A stretch of DNA of 45,345 nucleotides from a virus, in IMG/VR virus record IMGVR_UViG_3300035128_000113. One strand, 5' to 3'. The position numbers and the translations under genes are program-made. The notes below the pieces were generated by a model that worked only from the letters and a program-made list of their open reading frames with translations, was not told the DNA's origin and did not search any database. Of this stretch, positions 1 through 45,345 are shown one piece after another. Numbering within the stretch: the stretch's first letter is position 1; every line of letters starts with the position of its first letter.

Positions 1-70
1 TAATGAGATTGTCCAACGGCTGATATAGCCTATCGGCCCCGAACTTAGTGAGGGTATTAAGTAATTCCAT
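1..70 (-). CDS. 5' end of next baseplate/tail gene (partial, runs off the window)
   Basis: ATG at 68-70 overlaps the TAA of baseplate J (TAATG coupling); open frame MELLNTLTKFGADRLYQPLDNLI to the window edge. Confidence 0.55.
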   Translation of the reverse strand, partial: MELLNTLTKFGADRLYQPLDNLI

Positions 71-1836
71 TAATCAGCAACTCTCGGTGTTATGGGTATT
101 TCCTCATCCTCGGATAGCACACAGACTTCATCATAATCCAGATCTATGTTACCCACATAAGCCCCTGTTACTATTTCCCACTTTTCTTTAACCATTGGTG
201 GATATGATCCGCTTGAGATTTTAAAAGAAAAACCTCCGTCATCTGTAGTGTAAGTCGAATCTAACGAACCAACCCCCATCTGCTGCCCATACTGCTCCGA
301 ATACACTTCAAAAGTACTCGGAGTTATAAAGGTTATAGTATGCCTATCCTGTAAGGTCTCCGGTCCAACTTTAATCATCTGAAAAGTTATGTCCGAATTG
401 AGTCCAGACAGCCTTCTCTCTAGGGGTGTTCTTTGAAACCTCAGAGTATTGAGATAATCAACCCCATATGTCTGCTCTATCCGTGCGATTAGACCCGATA
501 CGGGGCACAGCACACCTATCTCCCGACTTTCCGAAGAAAAATAATCCCTAATAGTACTCCGAACTGCGGCCAGCCCGTCTTCAACATGTATCGTACGTAT
601 GAAGAACACCTCGAAAGCCACATTTGCATAAATCGGACGGCATGGCCTAATATCAAGAATAATCGGGACAGTACACAACGTCAGTAAATGCTCTCCTACC
701 TGACCGAGCAGTCCGCTACCTGTTTGTGTCCACTTATTCCAAGTACCTGTAGGAACCGGATTCTCCCCATAAGCCGCAAGCGTTACAATCTCAATCAAAG
801 GGCTTCGAGAATCCCTGCTGGCACTTGCAGAAGCGACCCCTGAAACCTTCATAGCCTGAACAGCAAAATCATCATGCCTTACAGCTCTCTCCATCGAGAT
901 TAAACTCGCCGGAGCATTAACCTTTGCTGTTTCTACTGACTCCTTTTCTTGCCCTCCGGAGGGCCTTAATGGGTTCGTTACGGAATCCACAAAAGTATGC
1001 TGTGCCGGAAACCTTGTGAGCTTATTCGGACCTACCTGATTTCCCTCAACACCCCCACCAACGCGATACTTGAAGACAATATTTCCTACTCCAGCATCCG
1101 GGATTTTCCCCTTCACACCATCGCCAAACTCTACCGTTGTAATATCGTTTTCATCCGTATAAATACGGTAGACTTTATCGGTAGCCGAAGACTCGATAAA
1201 ATTCCCAACTAGCGTCCATATCTCTGCTGGTCCACCCTCTTCAATCCATACTTCAAGACTCGGGCTACCGTCCGGCCCTAACGCCATCGGCGCCGCCTGC
1301 AAGGTAAACTGCTGACCTGCTCCACCGGAACTCGACTGAGGGGTATCCTCCCGGGACTCCCCGTGAACCGCAAGCTGTGCAATATACGTTCCTGCCCCAG
1401 TAGAAACAAAATCTTCATACAACTCAAAGGTTGCCTGCTTTGACCCATCAGAAGTATCTACCTGTATCTTAGTTCCTGCCGGCATCGTGCCACTTCCATT
1501 GGTGACAATAGTCAAATCAACAGAAGCCCCCTGAATCGGCTGAAGCTCATACCCTATCCATCGACAATGCTCAATTACCGAACGTCTCTCTATGCAAGTT
1601 AAGGGTAATGCCTCATTTGCACACCTATCTTGATAGTAAGACAAGTTATCCGCAAAAAATGCCATCACTTCTGTTAACGCTACCCCAAGGTCTAGGGGAG
1701 ACCTATCCGTCCAGTTGGGCAGATATAAATCAGCTAAACCCCCTTCACCAACTATATCGTTCCTAAAACTTTCAAAATCACGGGACTCCAAATTGATGTG
1801 TGCCACATTACCTGAAAGCAGTGTTATTGTAGGCAT
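70..1836 (-). CDS. Baseplate J/gp47-like wedge protein (T4 gp6-like)
   Basis: N-terminal RDFESF..WTD..D.G.AL.E.MAF..D.LSYYQDR.ANE motif; FGDGVKGKIP, YRVGGG.GN and RAV..DF motifs; follows gp25. Confidence 0.92.
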   Translation of the reverse strand: MPTITLLSGNVAHINLESRDFESFRNDIVGEGGLADLYLPNWTDRSPLDLGVALTEVMAFFADNLSYYQDRCANEALPLTCIERRSVIEHCRWIGYELQPIQGASVDLTIVTNGSGTMPAGTKIQVDTSDGSKQATFELYEDFVSTGAGTYIAQLAVHGESREDTPQSSSGGAGQQFTLQAAPMALGPDGSPSLEVWIEEGGPAEIWTLVGNFIESSATDKVYRIYTDENDITTVEFGDGVKGKIPDAGVGNIVFKYRVGGGVEGNQVGPNKLTRFPAQHTFVDSVTNPLRPSGGQEKESVETAKVNAPASLISMERAVRHDDFAVQAMKVSGVASASASRDSRSPLIEIVTLAAYGENPVPTGTWNKWTQTGSGLLGQVGEHLLTLCTVPIILDIRPCRPIYANVAFEVFFIRTIHVEDGLAAVRSTIRDYFSSESREIGVLCPVSGLIARIEQTYGVDYLNTLRFQRTPLERRLSGLNSDITFQMIKVGPETLQDRHTITFITPSTFEVYSEQYGQQMGVGSLDSTYTTDDGGFSFKISSGSYPPMVKEKWEIVTGAYVGNIDLDYDEVCVLSEDEEIPITPRVAD

Positions 1837-1844
1837 CGTGCCTC

Positions 1845-2213
1845 CTAAATTAACCTTAACTCACTATAGACCATTTCACCCGAAAGAGTAAAAACATATG
1901 AAACTTTTACATACACTCGCTGAGTGCCCGACTCTTCTCTAGGGATGACTTCGACCCGTACTCTTGCAGCTCTCGGCTCAAACGAAGTAATGGCTTCCTC
2001 TATCAAATGCCGCAATAGTCCTACCATACTATTAGTTCTGAGCACGGCCATATATCCTACAGTACCCACATCCTTGTAAATCAGTCTTTCATTCACAAAG
2101 GTTAAAATCAAAGCATGCAGATTAGAGGTTATTTTCATACCGGAGTTTACCAAACCCACACCTCCAGCTGGCTGAATACGAAAAGGAAACTTTATACCCT
2201 GCGGATAGTCCAT
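1845..2213 (-). CDS. Baseplate wedge protein, GPW/gp25 family
   Basis: GIKFPF start, LT..NER and AI..FEPR motifs; directly upstream of baseplate J. Confidence 0.88.
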   Translation of the reverse strand: MDYPQGIKFPFRIQPAGGVGLVNSGMKITSNLHALILTFVNERLIYKDVGTVGYMAVLRTNSMVGLLRHLIEEAITSFEPRAARVRVEVIPREESGTQRVYVKVSYVFTLSGEMVYSELRLI

Positions 2214-2219
2214 AATGAA

Positions 2220-3170
2220 TCACTCCGTACTCAACCCCATCAATGTAAACAACAAATCGGCCGGGGTTGATGTGCCTCCTGTAGCCAAGAATACCACACC
2301 TAGGGAGAACTGTGCATCCCGTATGTCCCTAGGCCCTCCAGTAGAATTGATCAGTTGACTCTGTAACCACTCCTTATCCCCTTGTCCATAGATAGGCAGC
2401 ATATAAGCCCCCTCAAACCCCATATTCTGCTCGAACTTGCTGGCAATCGACGCTGCATCGTCAGCAATGGACCTTAATGCTTCCGCTTTTGCCGCAAGCT
2501 GATCGGCGAACATACCGTACAAATCCGAAGCCCCCTGAGCTGCGGCTATCCCCAAAGAGAAGTTGATAAGCAAATCGGCAAGAGTCCCCAACTCAGGAAT
2601 GAAATCAATCATTCGCTTTGACTCCCAATCAGGTGCCCTCCCAACTCCAGGAACTATGGGGATGTCAACTCCGATATCTTTCCAAGCAGCTATTTGGTCT
2701 TCTGTAGGCCCGGCCAGTCCAAACAATCTCAGCATACCATAGAACAAACTCATCAAATCTTTGTAGTATTGGGATGTTGCCATGAAAACTACGGCCCCTA
2801 TATAGGCGTTAGGGTCAACCAATATCGGCCGATTTTCATCATAAACATCGTCCAAAGAACTCGCCACGTCATACAACCACTTCGTAGGACTCGCAGGAAT
2901 CTTAGAAGATAACGGGACATGCTTCAGCATATAAACCCCGGCCTGGGTAAACTGCTGAACAGTGGACATTATCAAATCCTGTAACGAATCTATGACAGAA
3001 GCTAACGGGTCATTATACCCCGAAACAAAATTCTTTATTACATCCAACACTGTTGCCGCAGCATCCAAAACTGTAGCAACCTGGTCTCCAACAGAACTGC
3101 ATGTCGAAGCTAAGTCCATAATTTCATTGGGCATTAAGTCACTTGGATTAAAGCTTTTCCACTCAGCCAT
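2220..3170 (-). CDS. Hypothetical virion/baseplate-region protein (316 aa)
   Basis: Long ORF in the tail operon; start moved to MAEWKS (3170), which has an AGGAG RBS. Confidence 0.7.
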   Translation of the reverse strand: MAEWKSFNPSDLMPNEIMDLASTCSSVGDQVATVLDAAATVLDVIKNFVSGYNDPLASVIDSLQDLIMSTVQQFTQAGVYMLKHVPLSSKIPASPTKWLYDVASSLDDVYDENRPILVDPNAYIGAVVFMATSQYYKDLMSLFYGMLRLFGLAGPTEDQIAAWKDIGVDIPIVPGVGRAPDWESKRMIDFIPELGTLADLLINFSLGIAAAQGASDLYGMFADQLAAKAEALRSIADDAASIASKFEQNMGFEGAYMLPIYGQGDKEWLQSQLINSTGGPRDIRDAQFSLGVVFLATGGTSTPADLLFTLMGLSTE

Positions 3171-3381
3171 GATTATTGCTCCTCTCAACCCTGTCTCGGG
3201 TAACCACTGCAAGAGCTCTTAACTGCTTTTCCAGTTGATTTATTCGATACTCCGCAAGGAATACGACTACATCAACAAAAACTTTAGCTCTTACAGCAAG
3301 GCTCTGGCTTTGTGCTTTTTTGCATCGCCGGGCAATTTCCTTGGCTGTATCTCTCACAATAATTTCATCGAACTTTTTCAT
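3163..3381 (-). CDS. Small hypothetical protein
   Basis: Fills the gap and overlaps both neighbours by a few nt (ATGA coupling upstream). Confidence 0.6.
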   Translation of the reverse strand: MKKFDEIIVRDTAKEIARRCKKAQSQSLAVRAKVFVDVVVFLAEYRINQLEKQLRALAVVTRDRVERSNNHG

Positions 3382-3902
3382 ATTATTGGCAATGGAACCG
3401 GCGTCGTGGCCGGCGGAATCAAAACATTACATAACCACCCATTTAAAAATTTGATTATCTCCGCTGCAACCAAAGGAGCAGTGGGTGTTACCGCCCCTGG
3501 AGCAGCTCCGCTTGTAAATATCGCGGTCAAAGCCGCAGTCAACAACCCCGGAGTAGCCGTCCCTCCGGGTGCAGGAAAAATCGGTGGTACGGCCGAAGGG
3601 GGCGCTACCAAAATAAAAGTTGTAGCCAAACATAAAGCTGTCAAACCCGTCTCGAAAGCTTGAGCTGCATACGCCGCTGTATGAGATAAAAGCGGCTCAG
3701 AAATGAGACCGAACCCCGGATACGATGTCTGCAAAATAACATTCGTTTGATTGGCCGGTTGAGGATACCCTGAAACTTCACAATTCCCCCAAAAATCTTC
3801 TATCAAATCTGCCGTTTCATACACCGTAGTATTCTCATCAGCCCCCTCCCACAAACTTTGAAGATTCCCAGGAAACTGGGCAACTACTGAAAGCATACTC
3901 AT
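3378..3902 (-). CDS. Hypothetical protein following the spike (possible spike-tip/baseplate accessory)
   Basis: Start moved to MSMLSV (3902), which gives an ATGA overlap with the spike stop; Ala/Pro/Thr-rich. Confidence 0.65.
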   Translation of the reverse strand: MSMLSVVAQFPGNLQSLWEGADENTTVYETADLIEDFWGNCEVSGYPQPANQTNVILQTSYPGFGLISEPLLSHTAAYAAQAFETGLTALCLATTFILVAPPSAVPPIFPAPGGTATPGLLTAALTAIFTSGAAPGAVTPTAPLVAAEIIKFLNGWLCNVLIPPATTPVPLPII

Positions 3903-5107
3903 ACGAACTTCCCCATAATAACCGTAGACAAAAAAGTATCTATTTGAGCCGAAATAGCCGCAGCTTCCACCGGAGGACCGCTCGGCCCAGTACCCGTTGG
4001 ATGGGTGTGCAGCAACAATGACGTCGTGATCCAAGTTTTGAACAAATTGCCCAAGACCATCGGCTCAGTCGCGGCAGCCCCGCCTAGAAGGATATTCGCC
4101 GTGGGGGAGTTCCCCTTCAACAACACCTCAGCTTTTGATACCAATCCAGTAGCGTCCGAAGCGGTTAGATGGACATTCCCGTTGTATCCATGAAGCAACA
4201 GAGAATCCGCTGTGGGCAATCCCGTGGCATTGGATACAGCGATTTCCGCGTTCTCTAAAATGGTCATCTGAAGGTTCTGCTGAATCATGAACGCAAGTGC
4301 GCCGTTGAACATCATGCTCCCCTGGCCCCCACACTGCACCGCCCAGGGTCCGGATACCACCTGCGTCTTGGCTTCACTCTTCTGGGAGATGTTCCCCACT
4401 ACCTGAGTCAACTCACCAAAGTTCTGGGTGACCGGCCCCCCATAGGTCTCCGTTCTCTGCGCTTCAGCCGTGAACGTACTCACTCCTTTAATCGAAACTT
4501 CTTCGTTCCCAGCAACTTCTACGGAATGCGCTCCTCCGATGTTCCTCCGGACAGTCCCCGCCGAGGCCTCCTGAAGACTTCCGTCAGCCGTCATTTCTAC
4601 TCGAGTACCCGTTCGATGGCTTATCTGTAAGCGCTCTTCTCCCGGAGTATCGTCGAGCTCTATGAAATTGCCCCCAGACCTATTTTGAATCACCCGGACG
4701 TTGCCGTATTGTCCGGAAAACTGCGTTGGGGGAAGGTTCCCCGTCTCTCGATACACATAATCAGTTTCATCCAACTCCCCCCTAGAGTGCTTCGGAACCA
4801 TGCTCTCCCCGCCGCGTATTCCCCACGACCCCGGAGACCACAGCGGCCGGCTCACATCGCCTTCCTCAAACTCTATCCAAACAAAGTCCTTTTTCTCCGG
4901 AAGCTGAAGGTCTCCCGTATTAACGCCACCCCCAGAAGAGGGGAGGGGGTACGCCCAACCAACATCGTCGTCATTCCCTAAAACTGCTGGAACGACGGCC
5001 TTTATTCGACCAAGCTTCTTGGGGTCTTGAACATCCCGAACATACGCTCGATACTTACCGAAATACCGTTTGGAAAATCTTCTTTTGAACTCATCCGAAC
5101 TAAGCAT
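3899..5107 (-). CDS. Baseplate central spike (gpV/gp5/VgrG-like)
   Basis: OB-fold motifs YFGKYRA.V....DP..LGRIK..VP and VWIEFEEGD..RPLW; ELDDTPGEER; beta-repeat region; C-terminal HTH metal-binding tip (HTHPTGTGPSGPP). Confidence 0.9.
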   Translation of the reverse strand: MLSSDEFKRRFSKRYFGKYRAYVRDVQDPKKLGRIKAVVPAVLGNDDDVGWAYPLPSSGGGVNTGDLQLPEKKDFVWIEFEEGDVSRPLWSPGSWGIRGGESMVPKHSRGELDETDYVYRETGNLPPTQFSGQYGNVRVIQNRSGGNFIELDDTPGEERLQISHRTGTRVEMTADGSLQEASAGTVRRNIGGAHSVEVAGNEEVSIKGVSTFTAEAQRTETYGGPVTQNFGELTQVVGNISQKSEAKTQVVSGPWAVQCGGQGSMMFNGALAFMIQQNLQMTILENAEIAVSNATGLPTADSLLLHGYNGNVHLTASDATGLVSKAEVLLKGNSPTANILLGGAAATEPMVLGNLFKTWITTSLLLHTHPTGTGPSGPPVEAAAISAQIDTFLSTVIMGKFV

Positions 5108-6593
5108 TATCAACCTTATTCACAATACCGACTCGATCCAATTCTGGCTCATATGTCTTTTCAGCTCTCCCTGAAATAGACGCCCTACCGTTTCTAACTT
5201 GTTCCTCCTGTCTAGCAATTCTCTGTATAGCCTGTCTGCTTGGCCCTCTAGCTCTTTTTATGGCAGTTAACCGGGTTTTAAACGGCATCCCACGCCGACT
5301 GAAAATATGCTCCACTTCTTTTATCAAGTAATCTCCGTCATAAATGCTTACCCCAGCAACCGTTACTTTCTCCCCCGGACGAAATCGAACTGAAGCGAGA
5401 TTCAATACAATCTTAGCCGTTACTGTTTCAGTTACCGCTAATCTGGCTTTCTTGCGACGAGCAAGCTCCTCAAGCGTTGCCGGTGTTGCCCATGTAGTCT
5501 CGGCATTCTCTAACTCCCAAACCTCATCATAAATTGACTGGGGGGCATCTGGGTTATCACTTAAATTTGGGTCCGTATGTAACTCCACGTCCTTTTCAAT
5601 CTGCCGTGTATACCATTGGCTCTCAGCTCGATTAAAACTCTCATTGGTTGTCTGGTATCCCGTTCCAGCTGCCCAACTGATAAGCCGTTCAGAACTATCT
5701 ACAGCTTCATGATAGAACTTTCGAAACCCTTCACCTACGTTCTTCGCTAAAAGTGACCCCAAATTCTCTTCTATCAATACCGCAAGCTCAGCCTCATTTT
5801 TATGCTCAGCAAACAGCTCTTGTCTTTCTGCCTCGGACATATCCTTGGCTAACATGTCTTCTAGGATGCCTCCACCTTTGTCGTTATCCGCCCCAAAATC
5901 TATATTACTGTCCTGCTTATTGGCCCCCTTTTTCTTGCCGTTTTTAGAGTATTTAACGTCAGGAGCAAAGGAAGATATCGAATAATCATTTATTCTATAA
6001 GATATTACTTCAGGCTCGGCTTTCTTTTTCATCTGCCTATCTGCTGGCCGTTTAAATACAAGGTTCCCACCGGAAACTCCCCAGACATACCCATAACGAT
6101 CGGCCAGTAACTGTAGCAGCGTGGCGTCCGAATACGATGCCTGATTCAAGGGGAAATCATCTGTAAACTCCAAACCGTCTATTGAATCTATATCATACCC
6201 CAGTCCATGTTCTTTTGCTATCTTCTTTAGGATACTAGCAGCCGTCCCGATATGCTTCCGCTTTTTCTGCTTCTTATCAAGCTTGTGACTTAAATCCTGG
6301 AAGTCTACCGTGAACCTTGGCTCACCATTCGCAGGAAAAATCATACTATTCGACTTTACTAAGTACGCACCCTTTAACTCTACGTCATTAACCCATCCAA
6401 CTATAAAGTGTAATAAACTACCTTTTTTAAAGACATTTGTGGAACCAATCCAAGCTCTGGGGTCACTAAATACCACCTTCCCAGAATTAGCCTTTTTTAA
6501 ATGGTCAGTAAACCTTATGGACATAACCCTTTTAACGACATCTTCAGAGACTCTACGACCATTAACCCAGATAGAAATAAATATTTCTTTCAT
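5100..6593 (-). CDS. Baseplate hub / phage late control D-like protein
   Basis: IAKEHGL, Q..SD..LL..LA.RYG and PG..V.V.GV..YDG.Y.I..VEH motifs; between LysM and spike genes. Confidence 0.85.
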   Translation of the reverse strand: MKEIFISIWVNGRRVSEDVVKRVMSIRFTDHLKKANSGKVVFSDPRAWIGSTNVFKKGSLLHFIVGWVNDVELKGAYLVKSNSMIFPANGEPRFTVDFQDLSHKLDKKQKKRKHIGTAASILKKIAKEHGLGYDIDSIDGLEFTDDFPLNQASYSDATLLQLLADRYGYVWGVSGGNLVFKRPADRQMKKKAEPEVISYRINDYSISSFAPDVKYSKNGKKKGANKQDSNIDFGADNDKGGGILEDMLAKDMSEAERQELFAEHKNEAELAVLIEENLGSLLAKNVGEGFRKFYHEAVDSSERLISWAAGTGYQTTNESFNRAESQWYTRQIEKDVELHTDPNLSDNPDAPQSIYDEVWELENAETTWATPATLEELARRKKARLAVTETVTAKIVLNLASVRFRPGEKVTVAGVSIYDGDYLIKEVEHIFSRRGMPFKTRLTAIKRARGPSRQAIQRIARQEEQVRNGRASISGRAEKTYEPELDRVGIVNKVDNA

Positions 6594-6886
6594 GAGAGTA
6601 ACGCCTGGGCTTTTGAAGGTATTACAATTCTATCACCAGCTCTTAAGCTTAAAGGCCAGAATATATGGGGGTTCGCATCAGCTAACACCCACCACTTTCT
6701 TCCATTACCTAGATATTTCGCCGCAAGACTCTCAAAAGTATCCCCGGCTTTCACTACATATGACTGTGTTTCATCGAGTGAAACTGTAGTAGTTGGCCGC
6801 ATTCTCAAAAGGCCGACACTCTCGCCGGAAGATACTACATAATTAATCTTCCCAACTGTAATGTATCTTGAACTTACTGTAAGCAC
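6590..6886 (-). CDS. LysM-domain baseplate protein (gpX/gp53-like)
   Basis: YVVKAGDTFESLAAKYLGNGRKWWVLADANP...LRAGDRIVIP. Confidence 0.9.
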   Translation of the reverse strand: MLTVSSRYITVGKINYVVSSGESVGLLRMRPTTTVSLDETQSYVVKAGDTFESLAAKYLGNGRKWWVLADANPHIFWPLSLRAGDRIVIPSKAQALLS

Positions 6887-7434
6887 TACGCCCTCCTTGC
6901 TACTAACACCTTACGAGCTAACTCTGAATTCTTGTTCAATGAATTTAGCATTTGTGAAGTATCTACATAGGTGGATGTAAGCTTCAAATCCACATACGCT
7001 CTGGTCGGATGCATTTCACTATTTCGTCTAACGACTCTAACGTTAACACTATTGACCACAACATAATAAGCATCCTCACCGATACCAAAAAGCGTTAACG
7101 GCGGCGAAGCTACTTGCCCCATATCCGCACAATAGATTTCCGGATAGGGCATAGTAAAACTGTCCAACGCCGCAATGTCCGCTCCTACCCCCTGCTTATC
7201 TGGGTCATAGTTCTCCGTCGCATCTAGAAAAAGCTGAAGACTGAAGGCTTCCCTAGAAAGCCGTATGAAGATGGCTTCAGGCAAAAGCGGCCCTACGACA
7301 GCCCACGCCCAAGCAACTTCACGGGTCTTTTCATCCTCAGAGGGATTGAATTGAAACTCATAGACATACGTTACTTCCCCCTCCAGAATTTTCGCTAGAT
7401 ATGCCCTCTCGGCCCTGGTTCCGTTTACCCTCAT
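6886..7434 (-). CDS. Tail tube initiator / CIS tube-like protein
   Basis: FQFNP, L.LFLDAT, PP...FG.G and P.RA.VDL.L motifs; between tape measure and LysM genes. Confidence 0.75.
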   Translation of the reverse strand: MRVNGTRAERAYLAKILEGEVTYVYEFQFNPSEDEKTREVAWAWAVVGPLLPEAIFIRLSREAFSLQLFLDATENYDPDKQGVGADIAALDSFTMPYPEIYCADMGQVASPPLTLFGIGEDAYYVVVNSVNVRVVRRNSEMHPTRAYVDLKLTSTYVDTSQMLNSLNKNSELARKVLVARRA

Positions 7435-10271
7435 ACAAACCCCACTTCCTGCTCTTCATCTAGCATCGTCCGTATCCGTTCGATAATCTGCTCAGCAAGA
7501 CTTTCAGCTTCTTCCGGAGTGGCCTCCGCAACATTGAACTCCATCTTTTGAATCGTAATTACCGTTCCACCTCGACTGTTGGAAATAGAAGCCTTCCGGT
7601 CCTCAGCACCTTCACCCTTCGGGAGAACTCCGTCAGGCTTGGCATATGCCCCGGCAAGTCCTTCCCCGTCCGGCGCTGTGCCCTCAAGGACTCGAGTAAC
7701 TCTTCCCTGAAGCTCCGGAGCCCCTTGCTCTATGCCTTCACCAAAAGCCCTAGAGAATCCCTGCCCCGCTCGGGTGAGAGTGGATAAGGGACCTACTTTA
7801 GCGTCCGAACCCGGGAGCCTGTCCCGAATCCACTGCAACGCCCCACTAAACCATTCCTTAACCGCTTCCCACCTGCTCCGGATAGCATCAAAGAAGGCCT
7901 GTATGAACCCGCTCGCAGCCTGTGCTGCACGGGTCTTCAAACTCATTAAATATCCGACAGCCTTATTAAAACTATCACGAATGAATATACCCACTCCTAC
8001 TATAGGATTAGCGACTGCTCGGAATATCCCCACAGCTAATTTTACTAGAGAAACTTTGAGCTTCAAGAAAGCAACATAGAAATAAACTCCGAATGCAAAG
8101 GCCTTCTCTCTTAACCATAAAAACAACTGATAAATCTTAAACGCAACCCAACCTATTAGAGTACCCAATCCGACAAAAATTTTACGCAATATCCAAAATA
8201 CACCATAGATAACTGCTGCTACAATTAATACCTTCGCCGCGAGAATAACAAACGGCAATGCCAATAATGCCACCTTAACTATCAATGCAGTTAGAACCAC
8301 CGAAGCTATCCACCCCAGTATAAACCCGAAAGCTCTCCATCCTTTTGCCACTTCGTAAACGTCCTTCATCGGACCCCAAGACTCAAACAATCTTCTGAAG
8401 GCATCGATAACATAGCTTATAACCAACTGAACGGGATACAACACTAACGCTATCGACTTAAACCCATAAATCAACCCGTCTATAAACCCACTGAAGACGG
8501 CAACAATCCGATTCTTAATCCCAATGATAGTGGTAACGATTCCGTAAAGCCCCATGGCTTTCAGGGCTTTAACCGTTTGCTCTTTACCTTCTTCCCCGGA
8601 CCAAAGCTCTGTAATCCCCTTCTTTATCATTGAGAAAGTCTTCATCAATCTTTGGAAGGACTTCGCAATCTCTAAATTACCCGTCATTAGATACTTAAAT
8701 ATCTTTATTACGCCGTACAAAGCCACGAATACGACCGCGACAGCTCCGGCAATCAGAATCAAAGGCCACAACATGGCCTGCAAGGCCCCAAATCCTATTG
8801 CAGCGATGCCGGCGGCGCCCCCTGCCGCAGCGACTGCGGGAGCTACCACCGTAGACCAAAACAACAGCCCGGCGAAGGCTAGAATGACCAACCCAGCAAC
8901 CTTGGCAGCTATCATCAAAGCTGCCGCAGTGCCCATCAAAGCCTTGGCAAACGTCGGGTTTTCTTCGATGAACTCCAAGAAAGCCCCCAACACCTTCTTC
9001 CAAACACCCCCAAACTTATGCAAATACGGTATCAAAGTCTTTCCCAGAGCGATATTGATCGTATCCTTTGTGCCTTGAATAAACACTTCCAAACCGACTT
9101 GCGTGTCCTCGAACGCCATAGCCGCTTCCCGTGAAGCCCCGCCGGACTTCTCTAGGGTATGAACTAAGTCTTCAAACGCTGCCCTGCCAGTAAGAGAACC
9201 TCTCTTCATATCCCGAAGCGCGGTAATAAGGGGGCCTCCCCTAGCTCCAAACACCGTAGAAGCTGTTACCAAAAAACTCTTAGCACTCTCCCCGGATAAC
9301 TTCGTCGAAGCATCGATCAACTCCCCAAAGAACTGAGTCATGTTCTTCAGGTTGCCGTTAACGTCGAACATCGAAACGCCCAGCTTCTGAAAAGCCTTTA
9401 CCGTTTGGGGCATCTTCTTGTCGGTATAACCGGCCAGTAAATCTTGCTCAGAAATATTATTCTTCTCTAAATACTTCTCCAACCTTCGATAGACCACAAG
9501 GAACTTGTTGGCAAACATATCCACCGTCTGACCAGCCTGAGCAGCTTGCATACCGGCGTTTTTCAACACACCGACTAGAGCGATCGCCTCCGACGAGGTG
9601 GCCCTAATCTTTGCCGGCGCATCCCGCAAAGAGTTGATGAAAATGGGCAAGTCATGGAACTGAAGGTTCGTTTCTCGCGTCGCATTGGCAAACGTATCCA
9701 TAATATCCCGGGCGGTTTCCCCCGTATGGCTGAACTTCAACAACGCCGCCGCGGTGGCCGTGGCACCCGTCTGCAAATCAAGCAACCCCGCAGAACCCGT
9801 CACTGTGTCGAGAGTAGCACTCAAACTCTTAAGAGATGTCTCGGTAGACAAACCCGCTGCCTTCAACATCCGGATGGCCGCAGCCGCCTCCTGCGGAGAA
9901 AACTGGGTCTCTAAACCGGTCTTCAAAGCAACCTGCTCGAGCTCCCTCAACTCATCCTCAGTTGCCTTCGAAACAAACCGCAACTGAGACATCTCCACCT
10001 GGAAAGACTTCGCTTGGTCTATCGCCGGAGTGATAGCTGCATCTAAAGCCTTCCCAACCCCCATCGCAGCCGTTCCCAAAGCGCCTACGCCAAGACTCGC
10101 ATTCATCGAGTCTTTCATTGCGTTACCAGCTTCGGAAACCTTCCGCTGCGTGGTGTGCACATTGTTTTGGATTTTTTGAAGCGAACTCTCGGCTACGGAG
10201 GCCCCTGTCACTAACCCTTCAGCGTCTAACTGAAGCCTAATCCCCAAAAGCATCTGACTACCGGCACTCAT
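7431..10271 (-). CDS. Tail tape measure protein (TP901-family core)
   Basis: 946 aa Ala/Gly-rich helical protein; T.FSPQEAA motif; hydrophobic segments; LPGSDAKVGPLS.LT motif. Confidence 0.93.
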   Translation of the reverse strand: MSAGSQMLLGIRLQLDAEGLVTGASVAESSLQKIQNNVHTTQRKVSEAGNAMKDSMNASLGVGALGTAAMGVGKALDAAITPAIDQAKSFQVEMSQLRFVSKATEDELRELEQVALKTGLETQFSPQEAAAAIRMLKAAGLSTETSLKSLSATLDTVTGSAGLLDLQTGATATAAALLKFSHTGETARDIMDTFANATRETNLQFHDLPIFINSLRDAPAKIRATSSEAIALVGVLKNAGMQAAQAGQTVDMFANKFLVVYRRLEKYLEKNNISEQDLLAGYTDKKMPQTVKAFQKLGVSMFDVNGNLKNMTQFFGELIDASTKLSGESAKSFLVTASTVFGARGGPLITALRDMKRGSLTGRAAFEDLVHTLEKSGGASREAAMAFEDTQVGLEVFIQGTKDTINIALGKTLIPYLHKFGGVWKKVLGAFLEFIEENPTFAKALMGTAAALMIAAKVAGLVILAFAGLLFWSTVVAPAVAAAGGAAGIAAIGFGALQAMLWPLILIAGAVAVVFVALYGVIKIFKYLMTGNLEIAKSFQRLMKTFSMIKKGITELWSGEEGKEQTVKALKAMGLYGIVTTIIGIKNRIVAVFSGFIDGLIYGFKSIALVLYPVQLVISYVIDAFRRLFESWGPMKDVYEVAKGWRAFGFILGWIASVVLTALIVKVALLALPFVILAAKVLIVAAVIYGVFWILRKIFVGLGTLIGWVAFKIYQLFLWLREKAFAFGVYFYVAFLKLKVSLVKLAVGIFRAVANPIVGVGIFIRDSFNKAVGYLMSLKTRAAQAASGFIQAFFDAIRSRWEAVKEWFSGALQWIRDRLPGSDAKVGPLSTLTRAGQGFSRAFGEGIEQGAPELQGRVTRVLEGTAPDGEGLAGAYAKPDGVLPKGEGAEDRKASISNSRGGTVITIQKMEFNVAEATPEEAESLAEQIIERIRTMLDEEQEVGFV

Positions 10272-10450
10272 CGCTTGCCTTCTTCCTTTCGCCGATCACG
10301 GTTGATTAACTCGGTGTATCGATTAAGCCGTCTTATCGGCAATCGTAAAATTTCAGACTCAGACCAACCGTAACGATGTGCTAGGTAGTTCACACACTCA
10401 TAAAGATTATCTAGGGCTTTCTCGCTCTCCGCCGCCGTCCGTCGAAAAAA
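10268..10450 (-). CDS. -1 frameshift extension of the tail assembly chaperone (gpGT / P2 E+E'-like, DUF6760-like)
   Basis: Slippery T TTT TTC at 10444-10450; the -1 frame reads FFRRTAAESEKALDNLYECVNYLAHRYGWSESEILRLPIRRLNRYTELINRDRRKEEGKR* and its TGA overlaps the tape measure ATG. Confidence 0.8.
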   Translation of the reverse strand, partial: FFRRTAAESEKALDNLYECVNYLAHRYGWSESEILRLPIRRLNRYTELINRDRRKEEGKR

Positions 10451-11286
10451 GAGACTAAGTCCAAACTCAACTCAAGGTCCACTCCACATTCGCAAGTGAT
10501 CCACTTACCCTGCTTTATGCCTGGGAGCCCGTCGCTCAGTGAATATAGCAACTCTTCACGGTCAGTCTTCTTTAACGCCTGAGCCATGGAACTATCCACC
10601 CTTCCATAAGTACCCACATTCTTGATACAGGAAGCGAGCATACTGTCCAAAGCCTCCGCTTCGTTGGTGATCTTTCCAATCAACTCAGAAGTCTTTCCCG
10701 TAGGAAAGCTTAAAACCCCATCTCGATGATAAATGTACTCACCGTTATCCTTCCTTTCCTTGAACCCTCCTTTTAAATGAAACTCAATCTCTGGTGGCTT
10801 GTCGTCCGGCCACTTATCGACTTGAAGATTCGATAGATACACCTTCTCATAATGCACCTTTTTACAGTGCCTACAGGTCCCAACAAAGGCAGACTCATTT
10901 CGTCCGGACAGCATGAAAATGCGCGTAATCAAGAATACCCGGTCAATCTCCGTCATCGCCCGGGCAAACTCTCGGTTAAACATCTTATCCGGATTCTGCT
11001 TCTGCTTTAACAACCCGGGGACTTCTTGCACCGATCGGCATATCACTAGGGACATCGCCTTCGCCCCGTTGCCTCGCACTTTCGAATCCGCAACAAGTCG
11101 ATCATCGACACCCCCAAGCTCGTCGATAACGACCGTTCGATAAACCTGTCCGTCCTTTCGTATCCCTACTGGGAGCTCCACAGTATCGTCTGGAACAAAC
11201 TCAACTTCTTCACTGTCGTCCACTTCCCAATCGGAAGCCGTCGAATCCAAACTGTCTTGATAGTCGTTGTTGGAAGAGTACTTCAT
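10411..11286 (-). CDS. Tail assembly chaperone (Zn-ribbon-containing)
   Basis: Between tube and tape measure; VELPVG, EL.G.D, DR.FL, CRHC and CECG motifs; ends at a slippery site. Confidence 0.8.
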   Translation of the reverse strand: MKYSSNNDYQDSLDSTASDWEVDDSEEVEFVPDDTVELPVGIRKDGQVYRTVVIDELGGVDDRLVADSKVRGNGAKAMSLVICRSVQEVPGLLKQKQNPDKMFNREFARAMTEIDRVFLITRIFMLSGRNESAFVGTCRHCKKVHYEKVYLSNLQVDKWPDDKPPEIEFHLKGGFKERKDNGEYIYHRDGVLSFPTGKTSELIGKITNEAEALDSMLASCIKNVGTYGRVDSSMAQALKKTDREELLYSLSDGLPGIKQGKWITCECGVDLELSLDLVSFFDGRRRRARKP

Positions 11287-11340
11287 CGTGCTATATCTCC
11301 TACTTGTTGAAACAATAATAACTATTGTAAATTACGCGGC

Positions 11341-11796
11341 CTAGAGACGCTCGCGCTTTATTCCCTCGTTTACCAAAACGAGATTGTCGATCAAGGCATC
11401 ATTCCCCGCACCATCGAGATCTTCCGTCGAGAACTCTTTTGGCCAGGCTCGAAGAATGGTCCACTTGATAACCCGTTCGCCGGCTTTGTTCTTGAGATAG
11501 ACCACCACCGTTCTTCGGAAGTTTTCATCACCTTGCTCACCATCCACCTGGTCTACGTTGAAGATGGTATCACTCCAGTTTTGGAAATCTTCGTCATCCG
11601 AAACCCCGCGGCTCAGGGTGACGTCCGAAAACGTGGTTTGACCCGGAAGCTTGTGAGGAGTTTCATTCTCCCCACCTTCCCTGTACTCGGTATCTTCAGT
11701 GGTCCGACTTAACCCGGAAACTTTAGAAAATCCCGCACGAACAAAACCATCAATCTCAACCTCAAACTTAAAATTTCGATACGGATCTGGCATCAC
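11341..11796 (-). CDS. Tail tube protein, T4 gp19-like
   Basis: DPYRNFKFEVEIDG..AGFSKVSGL, YREGGEN...KLPG, VTLSRG and W....AWP motifs. Confidence 0.95.
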   Translation of the reverse strand: MMPDPYRNFKFEVEIDGFVRAGFSKVSGLSRTTEDTEYREGGENETPHKLPGQTTFSDVTLSRGVSDDEDFQNWSDTIFNVDQVDGEQGDENFRRTVVVYLKNKAGERVIKWTILRAWPKEFSTEDLDGAGNDALIDNLVLVNEGIKRERL

Positions 11797-11822
11797 GCCC
11801 TCCTTGTTTAGCTATCCTATCC

Positions 11823-14291
11823 TCACTCAGAAATGGCCCAACCGCTGTCATACTGAGTGAACTCCCAAATCAGGAACTCACCCGGCTTGTTAGCCGCCAT
11901 GCCAATTCTTCCTTTCACTCTACCTGCATCGATATCCTCTTGAGTCATGACTCCGTTCGCTGTCCCAACATCGATAAAGAACGCCAGCTCCTTAACCCGC
12001 GTGGGGAAGGCCCCGCGAACCAAAAGCGAACTCAAGAAATCATCCCCCCTGTCGGTAAGCTTTGCCCACAACTTGTAATTGTTGTTTCGATGAACAGCCC
12101 ACCGTGTGGAGTCTGCAATCGACTTCTCCACAAACTGGAAAAACCTTCGTACGTTAATGTACAAAAATCGCTTGTTCGGGTCTGTGGACAGCGTTCTGCA
12201 CCCCCAAACCGTAACCGGATTTGTACTCCCGAACTTCCGGATGACATTGATTCCGGCCTCATTCATCCCGCCTGTCTCGGAATCTTTGTACTCCGTCGCG
12301 ACATCTAGAGCATAATTCACCGTACCGTAGTCGCCTTCGCCCGCCGGCGCCTCCCAAGGTCCGCCACCATCTCCCGGCAAAGAATCGACCCGAGCTCGAA
12401 TGCCCATCATCGCTCCAATCCCAGCGATGCTTCGTCGGGGGTTTGACCCAGAACCAACCGGGTCGAATACCTGAATTCCGCCAGCGTACAGACTGGTACA
12501 GTCCGAATTGACACCCAAAGTGTTGTTCCTATAACTGACAGCTGCCGACCCCGAAAGTCCTGCTGAAAGGTAGGTCAAGTACTCCATATAAATCCGACTC
12601 TTCGCGTAAAGAGCCGCCATATGGACCACGATTGGGCTGATATTCCCCACGGTACAGAACGGCATGAACTCATTAACCGTATCCCAAGCGTACAATCCAG
12701 TACCCCCGGACTCGAGTCCCACCCAGTCGAGGTCTATAATCCCCGACGTTTCATCTGCACCCCCGGCTAGGGATACCGCGGCCGTATCTTCCGCTGGGGT
12801 ATCCAAACCAACTCCCGGGGGAACTGCGTTTTGGTCTTCGACGACTACGTACACCGATCCGATGCTTTCATCATTCACGATGGTTTCAACATAGTTGTCC
12901 GCCGTATCGAGCATGGATAAACCTTCCCAACGCTCGACTTCCTGGGTTCCCTCATAAATATAGAGGTCAAACTCATTCGAATGGATGGTGGTGCTTCCAT
13001 CGGTATACCCGTAGGTAAACGCACTGGAAACATCCACGAAATAGCTTATGGTACTTCCACTGATTTCCGTACGCGTACCCGAAACAATTTTCTGCTCCGT
13101 ATGCGTACCATCGGACACCGTAAGAACGGTGTTTTCATTAATCCCACTTATGGACTCAACCTGAATTGCGGTGTCTCCAATGGTAATATTCGCGGCCAAA
13201 TCATGACCGGCACCCCCCGAAGGAACAAGGGGATTCGGAACAGCTTTTGTCTTCAGCAGATCCCCGGACAGCCCCGGAGACAGATACCCGTGATACCCAG
13301 CACTCACCTTTAGCGTCGGGAAGGTCGCCCCATCGTCGGTTCCATTGAGCGTTTCAACCGAAAATCCAAAAGTGGTGTTTGCATCGGTAAACTCAAGGGC
13401 AACAGCCGCCCCGGTATCGACCGAACTTATCGTGAAAGATCCGTCAACATTGACTTGTGCAACACCATAGGTGGTGAACGTCGGAATAGCATCCAACAAA
13501 GCTTTCATCTCAGTAGCTGTCACCGCGGAATCATCAGCTACGTTGCCGGTCCCATCCATACTCGAAGTATCCCAAGTCAAAGTGGAATCGCCCCCAACAA
13601 GGTGGATGGAACTCGACGAACCAAGGGTGTCTGAAATAATGTACGGGGCAGAACCCGGGCCTGCAACACAAGAAGCTCCAATAATCTGAGCATTCACCTG
13701 GTTTATAATCTCTTGGAAGGTAATAGCCGCTCCAGCCAAAGTGATCGTTTGAACCGGCCCGGAATCCACTGAGATATCGAGTGTCCTTCCATCCTGGTCG
13801 GTACCCTCAGAAGACGTACACAGAATAGCGCCGTAAGTAGCCGTGACCTCTGCGGTCAAACTTCCACTACCGCCAACCTCGAATGTGAAGTTAACATCTC
13901 CTCCGGACCGAATATTGAACGGCCCTACTAAGCTGGTTTTCGTAGCCGGCGTTGCTGCCACACCTGCCGTCTGATGCATCCGAAACGATGCTGCCCCAGC
14001 AACGGAAGTCTTGTCACTCAAATCAGCATAATGCGCCTGCCGAACGGTGATCAGCTCGAAACCCCCCTCCTTGAAAAAACTCTCGGCTTCATATGCGGCA
14101 TCACTCCGCTCCTCATATCCGCCGAAAATCTTTTTCCAAGCTTCAAAGTTTCGTGTACGAATCGGGACTCCCACCGGTCCCTTATACGTGATCGCCTGCA
14201 TTCCGCCTCGACCCGTCTGGGCAGATCGAACCGGACCCTCTGCGCTGCTTAACTCCTCGACGTAAACATCAGGCCTCGTGTAATATCCCAT
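11823..14291 (-). CDS. Contractile tail sheath protein with large inserted domains
   Basis: Y.RPDVYVEE start, KGPVG.P, G.W.APAG, GINVIR, VWGCRTLS and YINVRR motifs. Confidence 0.95.
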   Translation of the reverse strand: MGYYTRPDVYVEELSSAEGPVRSAQTGRGGMQAITYKGPVGVPIRTRNFEAWKKIFGGYEERSDAAYEAESFFKEGGFELITVRQAHYADLSDKTSVAGAASFRMHQTAGVAATPATKTSLVGPFNIRSGGDVNFTFEVGGSGSLTAEVTATYGAILCTSSEGTDQDGRTLDISVDSGPVQTITLAGAAITFQEIINQVNAQIIGASCVAGPGSAPYIISDTLGSSSSIHLVGGDSTLTWDTSSMDGTGNVADDSAVTATEMKALLDAIPTFTTYGVAQVNVDGSFTISSVDTGAAVALEFTDANTTFGFSVETLNGTDDGATFPTLKVSAGYHGYLSPGLSGDLLKTKAVPNPLVPSGGAGHDLAANITIGDTAIQVESISGINENTVLTVSDGTHTEQKIVSGTRTEISGSTISYFVDVSSAFTYGYTDGSTTIHSNEFDLYIYEGTQEVERWEGLSMLDTADNYVETIVNDESIGSVYVVVEDQNAVPPGVGLDTPAEDTAAVSLAGGADETSGIIDLDWVGLESGGTGLYAWDTVNEFMPFCTVGNISPIVVHMAALYAKSRIYMEYLTYLSAGLSGSAAVSYRNNTLGVNSDCTSLYAGGIQVFDPVGSGSNPRRSIAGIGAMMGIRARVDSLPGDGGGPWEAPAGEGDYGTVNYALDVATEYKDSETGGMNEAGINVIRKFGSTNPVTVWGCRTLSTDPNKRFLYINVRRFFQFVEKSIADSTRWAVHRNNNYKLWAKLTDRGDDFLSSLLVRGAFPTRVKELAFFIDVGTANGVMTQEDIDAGRVKGRIGMAANKPGEFLIWEFTQYDSGWAISE

Positions 14292-14351
14292 TGCTTTCTC
14301 CTCAACTCATTCCCTCCCACGTGACTGATGATACTTAAAGGGAGGCTTGTT

Positions 14352-15059
14352 TTAAAGCCGTTCTAAACTATCTACCGTTACGACCATATCGACATCCGTA
14401 ACGTCTTCTGAACTTTCAACTCCAACCAACATCCCCTTAGACCCCAATACCATTCCCCTCGACTGCACTTCCCAATGAACCTCTTCTACAACCTTTTCCC
14501 TTACAACATCATCGTACTCAACTTCAGCCAAGTACACAAGCGTTTCTACCGTAATGCTCTTATGATAAACATAGGTATCGATATCTTCATAGTCATGAGT
14601 TGCTAAACTCCCATTAACCTTGAACAACCACAAATCAACCGGTTCGCTATCCAAATTCAAAACAGAAATGTGCCCTCGACTAGGGGTGCGTCGCCTAAGC
14701 ATTTCATGATAAAGCACCTGGTCTTCTGCGGCCCGGTCTTTATGCCAAGTATCTATAGAGTACCTCAAACGTATCGGATCGGAGGTCTCCCGCATAACCC
14801 GCTCAGGAGGAAACACGGAATCATCATAATCAACTTCCTCGGTATCTTTATCCGAAGACTCCCTCAAATCAGAAGCTTCATCTTCCCCTAGATACCTGAT
14901 TGAAACCGAAGGAAAAACTCTGTCCGTTATCAGCTCATCAGAAGGCGCTTCCAAAAACACCGGTACCCCAGTAGCTACCCCAAGAACATCCATCGTAAAC
15001 CCGGAATACCGACCTACCAGTGCTATCTCAAACGCTGCCTGACTAACCGACAAACTCAT
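14352..15059 (-). CDS. Putative tail terminator / sheath stabiliser
   Basis: Acidic protein directly upstream of sheath; FPSVSI and P.L.YSIDTW motifs; assignment largely by synteny. Confidence 0.6.
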   Translation of the reverse strand: MSLSVSQAAFEIALVGRYSGFTMDVLGVATGVPVFLEAPSDELITDRVFPSVSIRYLGEDEASDLRESSDKDTEEVDYDDSVFPPERVMRETSDPIRLRYSIDTWHKDRAAEDQVLYHEMLRRRTPSRGHISVLNLDSEPVDLWLFKVNGSLATHDYEDIDTYVYHKSITVETLVYLAEVEYDDVVREKVVEEVHWEVQSRGMVLGSKGMLVGVESSEDVTDVDMVVTVDSLERL

Positions 15060-15533
15060 CTATTCCATCCCTGTCAAGACATACGAACCAACAGACTTTA
15101 CTAGCTTACTCGAAGTGCGCATGCTTTCAACTTCAGAAAATACAGGACGCCACAAAGGGCGAGATATCATCTTCTTCGTACCGTACTCCAAATAATGCGC
15201 CAAGGTCTTCATATCCAACCCAGAATAATGCTCCCCTTCCGGGGACACCACAACCTCCGCTCCGATATCCGTTTTCGTAACATCCACCGTGATAGACTTC
15301 AGATAATCCCCCCGACTCACATAAATTTTATCAAACCCCTTCCTCCTAATACTCGCCGAAACTAGAGGTCCCCAGTCCAAATCCTGCTTTCGTATGTGCC
15401 CCCTTATGGACCTTCGTATCTCCTTCCCCAACGCCTCCAGCTTTTTTGAAGCCACAGTAATCGTTTTAGAGGACTTCCCCCTACGAACCATAGCCGAAAG
15501 CTGCATCCAATCTCCATAAAACGGGTCTGTCAT
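15060..15533 (-). CDS. Neck/tail-completion protein (HK97 gp10-like)
   Basis: A.YLEYGTKKM.SRPLWRP motif. Confidence 0.75.
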   Translation of the reverse strand: MTDPFYGDWMQLSAMVRRGKSSKTITVASKKLEALGKEIRRSIRGHIRKQDLDWGPLVSASIRRKGFDKIYVSRGDYLKSITVDVTKTDIGAEVVVSPEGEHYSGLDMKTLAHYLEYGTKKMISRPLWRPVFSEVESMRTSSKLVKSVGSYVLTGME

Positions 15534-15952
15534 GGAACTCGTTCTCCTTCCGGGGTGTTCCCCAAAGCTATTACAAGTGAAAACGTTCGCCCTACTTGCC
15601 CCGTAGGCTGAACTTTTTCAAGCTTATAATCATTGCCGTTCCACACAATCCGGTCGTATGTGGTTATCCACTTCCCCTCGGCCAACCCCGGAAACTTCCG
15701 CAACATTTCTAACCTACTAAACAGAAATGCGGCTCCGTATCTCTCGGCATCCCCAATAAACGATATTTGCTCCTTGGTGGGGTGGTGTATCGCCCGCCCA
15801 ACAACTTCTAATCCAGTGTCATAAACAGGAATAGCTTGACCAAATCTGTCCGGAACTCCGGAGGATACATACTTCCTAACCAAAATTGTGGATGTTCGGT
15901 ATCTTCTAATAACCACATCCGCTGACCGTTGGGCAAGGGACTCGGTTACCAT
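15530..15952 (-). CDS. Putative head-closure (stopper) protein
   Basis: DRIVWNG..Y motif, size and synteny after the adaptor. Confidence 0.6.
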   Translation of the reverse strand: MVTESLAQRSADVVIRRYRTSTILVRKYVSSGVPDRFGQAIPVYDTGLEVVGRAIHHPTKEQISFIGDAERYGAAFLFSRLEMLRKFPGLAEGKWITTYDRIVWNGNDYKLEKVQPTGQVGRTFSLVIALGNTPEGERVP

Positions 15953-16731
15953 CAGACTACCTCTATGGTTACACTATTACTCGGAGTTTTTATTAGATTT
16001 GGATTAACCGTATACACCCGATAGTGGTACGTTCCTGGCTGAAGCCCTGTATCAAGATACTCAACTTCATGGTTATCGCAGATTACAGAAATGCGCTGCT
16101 TATCACTGAAAGTAATCGTAGTGGCACGGTACACCTCATACTGCTGAAACAAATCGCTGTACAGCTTCCCCCAAGTAAGTGCCACAGTATTACTCTCAAC
16201 CACAGCAGACAACGCTACCGCCGGAAGCCCCATATCCAGCTTTCTACTTGCAAGCCCCCCTGTCTTCATCGACTTACGATTAACCGTATCAACTACGATT
16301 TCGGCGACAAAAGCTGAACCCCCGGAATTTCGCAACTCATCGTCGTACTCAGCTTGTAAATCTGCGGCAATCCGAAGCCATCTAGAAGCGGTGTCCTCAC
16401 TGGATTCCCCGCGTTTCATCACCATCAAATCGGGGGTTTGAACCGAAGTGACCGGTCCGAAATCATCGTCTGAATCTGGGTCTAAATCAGACTGCTGTAC
16501 TGACTGCGACCGAGTATAGCACATCTCGATGGTGGCGAGCTTAATCAGGAGGAACTCCCGATCATAGGGAACGTCGGCTATGGTGAGATACTCTTCGTGG
16601 AAATCGTGACTTAGCTTACTTAGAGCAAAGGAAATCGCAGCTTCGTAATAGCTTATGTCAAACTTTCTTGGCTGTGCATAGTCCGAGACCTTAACCCGGA
16701 TTGCATCGACAACTTGCTCAAGTGTGGCCAC
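15952..16731 (-). CDS. Putative head-tail adaptor with C-terminal fibronectin type III domain
   Basis: Helical adaptor-like N-terminus; V.LTW...Y.VYR...YLDTGLQPGTYHYRVYTV...SNSV Fn3 signature. Confidence 0.7.
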   Translation of the reverse strand: MATLEQVVDAIRVKVSDYAQPRKFDISYYEAAISFALSKLSHDFHEEYLTIADVPYDREFLLIKLATIEMCYTRSQSVQQSDLDPDSDDDFGPVTSVQTPDLMVMKRGESSEDTASRWLRIAADLQAEYDDELRNSGGSAFVAEIVVDTVNRKSMKTGGLASRKLDMGLPAVALSAVVESNTVALTWGKLYSDLFQQYEVYRATTITFSDKQRISVICDNHEVEYLDTGLQPGTYHYRVYTVNPNLIKTPSNSVTIEVV

Positions 16732-16735
16732 ACAA

Positions 16736-17035
16736 TTACCTCACTAGTCCTTGACGCCGAAGACTCTCAATAACCTCTTTTCGAGCACGGACTTCTTTTC
16801 CTGCTTCTAAAGTGATCCACCCGCCAACGAACCTCGAAGCGTCCTGCAAAGCTACTGCTTTAAACAAAACATCTTCCGCCGGTACCGCATGGCGAATATC
16901 CTTCGCCTTGTTCACGGAAAACGCAACTATCGGCTTCGACTCCTTAACCTCAGGAACATTCTCCTTCGGCTTAGCTTCTACGGCACTCTGACTCGGAACT
17001 ACATATTCCTTAGAAACCTTTTTCGTCTTTGCCAT
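16736..17035 (-). CDS. Small hypothetical head-module protein
   Basis: GAGGAGG RBS; directly after the major capsid gene. Confidence 0.7.
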   Translation of the reverse strand: MAKTKKVSKEYVVPSQSAVEAKPKENVPEVKESKPIVAFSVNKAKDIRHAVPAEDVLFKAVALQDASRFVGGWITLEAGKEVRARKEVIESLRRQGLVR

Positions 17036-17049
17036 TTGCCCTCCTCGGA

Positions 17050-18012
17050 CTACACGCTCAACATACGGACGACAAACTTGTCATCCAAAATCCCGGAACC
17101 CATAATCGCGTACCAGGCCAATCCGTGCTTTCTTCCGTAATCCTTGACCTCACTTTGACGAACCTCTGCCGGGAGTGCCGTGGCTTTACCGTAAGCACTG
17201 TCTCCCAATAGGAAACCCTCATAAACATGCGCCGGGACTCCACCACCAACCGCTGCGTTCACGAAAGTGGCCTCGTATCCGGGATCTACCGAAGCTCCAG
17301 CACCCGAACGACAATGCGTGGTTGAAATGAAGATAACATCCTCCCAGCGGCCGATCTCGCCGGTGAACAGTGCTCGAGTGCCCGCATAATTCTGCGCTCC
17401 AATCCAATCGGGATCACGCTTAATCGATGCGGCTTGGTGAGGGGTGATGAAACACACGTAGAAATCACCCATGAACTTGGGAGCATTGCCCGTTTGGAGA
17501 ATCTCCACACCCTGTCGAATCATTTCGACATCGAAATAATCCGTCCCACCAACCATCGCGGCCATGGAGGTATGGTCACCCGCATACAGGGCCTGGGTTG
17601 CTGCGGTCAATGCATCGCGGTGCATGAGATCATGAACCACGGCATAGTCCCGACCCAACTGAACCCCTGCCTCGGACATTTGGTCGTCTGCCGAAAGCTG
17701 AAGCAGTTTTTCGGTAACGCCAATCGCGTTGCCCCACTCAGTGACCGTGATAGCCTGCTGGCTTGCAGACATCGACTTCTCAACCATCTCGACATGCTCG
17801 TCCAAACGTCCGCCCCGGGGGATGTTGTTGTACCGAGTCATGGTGATGGTCTCACCCGGCTGCTTCATGAGCTCTGTCTTTTTGACCGCAAAGACATCAA
17901 ACTTCATGATGCCTAGAGCCTCATGAAGCATGTCCATGGAAAAGACATCCAACACTGCTTGAGGAAGAGCCTTAACATCCCCCGCCGTCTGTACACCGGA
18001 ATAACTTGCCAT
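17050..18012 (-). CDS. Major capsid protein (N4-gp56 family, HK97 fold)
   Basis: PGETI...RY, TEWGN, Y.CFI.PHQ, GEIG.WE.V.FI.T and DYGR..GLAWY motifs; follows scaffold. Confidence 0.92.
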   Translation of the reverse strand: MASYSGVQTAGDVKALPQAVLDVFSMDMLHEALGIMKFDVFAVKKTELMKQPGETITMTRYNNIPRGGRLDEHVEMVEKSMSASQQAITVTEWGNAIGVTEKLLQLSADDQMSEAGVQLGRDYAVVHDLMHRDALTAATQALYAGDHTSMAAMVGGTDYFDVEMIRQGVEILQTGNAPKFMGDFYVCFITPHQAASIKRDPDWIGAQNYAGTRALFTGEIGRWEDVIFISTTHCRSGAGASVDPGYEATFVNAAVGGGVPAHVYEGFLLGDSAYGKATALPAEVRQSEVKDYGRKHGLAWYAIMGSGILDDKFVVRMLSV

Positions 18013-18040
18013 ATCTGATTCTCCTTAGCTATGCCGGTAG

Positions 18041-18844
18041 TTAAATTCCGGCTTTTCTCCTAGCTTCTTGGAGTATCTCCGACCGGATTTTCAGAAACTG
18101 GTCTTTGGGAAGAGCCGCAATCTGCTCAAACGACTTGTGGCCAGTAGGCAAATCATTGCCATTGCCCAACGATGCGTTTGGAGACATCGGCTTTGGAAGG
18201 CCTTCAACCATGGTAGAAGAAAGTTTTTCTTTCGCACGAACTTCAGCATCCTTTACGGCTTCTTGAATAAGAGCTTGCTCTCTCTTCAAAGCTTCTTCAG
18301 CTGACTTCTCCAACTCTTCAACAGTTTCCCCATAAACCAATTCTGGAAACTTAAGTCCATGCTTTAAAATCAATCTCTCCTTAGCCCCCTGTAGCTCAAC
18401 AGCCTGAATCTGCTTCGCCGACAAGGTTGCCAACTCTTCCATACCCAATTCCAGCTTCCTCTTTTCTTCTCGGAGCTTCTCCAACTCTTCGGAAACTTCG
18501 CCCTTTGCTTTTGACTTAGTTTCCTTGAGAGTATCCATTTTACTCTTTGCTTCCTCTAGCTTAGCCTCAAACTGCTTGAGACTCTCCGCTTGGCTTTTGA
18601 TTAACTTCGCAGTTTCCTCAAGCTTTCCTTGATGCTTAGCCTTCTCGTCTTTCCTAACTTTATTCAAAAGCTCATTCAACTGTGCTGCCGAATAAAGGGG
18701 TCCTACATTCTCCTCTTCAACCTTCTTTTCTGTTTTCTGTGATGCCTCCGAAGGAGCTCCGCCGCCCTCTGCCGGAGGGGTAACCCCTCCCTGAGCTTTA
18801 CCCTCGGAAACTGTGTCTTGATTATTTTCGTTTTCTACACCCAT
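18041..18844 (-). CDS. Capsid scaffolding protein
   Basis: Glu/Lys-rich coiled coil upstream of capsid; ELV.GETVEEL motif. Confidence 0.8.
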   Translation of the reverse strand: MGVENENNQDTVSEGKAQGGVTPPAEGGGAPSEASQKTEKKVEEENVGPLYSAAQLNELLNKVRKDEKAKHQGKLEETAKLIKSQAESLKQFEAKLEEAKSKMDTLKETKSKAKGEVSEELEKLREEKRKLELGMEELATLSAKQIQAVELQGAKERLILKHGLKFPELVYGETVEELEKSAEEALKREQALIQEAVKDAEVRAKEKLSSTMVEGLPKPMSPNASLGNGNDLPTGHKSFEQIAALPKDQFLKIRSEILQEARRKAGI

Positions 18845-18884
18845 AATTTACTCCTATAATGAATCCATAAACTTACCGAAGTTT

Positions 18885-19076
18885 TTACGCGTACCTCGGG
18901 TCACTCGCCTTTCGGGCATTTCCGTCAACGGTATTCGAGTTGGGTGCCCCCGAAGGACTCCCAACTCGATTAGTCTTTCTACCTCCCTTGGTGAAAGGGA
19001 AGGTCATGGACGACCCCCGATTGGTATCGGTTTTGCTCTGGTCACCACCGGTAACTTTCCCAGCACTATTCGCCAT
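18885..19076 (-). CDS. Small Gly/Ser/Asn-rich hypothetical protein
   Basis: AAGGAGG RBS; first gene after a predicted promoter. Confidence 0.6.
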   Translation of the reverse strand: MANSAGKVTGGDQSKTDTNRGSSMTFPFTKGGRKTNRVGSPSGAPNSNTVDGNARKASDPRYA

Positions 19077-19152
19077 TTTCGGCCTCCTTTAGGTAACTAC
19101 TTGACTCCCCAACAAAATTAACCGTTAAACAGTCTTAACGACCAACACAATA

Positions 19153-19181
19153 ATTCTATAGTCTAATGAACCTGATTTCAA
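19153..19181 (-). promoter_or_regulatory. Sigma70-type promoter for the scaffold/capsid/tail operon
   Basis: TTGAAA-17 nt-TAGAAT in the intergenic gap. Confidence 0.6.
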
Positions 19182-19195
19182 CTTAAATTTTCCGA

Positions 19196-20065
19196 TTAAA
19201 TCCAAGGCTCCATATGACATTTACAATATGGATGAGGGTATTCCGGCCAGGCATCTAGGCGATAAAGCCCTTCAAGGATAAGCGGGCCGTGCTCTTCCCT
19301 CTTTATTGAAGTTGCTAACCCCTCCCCAGTCCCCGCCGCCAATACTTCGCAGATTTCTGAACCTCCCTCCCACTTATGCTCGGGACTCAACCTCCAATAA
19401 CCATACTCAACGTTATGCGCCATTAAAATACGCCGTTCTATCTCATGAGAAATTCTGGCCTCCTCTGCAACCATAACCCTAGAGACCTGCTTGGCAACAC
19501 TCCCGCCTGAAACGCGTACCTTCACCCCGGGAGTATTGCTCGTAAGCCGTAATTTTGCCTCTTTCGCTATACGAGCTAACGCATCTCCTGACTTATAGGA
19601 AGCTCGTAACGACCCCAGAAGTTCTCTTTCATGTCGCATTCTTATCATTTTCAGCCGGTCACGATAGCTTAATCCAGAACCCTTCGGGAAATCTTCGTTC
19701 AAAATCTTCGACGCTTCATTATGAATAGCATTTATTTCGGCACTCTTTAAAAAGGGAACATTCGCAGCCTTCAAAAACCTTTTTTGATACTTAACTGCTC
19801 TAGCAGCTGCTCTTTCCACCGCTGACTGTATTTCTAAATCAACCTCGTTAAATATTTTACCCATGTCCTTTCGGATTGCCGCAGAAAGCCTGTCAGCGTT
19901 TCGCTTAAGCATCCATTCCCCCGAGACATTGAACCTCGACTTGTCCAACCTTCCCTGAATCTTTCTATTCATCTTTTGAAAAGGTGTCCGGACATATCTG
20001 GACTCTCGAACCCAAGATCGAAACAATACGTCTACAACCTCTCCAAGTATTTTATCAGCTGGCAT
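19196..20065 (-). CDS. Minor head protein (MuF/SPP1 gp7-like)
   Basis: Basic protein after portal; W.LS..H, IC..LA and C-terminal PHPYCKC motif. Confidence 0.8.
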   Translation of the reverse strand: MPADKILGEVVDVLFRSWVRESRYVRTPFQKMNRKIQGRLDKSRFNVSGEWMLKRNADRLSAAIRKDMGKIFNEVDLEIQSAVERAAARAVKYQKRFLKAANVPFLKSAEINAIHNEASKILNEDFPKGSGLSYRDRLKMIRMRHERELLGSLRASYKSGDALARIAKEAKLRLTSNTPGVKVRVSGGSVAKQVSRVMVAEEARISHEIERRILMAHNVEYGYWRLSPEHKWEGGSEICEVLAAGTGEGLATSIKREEHGPLILEGLYRLDAWPEYPHPYCKCHMEPWI

Positions 20066-20070
20066 TCAAA

Positions 20071-21675
20071 CTATTCTTCCTCTTTAGGGGAATTCGGACC
20101 GTCGGCTTTGTCATTCATAGACTCAGAAATTTTTTCACCGCGTGTGTCGCTGGACCCTCCACGAGCAAAATTTCCATTTCCACTTCCCAGCCCAACTTCG
20201 TAATCCTGTAAGGCCTCTTCTTCCCGATCTTTATCGGCATCTTTCATGATATCTTTTGCTTGGGCATCGGTCAGCCCTCTACTCTTTAGAATGAACTTCC
20301 GGGAAGTAATCCCGAGGTCTTTTTCCAACTTGTTCCTTTCAAGCTCACGAACTTCATCCCTAGGCATCGGGTCAGGGAACTTTACCTTGTTTCGATAGCG
20401 ATTTTTAATATTCTTCATCTTTTTCGCAAAATCCAAATCAGCTATCTCATTCATTCTCAAAATAAGTCGATTGATTCTCTGAATTCCCGCACCGTAAACC
20501 ATCGCTTTCATGTCCCGTTTTTGCAAAACCGGCATGAACATAATCTGTAATGCCGCCCCTGAAGTGTTGCTGATAGGCAAAGGGGTACCCCAGAAATGGT
20601 CGGGACAACTCGAGAGCTCCTGAAAAGACTTCTTCAAGAACTCAACGTGCTTTAGGGCTGCCGACATATCCCCCTTCAACTCAAGGTTGAACACATCCCC
20701 CGTCTCGGGAATACCCCAAATACGATTAGCCCCTCGCTCAAGTTGATTTAGCCGGCATCCTTTAACAATCGTTTGCGGCGACCCGTGATAATCAATGATG
20801 TCTGAAATGTCCGTAATCTTTTCATTGAACTCTGTATTCAAATCCACTACGTCTACCAAATCCGAGATGCCATAGTATTCCCCCGTAACCGGGTAATTGG
20901 GTATATGAACTACCGGTATTTCTTGTAAGGGATTAACCCTCTCACTTATCAGATTATTATCCTCATACTCATATACCATAGCCGGTGTTTGAATGTTCCC
21001 GTTCTCATCCACCACTGGTGACGTCCAAAGCTCCGCCTTCATCACTAAGGTAACTCGATTGTTGCCCAAGTTCTTTTCTAGCAGCCTTCCGGGAGCCAAC
21101 TCATTCCAGTTGACATCCATAAAAGTCGGGATGACAATCAGTAACCTCTTTATGCGCTTTCTGTCGACCCCGTGCGGCCCGCAGAACTCAGGGAAGCAAA
21201 AATGACTCGGAATTATGTCCACCCTGGCATAGGCATCCTCGAATAAATCGGTCTTATCCCAACTGACCCGAGCAAATACATCCCCTGTAACCCCACCCCC
21301 CTGACCGCAATCAACCAGCCAAAGCTCTTTATTGTTTTTCTCCCACGTTTCATCCAACTTCACCTTAATGAAATCACGGGTTAATTGCTCATTTTCTGTC
21401 GTCGAGGGATCATCCGGAACTATATTTTCAAAACCTTTACTGAACGCGAAATCCAAATGACTGTTTATTGCCTTTCTGCAATAGTTGACCGTATTCTCCA
21501 CTTCCCCTGGGTCTCTCTTATACGACCAATGCTCCCCAAAATATGCTAACCAATAACGCCGATATGCTTGAAGCCTACGCGCATGGTTTAAACCCAATTC
21601 CTCACTGAAAAGGGTTTCAAAGGAATTGGCTATGCCAAACCTTATCTCAGCTGAAGACACCGAATATCCGGACAT
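20071..21675 (-). CDS. Portal protein (SPP1 gp6-like)
   Basis: 534 aa after TerL; NPL.EIPVVHIPN, YGISDL and SNTSGAAL motifs. Confidence 0.92.
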   Translation of the reverse strand: MSGYSVSSAEIRFGIANSFETLFSEELGLNHARRLQAYRRYWLAYFGEHWSYKRDPGEVENTVNYCRKAINSHLDFAFSKGFENIVPDDPSTTENEQLTRDFIKVKLDETWEKNNKELWLVDCGQGGGVTGDVFARVSWDKTDLFEDAYARVDIIPSHFCFPEFCGPHGVDRKRIKRLLIVIPTFMDVNWNELAPGRLLEKNLGNNRVTLVMKAELWTSPVVDENGNIQTPAMVYEYEDNNLISERVNPLQEIPVVHIPNYPVTGEYYGISDLVDVVDLNTEFNEKITDISDIIDYHGSPQTIVKGCRLNQLERGANRIWGIPETGDVFNLELKGDMSAALKHVEFLKKSFQELSSCPDHFWGTPLPISNTSGAALQIMFMPVLQKRDMKAMVYGAGIQRINRLILRMNEIADLDFAKKMKNIKNRYRNKVKFPDPMPRDEVRELERNKLEKDLGITSRKFILKSRGLTDAQAKDIMKDADKDREEEALQDYEVGLGSGNGNFARGGSSDTRGEKISESMNDKADGPNSPKEEE

Positions 21676-21686
21676 TTACTCCTCCA

Positions 21687-24254
21687 TTAATCCCACTTTG
21701 AGTTCTGCCTACGCTTTTTGCTAAAACCTAAATTTTTCCTGTAGGTTTTCAGCCTTTGATTCATTGCACGTACCGCCCCGTGAATATCTCCATTAGACGC
21801 CAATCGAGCAACCCTGCCTAGAAGCATGTTATCACCTTCTTCAACCTCCATGGAAGCCCCAACATTCACCAACCAATTTAGCATCATTGCCGAGTCGCAA
21901 TTGCCCGTCACAGAAATTTTCCCATTGCGTCTGCATATAAAGAACCCAGTAGGCACTGTTACACACCACACCGAACCACTATACTCCTTCTTCTCACAAG
22001 TAACTATGGGACTCCTTTTGAGATCAAAAATGTGAACCAAATAACCTGTATCCGTCATTTCTATTCGTGAATAATTCCCCGACTTAAATGCTAACTCATG
22101 CACTCCATCAGCCAATGCCTTACTTTTAACAAAATACCCTCTATCCGTGTCTCCTATCTCTCCACACTCCCCGTTAGTAAGAAGTAAACTCAACAAAAAA
22201 TAGCATTCATCCGAAGTCAATGCCCCAAGCATGGACTTTGGAATACTCGGCAACTCCCCTGTCAGTATCCTATGTACAATCGAGAGTATCTCATGACGCT
22301 GGTACGTCGCCCACCTAGGGGTCTGCTTCGCCGCTGCCGGGATTGAAATCTTATTCGGGGATACTTGAAGTAGGCTCTCCGCTGTGTCTATATCCCTAAT
22401 CCAAATATTGCCCTTAGTCACTTTCTCAAAATACATCTTGTGTTGATCCGTGACTAATTGGTCCACAAAGTCCCCCTGAATACTGACCATAAACTCGTTT
22501 TGATGCAGACTTCTGCGGATGACCCTAGTTGCAGGTAGGTACTGGATTGTTTCGGTGCCCGGGTCATAGTTCGCAACCAATGAAGTGGTAGAGAATGTCT
22601 TAAACCCTTCCCAACCGCTTTGGGTTAGAACCTCCATGTCTTCTGCCATACAATAATCGTCTCGCGCCTCATCACTGGACTTATCTTTCTGGACAACCAT
22701 AGTGTTTCCCCTCCAAGTTTTTCTTAAGTCGGTCATCTGCAACTGGAACCTTTTCCACTTCTGTGTTCTTGCCGCCATAGGTCCGGCCGGATATGTAAAC
22801 CGTTTACTGTTAATCTCCTGTAAGAGAGCCTTATATCCTCTATCTTTACTCGTAGCGGAAAAAATAAATGGGTGAACTGCTATATCTAAACTTCTAAGAT
22901 CCGCCGCCAACCTTGAATAAACTGGATCGCCCTTACCCGTAGCGTCAACTATAACATCAGAAATCCTGTAGTTTGCTAAAAAGTCAAGAATCTTAGAATG
23001 CTGCTCCTCATGATCATCTCCCTGTAACTCAAGCCAATTCCAAATATGAATGGGAAATCGAATAGTATCCGCATAATCAATAGGCATATCGTAAAATGGC
23101 CTACCGACAGTAACAACAGTTGAAAACTCCTTACCTACGTCTACCGCCGCCACAATTTTTTGCGTTGAGGGGTCATACGTTATCAAATTATGAGAACGCA
23201 CAAACTTTATTGCTCTTCTGCGCCCTCTGCCTCCTTTGTATACTTTCAGATAATCAGCTTCTCTAATACCGCACTCATCGAACATATCCGAGTTTACGAA
23301 CATGCCGCGTTCTAATAACCAATGAAGTCTATACTTCATCCTGAAATCATCGGAATCGTACCCTAGCCGTTCAATCTCCTTTTCTACATACTTACTATAT
23401 TTCGGATTATTTCTCTGGGCAACCGTATAATCAAACTCAAAATGCTTACGTTTTGCCGCTCTAGTTTTTCCATTAACAATATCTGACCTCTTATTCCTCT
23501 TACATGCCTCAAAGAAATCAGACTTTACCCTATTAACTGTGCCTATCTTTATTAGTGACCCCGCCGTGGCCGCAGCCATCGGGTGAATGGATGACCTAAG
23601 CGCATTCCTATCTATATCTTGTGCTTCCTCACAAATAATTAAATGAAAGGTTTCCCCCTCGATTTTGGACTGTGGAGCCGCAGTTCCACAATGAACAAAC
23701 GACCCATTAGGAAGCTTAAGATTCTCTATAACTTTCTTCTTAGTCAGATCGATGTCAATTTCTGGGTCCAACAAAGTAGCTTTAGACTCTTGAGAATACA
23801 TCCTAGCCTTCATACGACGGAACATAATGTCCGACTGATGATAATGAGGAGCATATATACCCACCCAAAAGCCATCCTTAAACTTATGTATTCTGTCATC
23901 CTGCGGAAGCTTCTCAGCTAACAACGGCAACATCACCATCAAGCCGCAAACCGTAACTGCAACCGTCTCCGTTTTGCCCGACTGTCTAGCAAAAAGAGCG
24001 GTTATCTCTTCTGCATCTTCAACCAATATGGAATAGATAGCCCTCCAACCAAACTCTAACTCATAATCATGTAAATTTATCCCGCACATCATTTGAGAAA
24101 AACTCAGGATGACATCGGAAAGTTTACATATCTGCTTGTCAGTAAGCCTCCCTTTTTTGGTGTCCAGTGGAGTATCCTTAAGCACCTCCTCTGCTTGGTC
24201 TAGATTATCCTCATAAACCTCTTGTGTGTCTCGTGTATCCTGTAGTGATTCCAT
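21687..24254 (-). CDS. terL: Terminase large subunit containing an intein
   Basis: Walker A ARQSGKT, Walker B LIICEEAQ, nuclease motifs AAVDVG and VDATGKGD, DDY/CDS motif split by the intein. Confidence 0.93.
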   Translation of the reverse strand: MESLQDTRDTQEVYEDNLDQAEEVLKDTPLDTKKGRLTDKQICKLSDVILSFSQMMCGINLHDYELEFGWRAIYSILVEDAEEITALFARQSGKTETVAVTVCGLMVMLPLLAEKLPQDDRIHKFKDGFWVGIYAPHYHQSDIMFRRMKARMYSQESKATLLDPEIDIDLTKKKVIENLKLPNGSFVHCGTAAPQSKIEGETFHLIICEEAQDIDRNALRSSIHPMAAATAGSLIKIGTVNRVKSDFFEACKRNKRSDIVNGKTRAAKRKHFEFDYTVAQRNNPKYSKYVEKEIERLGYDSDDFRMKYRLHWLLERGMFVNSDMFDECGIREADYLKVYKGGRGRRRAIKFVRSHNLITYDPSTQKIVAAVDVGKEFSTVVTVGRPFYDMPIDYADTIRFPIHIWNWLELQGDDHEEQHSKILDFLANYRISDVIVDATGKGDPVYSRLAADLRSLDIAVHPFIFSATSKDRGYKALLQEINSKRFTYPAGPMAARTQKWKRFQLQMTDLRKTWRGNTMVVQKDKSSDEARDDYCMAEDMEVLTQSGWEGFKTFSTTSLVANYDPGTETIQYLPATRVIRRSLHQNEFMVSIQGDFVDQLVTDQHKMYFEKVTKGNIWIRDIDTAESLLQVSPNKISIPAAAKQTPRWATYQRHEILSIVHRILTGELPSIPKSMLGALTSDECYFLLSLLLTNGECGEIGDTDRGYFVKSKALADGVHELAFKSGNYSRIEMTDTGYLVHIFDLKRSPIVTCEKKEYSGSVWCVTVPTGFFICRRNGKISVTGNCDSAMMLNWLVNVGASMEVEEGDNMLLGRVARLASNGDIHGAVRAMNQRLKTYRKNLGFSKKRRQNSKWD
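21900..22652 (-). mobile_element. Intein (251 aa) with degenerate homing-endonuclease remnant
   Basis: Block A CMAEDMEVLTQSGW, block B VTDQHKM, blocks F/G VWCVTVPTGFFICRRNGKISVTGN followed by Cys+1. Confidence 0.9.
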
Positions 24255-24282
24255 AAAAAACTCCTTAATATCCTCTAAGACA

Positions 24283-24310
24283 AATATGCCATATCACCGA
24301 AATTTTTCAA
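24283..24310 (-). promoter_or_regulatory. Candidate promoter upstream of terL
   Basis: TTGAAA-16 nt-CATATT with an extended TG, followed by an AGGAG RBS. Confidence 0.4.
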
Positions 24311-24507
24311 CCCTTCAGAGGTTTATCAAGGATACAATTCTAAAACCGGTCAGACCGGTTCAGACTGAGTTCTGATGGATTCTTTTTAATGTTGCGTGGG
24401 GGAGTACATAGAATTATTGGGCGAGTAATTAGGGAATAAATTGAATCGAACAGTGGAAGGAAATTTAATGGATAAAATCTAAAAGGAAAACGGGGAAGGC
24501 GTGTGTC

Positions 24508-25671
24508 CTAGAGATGAATCTTTGTATAGAACCTCCCCTTTAAATTGAAGCACTTGGGATACGTAGGGCAGGTACTTACGCTTATTGCCCCACTAATTTC
24601 TCCGCCTGGCCTCATATCTCCTTCCGCGATAGGTATATTTCCGTGAAATTCTTCTGTTGGATACATATAGCTTAGGCTAGTAATCTCCGCATCTTCAATT
24701 TTGAAATCAAAAAAACTCCCACGAGAATCCGGGTCAGGTGTCCCATTGAGCATAAGTAGACCCGCGGCGTTTATCTCGGAAGACCTATAAATTGTATCGA
24801 CGCCCAACTCAAAGGTATATTTCTCCCGGTTCATCGACTCCATCTGTATTACAACCTTTGATTCCTCTGAATCAAAGACTGCTCCGCCACGAAAAATAAG
24901 CTCAATAGGCTCTATCTCTAAAACAGTAGGCTCAAGCGTAATCTCCGCCCACCCATCCGCTGTTTTGCAATATCCATCCTCACACACCTCCCTTCCCGGG
25001 TTTTCGCAGTCGGAATACTCGCCGCATTCAACACATGCTCCAGCTACACACATACGAGGGCATTCCATTACGGAGACCGCCCGACAGTCCGAACCGGAAG
25101 ATGTGCATACAGATAGGATATTCTCATTGCATACCGTTTCCCCCTCTATCCAGCCATCTACCGGAATATCCCCATCGGCGTCGGCGTCGGCGTCGGCGTC
25201 GGTATCTGTGTCAGTGTCTGTGTCTGTATCCGTGTCTGTATCCGTGTCTGTATCCGTGTCTGTATCAGTATCCCCATCGGTATCGGTATCGGTATCGGTA
25301 TCGGTATCGGTATCGATATCCGTATCCGTATCCCCATCAATATCGGCATCTGTGCCTGGATCGAAGTCTGCATCGGTATCCCCATCGGTGTCCGTGTCCG
25401 TATCCCCATCGGTATCCCCATCGGTATCGGTATCCGTATCCCCATCGGTGTCGGTGTCGGTATCGGTGTCCGTGTCCGTGTCCCCATCGGTATCCCCATC
25501 GGTATCGGTATCCGTATCCGTATCCGTATCCGTATCCGTATCCGTATCCGTATCCGTATCCCCATCGGCAGTCGAAGACATATCACCTCCATCCTCCCCA
25601 TCGGCAATATCCGACATATCCTCGGAACACGCACATAACACCATCATCATCATCACAAAATAAAGTTTCAT
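24508..25671 (-). CDS. Lipoprotein with long (Asp-Thr)n repeat and Cys-rich domain
   Basis: Start moved to MKLYF (AGGAGG RBS); signal peptide and lipobox VLCAC; about 130 aa of DT/DG repeats; disulfide-rich segment. Confidence 0.85.
   Translation of the reverse strand: MKLYFVMMMMVLCACSEDMSDIADGEDGGDMSSTADGDTDTDTDTDTDTDTDTDTDTDGDTDGDTDTDTDTDTDTDGDTDTDTDGDTDGDTDTDTDGDTDADFDPGTDADIDGDTDTDIDTDTDTDTDTDTDGDTDTDTDTDTDTDTDTDTDTDTDTDADADADADGDIPVDGWIEGETVCNENILSVCTSSGSDCRAVSVMECPRMCVAGACVECGEYSDCENPGREVCEDGYCKTADGWAEITLEPTVLEIEPIELIFRGGAVFDSEESKVVIQMESMNREKYTFELGVDTIYRSSEINAAGLLMLNGTPDPDSRGSFFDFKIEDAEITSLSYMYPTEEFHGNIPIAEGDMRPGGEISGAISVSTCPTYPKCFNLKGRFYTKIHL
25170..25568. repeat. Coding hexanucleotide microsatellite (GAYACN)n encoding DTDTDT
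   Basis: Runs of gtatcc/gtatcg/gtgtcc directly visible. Confidence 0.95.
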
Positions 25672-25729
25672 AACCCCTCCTTTCCCTAGGGGGAATCTCC
25701 CCACTAGGGTATTGGTTGCTTGGTTGTTT

Positions 25730-26533
25730 CTACGCTACGGGCGTAACGCCTTTCTTCGAGGTCTTTTTCGCTTTTGTGGCCTTGGTGGCCTTGGGGGTGG
25801 TCTTTTTGGCGGTGGTCTTTTTGGGGGTGGTTTTTTTGGCAGCCTTCTTTTTGGCCTTTTTCGATGCCTTCCCCCCGTTCAGCTCCTCGGCAGAGATGAA
25901 GCGCGCCTCTCCTTCCTCGCTGTCTACCGGCTCCGTCACTTCTGTCGGCTTCGGATGTCCCTTGCGAACTCGATTGAGAACGGTCCGGTCTTCGCTTTCC
26001 ACCTTCTTTTTGGTCTCCTGCTCACCAACAAGCCTGACCTCCCGGGTAGTTCGCACCGCGTGATATATCTTCTCCTGGAACTTATCCGACCCCTCATCCA
26101 CCCATCGGGCATATATTTTCTCTGCCCGTTTGTCCAAATCATCTTTGGACGTCCAGAGCAGAACGTACCACCTATCATCGGCGACCACCTTAACGAGTAT
26201 TGCGCCGACAACCTGCTTCCCCGCCTTAAACCTCCTTTGGATCGCCCTTCCATCGGGAAGGGTAACCTCAAATATCCCGAAGGCCGGCGCGGCTCCCTTC
26301 GTCTTTTTTTCCCTCGTCTTTTTGGTCTCCACATCCGCTGTCTTTACGACTTTGGACACTTTGCGAACTCTTGGTGTCCCCTTCTTGAGGACCTCTGCGG
26401 CGTTTCCTCCCGCACTTCCTTTCGGTGGCTTCGCAATGGTACGAGAACTAATAACTCCGTATGCCGCTTTTTTTGTTTTTGTGCTTTTTGTGTTTTTTGT
26501 GTTTTTTGTGTTTTTTGTGTTTTTTGTTTTCAT
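25730..26533 (-). CDS. Histone H1-like basic protein
   Basis: Start MKTKNTK with GGAG RBS; (NTK)n N-tail and KKAAKKTTPKKTTAKK C-tail around a globular core. Confidence 0.75.
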   Translation of the reverse strand: MKTKNTKNTKNTKNTKSTKTKKAAYGVISSRTIAKPPKGSAGGNAAEVLKKGTPRVRKVSKVVKTADVETKKTREKKTKGAAPAFGIFEVTLPDGRAIQRRFKAGKQVVGAILVKVVADDRWYVLLWTSKDDLDKRAEKIYARWVDEGSDKFQEKIYHAVRTTREVRLVGEQETKKKVESEDRTVLNRVRKGHPKPTEVTEPVDSEEGEARFISAEELNGGKASKKAKKKAAKKTTPKKTTAKKTTPKATKATKAKKTSKKGVTPVA

Positions 26534-26645
26534 GATGCACTCCGCTTCTTTTCTTTGCTTTTCCACCGTGTCTAGCACGGAACTAATTATTTGTACCCCC
26601 CAATTCCGTTTCGAATCAAAACGGAATACACCGGGAATTCATCTC

Positions 26646-27002
26646 CTACTCATCACCCTCCCGGGGCAATCCCAACAGATCCCAACCCTCACCATCGATG
26701 AAGGCAAATCTGACATCGAGAACTTTTTTCGCGATTTTTGAGTCGAATGCCTCCTCAATAAACTCGGGGGTGACCGCCACCTGCTGCCCTTTCCATATGG
26801 GGACTTCTGCCGTAGAGCCCTTGGAAACTTCTACCAACAGAATCCCTGTCTCCATCATGTCGGCGCAGTCTTTACATGGGGTATGGTCCAGTATCGCCCG
26901 TGCCACTTGTACTTTCTTCCCCCTGGACCTCCGGTCCTTGTCTTGTCCGCAGAAATAACATTGCGGGATTGGCGTTATAACATGTTTCCCTGTAACTTTC
27001 AT
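26646..27002 (-). CDS. Zn-finger hypothetical phage protein
   Basis: CYFCG...PCKDC motif; AAGGA RBS; upstream promoter motif. Confidence 0.75.
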   Translation of the reverse strand: MKVTGKHVITPIPQCYFCGQDKDRRSRGKKVQVARAILDHTPCKDCADMMETGILLVEVSKGSTAEVPIWKGQQVAVTPEFIEEAFDSKIAKKVLDVRFAFIDGEGWDLLGLPREGDE

Positions 27003-27025
27003 TTTGAGTCCTTTCTATCGCAAGT

Positions 27026-27063
27026 CCTAATAATAATATTGCAACTAACTGTTACTACCGCAA
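27026..27063 (-). promoter_or_regulatory. Phage promoter of the ATATTATTATTA class
   Basis: TTGCGG-17 nt-AATATTATTATTAG; same -10 block as the 42-45 kb array. Confidence 0.5.
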
Positions 27064-27072
27064 GACTTAACC

Positions 27073-27486
27073 TTAATAAAACTTATCATGAGGCATACGT
27101 CTATATTCAATTAACATATCTTTAATATTCGTCGCGAATCGTAAACTGGTATCACGATAAGTGTCCGTCCGTACATATGTATTTCTATATGTCCTGATTA
27201 ACACCTGTGCGGCAATAGTACTAAGAATCATTCCTGTGTACTCGATATGAGCATCTTTATAACTCTCCTGCATTGCATAATGAGTACACAGGTCCACACT
27301 TAAAACTTCTTTCAACAGAAGCCACGATGGCTTCATGACACATATCAAGGTCCCTAGCGTCCCAGCCCGTAGATCTAGATATTCCAGAAGAAAATCTTCT
27401 GTAGCCTTTACACCCTCAGGAACCTGTGCCCGCAATAAGGTAAAGCCCGTAACCAACTCCTCCAAAATGGACGTAGTCTCGGACAT
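27073..27486 (-). CDS. Hypothetical protein
   Basis: GGAGG RBS; co-oriented 137-aa ORF. Confidence 0.65.
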   Translation of the reverse strand: MSETTSILEELVTGFTLLRAQVPEGVKATEDFLLEYLDLRAGTLGTLICVMKPSWLLLKEVLSVDLCTHYAMQESYKDAHIEYTGMILSTIAAQVLIRTYRNTYVRTDTYRDTSLRFATNIKDMLIEYRRMPHDKFY

Positions 27487-27496
27487 ATTACACCTC

Positions 27497-27664
27497 CTAA
27501 ATCAGCCCTAGATAAAGGAGCCAAGAAGGGTATCCATGGGGGCATACCCCATCAGGCTCAACAGTACACCCATCAGTAGCATCACACACGGAATCATAAA
27601 CCCATTCCTCAAGCTGCTCTTCATCCGGCTCTTCCATGGTTGGTATTGGATACTTTTTACTCAT
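27497..27664 (-). CDS. Small Cys/His phage protein (DGC.VEPDG.CPHG family)
   Basis: Start moved to MSKKYP; motif recurrent among phage hypotheticals. Confidence 0.75.
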   Translation of the reverse strand: MSKKYPIPTMEEPDEEQLEEWVYDSVCDATDGCTVEPDGVCPHGYPSWLLYLGLI

Positions 27665-28109
27665 GATAATCCCCCGCAAGATATACACGTACAGGTATTC
27701 TCCGAACATAGTTATCTGTCGCGGCCATACGGCGAATCTCCTCCCTCGACATAGGGTGTGAGTGCATATAGTTATCTGAAGCTCTCCACCCCTCAAGAAC
27801 TGGCTTCCCAGAGCAAGAAGAGCACTTGGGTACCGTCAAGCACCCGTTTTCATGTCCGAAATAGGGGAGGTATCTACACCCCCATCCATTCTGAAGACTG
27901 GTCCCACACACTTCAAGTCGGTCATCCGCCGTGAACCTCCGCAAATACTCCTCACGGATACACAACAATACTGGCTCGCCAACCTTGTCGGCAATAACCA
28001 CCCATTGTGCACTCTTAGGAGCTTCAGCCAATACCCGATTGACATCCACCTCTTCAACGGCATTAGCCGTAAATGACCAACTTGGTTTTTTGTGCTTTGA
28101 CATTTTCAT
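27657..28109 (-). CDS. Hypothetical protein with CxxC
   Basis: AAGGA RBS; overlaps the downstream gene by 8 nt. Confidence 0.65.
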   Translation of the reverse strand: MKMSKHKKPSWSFTANAVEEVDVNRVLAEAPKSAQWVVIADKVGEPVLLCIREEYLRRFTADDRLEVCGTSLQNGWGCRYLPYFGHENGCLTVPKCSSCSGKPVLEGWRASDNYMHSHPMSREEIRRMAATDNYVRRIPVRVYLAGDYHE

Positions 28110-28142
28110 TTCCTTTCTTTATTTGTTGCCTTATCTTAATGG

Positions 28143-28421
28143 TTATTCATCGAAGATCACAAAATGGCTCCATTTGTTCGAATACCTACTCCGAATTTTG
28201 TATCCGGCGCGTAACACAACCCTCTCTAAATCATCTCTTGGGCCCCTAGAGCACAGATATGATACCAGCCATTTGCCCTTTCGAAGCCTCTTTTGCTGCC
28301 CCATATCCGCATAAGGCAATGCAGAGGCGGTGGTCATCACCCTCGCGGCAGGTTTTGCCCCAGATCGATGAATTGCAGACGACACGCGCTCCAGGTCTCT
28401 ATCGATTATCCCATCTATCAT
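28143..28421 (-). CDS. Hypothetical basic protein
   Basis: Start moved to MIDGII (GGGGA RBS), downstream of the promoter at 28469-28503. Confidence 0.6.
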   Translation of the reverse strand: MIDGIIDRDLERVSSAIHRSGAKPAARVMTTASALPYADMGQQKRLRKGKWLVSYLCSRGPRDDLERVVLRAGYKIRSRYSNKWSHFVIFDE

Positions 28422-28468
28422 AGTATCCCCTGTAGTCTGACACGTCTTAGTGTAATTAACATATCCAT

Positions 28469-28503
28469 TAATAATAATATGCGTAATTTTAATTGAGTTA
28501 CAA
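28469..28503 (-). promoter_or_regulatory. Phage promoter of the ATATTATTATTA class
   Basis: TTGTAA-18 nt-TATTATTATTA; same geometry as the array promoters. Confidence 0.65.
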
Positions 28504-28851
28504 GACTTAAAACCATGATAACTGGTTAATTTGGCGGTAATAGTCTGCAATGTGAGCATAACTTGAAATCTTTAGTGAATATTACAGTAATATCGTATGT
28601 GTTGTCGATGATATACATGAGACATGGGTATAATATCCCAAAATATGTCGGTGAAGTGGATGTATCATCCGGTATCGGCATATCACAGTGCATATCTATG
28701 GCATATCCCCTATCCCTAGTCATTAGAGTATATTCTAATGACTACAATATCAATGTAATATGCCTACATAGGATTTCAAGACCAAACCATGTTTGTCTTG
28801 AAAGTTTATAAACTACAGTATTAGTTTAATTTATATGAATAGGGTAGGGGG

Positions 28852-29277
28852 TCAATCGGCAAGAAGATAACACCTAGAATAGTCAATACAAGCCACAGCA
28901 TCCCTAATTGTTCTAACCATAGAAGTCAAACAACTATCATAGGGAACATGCCCCAGCCTAATCTGAATATCCCTATGAACACCCTGAAGAATTTCAAGCA
29001 AGATATCTGTAACTAAAAACCAAACATAATTAGCATTCTCAAGACAGAACTTTGAAACCGTAGATAGTACTATGTCAAAAAGCCACGCATGCAATTCTCT
29101 TGTATAGGTTACACCGTATTTTAAATATAACCTAGTTATCTTAACTAAATCATAATCCAAAAGTACCTTCAATATCTTATAAACATACACTCTATCCTTG
29201 CCCAACTTACATTCAGATATATCCCATGAAGCTACAATCAAACTTTGCATGGCTTTTAAATCTGGCTTATATATCAT
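28852..29277 (-). CDS. Hypothetical protein
   Basis: GGAGG RBS before MIYKPD; no RyR motif recognisable. Confidence 0.6.
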   Translation of the reverse strand: MIYKPDLKAMQSLIVASWDISECKLGKDRVYVYKILKVLLDYDLVKITRLYLKYGVTYTRELHAWLFDIVLSTVSKFCLENANYVWFLVTDILLEILQGVHRDIQIRLGHVPYDSCLTSMVRTIRDAVACIDYSRCYLLAD

Positions 29278-29346
29278 AATTCTGCCTCCAAACAAAACAT
29301 ATCCGTGCGACTTAGCACAACCGCCTAGGCGCGCACAACCTATAAC

Positions 29347-29781
29347 CTAATGCAATGTACGGGTATCTTTATCAACACTACTATGGTGAACCACTGAAAT
29401 TTTACCCGACGCATATATTGCTTTTATCAAGGTCTCAAAAAGCTCATCCATAGCCCGTATTACGTATGGAATCTCATCGTACGGAAGTATGCAGGGATCA
29501 ACCATATTCGCCTCATCTTCTTCCTCCCCATACCTCCATCCCTCGTCAACCCTCAATTTAAGCCACTCCTCATGGCGCTTTCTCATAGAATACGTAGGGT
29601 CCTGGTCAAATCTCACCATAATATTCAAATATGAAATAAAGTCATCTTCATCAGGCTCGCAAACTAACGAGTCGGGATTCCCCATAAGAATCCATTCAAA
29701 CTTGTGCATAACCTCATGAATTATTCTTAGCACCTTTAAACTAGTTGCATCTGTCATCACAACGGCTTGTCGATCTATCAT
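29347..29781 (-). CDS. RyR-domain protein
   Basis: RHEEWLKLRVDEGWRYGEEEDEANMVDPCILPYDEIP. Confidence 0.85.
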   Translation of the reverse strand: MIDRQAVVMTDATSLKVLRIIHEVMHKFEWILMGNPDSLVCEPDEDDFISYLNIMVRFDQDPTYSMRKRHEEWLKLRVDEGWRYGEEEDEANMVDPCILPYDEIPYVIRAMDELFETLIKAIYASGKISVVHHSSVDKDTRTLH

Positions 29782-29782
29782 T

Positions 29783-30193
29783 CTATTCTCCTTTATACAG
29801 CAATGCCCTTACAGACAACTCAAATATTTTATCTATAGACCTTATGTTACCTACTGCCTGATCGTACGGCAAAATTCTTGGGCTCGTCTTCTTCTCTTCG
29901 TTATGCCTCTCACCATAGACCCATCCCTCTTTAACCTTCTTTTCAAACCATTCTTCATGTACCTCCTTCATAGATTGATTCGGTGTTTTCGCAACAATTT
30001 TAATTAACTCAACATAACCGATTAAAGACTTTAAATCAGCTTCTGACCCTGGCTCATGTCTCTCAATCTCCTCCCCATGTACTAGAAGTCTCACCTTTGA
30101 CATCAACTCCCGAAAAACATGAGCTAAGAAAAGACCCCTAGCATTTGTTACATTTAATTCATCAATCACCTTAGATGAAAACTCCTTTTCCAT
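29783..30193 (-). CDS. RyR-domain protein
   Basis: VHEEWFEKKVKEGWVYGERHNEEKKTSPRILPYDQ. Confidence 0.85.
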   Translation of the reverse strand: MEKEFSSKVIDELNVTNARGLFLAHVFRELMSKVRLLVHGEEIERHEPGSEADLKSLIGYVELIKIVAKTPNQSMKEVHEEWFEKKVKEGWVYGERHNEEKKTSPRILPYDQAVGNIRSIDKIFELSVRALLYKGE

Positions 30194-30197
30194 ATTC

Positions 30198-30593
30198 CTA
30201 TTCCCCTTTCTTGACCATAACTGCTACAGACTTCAACACTGTTTCTAGTATCTTATCCATAGACTTAACGAACGGGTCTAACTCATCATAAGGCAACATT
30301 TGCGGACTGGTTTTTTTGGCTTCATTAAATTCTTCTCCATAAACCCATCCTTCATCAATCTTATCCTTTCGAGACGCCTCGTACATGCCCCTCAAAGTTA
30401 CCGAGGGGTCCCTAATAAATTCTTTTACGAGACTTGTGTAGGCCTCATAAACTTCTGGGCTGTGTGCAGCGCCATACGGCAGGACGTCATTTCCGGTCAT
30501 CAGCCAACCGGCCCTTTGCATTATATCCGATACAACCCCCGCGAATTCCTCAAGCCTAACCTTGCGAATCTCCGTACTTTCATTGCTCTTCAT
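30198..30593 (-). CDS. RyR-domain protein
   Basis: KIDEGWVYGEEFNEAKKTSPQMLPYDELD; start moved to MKSNES (GAGGG RBS). Confidence 0.85.
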   Translation of the reverse strand: MKSNESTEIRKVRLEEFAGVVSDIMQRAGWLMTGNDVLPYGAAHSPEVYEAYTSLVKEFIRDPSVTLRGMYEASRKDKIDEGWVYGEEFNEAKKTSPQMLPYDELDPFVKSMDKILETVLKSVAVMVKKGE

Positions 30594-31146
30594 AAATACC
30601 CTCATATATTTTCATCTTAAATACCAATCTAACTATCATCTCAAAAAACAGATTAAAATTGCGTAACTTTTTATCCAAAGACTCATATGGGACTAAAAGG
30701 GCACTGACTTTATTCTTCACATCTGACTTGACCCCGAGCTTCCAGCCCATATCTAACATTTTCCGCCGATATCTTTCATGCCTATCTCTAACTCCCTCTT
30801 CGGGGTGAGCAACTATATCAGCTACATTGCTGGTATATATCGCATACCTCTCCGGGGTCAGCTCCGTATACATAGTCTCTTCGTCATCCATAATAAGACT
30901 TTCAAACAACCTCAATATCATGAAAATCTTTGAAACCACCCTTTCCTGATGTATACATCGGCCCATAATAATATTATATTCATCCGAACCCTCGGCAATC
31001 CCGTTGTCCTCCATAACCATTTCCATAAGCTTTTTAACCTTCTCCACCTCCTCAGCCGGAAGATCACTGCTTAATAACCTGAACTTAGCTCCCTTGCCCC
31101 TTAGTAGGGTATACGGGGCCCATTCGTTATTTCGCTTATCCTTCAT
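30580..31146 (-). CDS. RyR-domain protein (divergent, N-terminal extension)
   Basis: RHERYRRKMLDMGWKLGVKSDVKNKVSALLVPYESL. Confidence 0.8.
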   Translation of the reverse strand: MKDKRNNEWAPYTLLRGKGAKFRLLSSDLPAEEVEKVKKLMEMVMEDNGIAEGSDEYNIIMGRCIHQERVVSKIFMILRLFESLIMDDEETMYTELTPERYAIYTSNVADIVAHPEEGVRDRHERYRRKMLDMGWKLGVKSDVKNKVSALLVPYESLDKKLRNFNLFFEMIVRLVFKMKIYEGIYEEQ

Positions 31147-31640
31147 TTCATCTCCAACAAGATTCTGACTATCGCTTCGAAGGTCAAATAACTCGCCCTC
31201 ACAGAATACGGAAGGTCTTTAAACAAAATTAAACCCGGATGAATTTTATTTTCTATATCCAATTCATCCCCCAAGCTCCACCCGAAATCCTTCATGCCAA
31301 ATACAAACTTGTTATACAACTCCTCTATTGAAGCCTCAGGACACAAAATCATGTCCACTAAGAAACTCATGGTATTAATAAGCTCTTCTTGTCCGATATA
31401 ACTGAACTCACCTATCGGCTTCTCATCCATAGTGAGTCTTAATAATTCCAAAATCAACCTGACCTTATCCAGCTTTGAAATAACATACGTGAACTGCGCC
31501 AGCTTTTCTTCATCCTCTTCAAGGGTACTAAACCTACCCATCAAATACGGTGTATAGGCCTTGCCCTTAAGCAAAGCCGTCAACCCCTTGAACACAGAAG
31601 AACCATTACTGTTTACAAGACCCCTTGTTAAATGCTCCAT
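31143..31640 (-). CDS. RyR-domain protein (divergent, N-terminal extension)
   Basis: MKDFGWSLGDELDIENKIHPGLILFKDLP. Confidence 0.8.
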   Translation of the reverse strand: MEHLTRGLVNSNGSSVFKGLTALLKGKAYTPYLMGRFSTLEEDEEKLAQFTYVISKLDKVRLILELLRLTMDEKPIGEFSYIGQEELINTMSFLVDMILCPEASIEELYNKFVFGMKDFGWSLGDELDIENKIHPGLILFKDLPYSVRASYLTFEAIVRILLEMK

Positions 31641-32022
31641 TTTCTTCCCTTCTTTCTATCCCCTTCATTGTAAGATAATCCGACACCATTCCGGAAAACG
31701 CCTTGTCCAAGTCCAAAGCGGTTTTTGACAACTTTTCATATTCAACCAAACTGGGGTCAGTTTTTAATTTATCATCAAATGTATCTCCTAAAAACCACCC
31801 ATCGGCCAGCTGCTCATTCACCCAATCCGCATGAACTCGAGCCATATCAAGTACCCCATCTTCCAACAAATACTCCGCGTGCAACAACTTAACAAAATCT
31901 TCTTCTGAATATCTCTCCCACCTAGAGATGTAGTCTTCCCCGTCCAGCGTATTCTTGCAAACAATAACCAACTCACGTATCCCCATGAGCATGGTATCAC
32001 TCATAGCCTTAGGCTTACCCAT
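31606..32022 (-). CDS. RyR-domain protein
   Basis: VHADWVNEQLADGWFLGDTFDDKLKTDPSLVEYEKLS. Confidence 0.85.
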   Translation of the reverse strand: MGKPKAMSDTMLMGIRELVIVCKNTLDGEDYISRWERYSEEDFVKLLHAEYLLEDGVLDMARVHADWVNEQLADGWFLGDTFDDKLKTDPSLVEYEKLSKTALDLDKAFSGMVSDYLTMKGIERREENGAFNKGSCKQ

Positions 32023-32056
32023 GACTTCCTTCCTTTCTTTTTGTAAATTCTACAGA

Positions 32057-32968
32057 CTAACTCTGTATGTGATCTCCCAAGCCCACAAATGTTAAAGTTA
32101 TAGCCCGAAACAGCCTATCCCTGGCTTTAATCGTCTCTGGCAATCTGTCATATGGAACTATCGTAGGACCAATCTTATTTTCATGGTCAAACTCCTCACC
32201 GTAGGTCCACCCAGAGGCCACCAACTCTGCCATGTTCTCGGTACGTAACTCCTCATCAGTCCTGTTGAGGTCTTTCAACAAACGCAACATGTTAAGAGCA
32301 TACCCCTTAGCACAAGGCACCGTTAAGGGCGTGCTTATATACTTATTATTACCATTAAGCATTTTTGCAAACAGCCCTAAAAGAGTATGCACTCTCAATA
32401 AATAATCCACGCCCGGAACTCTCTCAACACATAGGTTATCTGGTACCAATAAAGCCCCAACTACAACAGAACCTAACTTATTTATTATATCATTCTTTTC
32501 CGTAGTCCTAACGGTCTTGAACGTGTACGGGAAACCAAACATTTCTTTAACCAATAAACCAAGAAACAAAGATCTAACCTTGGCCTTATATGGCCAACAA
32601 GAAAACGACGGCACCATATCTTCGCAAATGTCCCTAATTAGCTTCTCTGGACTACGCACTATCCCAGAGATTGCCATAAGCCCATTGCGTATAATCTCCT
32701 GACTTACATTCCTTACCTTGTCCAAACCATTCGGACCAACTTCCCTCCCAATAATATCCAATACTAAAAATATATCCTCCGTAGCCCCAATAAACTTAAT
32801 AAACCTTTCCACCGCCTCTGGCCCCTGAAGTGCTAGAAGCGGACCCCAAACCTCACCCATAAATTTACTGTCAGACACAGTGTCTACTTCCAGCGCCCTA
32901 ACATGCAACCTATATGCTGCAAGCTGAGCTGGCGTGTACTCCAACCCCACGACTTTCTTGTCGTCCAT
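32057..32968 (-). CDS. Two-module RyR-domain protein (~300 aa subfamily)
   Basis: C-terminal LVASGWTYGEEFDHENKIGPTIVPYDRLP...RD; paralogue of the two upstream genes. Confidence 0.8.
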   Translation of the reverse strand: MDDKKVVGLEYTPAQLAAYRLHVRALEVDTVSDSKFMGEVWGPLLALQGPEAVERFIKFIGATEDIFLVLDIIGREVGPNGLDKVRNVSQEIIRNGLMAISGIVRSPEKLIRDICEDMVPSFSCWPYKAKVRSLFLGLLVKEMFGFPYTFKTVRTTEKNDIINKLGSVVVGALLVPDNLCVERVPGVDYLLRVHTLLGLFAKMLNGNNKYISTPLTVPCAKGYALNMLRLLKDLNRTDEELRTENMAELVASGWTYGEEFDHENKIGPTIVPYDRLPETIKARDRLFRAITLTFVGLGDHIQS

Positions 32969-33005
32969 AATTCCCTCCTTCTATATTGTTAACTATTCTA
33001 TCGAC

Positions 33006-33926
33006 TTAAATATACAACCCGAGCTCCGCCAAGATAAACACCACAGCCTCCATTAATACCTCTCGCTGCTGCGTCTTCCGCGACATCTCAGAGAATGGCT
33101 TGACGATGTGCGTAACCTTGTTGTCTATATCAAGAACTTCCCCTGACCTCCACCCAGCACCCAATAGCCCCTCAGCTCTACGGTTATGCCTCTGCTCTAC
33201 AGAAAGCCTGAGATTTGATAGAACCTGGAGAACGTCTATCGCGTAACCAACCGCAAACCTGGGTAACAAAGGAGTGTACATATAATTAGGATTAGCATTA
33301 AATATCTTAGCCATAAGGCCCATTATGGTGTGCATTCTCAATAGAACGTCTAACCCAAGAACTCCTTGTAATGAGCCTAACTGCTGCATGATCGTAACCC
33401 CCTTCATGCGGTCCATCAAATCGCAAGCCCTCCGGCTCAACACAAGGGACTCCCGGTCTACCGACTTGCGAGGTAAATTAAACCGTTGCTTAATAAGCAA
33501 CTCAAAAAATAAATACTTCACCCGAATCTTCTCTGGCCACACAGCGAAGGCCCCCAACTCCGGACTATCCAACTCCCGAACTGATTTCTCCGGATTACTC
33601 AGAATTTCGGAAAGCATCTCTAGGGTGTACCTTACCCTTTCGTCACCCACCGGCTTCAACGGCCCCAAGTCTTCCCCCTCCACCGTCTTTTCGATGACCC
33701 TCAACAATAACATAATCAAATCCGGGCAATTAATCATGCACATAAATTGGTCACAAGCAGCACCCCCAATAGGCGAACACGCCAATTTCTTCCATATCCC
33801 TGTTATAAACCCCTGGTCGTCCAACACATTAAGAATAATCCCCTCTGAAGCCCTCCGATACTCATCCAATTGTTCCTTTGTATACTCAACTCCCAATACC
33901 TCTTCTTCATTTACGGTCGCATTCAT
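33006..33926 (-). CDS. Two-module RyR-domain protein (~300 aa subfamily)
   Basis: GAGWRSGEVLDIDNKVTHIVKPFSEMS; start moved to MNATV, whose RBS context matches that of 34887. Confidence 0.8.
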   Translation of the reverse strand: MNATVNEEEVLGVEYTKEQLDEYRRASEGIILNVLDDQGFITGIWKKLACSPIGGAACDQFMCMINCPDLIMLLLRVIEKTVEGEDLGPLKPVGDERVRYTLEMLSEILSNPEKSVRELDSPELGAFAVWPEKIRVKYLFFELLIKQRFNLPRKSVDRESLVLSRRACDLMDRMKGVTIMQQLGSLQGVLGLDVLLRMHTIMGLMAKIFNANPNYMYTPLLPRFAVGYAIDVLQVLSNLRLSVEQRHNRRAEGLLGAGWRSGEVLDIDNKVTHIVKPFSEMSRKTQQREVLMEAVVFILAELGLYI

Positions 33927-33966
33927 GGCTACGAACCTTCCTTTCTTTATAAACTTTCTCGACCTT

Positions 33967-34887
33967 CTAAAAACACTCGTAATACCCAATAATCAATAAA
34001 ACGATCGCCCACATTACCCGGTCTCGTTGCAGTGCGGCAACCGGGGCCTCCTCAAAAGGTATTAACCAGGGAGTTGTTTTACTCTCTACATCAATTCTAT
34101 TGCCTAAAGTCCACCCATCTTTAGTTAGTTCTTTAACTCTCCTAAGATACCTCTCCTCTTGCCCCCTAAGAGGGTTTTCCAAAATACGCAAAACCTCCGT
34201 TGAATATCCCACCACAAAATCCCGGGTCAATGGCTTTGGCCTCGAACTGGACACCACCCGTAAAAGCTTGGCCATCAACCATATAAGAGTATGAATACGC
34301 GCTACTACCGGAACTCCGGGGGCATCCTTAATTGAGCGATCCCTCGGCGTATTCTGTATCTGTAATAGTCGATAGAATAATAAACGCATATCCTCCGTTA
34401 CTTTTGGCTCCACCTCTATCTTTACTCTATATGGAAGCTTACACACTTCCTTAATCATTAGATCTAAAAGCAAATACCGTGCCTGCTCCCGACGGGATAA
34501 TTCATCGAAGCTTTTCCACAAGCTACTACTAATGCTTCGAACAGATTTGCCCGGGCAACTCAATATCTCGGCAGTAACAGTCATAGCATTCTTAACCGCC
34601 TCCTCACTCGGAAGCTCTAAAATTTCTAACGACTTCCATTCAACGGTTTTGCCTATGACCTCCATCATAAGTAAAACAAAATCCAACCTGCCAGTGAACT
34701 CCATATACTGATTATAAGCCTGCACCCCCTCCACCCGCTCAATAAGCATTCGCCCCAAGCTATCCATGATCTTCTTATTAAATATAAGATCTATCATGAT
34801 TCTCTCATACCTGGAGCTATATTCTTCTAACTGCCTAGGAGTTATTTCGAACTCCACTACTTCTTCTTCAACTCGGTTTGTAGTCAT
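33967..34887 (-). CDS. Two-module RyR-domain protein (~300 aa subfamily)
   Basis: TKDGWTLGNRIDVESKTTPWLIPFEEAP...RD. Confidence 0.8.
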   Translation of the reverse strand: MTTNRVEEEVVEFEITPRQLEEYSSRYERIMIDLIFNKKIMDSLGRMLIERVEGVQAYNQYMEFTGRLDFVLLMMEVIGKTVEWKSLEILELPSEEAVKNAMTVTAEILSCPGKSVRSISSSLWKSFDELSRREQARYLLLDLMIKEVCKLPYRVKIEVEPKVTEDMRLLFYRLLQIQNTPRDRSIKDAPGVPVVARIHTLIWLMAKLLRVVSSSRPKPLTRDFVVGYSTEVLRILENPLRGQEERYLRRVKELTKDGWTLGNRIDVESKTTPWLIPFEEAPVAALQRDRVMWAIVLLIIGYYECF

Positions 34888-34960
34888 GGTTACAAACCTC
34901 CTTCCTGTGTTAATTAAAGGATAATCAATTATCCTTTAAAGATTCGATGATCCCTTCTAG

Positions 34961-35179
34961 CTAGAGCCTACAGACTTCATATCCATTTACGAAGCCTCGG
35001 CGAGTAATACCTAGGTCAATCCTAACCGCACGGTCAACCCACTTTACGGCTTTTCGTAAACTGTCTGCGGACAACAAAATATCTGCCTCCAGATAATCGT
35101 GCCACCTAGACCGAGCAACTACGATAAACTTGTCATCACAACTGGGGATAATGACATAATCCCCGCAACAATAGTGCAT
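34961..35179 (-). CDS. Small hypothetical protein
   Basis: Start moved to MHYCCG (GGAGG RBS), with a promoter just upstream. Confidence 0.55.
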   Translation of the reverse strand: MHYCCGDYVIIPSCDDKFIVVARSRWHDYLEADILLSADSLRKAVKWVDRAVRIDLGITRRGFVNGYEVCRL

Positions 35180-35227
35180 TGGTTCCCTCCTTGCCTTGGT
35201 TGTTATCCGAATTAATCGAATATAATT

Positions 35228-35256
35228 ATAGTAACACGCACATAAATTTTTATCAA
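35228..35256 (-). promoter_or_regulatory. Sigma70-type promoter re-initiating transcription into the left RyR block
   Basis: TTGATA-17 nt-TACTAT with an extended TG. Confidence 0.55.
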
Positions 35257-35438
35257 ATATTATTAACTTCCATAACTCCTTAAAAATACACAATAAAATA
35301 CACAATAAAATAAACCTGCAAAACCCATAAGTCCCAAATACACGGATAACTTCCGAAAACTCCCTCAAATACATTTGCACGATAGAAAAATAAATCCTAT
35401 CATGCCCCATCACCAACCCATAACCAAGGAGATACACT

Positions 35439-36356
35439 ATGGGAACTTCTCGCCTGAACGTTTGGCTTCGTGACTACAACTGCGTGCCCCTCACCAACTG
35501 CTGGCTTCTCGACCTCGTCGTCCAGTATTGCAACGGCACCCCGCTCTACTCCGTCTTCCCCCTGCTCGAACAGCTGAAATCTCGATACGCTACCCCGGCC
35601 TCCGCCGTCGACTTGTCAAACTACCCGCTGCCCGACCAGGCCGGTCGATACATCACCATCACCACCAACACCTCCTCCCTGACCCTTAACATCACAACCA
35701 GCTGCACCACCAAAGCCGAAGTCTTCAACGCCCTCAAAGCCTACTTCACCAACGTCAATGTGAACCTCGACTTCGATAACGACCAAATCGTCCTCACAAC
35801 CCTCGATAAAGGACCGTCTCAATTCATCAATATCGATACCGACTCCGACATCCAATTCTCCACCCCCACCCCCGGCTCCGGATACGAAATCTCTACCAGA
35901 TACTACCACGGCGCCTATCGCATCAAAATCTATCCGCCCGCAGGTCAATACATCAACCACGTAGAACTCGACGTCCCCCCGGGCTGCTACCGAATCTGGG
36001 CTCGCTGCTGCCACGGAAAAAATGAAGAAACTTCAACCGTTATGCTCCCCGTCGAGTCCTGCGGTACCTGCTACTCCGTGAACCTCATCCTCCCCGAAGT
36101 GATGAACTGCTCGCAAAACGTCATCTACCCGCTTATGGATAAACTCGCGAACGACTACGTACAGGCTATCCCCGAAGTGAACGACCAAGCCCTCGTATTC
36201 CGAGGCGTCGCACTCATCGCCGGCCTAGGCCGTGAACAAATCCTCAACGAACTCGAAGAACGAAAACAAGACGCTATACTTATCAACCGTACGGACCTCG
36301 CCGAACGCGTCGATACCCTGATTAATATCGCCCAACTCCTGCCGACCTGCCTCTAA
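35439..36356 (+). CDS. Cys-rich hypothetical protein with an insert resembling a sheath domain
   Basis: AAGGAG RBS; 305 aa; the only credible plus-strand gene; stop overlaps the convergent RyR gene stop. Confidence 0.85.
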   Translation: MGTSRLNVWLRDYNCVPLTNCWLLDLVVQYCNGTPLYSVFPLLEQLKSRYATPASAVDLSNYPLPDQAGRYITITTNTSSLTLNITTSCTTKAEVFNALKAYFTNVNVNLDFDNDQIVLTTLDKGPSQFINIDTDSDIQFSTPTPGSGYEISTRYYHGAYRIKIYPPAGQYINHVELDVPPGCYRIWARCCHGKNEETSTVMLPVESCGTCYSVNLILPEVMNCSQNVIYPLMDKLANDYVQAIPEVNDQALVFRGVALIAGLGREQILNELEERKQDAILINRTDLAERVDTLINIAQLLPTCL

Positions 36357-36595
36357 GCCCCGTCCTTCTTCCGTCTCCAAATCACATCATTAAGAATATG
36401 GGCAAACACTCGATATTCAGTTTGTGCCCTTAAAGACAAATCTTTATACGGAACAATATACGGACTCTCCTTCTTGTCGAGGTCTACTACTTTACTATAC
36501 TTCCACCCACTATCCTTCATCTCTTGTACCCAGCTATCATAGGCTTCCTCAACAATACGTTCTATATCCTCACGATTGCTCACAAGCTTTTCCAT
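36353..36595 (-). CDS. Minimal RyR-domain protein
   Basis: AYDSWVQEMKDSGWKYSKVVDLDKKESPYIVPYKDLS. Confidence 0.85.
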   Translation of the reverse strand: MEKLVSNREDIERIVEEAYDSWVQEMKDSGWKYSKVVDLDKKESPYIVPYKDLSLRAQTEYRVFAHILNDVIWRRKKDGA

Positions 36596-36679
36596 AAATA
36601 ACTCCTTTGTTCTAATCCTAGAACGCAGACATCCTACTTACTGTAAATGAATTACGAAGACTTGATAACCTTGCGACCC

Positions 36680-37468
36680 TTACCCTACATCAGCACTCTC
36701 AAAACACAGCAACGCCTTTACGATGGACGTAAACAACTTGTCCTTCACCCTTTGCTCCTCCGGCAACTTCTCGTACTCCACCATACACGGATGCTCTTTC
36801 TTCTCTACATCCTTCTCCACCCCGTACTTCCAACCGTCTCGTTCCTTATCCCGTAACCAATTCTTATGACTCTCCTCGGGTGTAAGATTCGGATTAGCCA
36901 TAATAGCACTTATACCACTCTTACTCGACTTAACCTGCCAGTTCTGCGCGTTCTCCCACCTGGGCTGAGAATAATCCCCCAACGCCTCGCAAAAAAGACG
37001 ATTAACCTCGTGAACAATATGTGCGATTTCGTCTATCTCAATAACGGGTTTCATTACTAACTCCTGATTTAAATTAAAGTGTACCACCCTCCGACTAGAG
37101 AGACAGGTCCCCCTCCCTAACAACGTCCTGACTAAAACGTCAACTAACGTATCTCGTACCCTCTGCTGCGAAGGCAACCTTCTATACTCTACTATATCTG
37201 GATGCTCCTTTCTTTCCCTGTCCAATTTCATACCGTACGTCCACCCGCGCTCCTTCATGAAAGCCATCCACTCATCGTGAGCTACCTCAGAACTATACTC
37301 CGGGTTCCTTATAATATTATTAACTCCTTCCTTAGCTATCTGGACTTCCCAGTCAAGTGCACCTTCCCATGCCCGGCGCGGCCTCTCCCCTAAAGCCTCT
37401 CGATAAATACGATCAGCTTCATAAACAATATGAGCTATCTCATCCTTACTAATAATATATTCCATCAC
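36680..37468 (-). CDS. Tandem double RyR-domain protein (internal in-frame start at 37054)
   Basis: Two complete copies (AHDEW...GWTYG...EHPDIVEY..LP..Q and SHKNW...GWKYG...EHPCMVEY..LP..Q); internal AGGAG RBS. Confidence 0.9.
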   Translation of the reverse strand: MMEYIISKDEIAHIVYEADRIYREALGERPRRAWEGALDWEVQIAKEGVNNIIRNPEYSSEVAHDEWMAFMKERGWTYGMKLDRERKEHPDIVEYRRLPSQQRVRDTLVDVLVRTLLGRGTCLSSRRVVHFNLNQELVMKPVIEIDEIAHIVHEVNRLFCEALGDYSQPRWENAQNWQVKSSKSGISAIMANPNLTPEESHKNWLRDKERDGWKYGVEKDVEKKEHPCMVEYEKLPEEQRVKDKLFTSIVKALLCFESADVG

Positions 37469-37475
37469 TCCTCCA

Positions 37476-37838
37476 CTATAGTGCGCCTAACAAAGTTTTA
37501 GTTATAACCTCCGTCAACCTATACGGAACCTTCTGCTGAATTGGTAACCGGTCGTAATCAACTAAATCGGGGTGCGTCATCTTAACTACATCAAACTCCC
37601 TACCCCACTTCCAACCAGCTAATACCATCTCCCACACCCAATTACTGTGCACCTCCCTTGAAGTAATGTCCGGATTCTTCACGAAACGCTCCACCCCAAA
37701 TTTAACTCCCTTAAGCCTCCACTCCGGTGCCTCCTCCACCCTAGGCCACACAACATCCCCAAAGGAACTACCAAAAATCCTGGTGGCCTCGTAAACTATA
37801 ACCGCTATCTCATCGGTACTAATAATAGGATTCATCAC
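37476..37838 (-). CDS. RyR-domain protein
   Basis: VHSNWVWEMVLAGWKWGREFDVVKMTHPDLVDYDRLP. Confidence 0.88.
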   Translation of the reverse strand: MMNPIISTDEIAVIVYEATRIFGSSFGDVVWPRVEEAPEWRLKGVKFGVERFVKNPDITSREVHSNWVWEMVLAGWKWGREFDVVKMTHPDLVDYDRLPIQQKVPYRLTEVITKTLLGAL

Positions 37839-38053
37839 TACTCACTCTCTTCCCCTTCATACCTCCGATAGTCCTCCGGACACCTGGGATCATACACACC
37901 TCCTATGTCCCAATTCACTAAACACTCCTCACAATTCCACGGCGGCCCGTACTCACAATCAAACTCATACCCGCAATCCGTCCAAGTCGAATAACCACCA
38001 CACGTCGGTATATCCTCGGGTTCCTCATAACCAACCATCTCTACGTCAACCAT
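37838..38053 (-). CDS. Small Cys-rich acidic hypothetical protein
   Basis: CGG...DCGYEFDCEY...CEECLVN; 1-nt stop/start overlaps with both neighbours. Confidence 0.75.
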   Translation of the reverse strand: MVDVEMVGYEEPEDIPTCGGYSTWTDCGYEFDCEYGPPWNCEECLVNWDIGGVYDPRCPEDYRRYEGEESE

Positions 38054-38424
38054 TACTCATCTAGCCCTATTCCTAACAAAGTCTTAATCGTAACGCTAAT
38101 TAACCGGTCCCTCATCCGTATCCAACTAGGAAGCATGTCGTAATCCGCTAAATCCGGATGAACCTTCGCCTCCAAATCAGCCTTCTCCCCGTACTTCCAA
38201 CCCTCCTTCTTCATCTTCTCTACCCACATCCTATGTGCAACCTTCGGAGTTAATGTCGGGTGCTTGGCTATATACTTAATCCCCTCTTTAAGATTCTTAA
38301 TATTATTCTTATCCAAATATTCCCAAGCAGCTCCTACCGGCTTCCCAACTACTACACAATACATACATTCAACCTCATGGGCAATCCAAGCAATATTATC
38401 TACACTAATTTTCGGACTCATCAT
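38053..38424 (-). CDS. RyR-domain protein
   Basis: AHRMWVEKMKKEGWKYGEKADLEAKVHPDLADYDMLP; AAGGAGG RBS. Confidence 0.88.
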   Translation of the reverse strand: MMSPKISVDNIAWIAHEVECMYCVVVGKPVGAAWEYLDKNNIKNLKEGIKYIAKHPTLTPKVAHRMWVEKMKKEGWKYGEKADLEAKVHPDLADYDMLPSWIRMRDRLISVTIKTLLGIGLDE

Positions 38425-38544
38425 AACCTCCTTTATTTGGTTTATAACATAAACATTAAATCAACATAGCATACATTAAGTATCATCAAATGTAAATACT
38501 CCATATAAACATCTAATAACATTAACATAACTAGGATACTCCCA

Positions 38545-38771
38545 AACCATTCCCCCCAACACACCTAGAGAAACCTCTCCCCCCCCCGTCCCTACACATT
38601 CCCCCATCTCCCCCCATAACAACCTCTCCCCCCAATAACAACCTCTCCCCCCAACTACAGATAATTACCTCCAACCTTCCACATACTACTACCACAATAC
38701 CTCTACCACCAATTAACCAATTTAGACTGCATACCCTCCCTCAGACTGCACGCCTCCCATCACCCCCTCCC
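38545..38771. repeat. Oligo-C tract region with a ~20-bp tandem repeat (ataacaacctctcccccca x2)
   Basis: Many C5-C9 runs; almost no G on the plus strand. Confidence 0.8.
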
Positions 38772-39027
38772 GGCGAAACTGTAGGGTGGCCCACCGCAGC
38801 CAAATACCGTACCTAAAGGTTAAACTTAACCAAAGCCAATGCGCCACAGCCCCTAATTCTATTGGGGTATACGAGCCTGACATGACCGTAGCGACCAGTA
38901 GGCCAAGCTAGGCCCCCTATGAACATTGGCCTAGACCTATGATTTCTAGATTCCATGTTTGTGTGCCCATGCAGAAAGTCTTGACAAGGCATAATCCCAC
39001 GTGAGGTAGGGGGCACATAAAAAATCT

Positions 39028-39303
39028 TCATATACCCCCTATGGATAAAGGGCGATAGTGATTCACGATCATCACATACCCCCTATGAATAAAGGACGAT
39101 AAGATGTTTGAATAGAAACAATCAATCTGACTTTGAGTCAATATCCATAGTAGTATGATGGGTATACGTATCTCATATACCCCCTATGAATAAAGGACGA
39201 TATGAGGGTACAAGCATTAGCCGGTAGCGTCATTTAGAGCAATAGGGGCAGGCCCTTTAGCAGGATAGGCACGTCATATACCCCCTATAAATAAAGGGCG
39301 AAA
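39028..39303. repeat. Four ~30-bp direct repeats TCAYATACCCCCTATRRATAAAGGRCGA
   Basis: Copies start at 39028, 39072, 39173 and 39274; degenerate fifth copy near 39363. Confidence 0.9.
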
Positions 39304-39820
39304 AGCACCTTAGCAGGTATCATCCCCCCAAAGAATGTAATACATAATTGAATATTGATAGTGCATACCCCCCAGATAGGATAGGTGCGATATAATGTGG
39401 CAAACCCATCAGACAAGACATATTTCCATTGTCAAGAATAAACCAAATGAATCTCCTATTTATTTGGAACAGGGCAATACAGGGGTGGGGTAATGTAATG
39501 AATGTCAAGAACAAACCACATAGTCCGAATATTAAATAGTGGAATAGAGGGGGTAGGGAATAGGTCGAAATACGCGAGTCAAGTAAATACCTATGTCAAG
39601 TATAAACTAATAAATCGTCTAGAGAGTAGTCGAATGAGTGTCTCTCTATATATCCCCTATATAGTCTATCCCTATATGTCTCTCTAGGGGATCCCCCTCT
39701 TCAGCGCGTTTTTCCCCTCGAGTCGGAGGGGCATCCTATATGTAGGACAAGGTAGGCAAAGCCTCACCCTGTAGGCAGGGGTATGTCAGGGTAGGTATTG
39801 GGGGGTAGGGGCTTAGGGGG

Positions 39821-40165
39821 TCAATCGGCAAAATCGCGGGAATCGAAAAAAAGGCGTCCGAATTGTCCAGGGGAGCGGGCATCATATCTGTACAGAGGGT
39901 GGTCTGCATCGGGAGAAAAATCACTCGCCAGAATCTCTTGAATCTTAAAATCATTTTGATTTTTGATAATGTTATCGATCGCACGACGGACAGGGGCGCG
40001 CAAGCGTCCTTTTGGCGTCAATATATCGGGAGACAGTTCGATAATATCAGCGATGCACCCATCAGGCAGAAATTGCGTGATTTGAATTACAGTCAGGAAT
40101 GATTTGGACGATATTTCCGTTTTCGCCCAAGAAATCATTTTTCGGAAAATCTCATTTCGGGTCAT
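39821..40165 (-). CDS. Hypothetical protein
   Basis: GAGGA RBS; directly follows 40190-40672. Confidence 0.7.
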   Translation of the reverse strand: MTRNEIFRKMISWAKTEISSKSFLTVIQITQFLPDGCIADIIELSPDILTPKGRLRAPVRRAIDNIIKNQNDFKIQEILASDFSPDADHPLYRYDARSPGQFGRLFFDSRDFAD

Positions 40166-40189
40166 GGGTATCCTCTTTTGAATTTTGGT

Positions 40190-40672
40190 TTAGAACAACG
40201 AATCAAGATCGATACAGTCCAGGGCGTCTTGAATATCCGTGATTACAATTTCAAGCAATTCGTCAACCTGGTCGAAAGTAAAAAATGATTTAATTGGGGC
40301 GAGATAGGCATTGAGGGTATCGCACACGATCATAGACAGTGAAAGAGCGCAAAGTTCCGGATCGTCTAGGGGTATCGGGAGTTTGAATGTCTCATAATCC
40401 GAGCTGAACGCACGCAGTATCAATTTTTTGGTCTCTGAAATTTGCAATCCCTGGGATCCATGGGAAATGACGATTCGAGTGATATTGATCAGTTCTTGAC
40501 GAAACATCCCTCGGATTAAATTAGGGAAATTCTTCCTAATCCCCTCGGACAAAAGTGGATCTCTACGATGCACAATCGCATTTTTGATTTCATCGGCAAT
40601 CCGGTCTCGAGAAAGCAACACAGAATCCAGATCGATCAAATCTGAATCGGTCGTGATATTGATGGTCTTCAT
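40190..40672 (-). CDS. Hypothetical helical protein, paralogue of 42232-42714
   Basis: Start moved to MKTINI (AAGGAG RBS); shared DP..CA..L...N.YL.P...F.F....EL...V...I.DA pattern. Confidence 0.75.
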   Translation of the reverse strand: MKTINITTDSDLIDLDSVLLSRDRIADEIKNAIVHRRDPLLSEGIRKNFPNLIRGMFRQELINITRIVISHGSQGLQISETKKLILRAFSSDYETFKLPIPLDDPELCALSLSMIVCDTLNAYLAPIKSFFTFDQVDELLEIVITDIQDALDCIDLDSLF

Positions 40673-40708
40673 AATGATCTCCTTTGATGATTCATTAGTC
40701 ATAGTGAG

Positions 40709-40737
40709 AATATAAGGTTTCAAACAAGGGAAATCAA
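40709..40737 (-). promoter_or_regulatory. Sigma70-type promoter (diverged array-type block)
   Basis: TTGATT-17 nt-TATATT followed by an ATCATC-AAAGGAG leader. Confidence 0.55.
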
Positions 40738-40839
40738 GCCTAAGTGCCTATTATCATTGGATTTGATGACATTGGAATAGGGGTTTATCAATAAGTATGC
40801 CAACTTGACATTTAATGAGGCAGATTTTGTCAAGAAAAT

Positions 40840-40957
40840 AATGAGACACTTTTAGGCGATTTCGAAGGGAAGTTTTGGGTGTTTCCCCTATAGGGCAAAT
40901 TGGCACCCAAATCGCGTAAACCCCCGAAATCATTAGATTCCGAAAAAGTGTCTCATT
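40840..40957. repeat. Nested inverted repeats forming a long imperfect hairpin
   Basis: AATGAGACACTTTT/AAAAGTGTCTCATT enclosing GATTTCG/CGAAATC and TTTGGGTG/CACCCAAA. Confidence 0.7.
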
Positions 40958-41854
40958 TCACAACACCTATCTTTGTTATAAATTACAATACCAAGGTATT
41001 TCGGGAATTCGGCAATAATATCAATAGCCTACAAGTATTGTCAAAATAGGCAACATAGAGCACAAAATCAGCATATTTCTTCCCCGTCATTGCCCACATC
41101 CCCCCAATGACGTCAATCCCCATGTTTAGCCCAAATATCTGGAATAGTTAAGGGGTCATTTTGAGCGTTTCCTCTCGGTTCCCCCGTCCCCTTATACAAG
41201 GAATCAACAAAACAGGTCCTTAAGGTTTCCACCATTTCCCTTAGATTTCCAGATAAATCAGCCCTTGACAGTTTTCCAGTGAGTTACAGCCCAAGTGGAA
41301 TCGGTACATGTAAGACAATGTATGTATCGACATCCCCGATTAGGTAAAATCTGGAACAAATGTCAAGAGCGAAATCGAGATAATATCTGGACCTCCCGAT
41401 TCCTCAATGATTACAGGGCCTTACCCGCCCTCAGACACCGAAGTGACGCCTGACAGGAGGTGTTGATTTGGCATGTTTTGGGTACACACGAAATTGAATC
41501 AAAAAATCGAGAGGGGCATCTAGAAACAGTCTGGCAAGATTTGGACAGTATATCGGGAATATGGGTGATAAAACGAGGGAAGTAAGAGAGGGGATATGAG
41601 GTAACTGAACGAGGTAGCGTCTCAATGGACGTCTAGAGGGCATCTCGAGTGGGAGGGAATCCGGAGGGGACGGGGGGAAGGTGGTGGTAGAGACGGGGGA
41701 GAAAAGGGATATAGGAGGGTATAGAGGTTTGTTATCCTCTCTTTAGTATATATAGTTCATATGTTAATTCCCGTGTATCTCCCAAGCCCGCGTTTTTGCG
41801 CGCTTTTTGCGTTTCCCCTCCCCGTGGTCCAGGTGGCAAACTGGAGCGATAGAA

Positions 41855-41899
41855 GGGCAATCCGAGGGCAATCCGACGACAATCCGAGGGCAATATCGA
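41855..41899. repeat. 11-bp tandem repeat GGGCAATCCGA x4 (imperfect)
   Basis: Directly visible. Confidence 0.75.
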
Positions 41900-42231
41900 G
41901 GTATCCGGAACATCCCCTATGACATCGATACGAGGTCTATCTCCCTCCCCTCTTATCCCTCCTAGATATTCATTATCCCTAATTTCCCTCACCTCCCCGT
42001 TTTTGGGTGTCCATAGTCGAAAATATAGTTTTTGTGAAATTTTACAAAATTGAATCCAAAATTTGATTTATTTTATGTGCGAGTCTTATAGGCATAACGC
42101 ACGGGTCCCCCTAATAGTGGTATCCATAGCAGATATTTCGATCAATTTTTGGGGGGCATCCAATCCCGGCGCGTTTTGAAGGGTTTTTTTGAAATTGAGG
42201 GAAAGGGGGGCGAAAAAGGGGGATAGTGAGG

Positions 42232-42714
42232 TTATTTAGGGTCTCGCAGCATCGAAACGAGAGTAGTCACGGCATCGCAAATGGTTCCGTCCACCTCGTC
42301 GATCAATTCCTCGCGTTCAGAAAATCGGAATATCCCCCTAACAGGTTCGAGGTAGAAATTGATGATTTCCCGCGAAACCTTCGTTAGAATATCGGCACAC
42401 ATATCGGGATCGATCACAGTGTAATCCATATCCCATTCTTCTGCACATTCCGATCGCATGAGACATGATTTCAACATCTTGCGAATCTCTCGGTATACAA
42501 TTTTGGGGTACGAAGTATTGAGCAGGATTTCAATGATATCTTCGGAATTGAAAGAAAAAACATTCTCGATCATGTCAACGAAATGGGGATAATCCCCGCG
42601 CAATTTCGATTCGGTGGCATGTTCCGAGATCAACCTTTCGAGTTCAATCACGATTTCGATTTTGGCGGGCATTTCATTTCCGAGCGGATTTCTAAAAAAG
42701 TCATGGTTTGTCAT
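42232..42714 (-). CDS. Hypothetical helical protein, paralogue of 40190-40672
   Basis: Start moved to MTNHDF (AAGGAG RBS within the array block). Confidence 0.78.
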   Translation of the reverse strand: MTNHDFFRNPLGNEMPAKIEIVIELERLISEHATESKLRGDYPHFVDMIENVFSFNSEDIIEILLNTSYPKIVYREIRKMLKSCLMRSECAEEWDMDYTVIDPDMCADILTKVSREIINFYLEPVRGIFRFSEREELIDEVDGTICDAVTTLVSMLRDPK

Positions 42715-42928
42715 AGTGTCTCCTTTTCGGTTGCGATGATTATCATCATCATCATCGTCTAATAATAATATGGTCATTATTAAGGCAATTGCAAGCCAAA
42801 GCCTGAAATGTTGAAATAAAAAGAGAGAAAATTAACGATTATTGTCGTGAATGCAAATTAAATCATCGGCACGTTTTGAAGGGTTTTTTTGAAATCAGGG
42901 GAAAGGGGGCAAAAAGGGGATAATTGGG

Positions 42929-43159
42929 TTATTCCGGGTCTCGCAACATCGAAACGTCAGAGATTATCTGAAGATAATCCGGGTCGGAAAAATAAGCACG
43001 AGCACGTTTCAGGGCATCCCCATAGGTCAGGTATTTCGAACAAAAATAGACATCGCGGGTTCCGTCCGGATGACGAGACAAAAAGCACCAACCTCCTCTA
43101 TGTTTCATATATTTCCCGTGAATCTTTTCGTAATCACTGATTTTGGGGTCGTTTGACAT
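42929..43159 (-). CDS. HGK-P-G-G-W family small protein, copy 1 (chimeric C-terminus)
   Basis: YEKIHGK...RGGWCF...YFC...A...A..YF; true start MSNDPK. Confidence 0.75.
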   Translation of the reverse strand: MSNDPKISDYEKIHGKYMKHRGGWCFLSRHPDGTRDVYFCSKYLTYGDALKRARAYFSDPDYLQIISDVSMLRDPE

Positions 43160-43346
43160 AGTATTCTCCTTTGTCGCGATGATTATCATCATCTTCTAAT
43201 AATAATATGGTCATTATTGAGGCGATTGCAAACCAAAAACCTGAATTGTCGAAATAAAGATAGAAAAATTAACGATTATTATCGTGGACACGTTTTGGGA
43301 GATTTTTAAATTTTTGGAAAAGAGGGCATGAGGACAATCGGCAAAC

Positions 43347-43565
43347 CTAACCATAAAATGGCATCAAACGGATAATTTCTGAATCAGGAAAATGTTCCTT
43401 AGCAAGTTTGGCGGCGTCCCGAAAGTAAGTCCACGTGGGGCACAAATAAGTTTCCGTAATCCCTTCCCGAGTTTCCGCACGGAACGCCCACCATCCCTTA
43501 CATCTAAGTTTCCTTCCTTTCCCATAGACGTATTCATGTAAACCAACATCGATTTTCTGTCTCAT
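43347..43565 (-). CDS. HGK-P-G-G-W family small protein, copy 2
   Basis: IDVG..EYVYGK...KGWWAF...YLCP; true start MRQKID. Confidence 0.78.
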   Translation of the reverse strand: MRQKIDVGLHEYVYGKGRKLRCKGWWAFRAETREGITETYLCPTWTYFRDAAKLAKEHFPDSEIIRLMPFYG

Positions 43566-43653
43566 AGGTTTCTCCTTTGTCATGACGATTATCATCATCT
43601 CCTAATAATAATATGGTCATTATTAAGAGAATTGCAAACCTAAACTTGAATTA

Positions 43654-43857
43654 TCAGGGAATTAAATAGATAACGGAGGCGGTGCAAAAATATTTTTTTG
43701 CGCGGGCAACGGCATCAGCATAATCCATCGAAAACGGACAAAAATAGGTTTCCGAGAATCCATCCTGATTTTTGGCACGGAATCCCCAGATTTCCCTTCG
43801 TGGTCTGAGTTTCCCGTGAACTTTTTCATAAGCACCGACATCGATTTTTTGAATCAT
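43654..43857 (-). CDS. HGK-P-G-G-W family small protein, copy 3
   Basis: IDVGAYEKVHGKLRP..IWGF...YFCP...VIYLIP. Confidence 0.8.
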   Translation of the reverse strand: MIQKIDVGAYEKVHGKLRPRREIWGFRAKNQDGFSETYFCPFSMDYADAVARAKKYFCTASVIYLIP

Positions 43858-43957
43858 AATAATCTCCTTTCGATTCTGATGATTATCCGAATCATCGTCA
43901 TATCATAATAATAATATAGGGATTATTGAAAGGAGTGCAAACCAAAAACCTGAAATA

Positions 43958-44161
43958 TTAGGGCATTACATAAATGGTGACATTCGGGTAGTCGCGGAAG
44001 AAATTCCGGGCATAGTCTCGCGCAAAACAGAATGTCGAATAGGGCGCGAAATACAGTTCGCGTTTTCCCTCATCATTCCTGATCGCGAACGTCCAGCACT
44101 TCTCCCCTCGAGGAAGTTTCCCGTGAAACTCCATGTACATTGAAATATCAAAAGTCTGCAT
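43958..44161 (-). CDS. HGK-P-G-G-W family small protein, copy 4
   Basis: YMEFHGKLPRGEKCWTF...YFAPYSTF...IYVMP; true start MQTFD. Confidence 0.8.
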   Translation of the reverse strand: MQTFDISMYMEFHGKLPRGEKCWTFAIRNDEGKRELYFAPYSTFCFARDYARNFFRDYPNVTIYVMP

Positions 44162-44224
44162 TATATCCCCCTTTGTTGCAATGATTATTATTATCATCGT
44201 CTTCTAATAGTAATATAAGTATTA

Positions 44225-44461
44225 TTAAGACAATTGCAAACCAAACTCTGAAGTATCTGGCATTACGTAAATAGTGGCATCCGGATAATCTTTGAAAAAG
44301 ATACGAGCATGATATCGCGCAAGGCGATATGTCGAATATGGCGCGAAACACATCACACGTTCCCCATCTGTAGTCAGAATCGAAAACGTCCAAGATCCCT
44401 CCCCACAAGGGGGTTTCCCGTGGAACTCCATGTACATTGAAATATCAAAAGATTGCATCAT
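44225..44461 (-). CDS. HGK-P-G-G-W family small protein, copy 5 (stop lost, reads into the next promoter)
   Basis: YMEFHGKPPCGEGSWTF...IYVMP plus DTSEFGLQLS encoded by the adjacent block. Confidence 0.78.
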   Translation of the reverse strand: MMQSFDISMYMEFHGKPPCGEGSWTFSILTTDGERVMCFAPYSTYRLARYHARIFFKDYPDATIYVMPDTSEFGLQLS

Positions 44462-44544
44462 ATCCCCCTTTGTTGCGATGATTATTATCATCATTGTATC
44501 TAATAGTAATGTAAGGATTATTAAGAGAATTGCAAGCCTAAAAA

Positions 44545-44757
44545 TTAAGGCATTACATAAATCTCGGCATTAGGATAGTCGCGGAAATATTCCCGGGCAT
44601 ATTTTTTTGCAGACGTCAATGTCCCATAGGGGGCATAGCACAACTTGAGTTTCCCACGTCTACTTTTGATCGCAAGAATCCAACATCCCTCCCCGCGAGG
44701 GGATTTTCCGTGACAATTACGATATCCAAAAGTATTGAATGTATGAGACATAATCAT
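44545..44757 (-). CDS. HGK-P-G-G-W family small protein, copy 6
   Basis: YRNCHGKSPRGEGCWIL...CYAPYGT...IYVMP. Confidence 0.8.
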   Translation of the reverse strand: MIMSHTFNTFGYRNCHGKSPRGEGCWILAIKSRRGKLKLCYAPYGTLTSAKKYAREYFRDYPNAEIYVMP

Positions 44758-44861
44758 TCCTCCTTTGTTACGATGATATTTGTATCATCAATGACATTGT
44801 TATCGTCATCTAATAATAATATATTCATTAATAAGGGAATTGCAAACCAAAAACCTGATAA

Positions 44862-44987
44862 TTAGACATCACATAGATAACAGCATCGGAATGGTCACAA
44901 AAATATTCCCGGGCATATTTTTGAGGACATAAATATCCCTTCAGGAACATAACACACAGGTCCCTCCAATAGAGGTATCCATAGCAT
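44862..44987 (-). pseudogene. Truncated, frameshifted copy 7 of the small-protein family
   Basis: CYVPEGIFMSSK, then a frame change in an A-run, then KYAREYFCDHSDAVIYVM; N-terminal half and promoter block absent. Confidence 0.7.
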
Positions 44988-44997
44988 ATATTTCAAC

Positions 44998-45228
44998 CTA
45001 TTTTTGGGAATATACAGTTCCGATCACATAGATAACAGCATCGGGATAGTCACGGAAATATTCCCGGGCATATTCTTTTGCGAATGCAAACGTCCCGTAG
45101 GGAGCATAGCACAGTTTAAGTCCCCCTCGTTTATTTTTGATCGCAAGAATCCAACATCCGGTCCCACAAGGGGATTTCCCATAACAATTACGGTATTCAG
45201 AAGTGTTGAACTTATGAGACATAATCAT
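44998..45228 (-). CDS. HGK-P-G-G-W family small protein, copy 8
   Basis: YRNCYGKSPCGTGCWIL...CYAPYGT; close duplicate of copy 6. Confidence 0.8.
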   Translation of the reverse strand: MIMSHKFNTSEYRNCYGKSPCGTGCWILAIKNKRGGLKLCYAPYGTFAFAKEYAREYFRDYPDAVIYVIGTVYSQK

Positions 45229-45267
45229 TCCTCCTTTGTTACGATGATATTTGTATCAATGATGTTA

Positions 45268-45345
45268 TTAAGACATCACATAAATAACATCGACACGCGG
45301 GAAACGTTCCCTTGCGAGGTCTTTAGCGGCAGAAAACGAAATTCT
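45268..45345 (-). CDS. 3' end of family copy 9 (partial, runs off the window)
   Basis: Frame reads RISFSAAKDLARERFPRVDVIYVMS*. Confidence 0.7.
   Translation of the reverse strand, partial: RISFSAAKDLARERFPRVDVIYVMS

Follow-up and report, generated by a model that had tools for sequence, protein, structure and literature searches.

An uncultured wetland virus, IMGVR_UViG_3300035128_000113, whose 45,345-nt sequence is the window analyzed here, contains an array of 13 minus-strand ORFs that together encode 14 RyR domains (positions 29347–38424), all in intact frames. The genes were shown to encode RyR domains, and we lean towards the reading that the phage RyR-domain family (RyDEP / RyR Tad type) has expanded in tandem in this lineage specifically, giving what is predicted to be a battery of proteins that bind or cleave immune signals with retuned pockets. 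A preliminary description of this sequence had reported 13 co-oriented ORFs with at least 14 such domains; all 13 were found between these positions on the minus strand, with the intact frames that had been claimed, but the run proved to be broken by three non-RyR genes (x71, m158 and p305). In addition, the ORF of R06 is present in frame as described, but its likely start is the ATG at 33926 and not the TTG at 33989. The features are listed below; the four letters give the residues at the ligand positions, which are H/W/H/D in the canonical pocket.

R01: 38053..38424, minus strand, 123 aa, canonical RyR domain, H/W/H/D
x71: 37838..38053, minus strand, 71 aa, acidic, four conserved Cys, not RyR
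R02: 37476..37838, minus strand, 120 aa, RyR domain, H/W/H/Y (Asp replaced)
R03: 36680..37468, minus strand, 262 aa, a single chain with two complete RyR domains, each H/W/H/D
R04: 36353..36595, minus strand, 80 aa, minimal RyR core, Y/W/S/Y
p305: 35439..36356, plus strand (opposite strand within the array), 305 aa, no family match
m158: 34961..35437, minus strand, 158 aa, hydrophobic stretch, not RyR
R05: 33967..34887, minus strand, 306-aa long form, C-terminal RyR domain Y/R/T/D
R06: 33006..33989, minus strand, long form, 306 aa from the likely start, RyR domain H/R/T/E
R07: 32057..32968, minus strand, 303-aa long form, RyR domain R/N/G/D
R08: 31606..32022, minus strand, 138 aa, RyR domain H/W/D/D
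R09: 31143..31640, minus strand, 165 aa, RyR domain Y/F/H/Y
R10: 30580..31146, minus strand, 188 aa, RyR domain H/Y/S/N, start overlapping the R09 stop by 4 bases
R11: 30198..30605, minus strand, 135 aa, RyR domain Y/S/S/D
R12: 29783..30193, minus strand, 136 aa, RyR domain H/W/S/D
R13: 29347..29781, minus strand, 144 aa, RyR domain H/W/D/D
Upstream stretch: 38425..39320, no strand assigned, about 0.9 kb, no long ORF, repeat-rich

In a pattern scan, gene overlap or a Shine-Dalgarno-like AAGGAGG was found ahead of nearly every RyR start (11/13), in agreement with the ribosome-binding sites or translational coupling previously proposed for most ORFs. R03 has GGAGGA immediately before an internal ATG, R11 overlaps R10, and x71 shares one base with R01 at one end and one with R02 at the other.

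We searched each ORF with the Pfam RyR model (PF02026; gathering score, 27.4 bits). All 13 ORFs matched at E ≤ 0.14, and eight reached the gathering score: R01 (40.5 bits), R02 (35.1), R03 (80.1, two domains), R04 (31.1), R08 (30.5), R11 (31.2), R12 (36.7) and R13 (35.4). The five sub-threshold members (R07, 26.4; R10, 23.4; R06, 14.1; R09, 13.4; R05, 12.9) were backed by profile or fold matches. In searches against the PDB, RyR chains ranked first for the profile of R09 orthologues (A7; 6uhi, E = 1.6e-4), as did 6uhi for the C-terminal profile of R05 and R06 (A8; E = 2.5e-7). The AlphaFold model of R07 (pLDDT 84.2) aligned over residues 155–297 with Repeat12 of RyR3 (Z = 7.0–7.7), and with the Bacteroides thetaiotaomicron RyR-like protein at Z = 5.4 (rmsd 2.5 Å over 68 residues, 34% identity). 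With phmmer, R01 matched PDB 35tm_A, a 139-aa two-chain 'RyR domain-containing protein', at E = 6e-6, residues 53–107 falling ungapped onto residues 65–119 of the chain, and R03 aligned at 42.8% identity (E = 3e-27) with the region of Pectobacterium phage vB_PatP_CB1 (NC_048653) that holds the RyR Tad gene. The motif H..W...GW.YG...K.HP...PY..L...D was present with variable substitutions, as originally noted. A Pfam scan of the 13 RyR ORFs showed no Acb4-like domain.

An RyR array of this size is exceptional. Among 77 other RyR-bearing IMG/VR records, 76 had one Pfam match and one had two. Every one of the 29 other records that were at least 90% complete had a single match, and each of the other 78 RyR loci had one RyR ORF within ±10 kb. 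Among the 50,697 isolated-phage records of INPHARED, RyR matches occurred in 296 records at 298 places.

According to two 2026 preprints, His, Trp, His and Asp residues of phage RyR proteins hold 2'/3'-cADPR, which is then sequestered or cut at the ribose–ribose bond (PMC13232231; 10.64898/2026.06.04.730250). These residues are given as H75/W78/H100/D117 in RyDEP (PMC13232231) and H129/W132/H154/D171 in RyR Tad (10.64898/2026.06.04.730250), and the spacings of the corresponding columns here (3, 25 and 42 residues) are the same as in both proteins. The full tetrad was kept in only three of the 14 domains, namely R01 and both halves of R03. The 14 domains display 11 distinct tetrads, and the 11 non-canonical domains alone display 10 combinations, which bears out the earlier remark that the domains diverge strongly and replace the conserved H, W, HP and terminal D in differing combinations. 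By comparison, H/W/H/D was found in 68 of 72 distinct sequences of single-copy viral RyR domains, although the His invariance in this sample arises partly by construction because the seeding pattern contained 'HP'.

The altered residues are stable among relatives. Ten of the 11 non-canonical domains have the same tetrad in all relatives that possess the gene: in four of four genomes for R05, R06, R08, R09, R10, R11, R12 and R13, and in all three genomes carrying R02. The sole array member whose pocket set differs is R07, with RNGD in the window, HRSD in the relatives G001 and G052, and RNSD in G053; its identity to the G001 orthologue is only 56%. We also computed dN/dS values, which ranged from 0.10 to 0.66 in all 12 RyR orthologue pairs against G001 and from 0.12 to 0.63 in all 13 pairs against G053, compared with 0.04–0.10 for four structural genes. 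R01 evolved fastest (0.66 and 0.63, respectively), and R05 had values of 0.10 and 0.16. These results show that all RyR paralogues are held by purifying selection; with their intact frames and conserved tetrads, the copies are selected and not decayed, as had been suspected.

These data bear directly on the possibility that the array is a dosage 'gene accordion', in which amplified copies are now redundant and drift to loss. Gene number does vary: the array occurs in three close relatives with 12 genes, 14 genes or, in a fragment, 9 (12 in G001, 13 in the window and 14 in G053), and it was shown to be confined to one small virus lineage. R04 is missing in G001, which has about 28 bases at that point instead, and is present in G053 in a longer form beside one additional RyR gene. 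Because the join lacking R04 (36356 to 36611) appeared in contigs from two of the four runs compared, this member is a presence/absence polymorphism within natural populations. However, the paralogues must be old, since they are only 12–42% identical to one another (neighbors being the most alike, at 28–42%), their frames are intact throughout, dN/dS is below 1 in two independent comparisons, and the altered pocket residues are conserved among genomes whose corresponding proteins differ by 10–40%. The accordion reading is largely refuted by these selection data, and we consider it very improbable.

A more serious alternative, though still an unlikely one, is that only R01–R03 act as sponges or enzymes, and that the ten divergent domains have moved past nucleotide binding and reuse the RyR scaffold against host proteins (TIR enzymes, effectors or other defense proteins) or non-immune small molecules. 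In a tree, these ten domains formed their own long-branch clade (SH-aLRT 97), separate from every one of the 72 viral RyR domains sampled. The phosphate-binding His is absent in 9 of the 14 domains, the Trp position lacks an aromatic residue in 4, and contact residues have become Arg, Asn, Ser, Gly or Thr in R05, R06, R07 and R11. Moreover, R05–R07, of which R06 is paralogous to the other two along its whole length, have gained an N-terminal domain of about 180 aa, a helical orphan that lies ahead of the RyR domain and had no match elsewhere among 1.84 billion representatives. The divergent short forms likewise had no homologue outside the lineage (14/14 matches were orthologues). On the other hand, the structural core (GW.YG, K, P and Y/F) is invariant and the overall pocket architecture is retained, the catalytic pair of His and Asp is kept together in 6 of the 14 domains and Trp in 8, and the substitutions coincide exactly with the ligand positions, with a fixed set in each paralogue, a pattern that has the look of pocket retuning.

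Under the favored reading of a battery that binds or cleaves signals, the canonical upstream block (R01 and both halves of R03, with R02 deviating only in Asp) would likely handle 2'/3'-cADPR after infection, and the fusion in R03 would build a two-pocket module in a single chain. The ten other domains, in which one to four contact residues are replaced, would lose canonical cADPR binding and are predicted to have pockets retuned for other signals, either derived from NAD or containing adenine. Since most copies are altered in ligand-holding residues, the array is likely aimed at several signals; the Thoeris systems are described as comprising types I–XI, with signals that include at least 3'cADPR, 2'cADPR, canonical cADPR and N7-cADPR (10.64898/2025.12.03.692087; PMC13243611), and also His-ADPR. 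Because all four ligand residues survive in so few domains, the panel of decoys tuned to different messengers, as initially proposed, is a prediction where the 11 non-canonical domains are concerned, and these may instead bind something else, or proteins. The RyR Tad preprint reports that W132A abolished activity and that paired mutants bound approximately 100-fold more weakly (10.64898/2026.06.04.730250). Canonical residues are also no guarantee of activity, because two of the eight RyDEP homologues tested are reported not to have bound cADPR, and only one was an enzyme (PMC13232231).

The non-RyR genes x71, p305 and m158 had no Pfam or PHROG match. Homologues of x71 (62% identity) adjoin a single RyR gene in the distant relatives L090 and L095, and in more distant relatives that share x71 and p305, a single canonical RyR gene adjoins x71. 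The dN/dS values of x71 were 0.22 against G001 and 0.15 against G053. The p305 protein is 98% and 93% identical to those of G001 and G053 (dN/dS 0.13 and 0.16), has homologues at 47–49% identity in three more sediment contigs, and yielded weak matches only in the Atlas search; m158 is 93% identical to its G001 orthologue (dN/dS 0.11). The upstream stretch, which is about 91% identical in G001, contains C-rich repeats (38540–38633) and a 37-nt repeat that occurs four times (39019–39301), and GC skew switches sign near 39 kb. It is possibly a control region for the array, and scans for consensus promoters and terminators gave counts not above those of shuffled sequence (25 versus 27.9 expected, and 8 versus 10.3). 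The array shares its strand with terminase and lies upstream of it, behind this repeat-rich non-coding stretch, and from this position it may be expressed before the late genes.

It is also conceivable, but improbable, that the proteins are sensors or buffers of adenine nucleotides (ATP, ADP or NAD metabolites) for virus metabolism or regulation and not for counter-defense. Animal Repeat12 binds ATP, ADP and AMP-PCP (PDB 6uhh, 9l90, 9l9b; 10.64898/2026.06.04.730250), and RyDEP is described as supplying ADPR for NAD+ resynthesis (PMC13232231). Nevertheless, both experimentally studied phage members serve immune evasion according to their preprints (PMC13232231; 10.64898/2026.06.04.730250), and a metabolic role leaves unexplained the 11 pocket signatures, the divergence faster than that of neighboring genes and the gain and loss of members in close relatives. 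In a marker search of the complete G001 genome, Tad2 (PF11195) and the NAD-salvage markers NAPRTase (PF04095) and Pribosyltran_N (PF13793) were all absent. The absence also counts against the battery, as the three are markers of other NAD-related counter-defense.

The battery that we favor can be compared with several known systems. The preliminary description held stand-alone phage RyR proteins to be of unknown function; this is outdated, because a sponge or cleavage role has been shown for single-copy members. RyDEP is presented as acting on 2'/3'-cADPR as a glycosidase or as a sponge (PMC13232231), and RyR Tad as a sponge for 1''-3' gcADPR with a Kd of 43 nM (10.64898/2026.06.04.730250). 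Both preprints describe dimerization via helices α1 and α4 and blockage of Thoeris effectors by sequestration or cleavage. The idea that stand-alone RyR proteins of phages sponge up cADPR-type signals is thus supported for single-copy proteins but is no longer new, being now largely in print for single RyR genes.

RyDEP (Mycobacterium phage DyoEdafos gp78), which is probably the 35tm_A chain matched by R01, resembles the array members in being a stand-alone RyR/R12-type domain of about 120–140 aa, and it shares the H/W/H/D positions and spacing with R01 and both halves of R03. However, it is one gene inside a NARP1 NAD+ operon, whereas 13 genes stand in a row here, the marker search of the complete G001 genome found no NARP1 markers, 11 of the 14 domains miss part of the ligand set, and the activity of the array is only predicted. 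RyR Tad (vB_PatP_CB1 gp68) has a C-terminal RyR domain behind an unrelated N-terminal domain, the layout also seen in R05–R07, but the N-terminal domains are not related to each other (β-sheet in gp68, a helical orphan here); it is a single gene in an anti-signaling hotspot of N4-like phages, whereas the present 9-kb array lies in a myovirus-type genome. Repeat12 of animal RyR (human RyR3 848–1055; PDB 6uhb, 9l90), a module that binds nucleotides and drugs, gave the best match in both sequence and fold and has two tandem repeats per chain, as in R03, but it sits in a calcium channel of 5,000 residues and is no free protein, and nothing channel-like is found here. The B. thetaiotaomicron RyR-like protein (PDB 3nrt, 6uag) is a free single repeat of about 100 aa that dimerizes, and R07's C-terminal domain is 28–34% identical to it in structural alignments; unlike the array, it is cellular and single-copy. 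Tad1, Tad2, Acb2 and Acb4 are small proteins with which phages sequester immune nucleotides. They follow the same proposed logic and cluster in variable regions, but their folds are unrelated to RyR, and whereas known anti-defense hotspots mix families, here one family has been multiplied 13 times.

PHROG matches placed the window within the genome of a tailed, myovirus-type virus, and the genes to which the text refers are as follows.

7431–10271, minus strand: tape measure
11823–14291, minus strand: tail sheath
17050–18012, minus strand: major head protein
21687–24254, minus strand: large terminase
Minus strand: portal gene
Minus strand: baseplate genes
29347–38424, minus strand: 13 RyR-type ORFs, R01–R13
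35439–36356, plus strand: p305, a non-RyR gene within the minus-strand array
37838–38053: x71, a non-RyR gene of 71 aa with four conserved cysteines

R01–R13 are numbered in transcription order, from 38424 down to 29347, and lie upstream of the terminase gene on the same strand; an AAGGAGG-like element, or an overlap with the preceding gene, was found at most of their starts. Three genes that interrupt the array (x71, m158 and p305) matched no Pfam or PHROG family, and in relatives they are conserved and under purifying selection. Even in distant relatives with a single RyR gene, x71 adjoins that gene (L090, 1851–2084; L095, 3022–3324), and the two may possibly be functionally linked. The well-conserved p305 has homologues of 47–49% identity in other sediment contigs, and its Atlas leads were all below threshold. 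The m158 orthologue in G053, a metagenome-assembled genome (MAG) with related contigs, comprises two shorter open frames of 96 and 81 aa (L094, 6836–7420), and the gene may be split there.

Several other features of the window were recorded. The large terminase ORF encodes 855 aa, of which residues 45–555 alone matched isolated-phage terminases (best 36%, Bacillus phage BCD7) and the C-terminal 300 aa remained unmatched. Approximately 56 copies of a hexanucleotide (GTATCC, plus strand) occupy positions 25175–25561 inside a minus-strand ORF (24508–25704); this run keeps several frames open and would encode a dipeptide repeat. Additional matches of the window to G053 contigs C77 and C16 were spurious and corresponded to this hexanucleotide. 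Just upstream of the array, where long ORFs are absent, we found a 37-base repeat in four copies (39019–39301; spacings of 44, 101 and 101) together with two C-rich repeats of 45 bases (38540–38633), and this stretch is a possible control region or origin. The sign of the GC skew flips near 39 kb. Positions 42700–45345 hold at least seven repeat units of approximately 300–440 bases, each containing a conserved element, 43 bases long, with the appearance of a sigma-70-like promoter when read on the minus strand (TTGCAA, 18 bases, TATTAT). The arrangement, which is repeated in the related IMG/VR virus record G001 as well, resembles a run of small, early transcription units. In scans for promoter and terminator consensus sequences, the counts did not exceed those of shuffled sequence, and neither tRNA genes nor Rfam matches were detected.

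The preliminary description had assigned all 13 ORFs to the RyR family, and the profile searches confirmed this assignment for eight of them and, with a fold match, supported it for the other five. The Pfam RyR model (PF02026) matched 13/13 ORFs at E ≤ 0.14, and its gathering score of 27.4 bits was reached by eight of them: R01, R02, R03 (with two domains, R03a and R03b), R04, R08, R11, R12 and R13. R05, R06, R07, R09 and R10 scored 12.9–26.4 bits, below that threshold, and the first four of these were checked by routes independent of other array members. When profiles were compared with the PDB, RyR chains ranked first for the R09 orthologues (E 1.6e-4) and for the C-terminal part of R05/R06 (E 2.5e-7). 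R07, the sole ORF tested for the helical RyR fold with its central hairpin, gave an AlphaFold model with pLDDT 84.2 and pTM 0.86, in which residues 155–297 matched RyR3 Repeat12 at Z 7.0–7.7 (6uhi: Z 7.7, rmsd 4.3 Å, 123 aligned; 9l90_C: Z 7.0) and a free-standing RyR-like protein from B. thetaiotaomicron matched at Z 5.4 (4n05_D: rmsd 2.5 Å, 68 aligned, 34% identity), values that are moderate for helical proteins. The membership of R10 is based on its Pfam match (E 7e-5) and on paralogy.

The long forms R05–R07 carry an N-terminal domain before the C-terminal RyR domain. Aligned with the RyR profile by hhalign, its 180 aa gave 94% and E 1.3e-7 in an alignment that lacked the central hairpin, and it might be a degenerate first RyR repeat; we did not count it as a domain. 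The N-terminal half of the full R07 model best matched cyclin boxes (Z 5.3–5.5). Modelled alone (pLDDT 71.5), the domain had no Foldseek match at E ≤ 0.001, and a wide VIA fold search returned cyclin and sigma-factor helices (Z ≤ 6.1), with no RyR chain among the best 50 matches listed. An exhaustive profile search with this domain gave eight matches at E ≤ 0.001; three were real, namely its own three orthologue clusters, and the others, short and in several stretches, were taken as noise.

Related viruses revealed both conservation and turnover of the array. G001, a complete record of 109,495 bases with terminal repeats, is collinear with the window at approximately 91% identity and contains 12 array genes with 13 domains, with approximately 28 bases in place of R04; a further record, G052, is a 16.9-kb fragment with R05–R13. 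In G053, a 12.3-kb contig carries 14 array genes (15 domains): R04 is longer there, an additional canonical RyR gene shares its slot, and R01 is only 45–55% identical. Contigs from two of four wetland metagenome runs lack R04, with position 36356 joined to 36611, so the R04 indel is polymorphic in nature. In the public wetland assemblies (runs X3–X6), positions 28800–39400 were recovered in pieces of 0.4–3 kb, and the same runs contain records of 50–70 kb; such fragmentary assembly of the array would be expected from the coexistence of several array variants.

The preliminary description had also judged that the copies looked selected rather than decayed, and the dN/dS values agree with this: 0.10–0.66 for 12 orthologue pairs between the window and G001, and 0.12–0.63 for 13 pairs between the window and G053, with R01 the fastest in both comparisons. 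The corresponding range for four structural genes was 0.04–0.10. The array copies are therefore functional, yet under weaker constraint than the virion genes.

Array paralogues are 12–42% identical, with the highest values between neighbours. In a tree that also included 72 viral RyR domains from outside the array, R01–R03 formed a clade (SH-aLRT 95) among canonical proteins, and the remaining ten domains formed a long-branch clade (SH-aLRT 97). The R01–R03 and ten-member clades may have a single origin, and long-branch attraction is possible in this tree. Searches outside the lineage found no relatives of the divergent short forms (small RyR ORFs), for which 14/14 matches were orthologues, or of the long forms (3/3). 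Distant viruses with p305 (47–49% identical) and x71 (62%) carry one canonical RyR gene adjoining x71; this arrangement suggests that the array may have grown from a pair consisting of x71 and a single RyR gene.

The expectation that phages carry about one RyR protein was upheld on a larger scale. A tblastn search with R03 against 50,697 isolated-phage records found 298 places in 296 records, and each of the 60 matches listed was one place of approximately 310–390 bases, equal to one domain. A near-identity DNA search with the array found no match in isolated phages. An IMG/VR search seeded with four canonical domains yielded 78 loci; in Pfam scans of whole records the close relative had 12 matches, 76 other records had one and one record had two, and among the other records at least 90% complete, 29/29 had one match, these rarity counts being samples and not a census. 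With an HMM built from the 14 array domains, exactly one RyR ORF was found in 78/78 other loci. The main text of the RyDEP preprint (PMC13232231) contains neither 'copies' nor 'paralog', and a literature search on RyDEP, RyR Tad, phage RyR domains and paralogs found no description of such an array. These results show an exceptional, lineage-specific and selected expansion.

The bin G053, a 3.8-Mb MAG titled 'uncultured archaeon', includes contigs from this virus, with 97% identity in the major head protein, and from another, more distantly related virus that has x71 and one RyR gene (contigs L093, L094 and L095, equal to C7, C91 and C80). The MAG contains the archaeal ribosomal protein L31e and lacks the bacterial L27, and the virus contigs in it could be either a mis-binning or a hint of the host. 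No spacer-like short matches to the MAG were found with window positions 1–40000, the part preceding 40001–45345, and the array was absent from 40 relatives of the MAG. Binning is in itself weak evidence, the spacer comparison was negative over the range given, and the repeated promoter elements of the window are sigma-70-like; no host was assigned. In G001, no Tad2, NAPRTase or PRPP-synthetase-like genes were found.

Two preprints provide a reference for the ligand pocket, and the recognition of phage RyR proteins as Thoeris inhibitors dates only from mid-2026 and from single genes (PMC13232231; 10.64898/2026.06.04.730250, both as far as their available text goes). RyDEP of mycobacteriophage DyoEdafos is described there as cleaving 2'/3'-cADPR via H75 and D117, with W78 stacking on adenine and H100 at the phosphates; of eight homologues, six bind the signals and two serve in vivo as sponges in the nanomolar range (PMC13232231). 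The second protein, RyR Tad from Pectobacterium phage CB1, is described as a sponge for 1''-3' gcADPR (Kd 43 nM) acting via H129/W132, K147/H154 and K170/D171, with activity lost in W132A (10.64898/2026.06.04.730250). In the array, the columns for H, W, H and D have exactly the spacing found in RyDEP (H75/W78/H100/D117) and RyR Tad (H129/W132/H154/D171), with offsets of 3, 25 and 42 relative to the initial His. R01 also gave an ungapped alignment with a PDB chain, probably that of RyDEP.

Residues at the four ligand-contact columns of the array domains (canonical set H/W/H/D)
R01, R03a, R03b: HWHD
R02: HWHY
R04: YWSY
R05: YRTD
R06: HRTE
R07: RNGD
R08: HWDD
R09: YFHY
R10: HYSN
R11: YSSD
R12: HWSD
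R13: HWDD

The full set was found in 3/14 domains and was incomplete in the other 11, which showed 10 further combinations and should not be classed as canonical RyDEP-type binders. The His and Asp pair of glycosidase type was present together in 6/14 domains (R01, R03a, R03b, R08, R12 and R13); its presence does not predict catalysis, because the available text of PMC13232231 includes homologues that have the conserved residues and do not cleave. Among viral RyR domains outside the array, 68/72 distinct sequences had H/W/H/D, a sample found with four canonical domains as query and thus biased towards canonical proteins, and in which the His of HP was partly selected for by one seed pattern. 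Each non-canonical tetrad except that of R07 is unchanged across all relatives in which the gene is present, in proteins that differ by 10–40%. This pattern fits retuned pockets maintained by selection, and not decay.

Homology makes it reasonable to infer that cADPR-type Thoeris signals are the target of the canonical members. We hypothesize that the ten divergent domains read other signals; the main rival is that these domains have taken up other partners. A battery with several targets is plausible because the TIR-derived signals now known are diverse, according to the available text of two reports (10.64898/2025.12.03.692087; PMC13243611). More tentatively, and with some doubt on our part, the array could be a natural specificity library: every paralogue, with its reshaped pocket, would sequester or cut an immune nucleotide of its own (canonical cADPR, N7-cADPR, His-ADPR, other TIR products and perhaps cyclic oligonucleotides), and a single virus would in this way disarm many signalling defences at once. 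If this were true, the 11 conserved pocket signatures would be a ready-made code for nucleotide reading by the RyR fold, including that of animal ryanodine receptors. One fold multiplied 13 times in one virus offers a compact set for studying the signals readable beyond 2'/3'-cADPR, the specificity code and the immune pressure from the host; the set is informative because each copy's own altered pocket stays under selection and genes are gained and lost between close relatives.

The preliminary description mentioned possible fusions of phage RyR domains with Acb4-like domains, and no Acb4-like domain was seen in the 13 ORFs. RyDEP and RyR Tad form homodimers via helices α1 and α4. R03 carries both of its domains on a single chain. 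Animal RyR Repeat12 likewise has two tandem repeats per polypeptide, a layout that R03 alone shares among the array proteins (two stretches matched by Pfam, at 80.1 bits); however, Repeat12 is embedded in a calcium-release channel, and R01–R13 are all free proteins of 80–306 aa. The array thereby displays a route from a free dimer, putatively represented by the short forms, to the fused two-repeat module of R03, which is the domain layout of the animal receptor.
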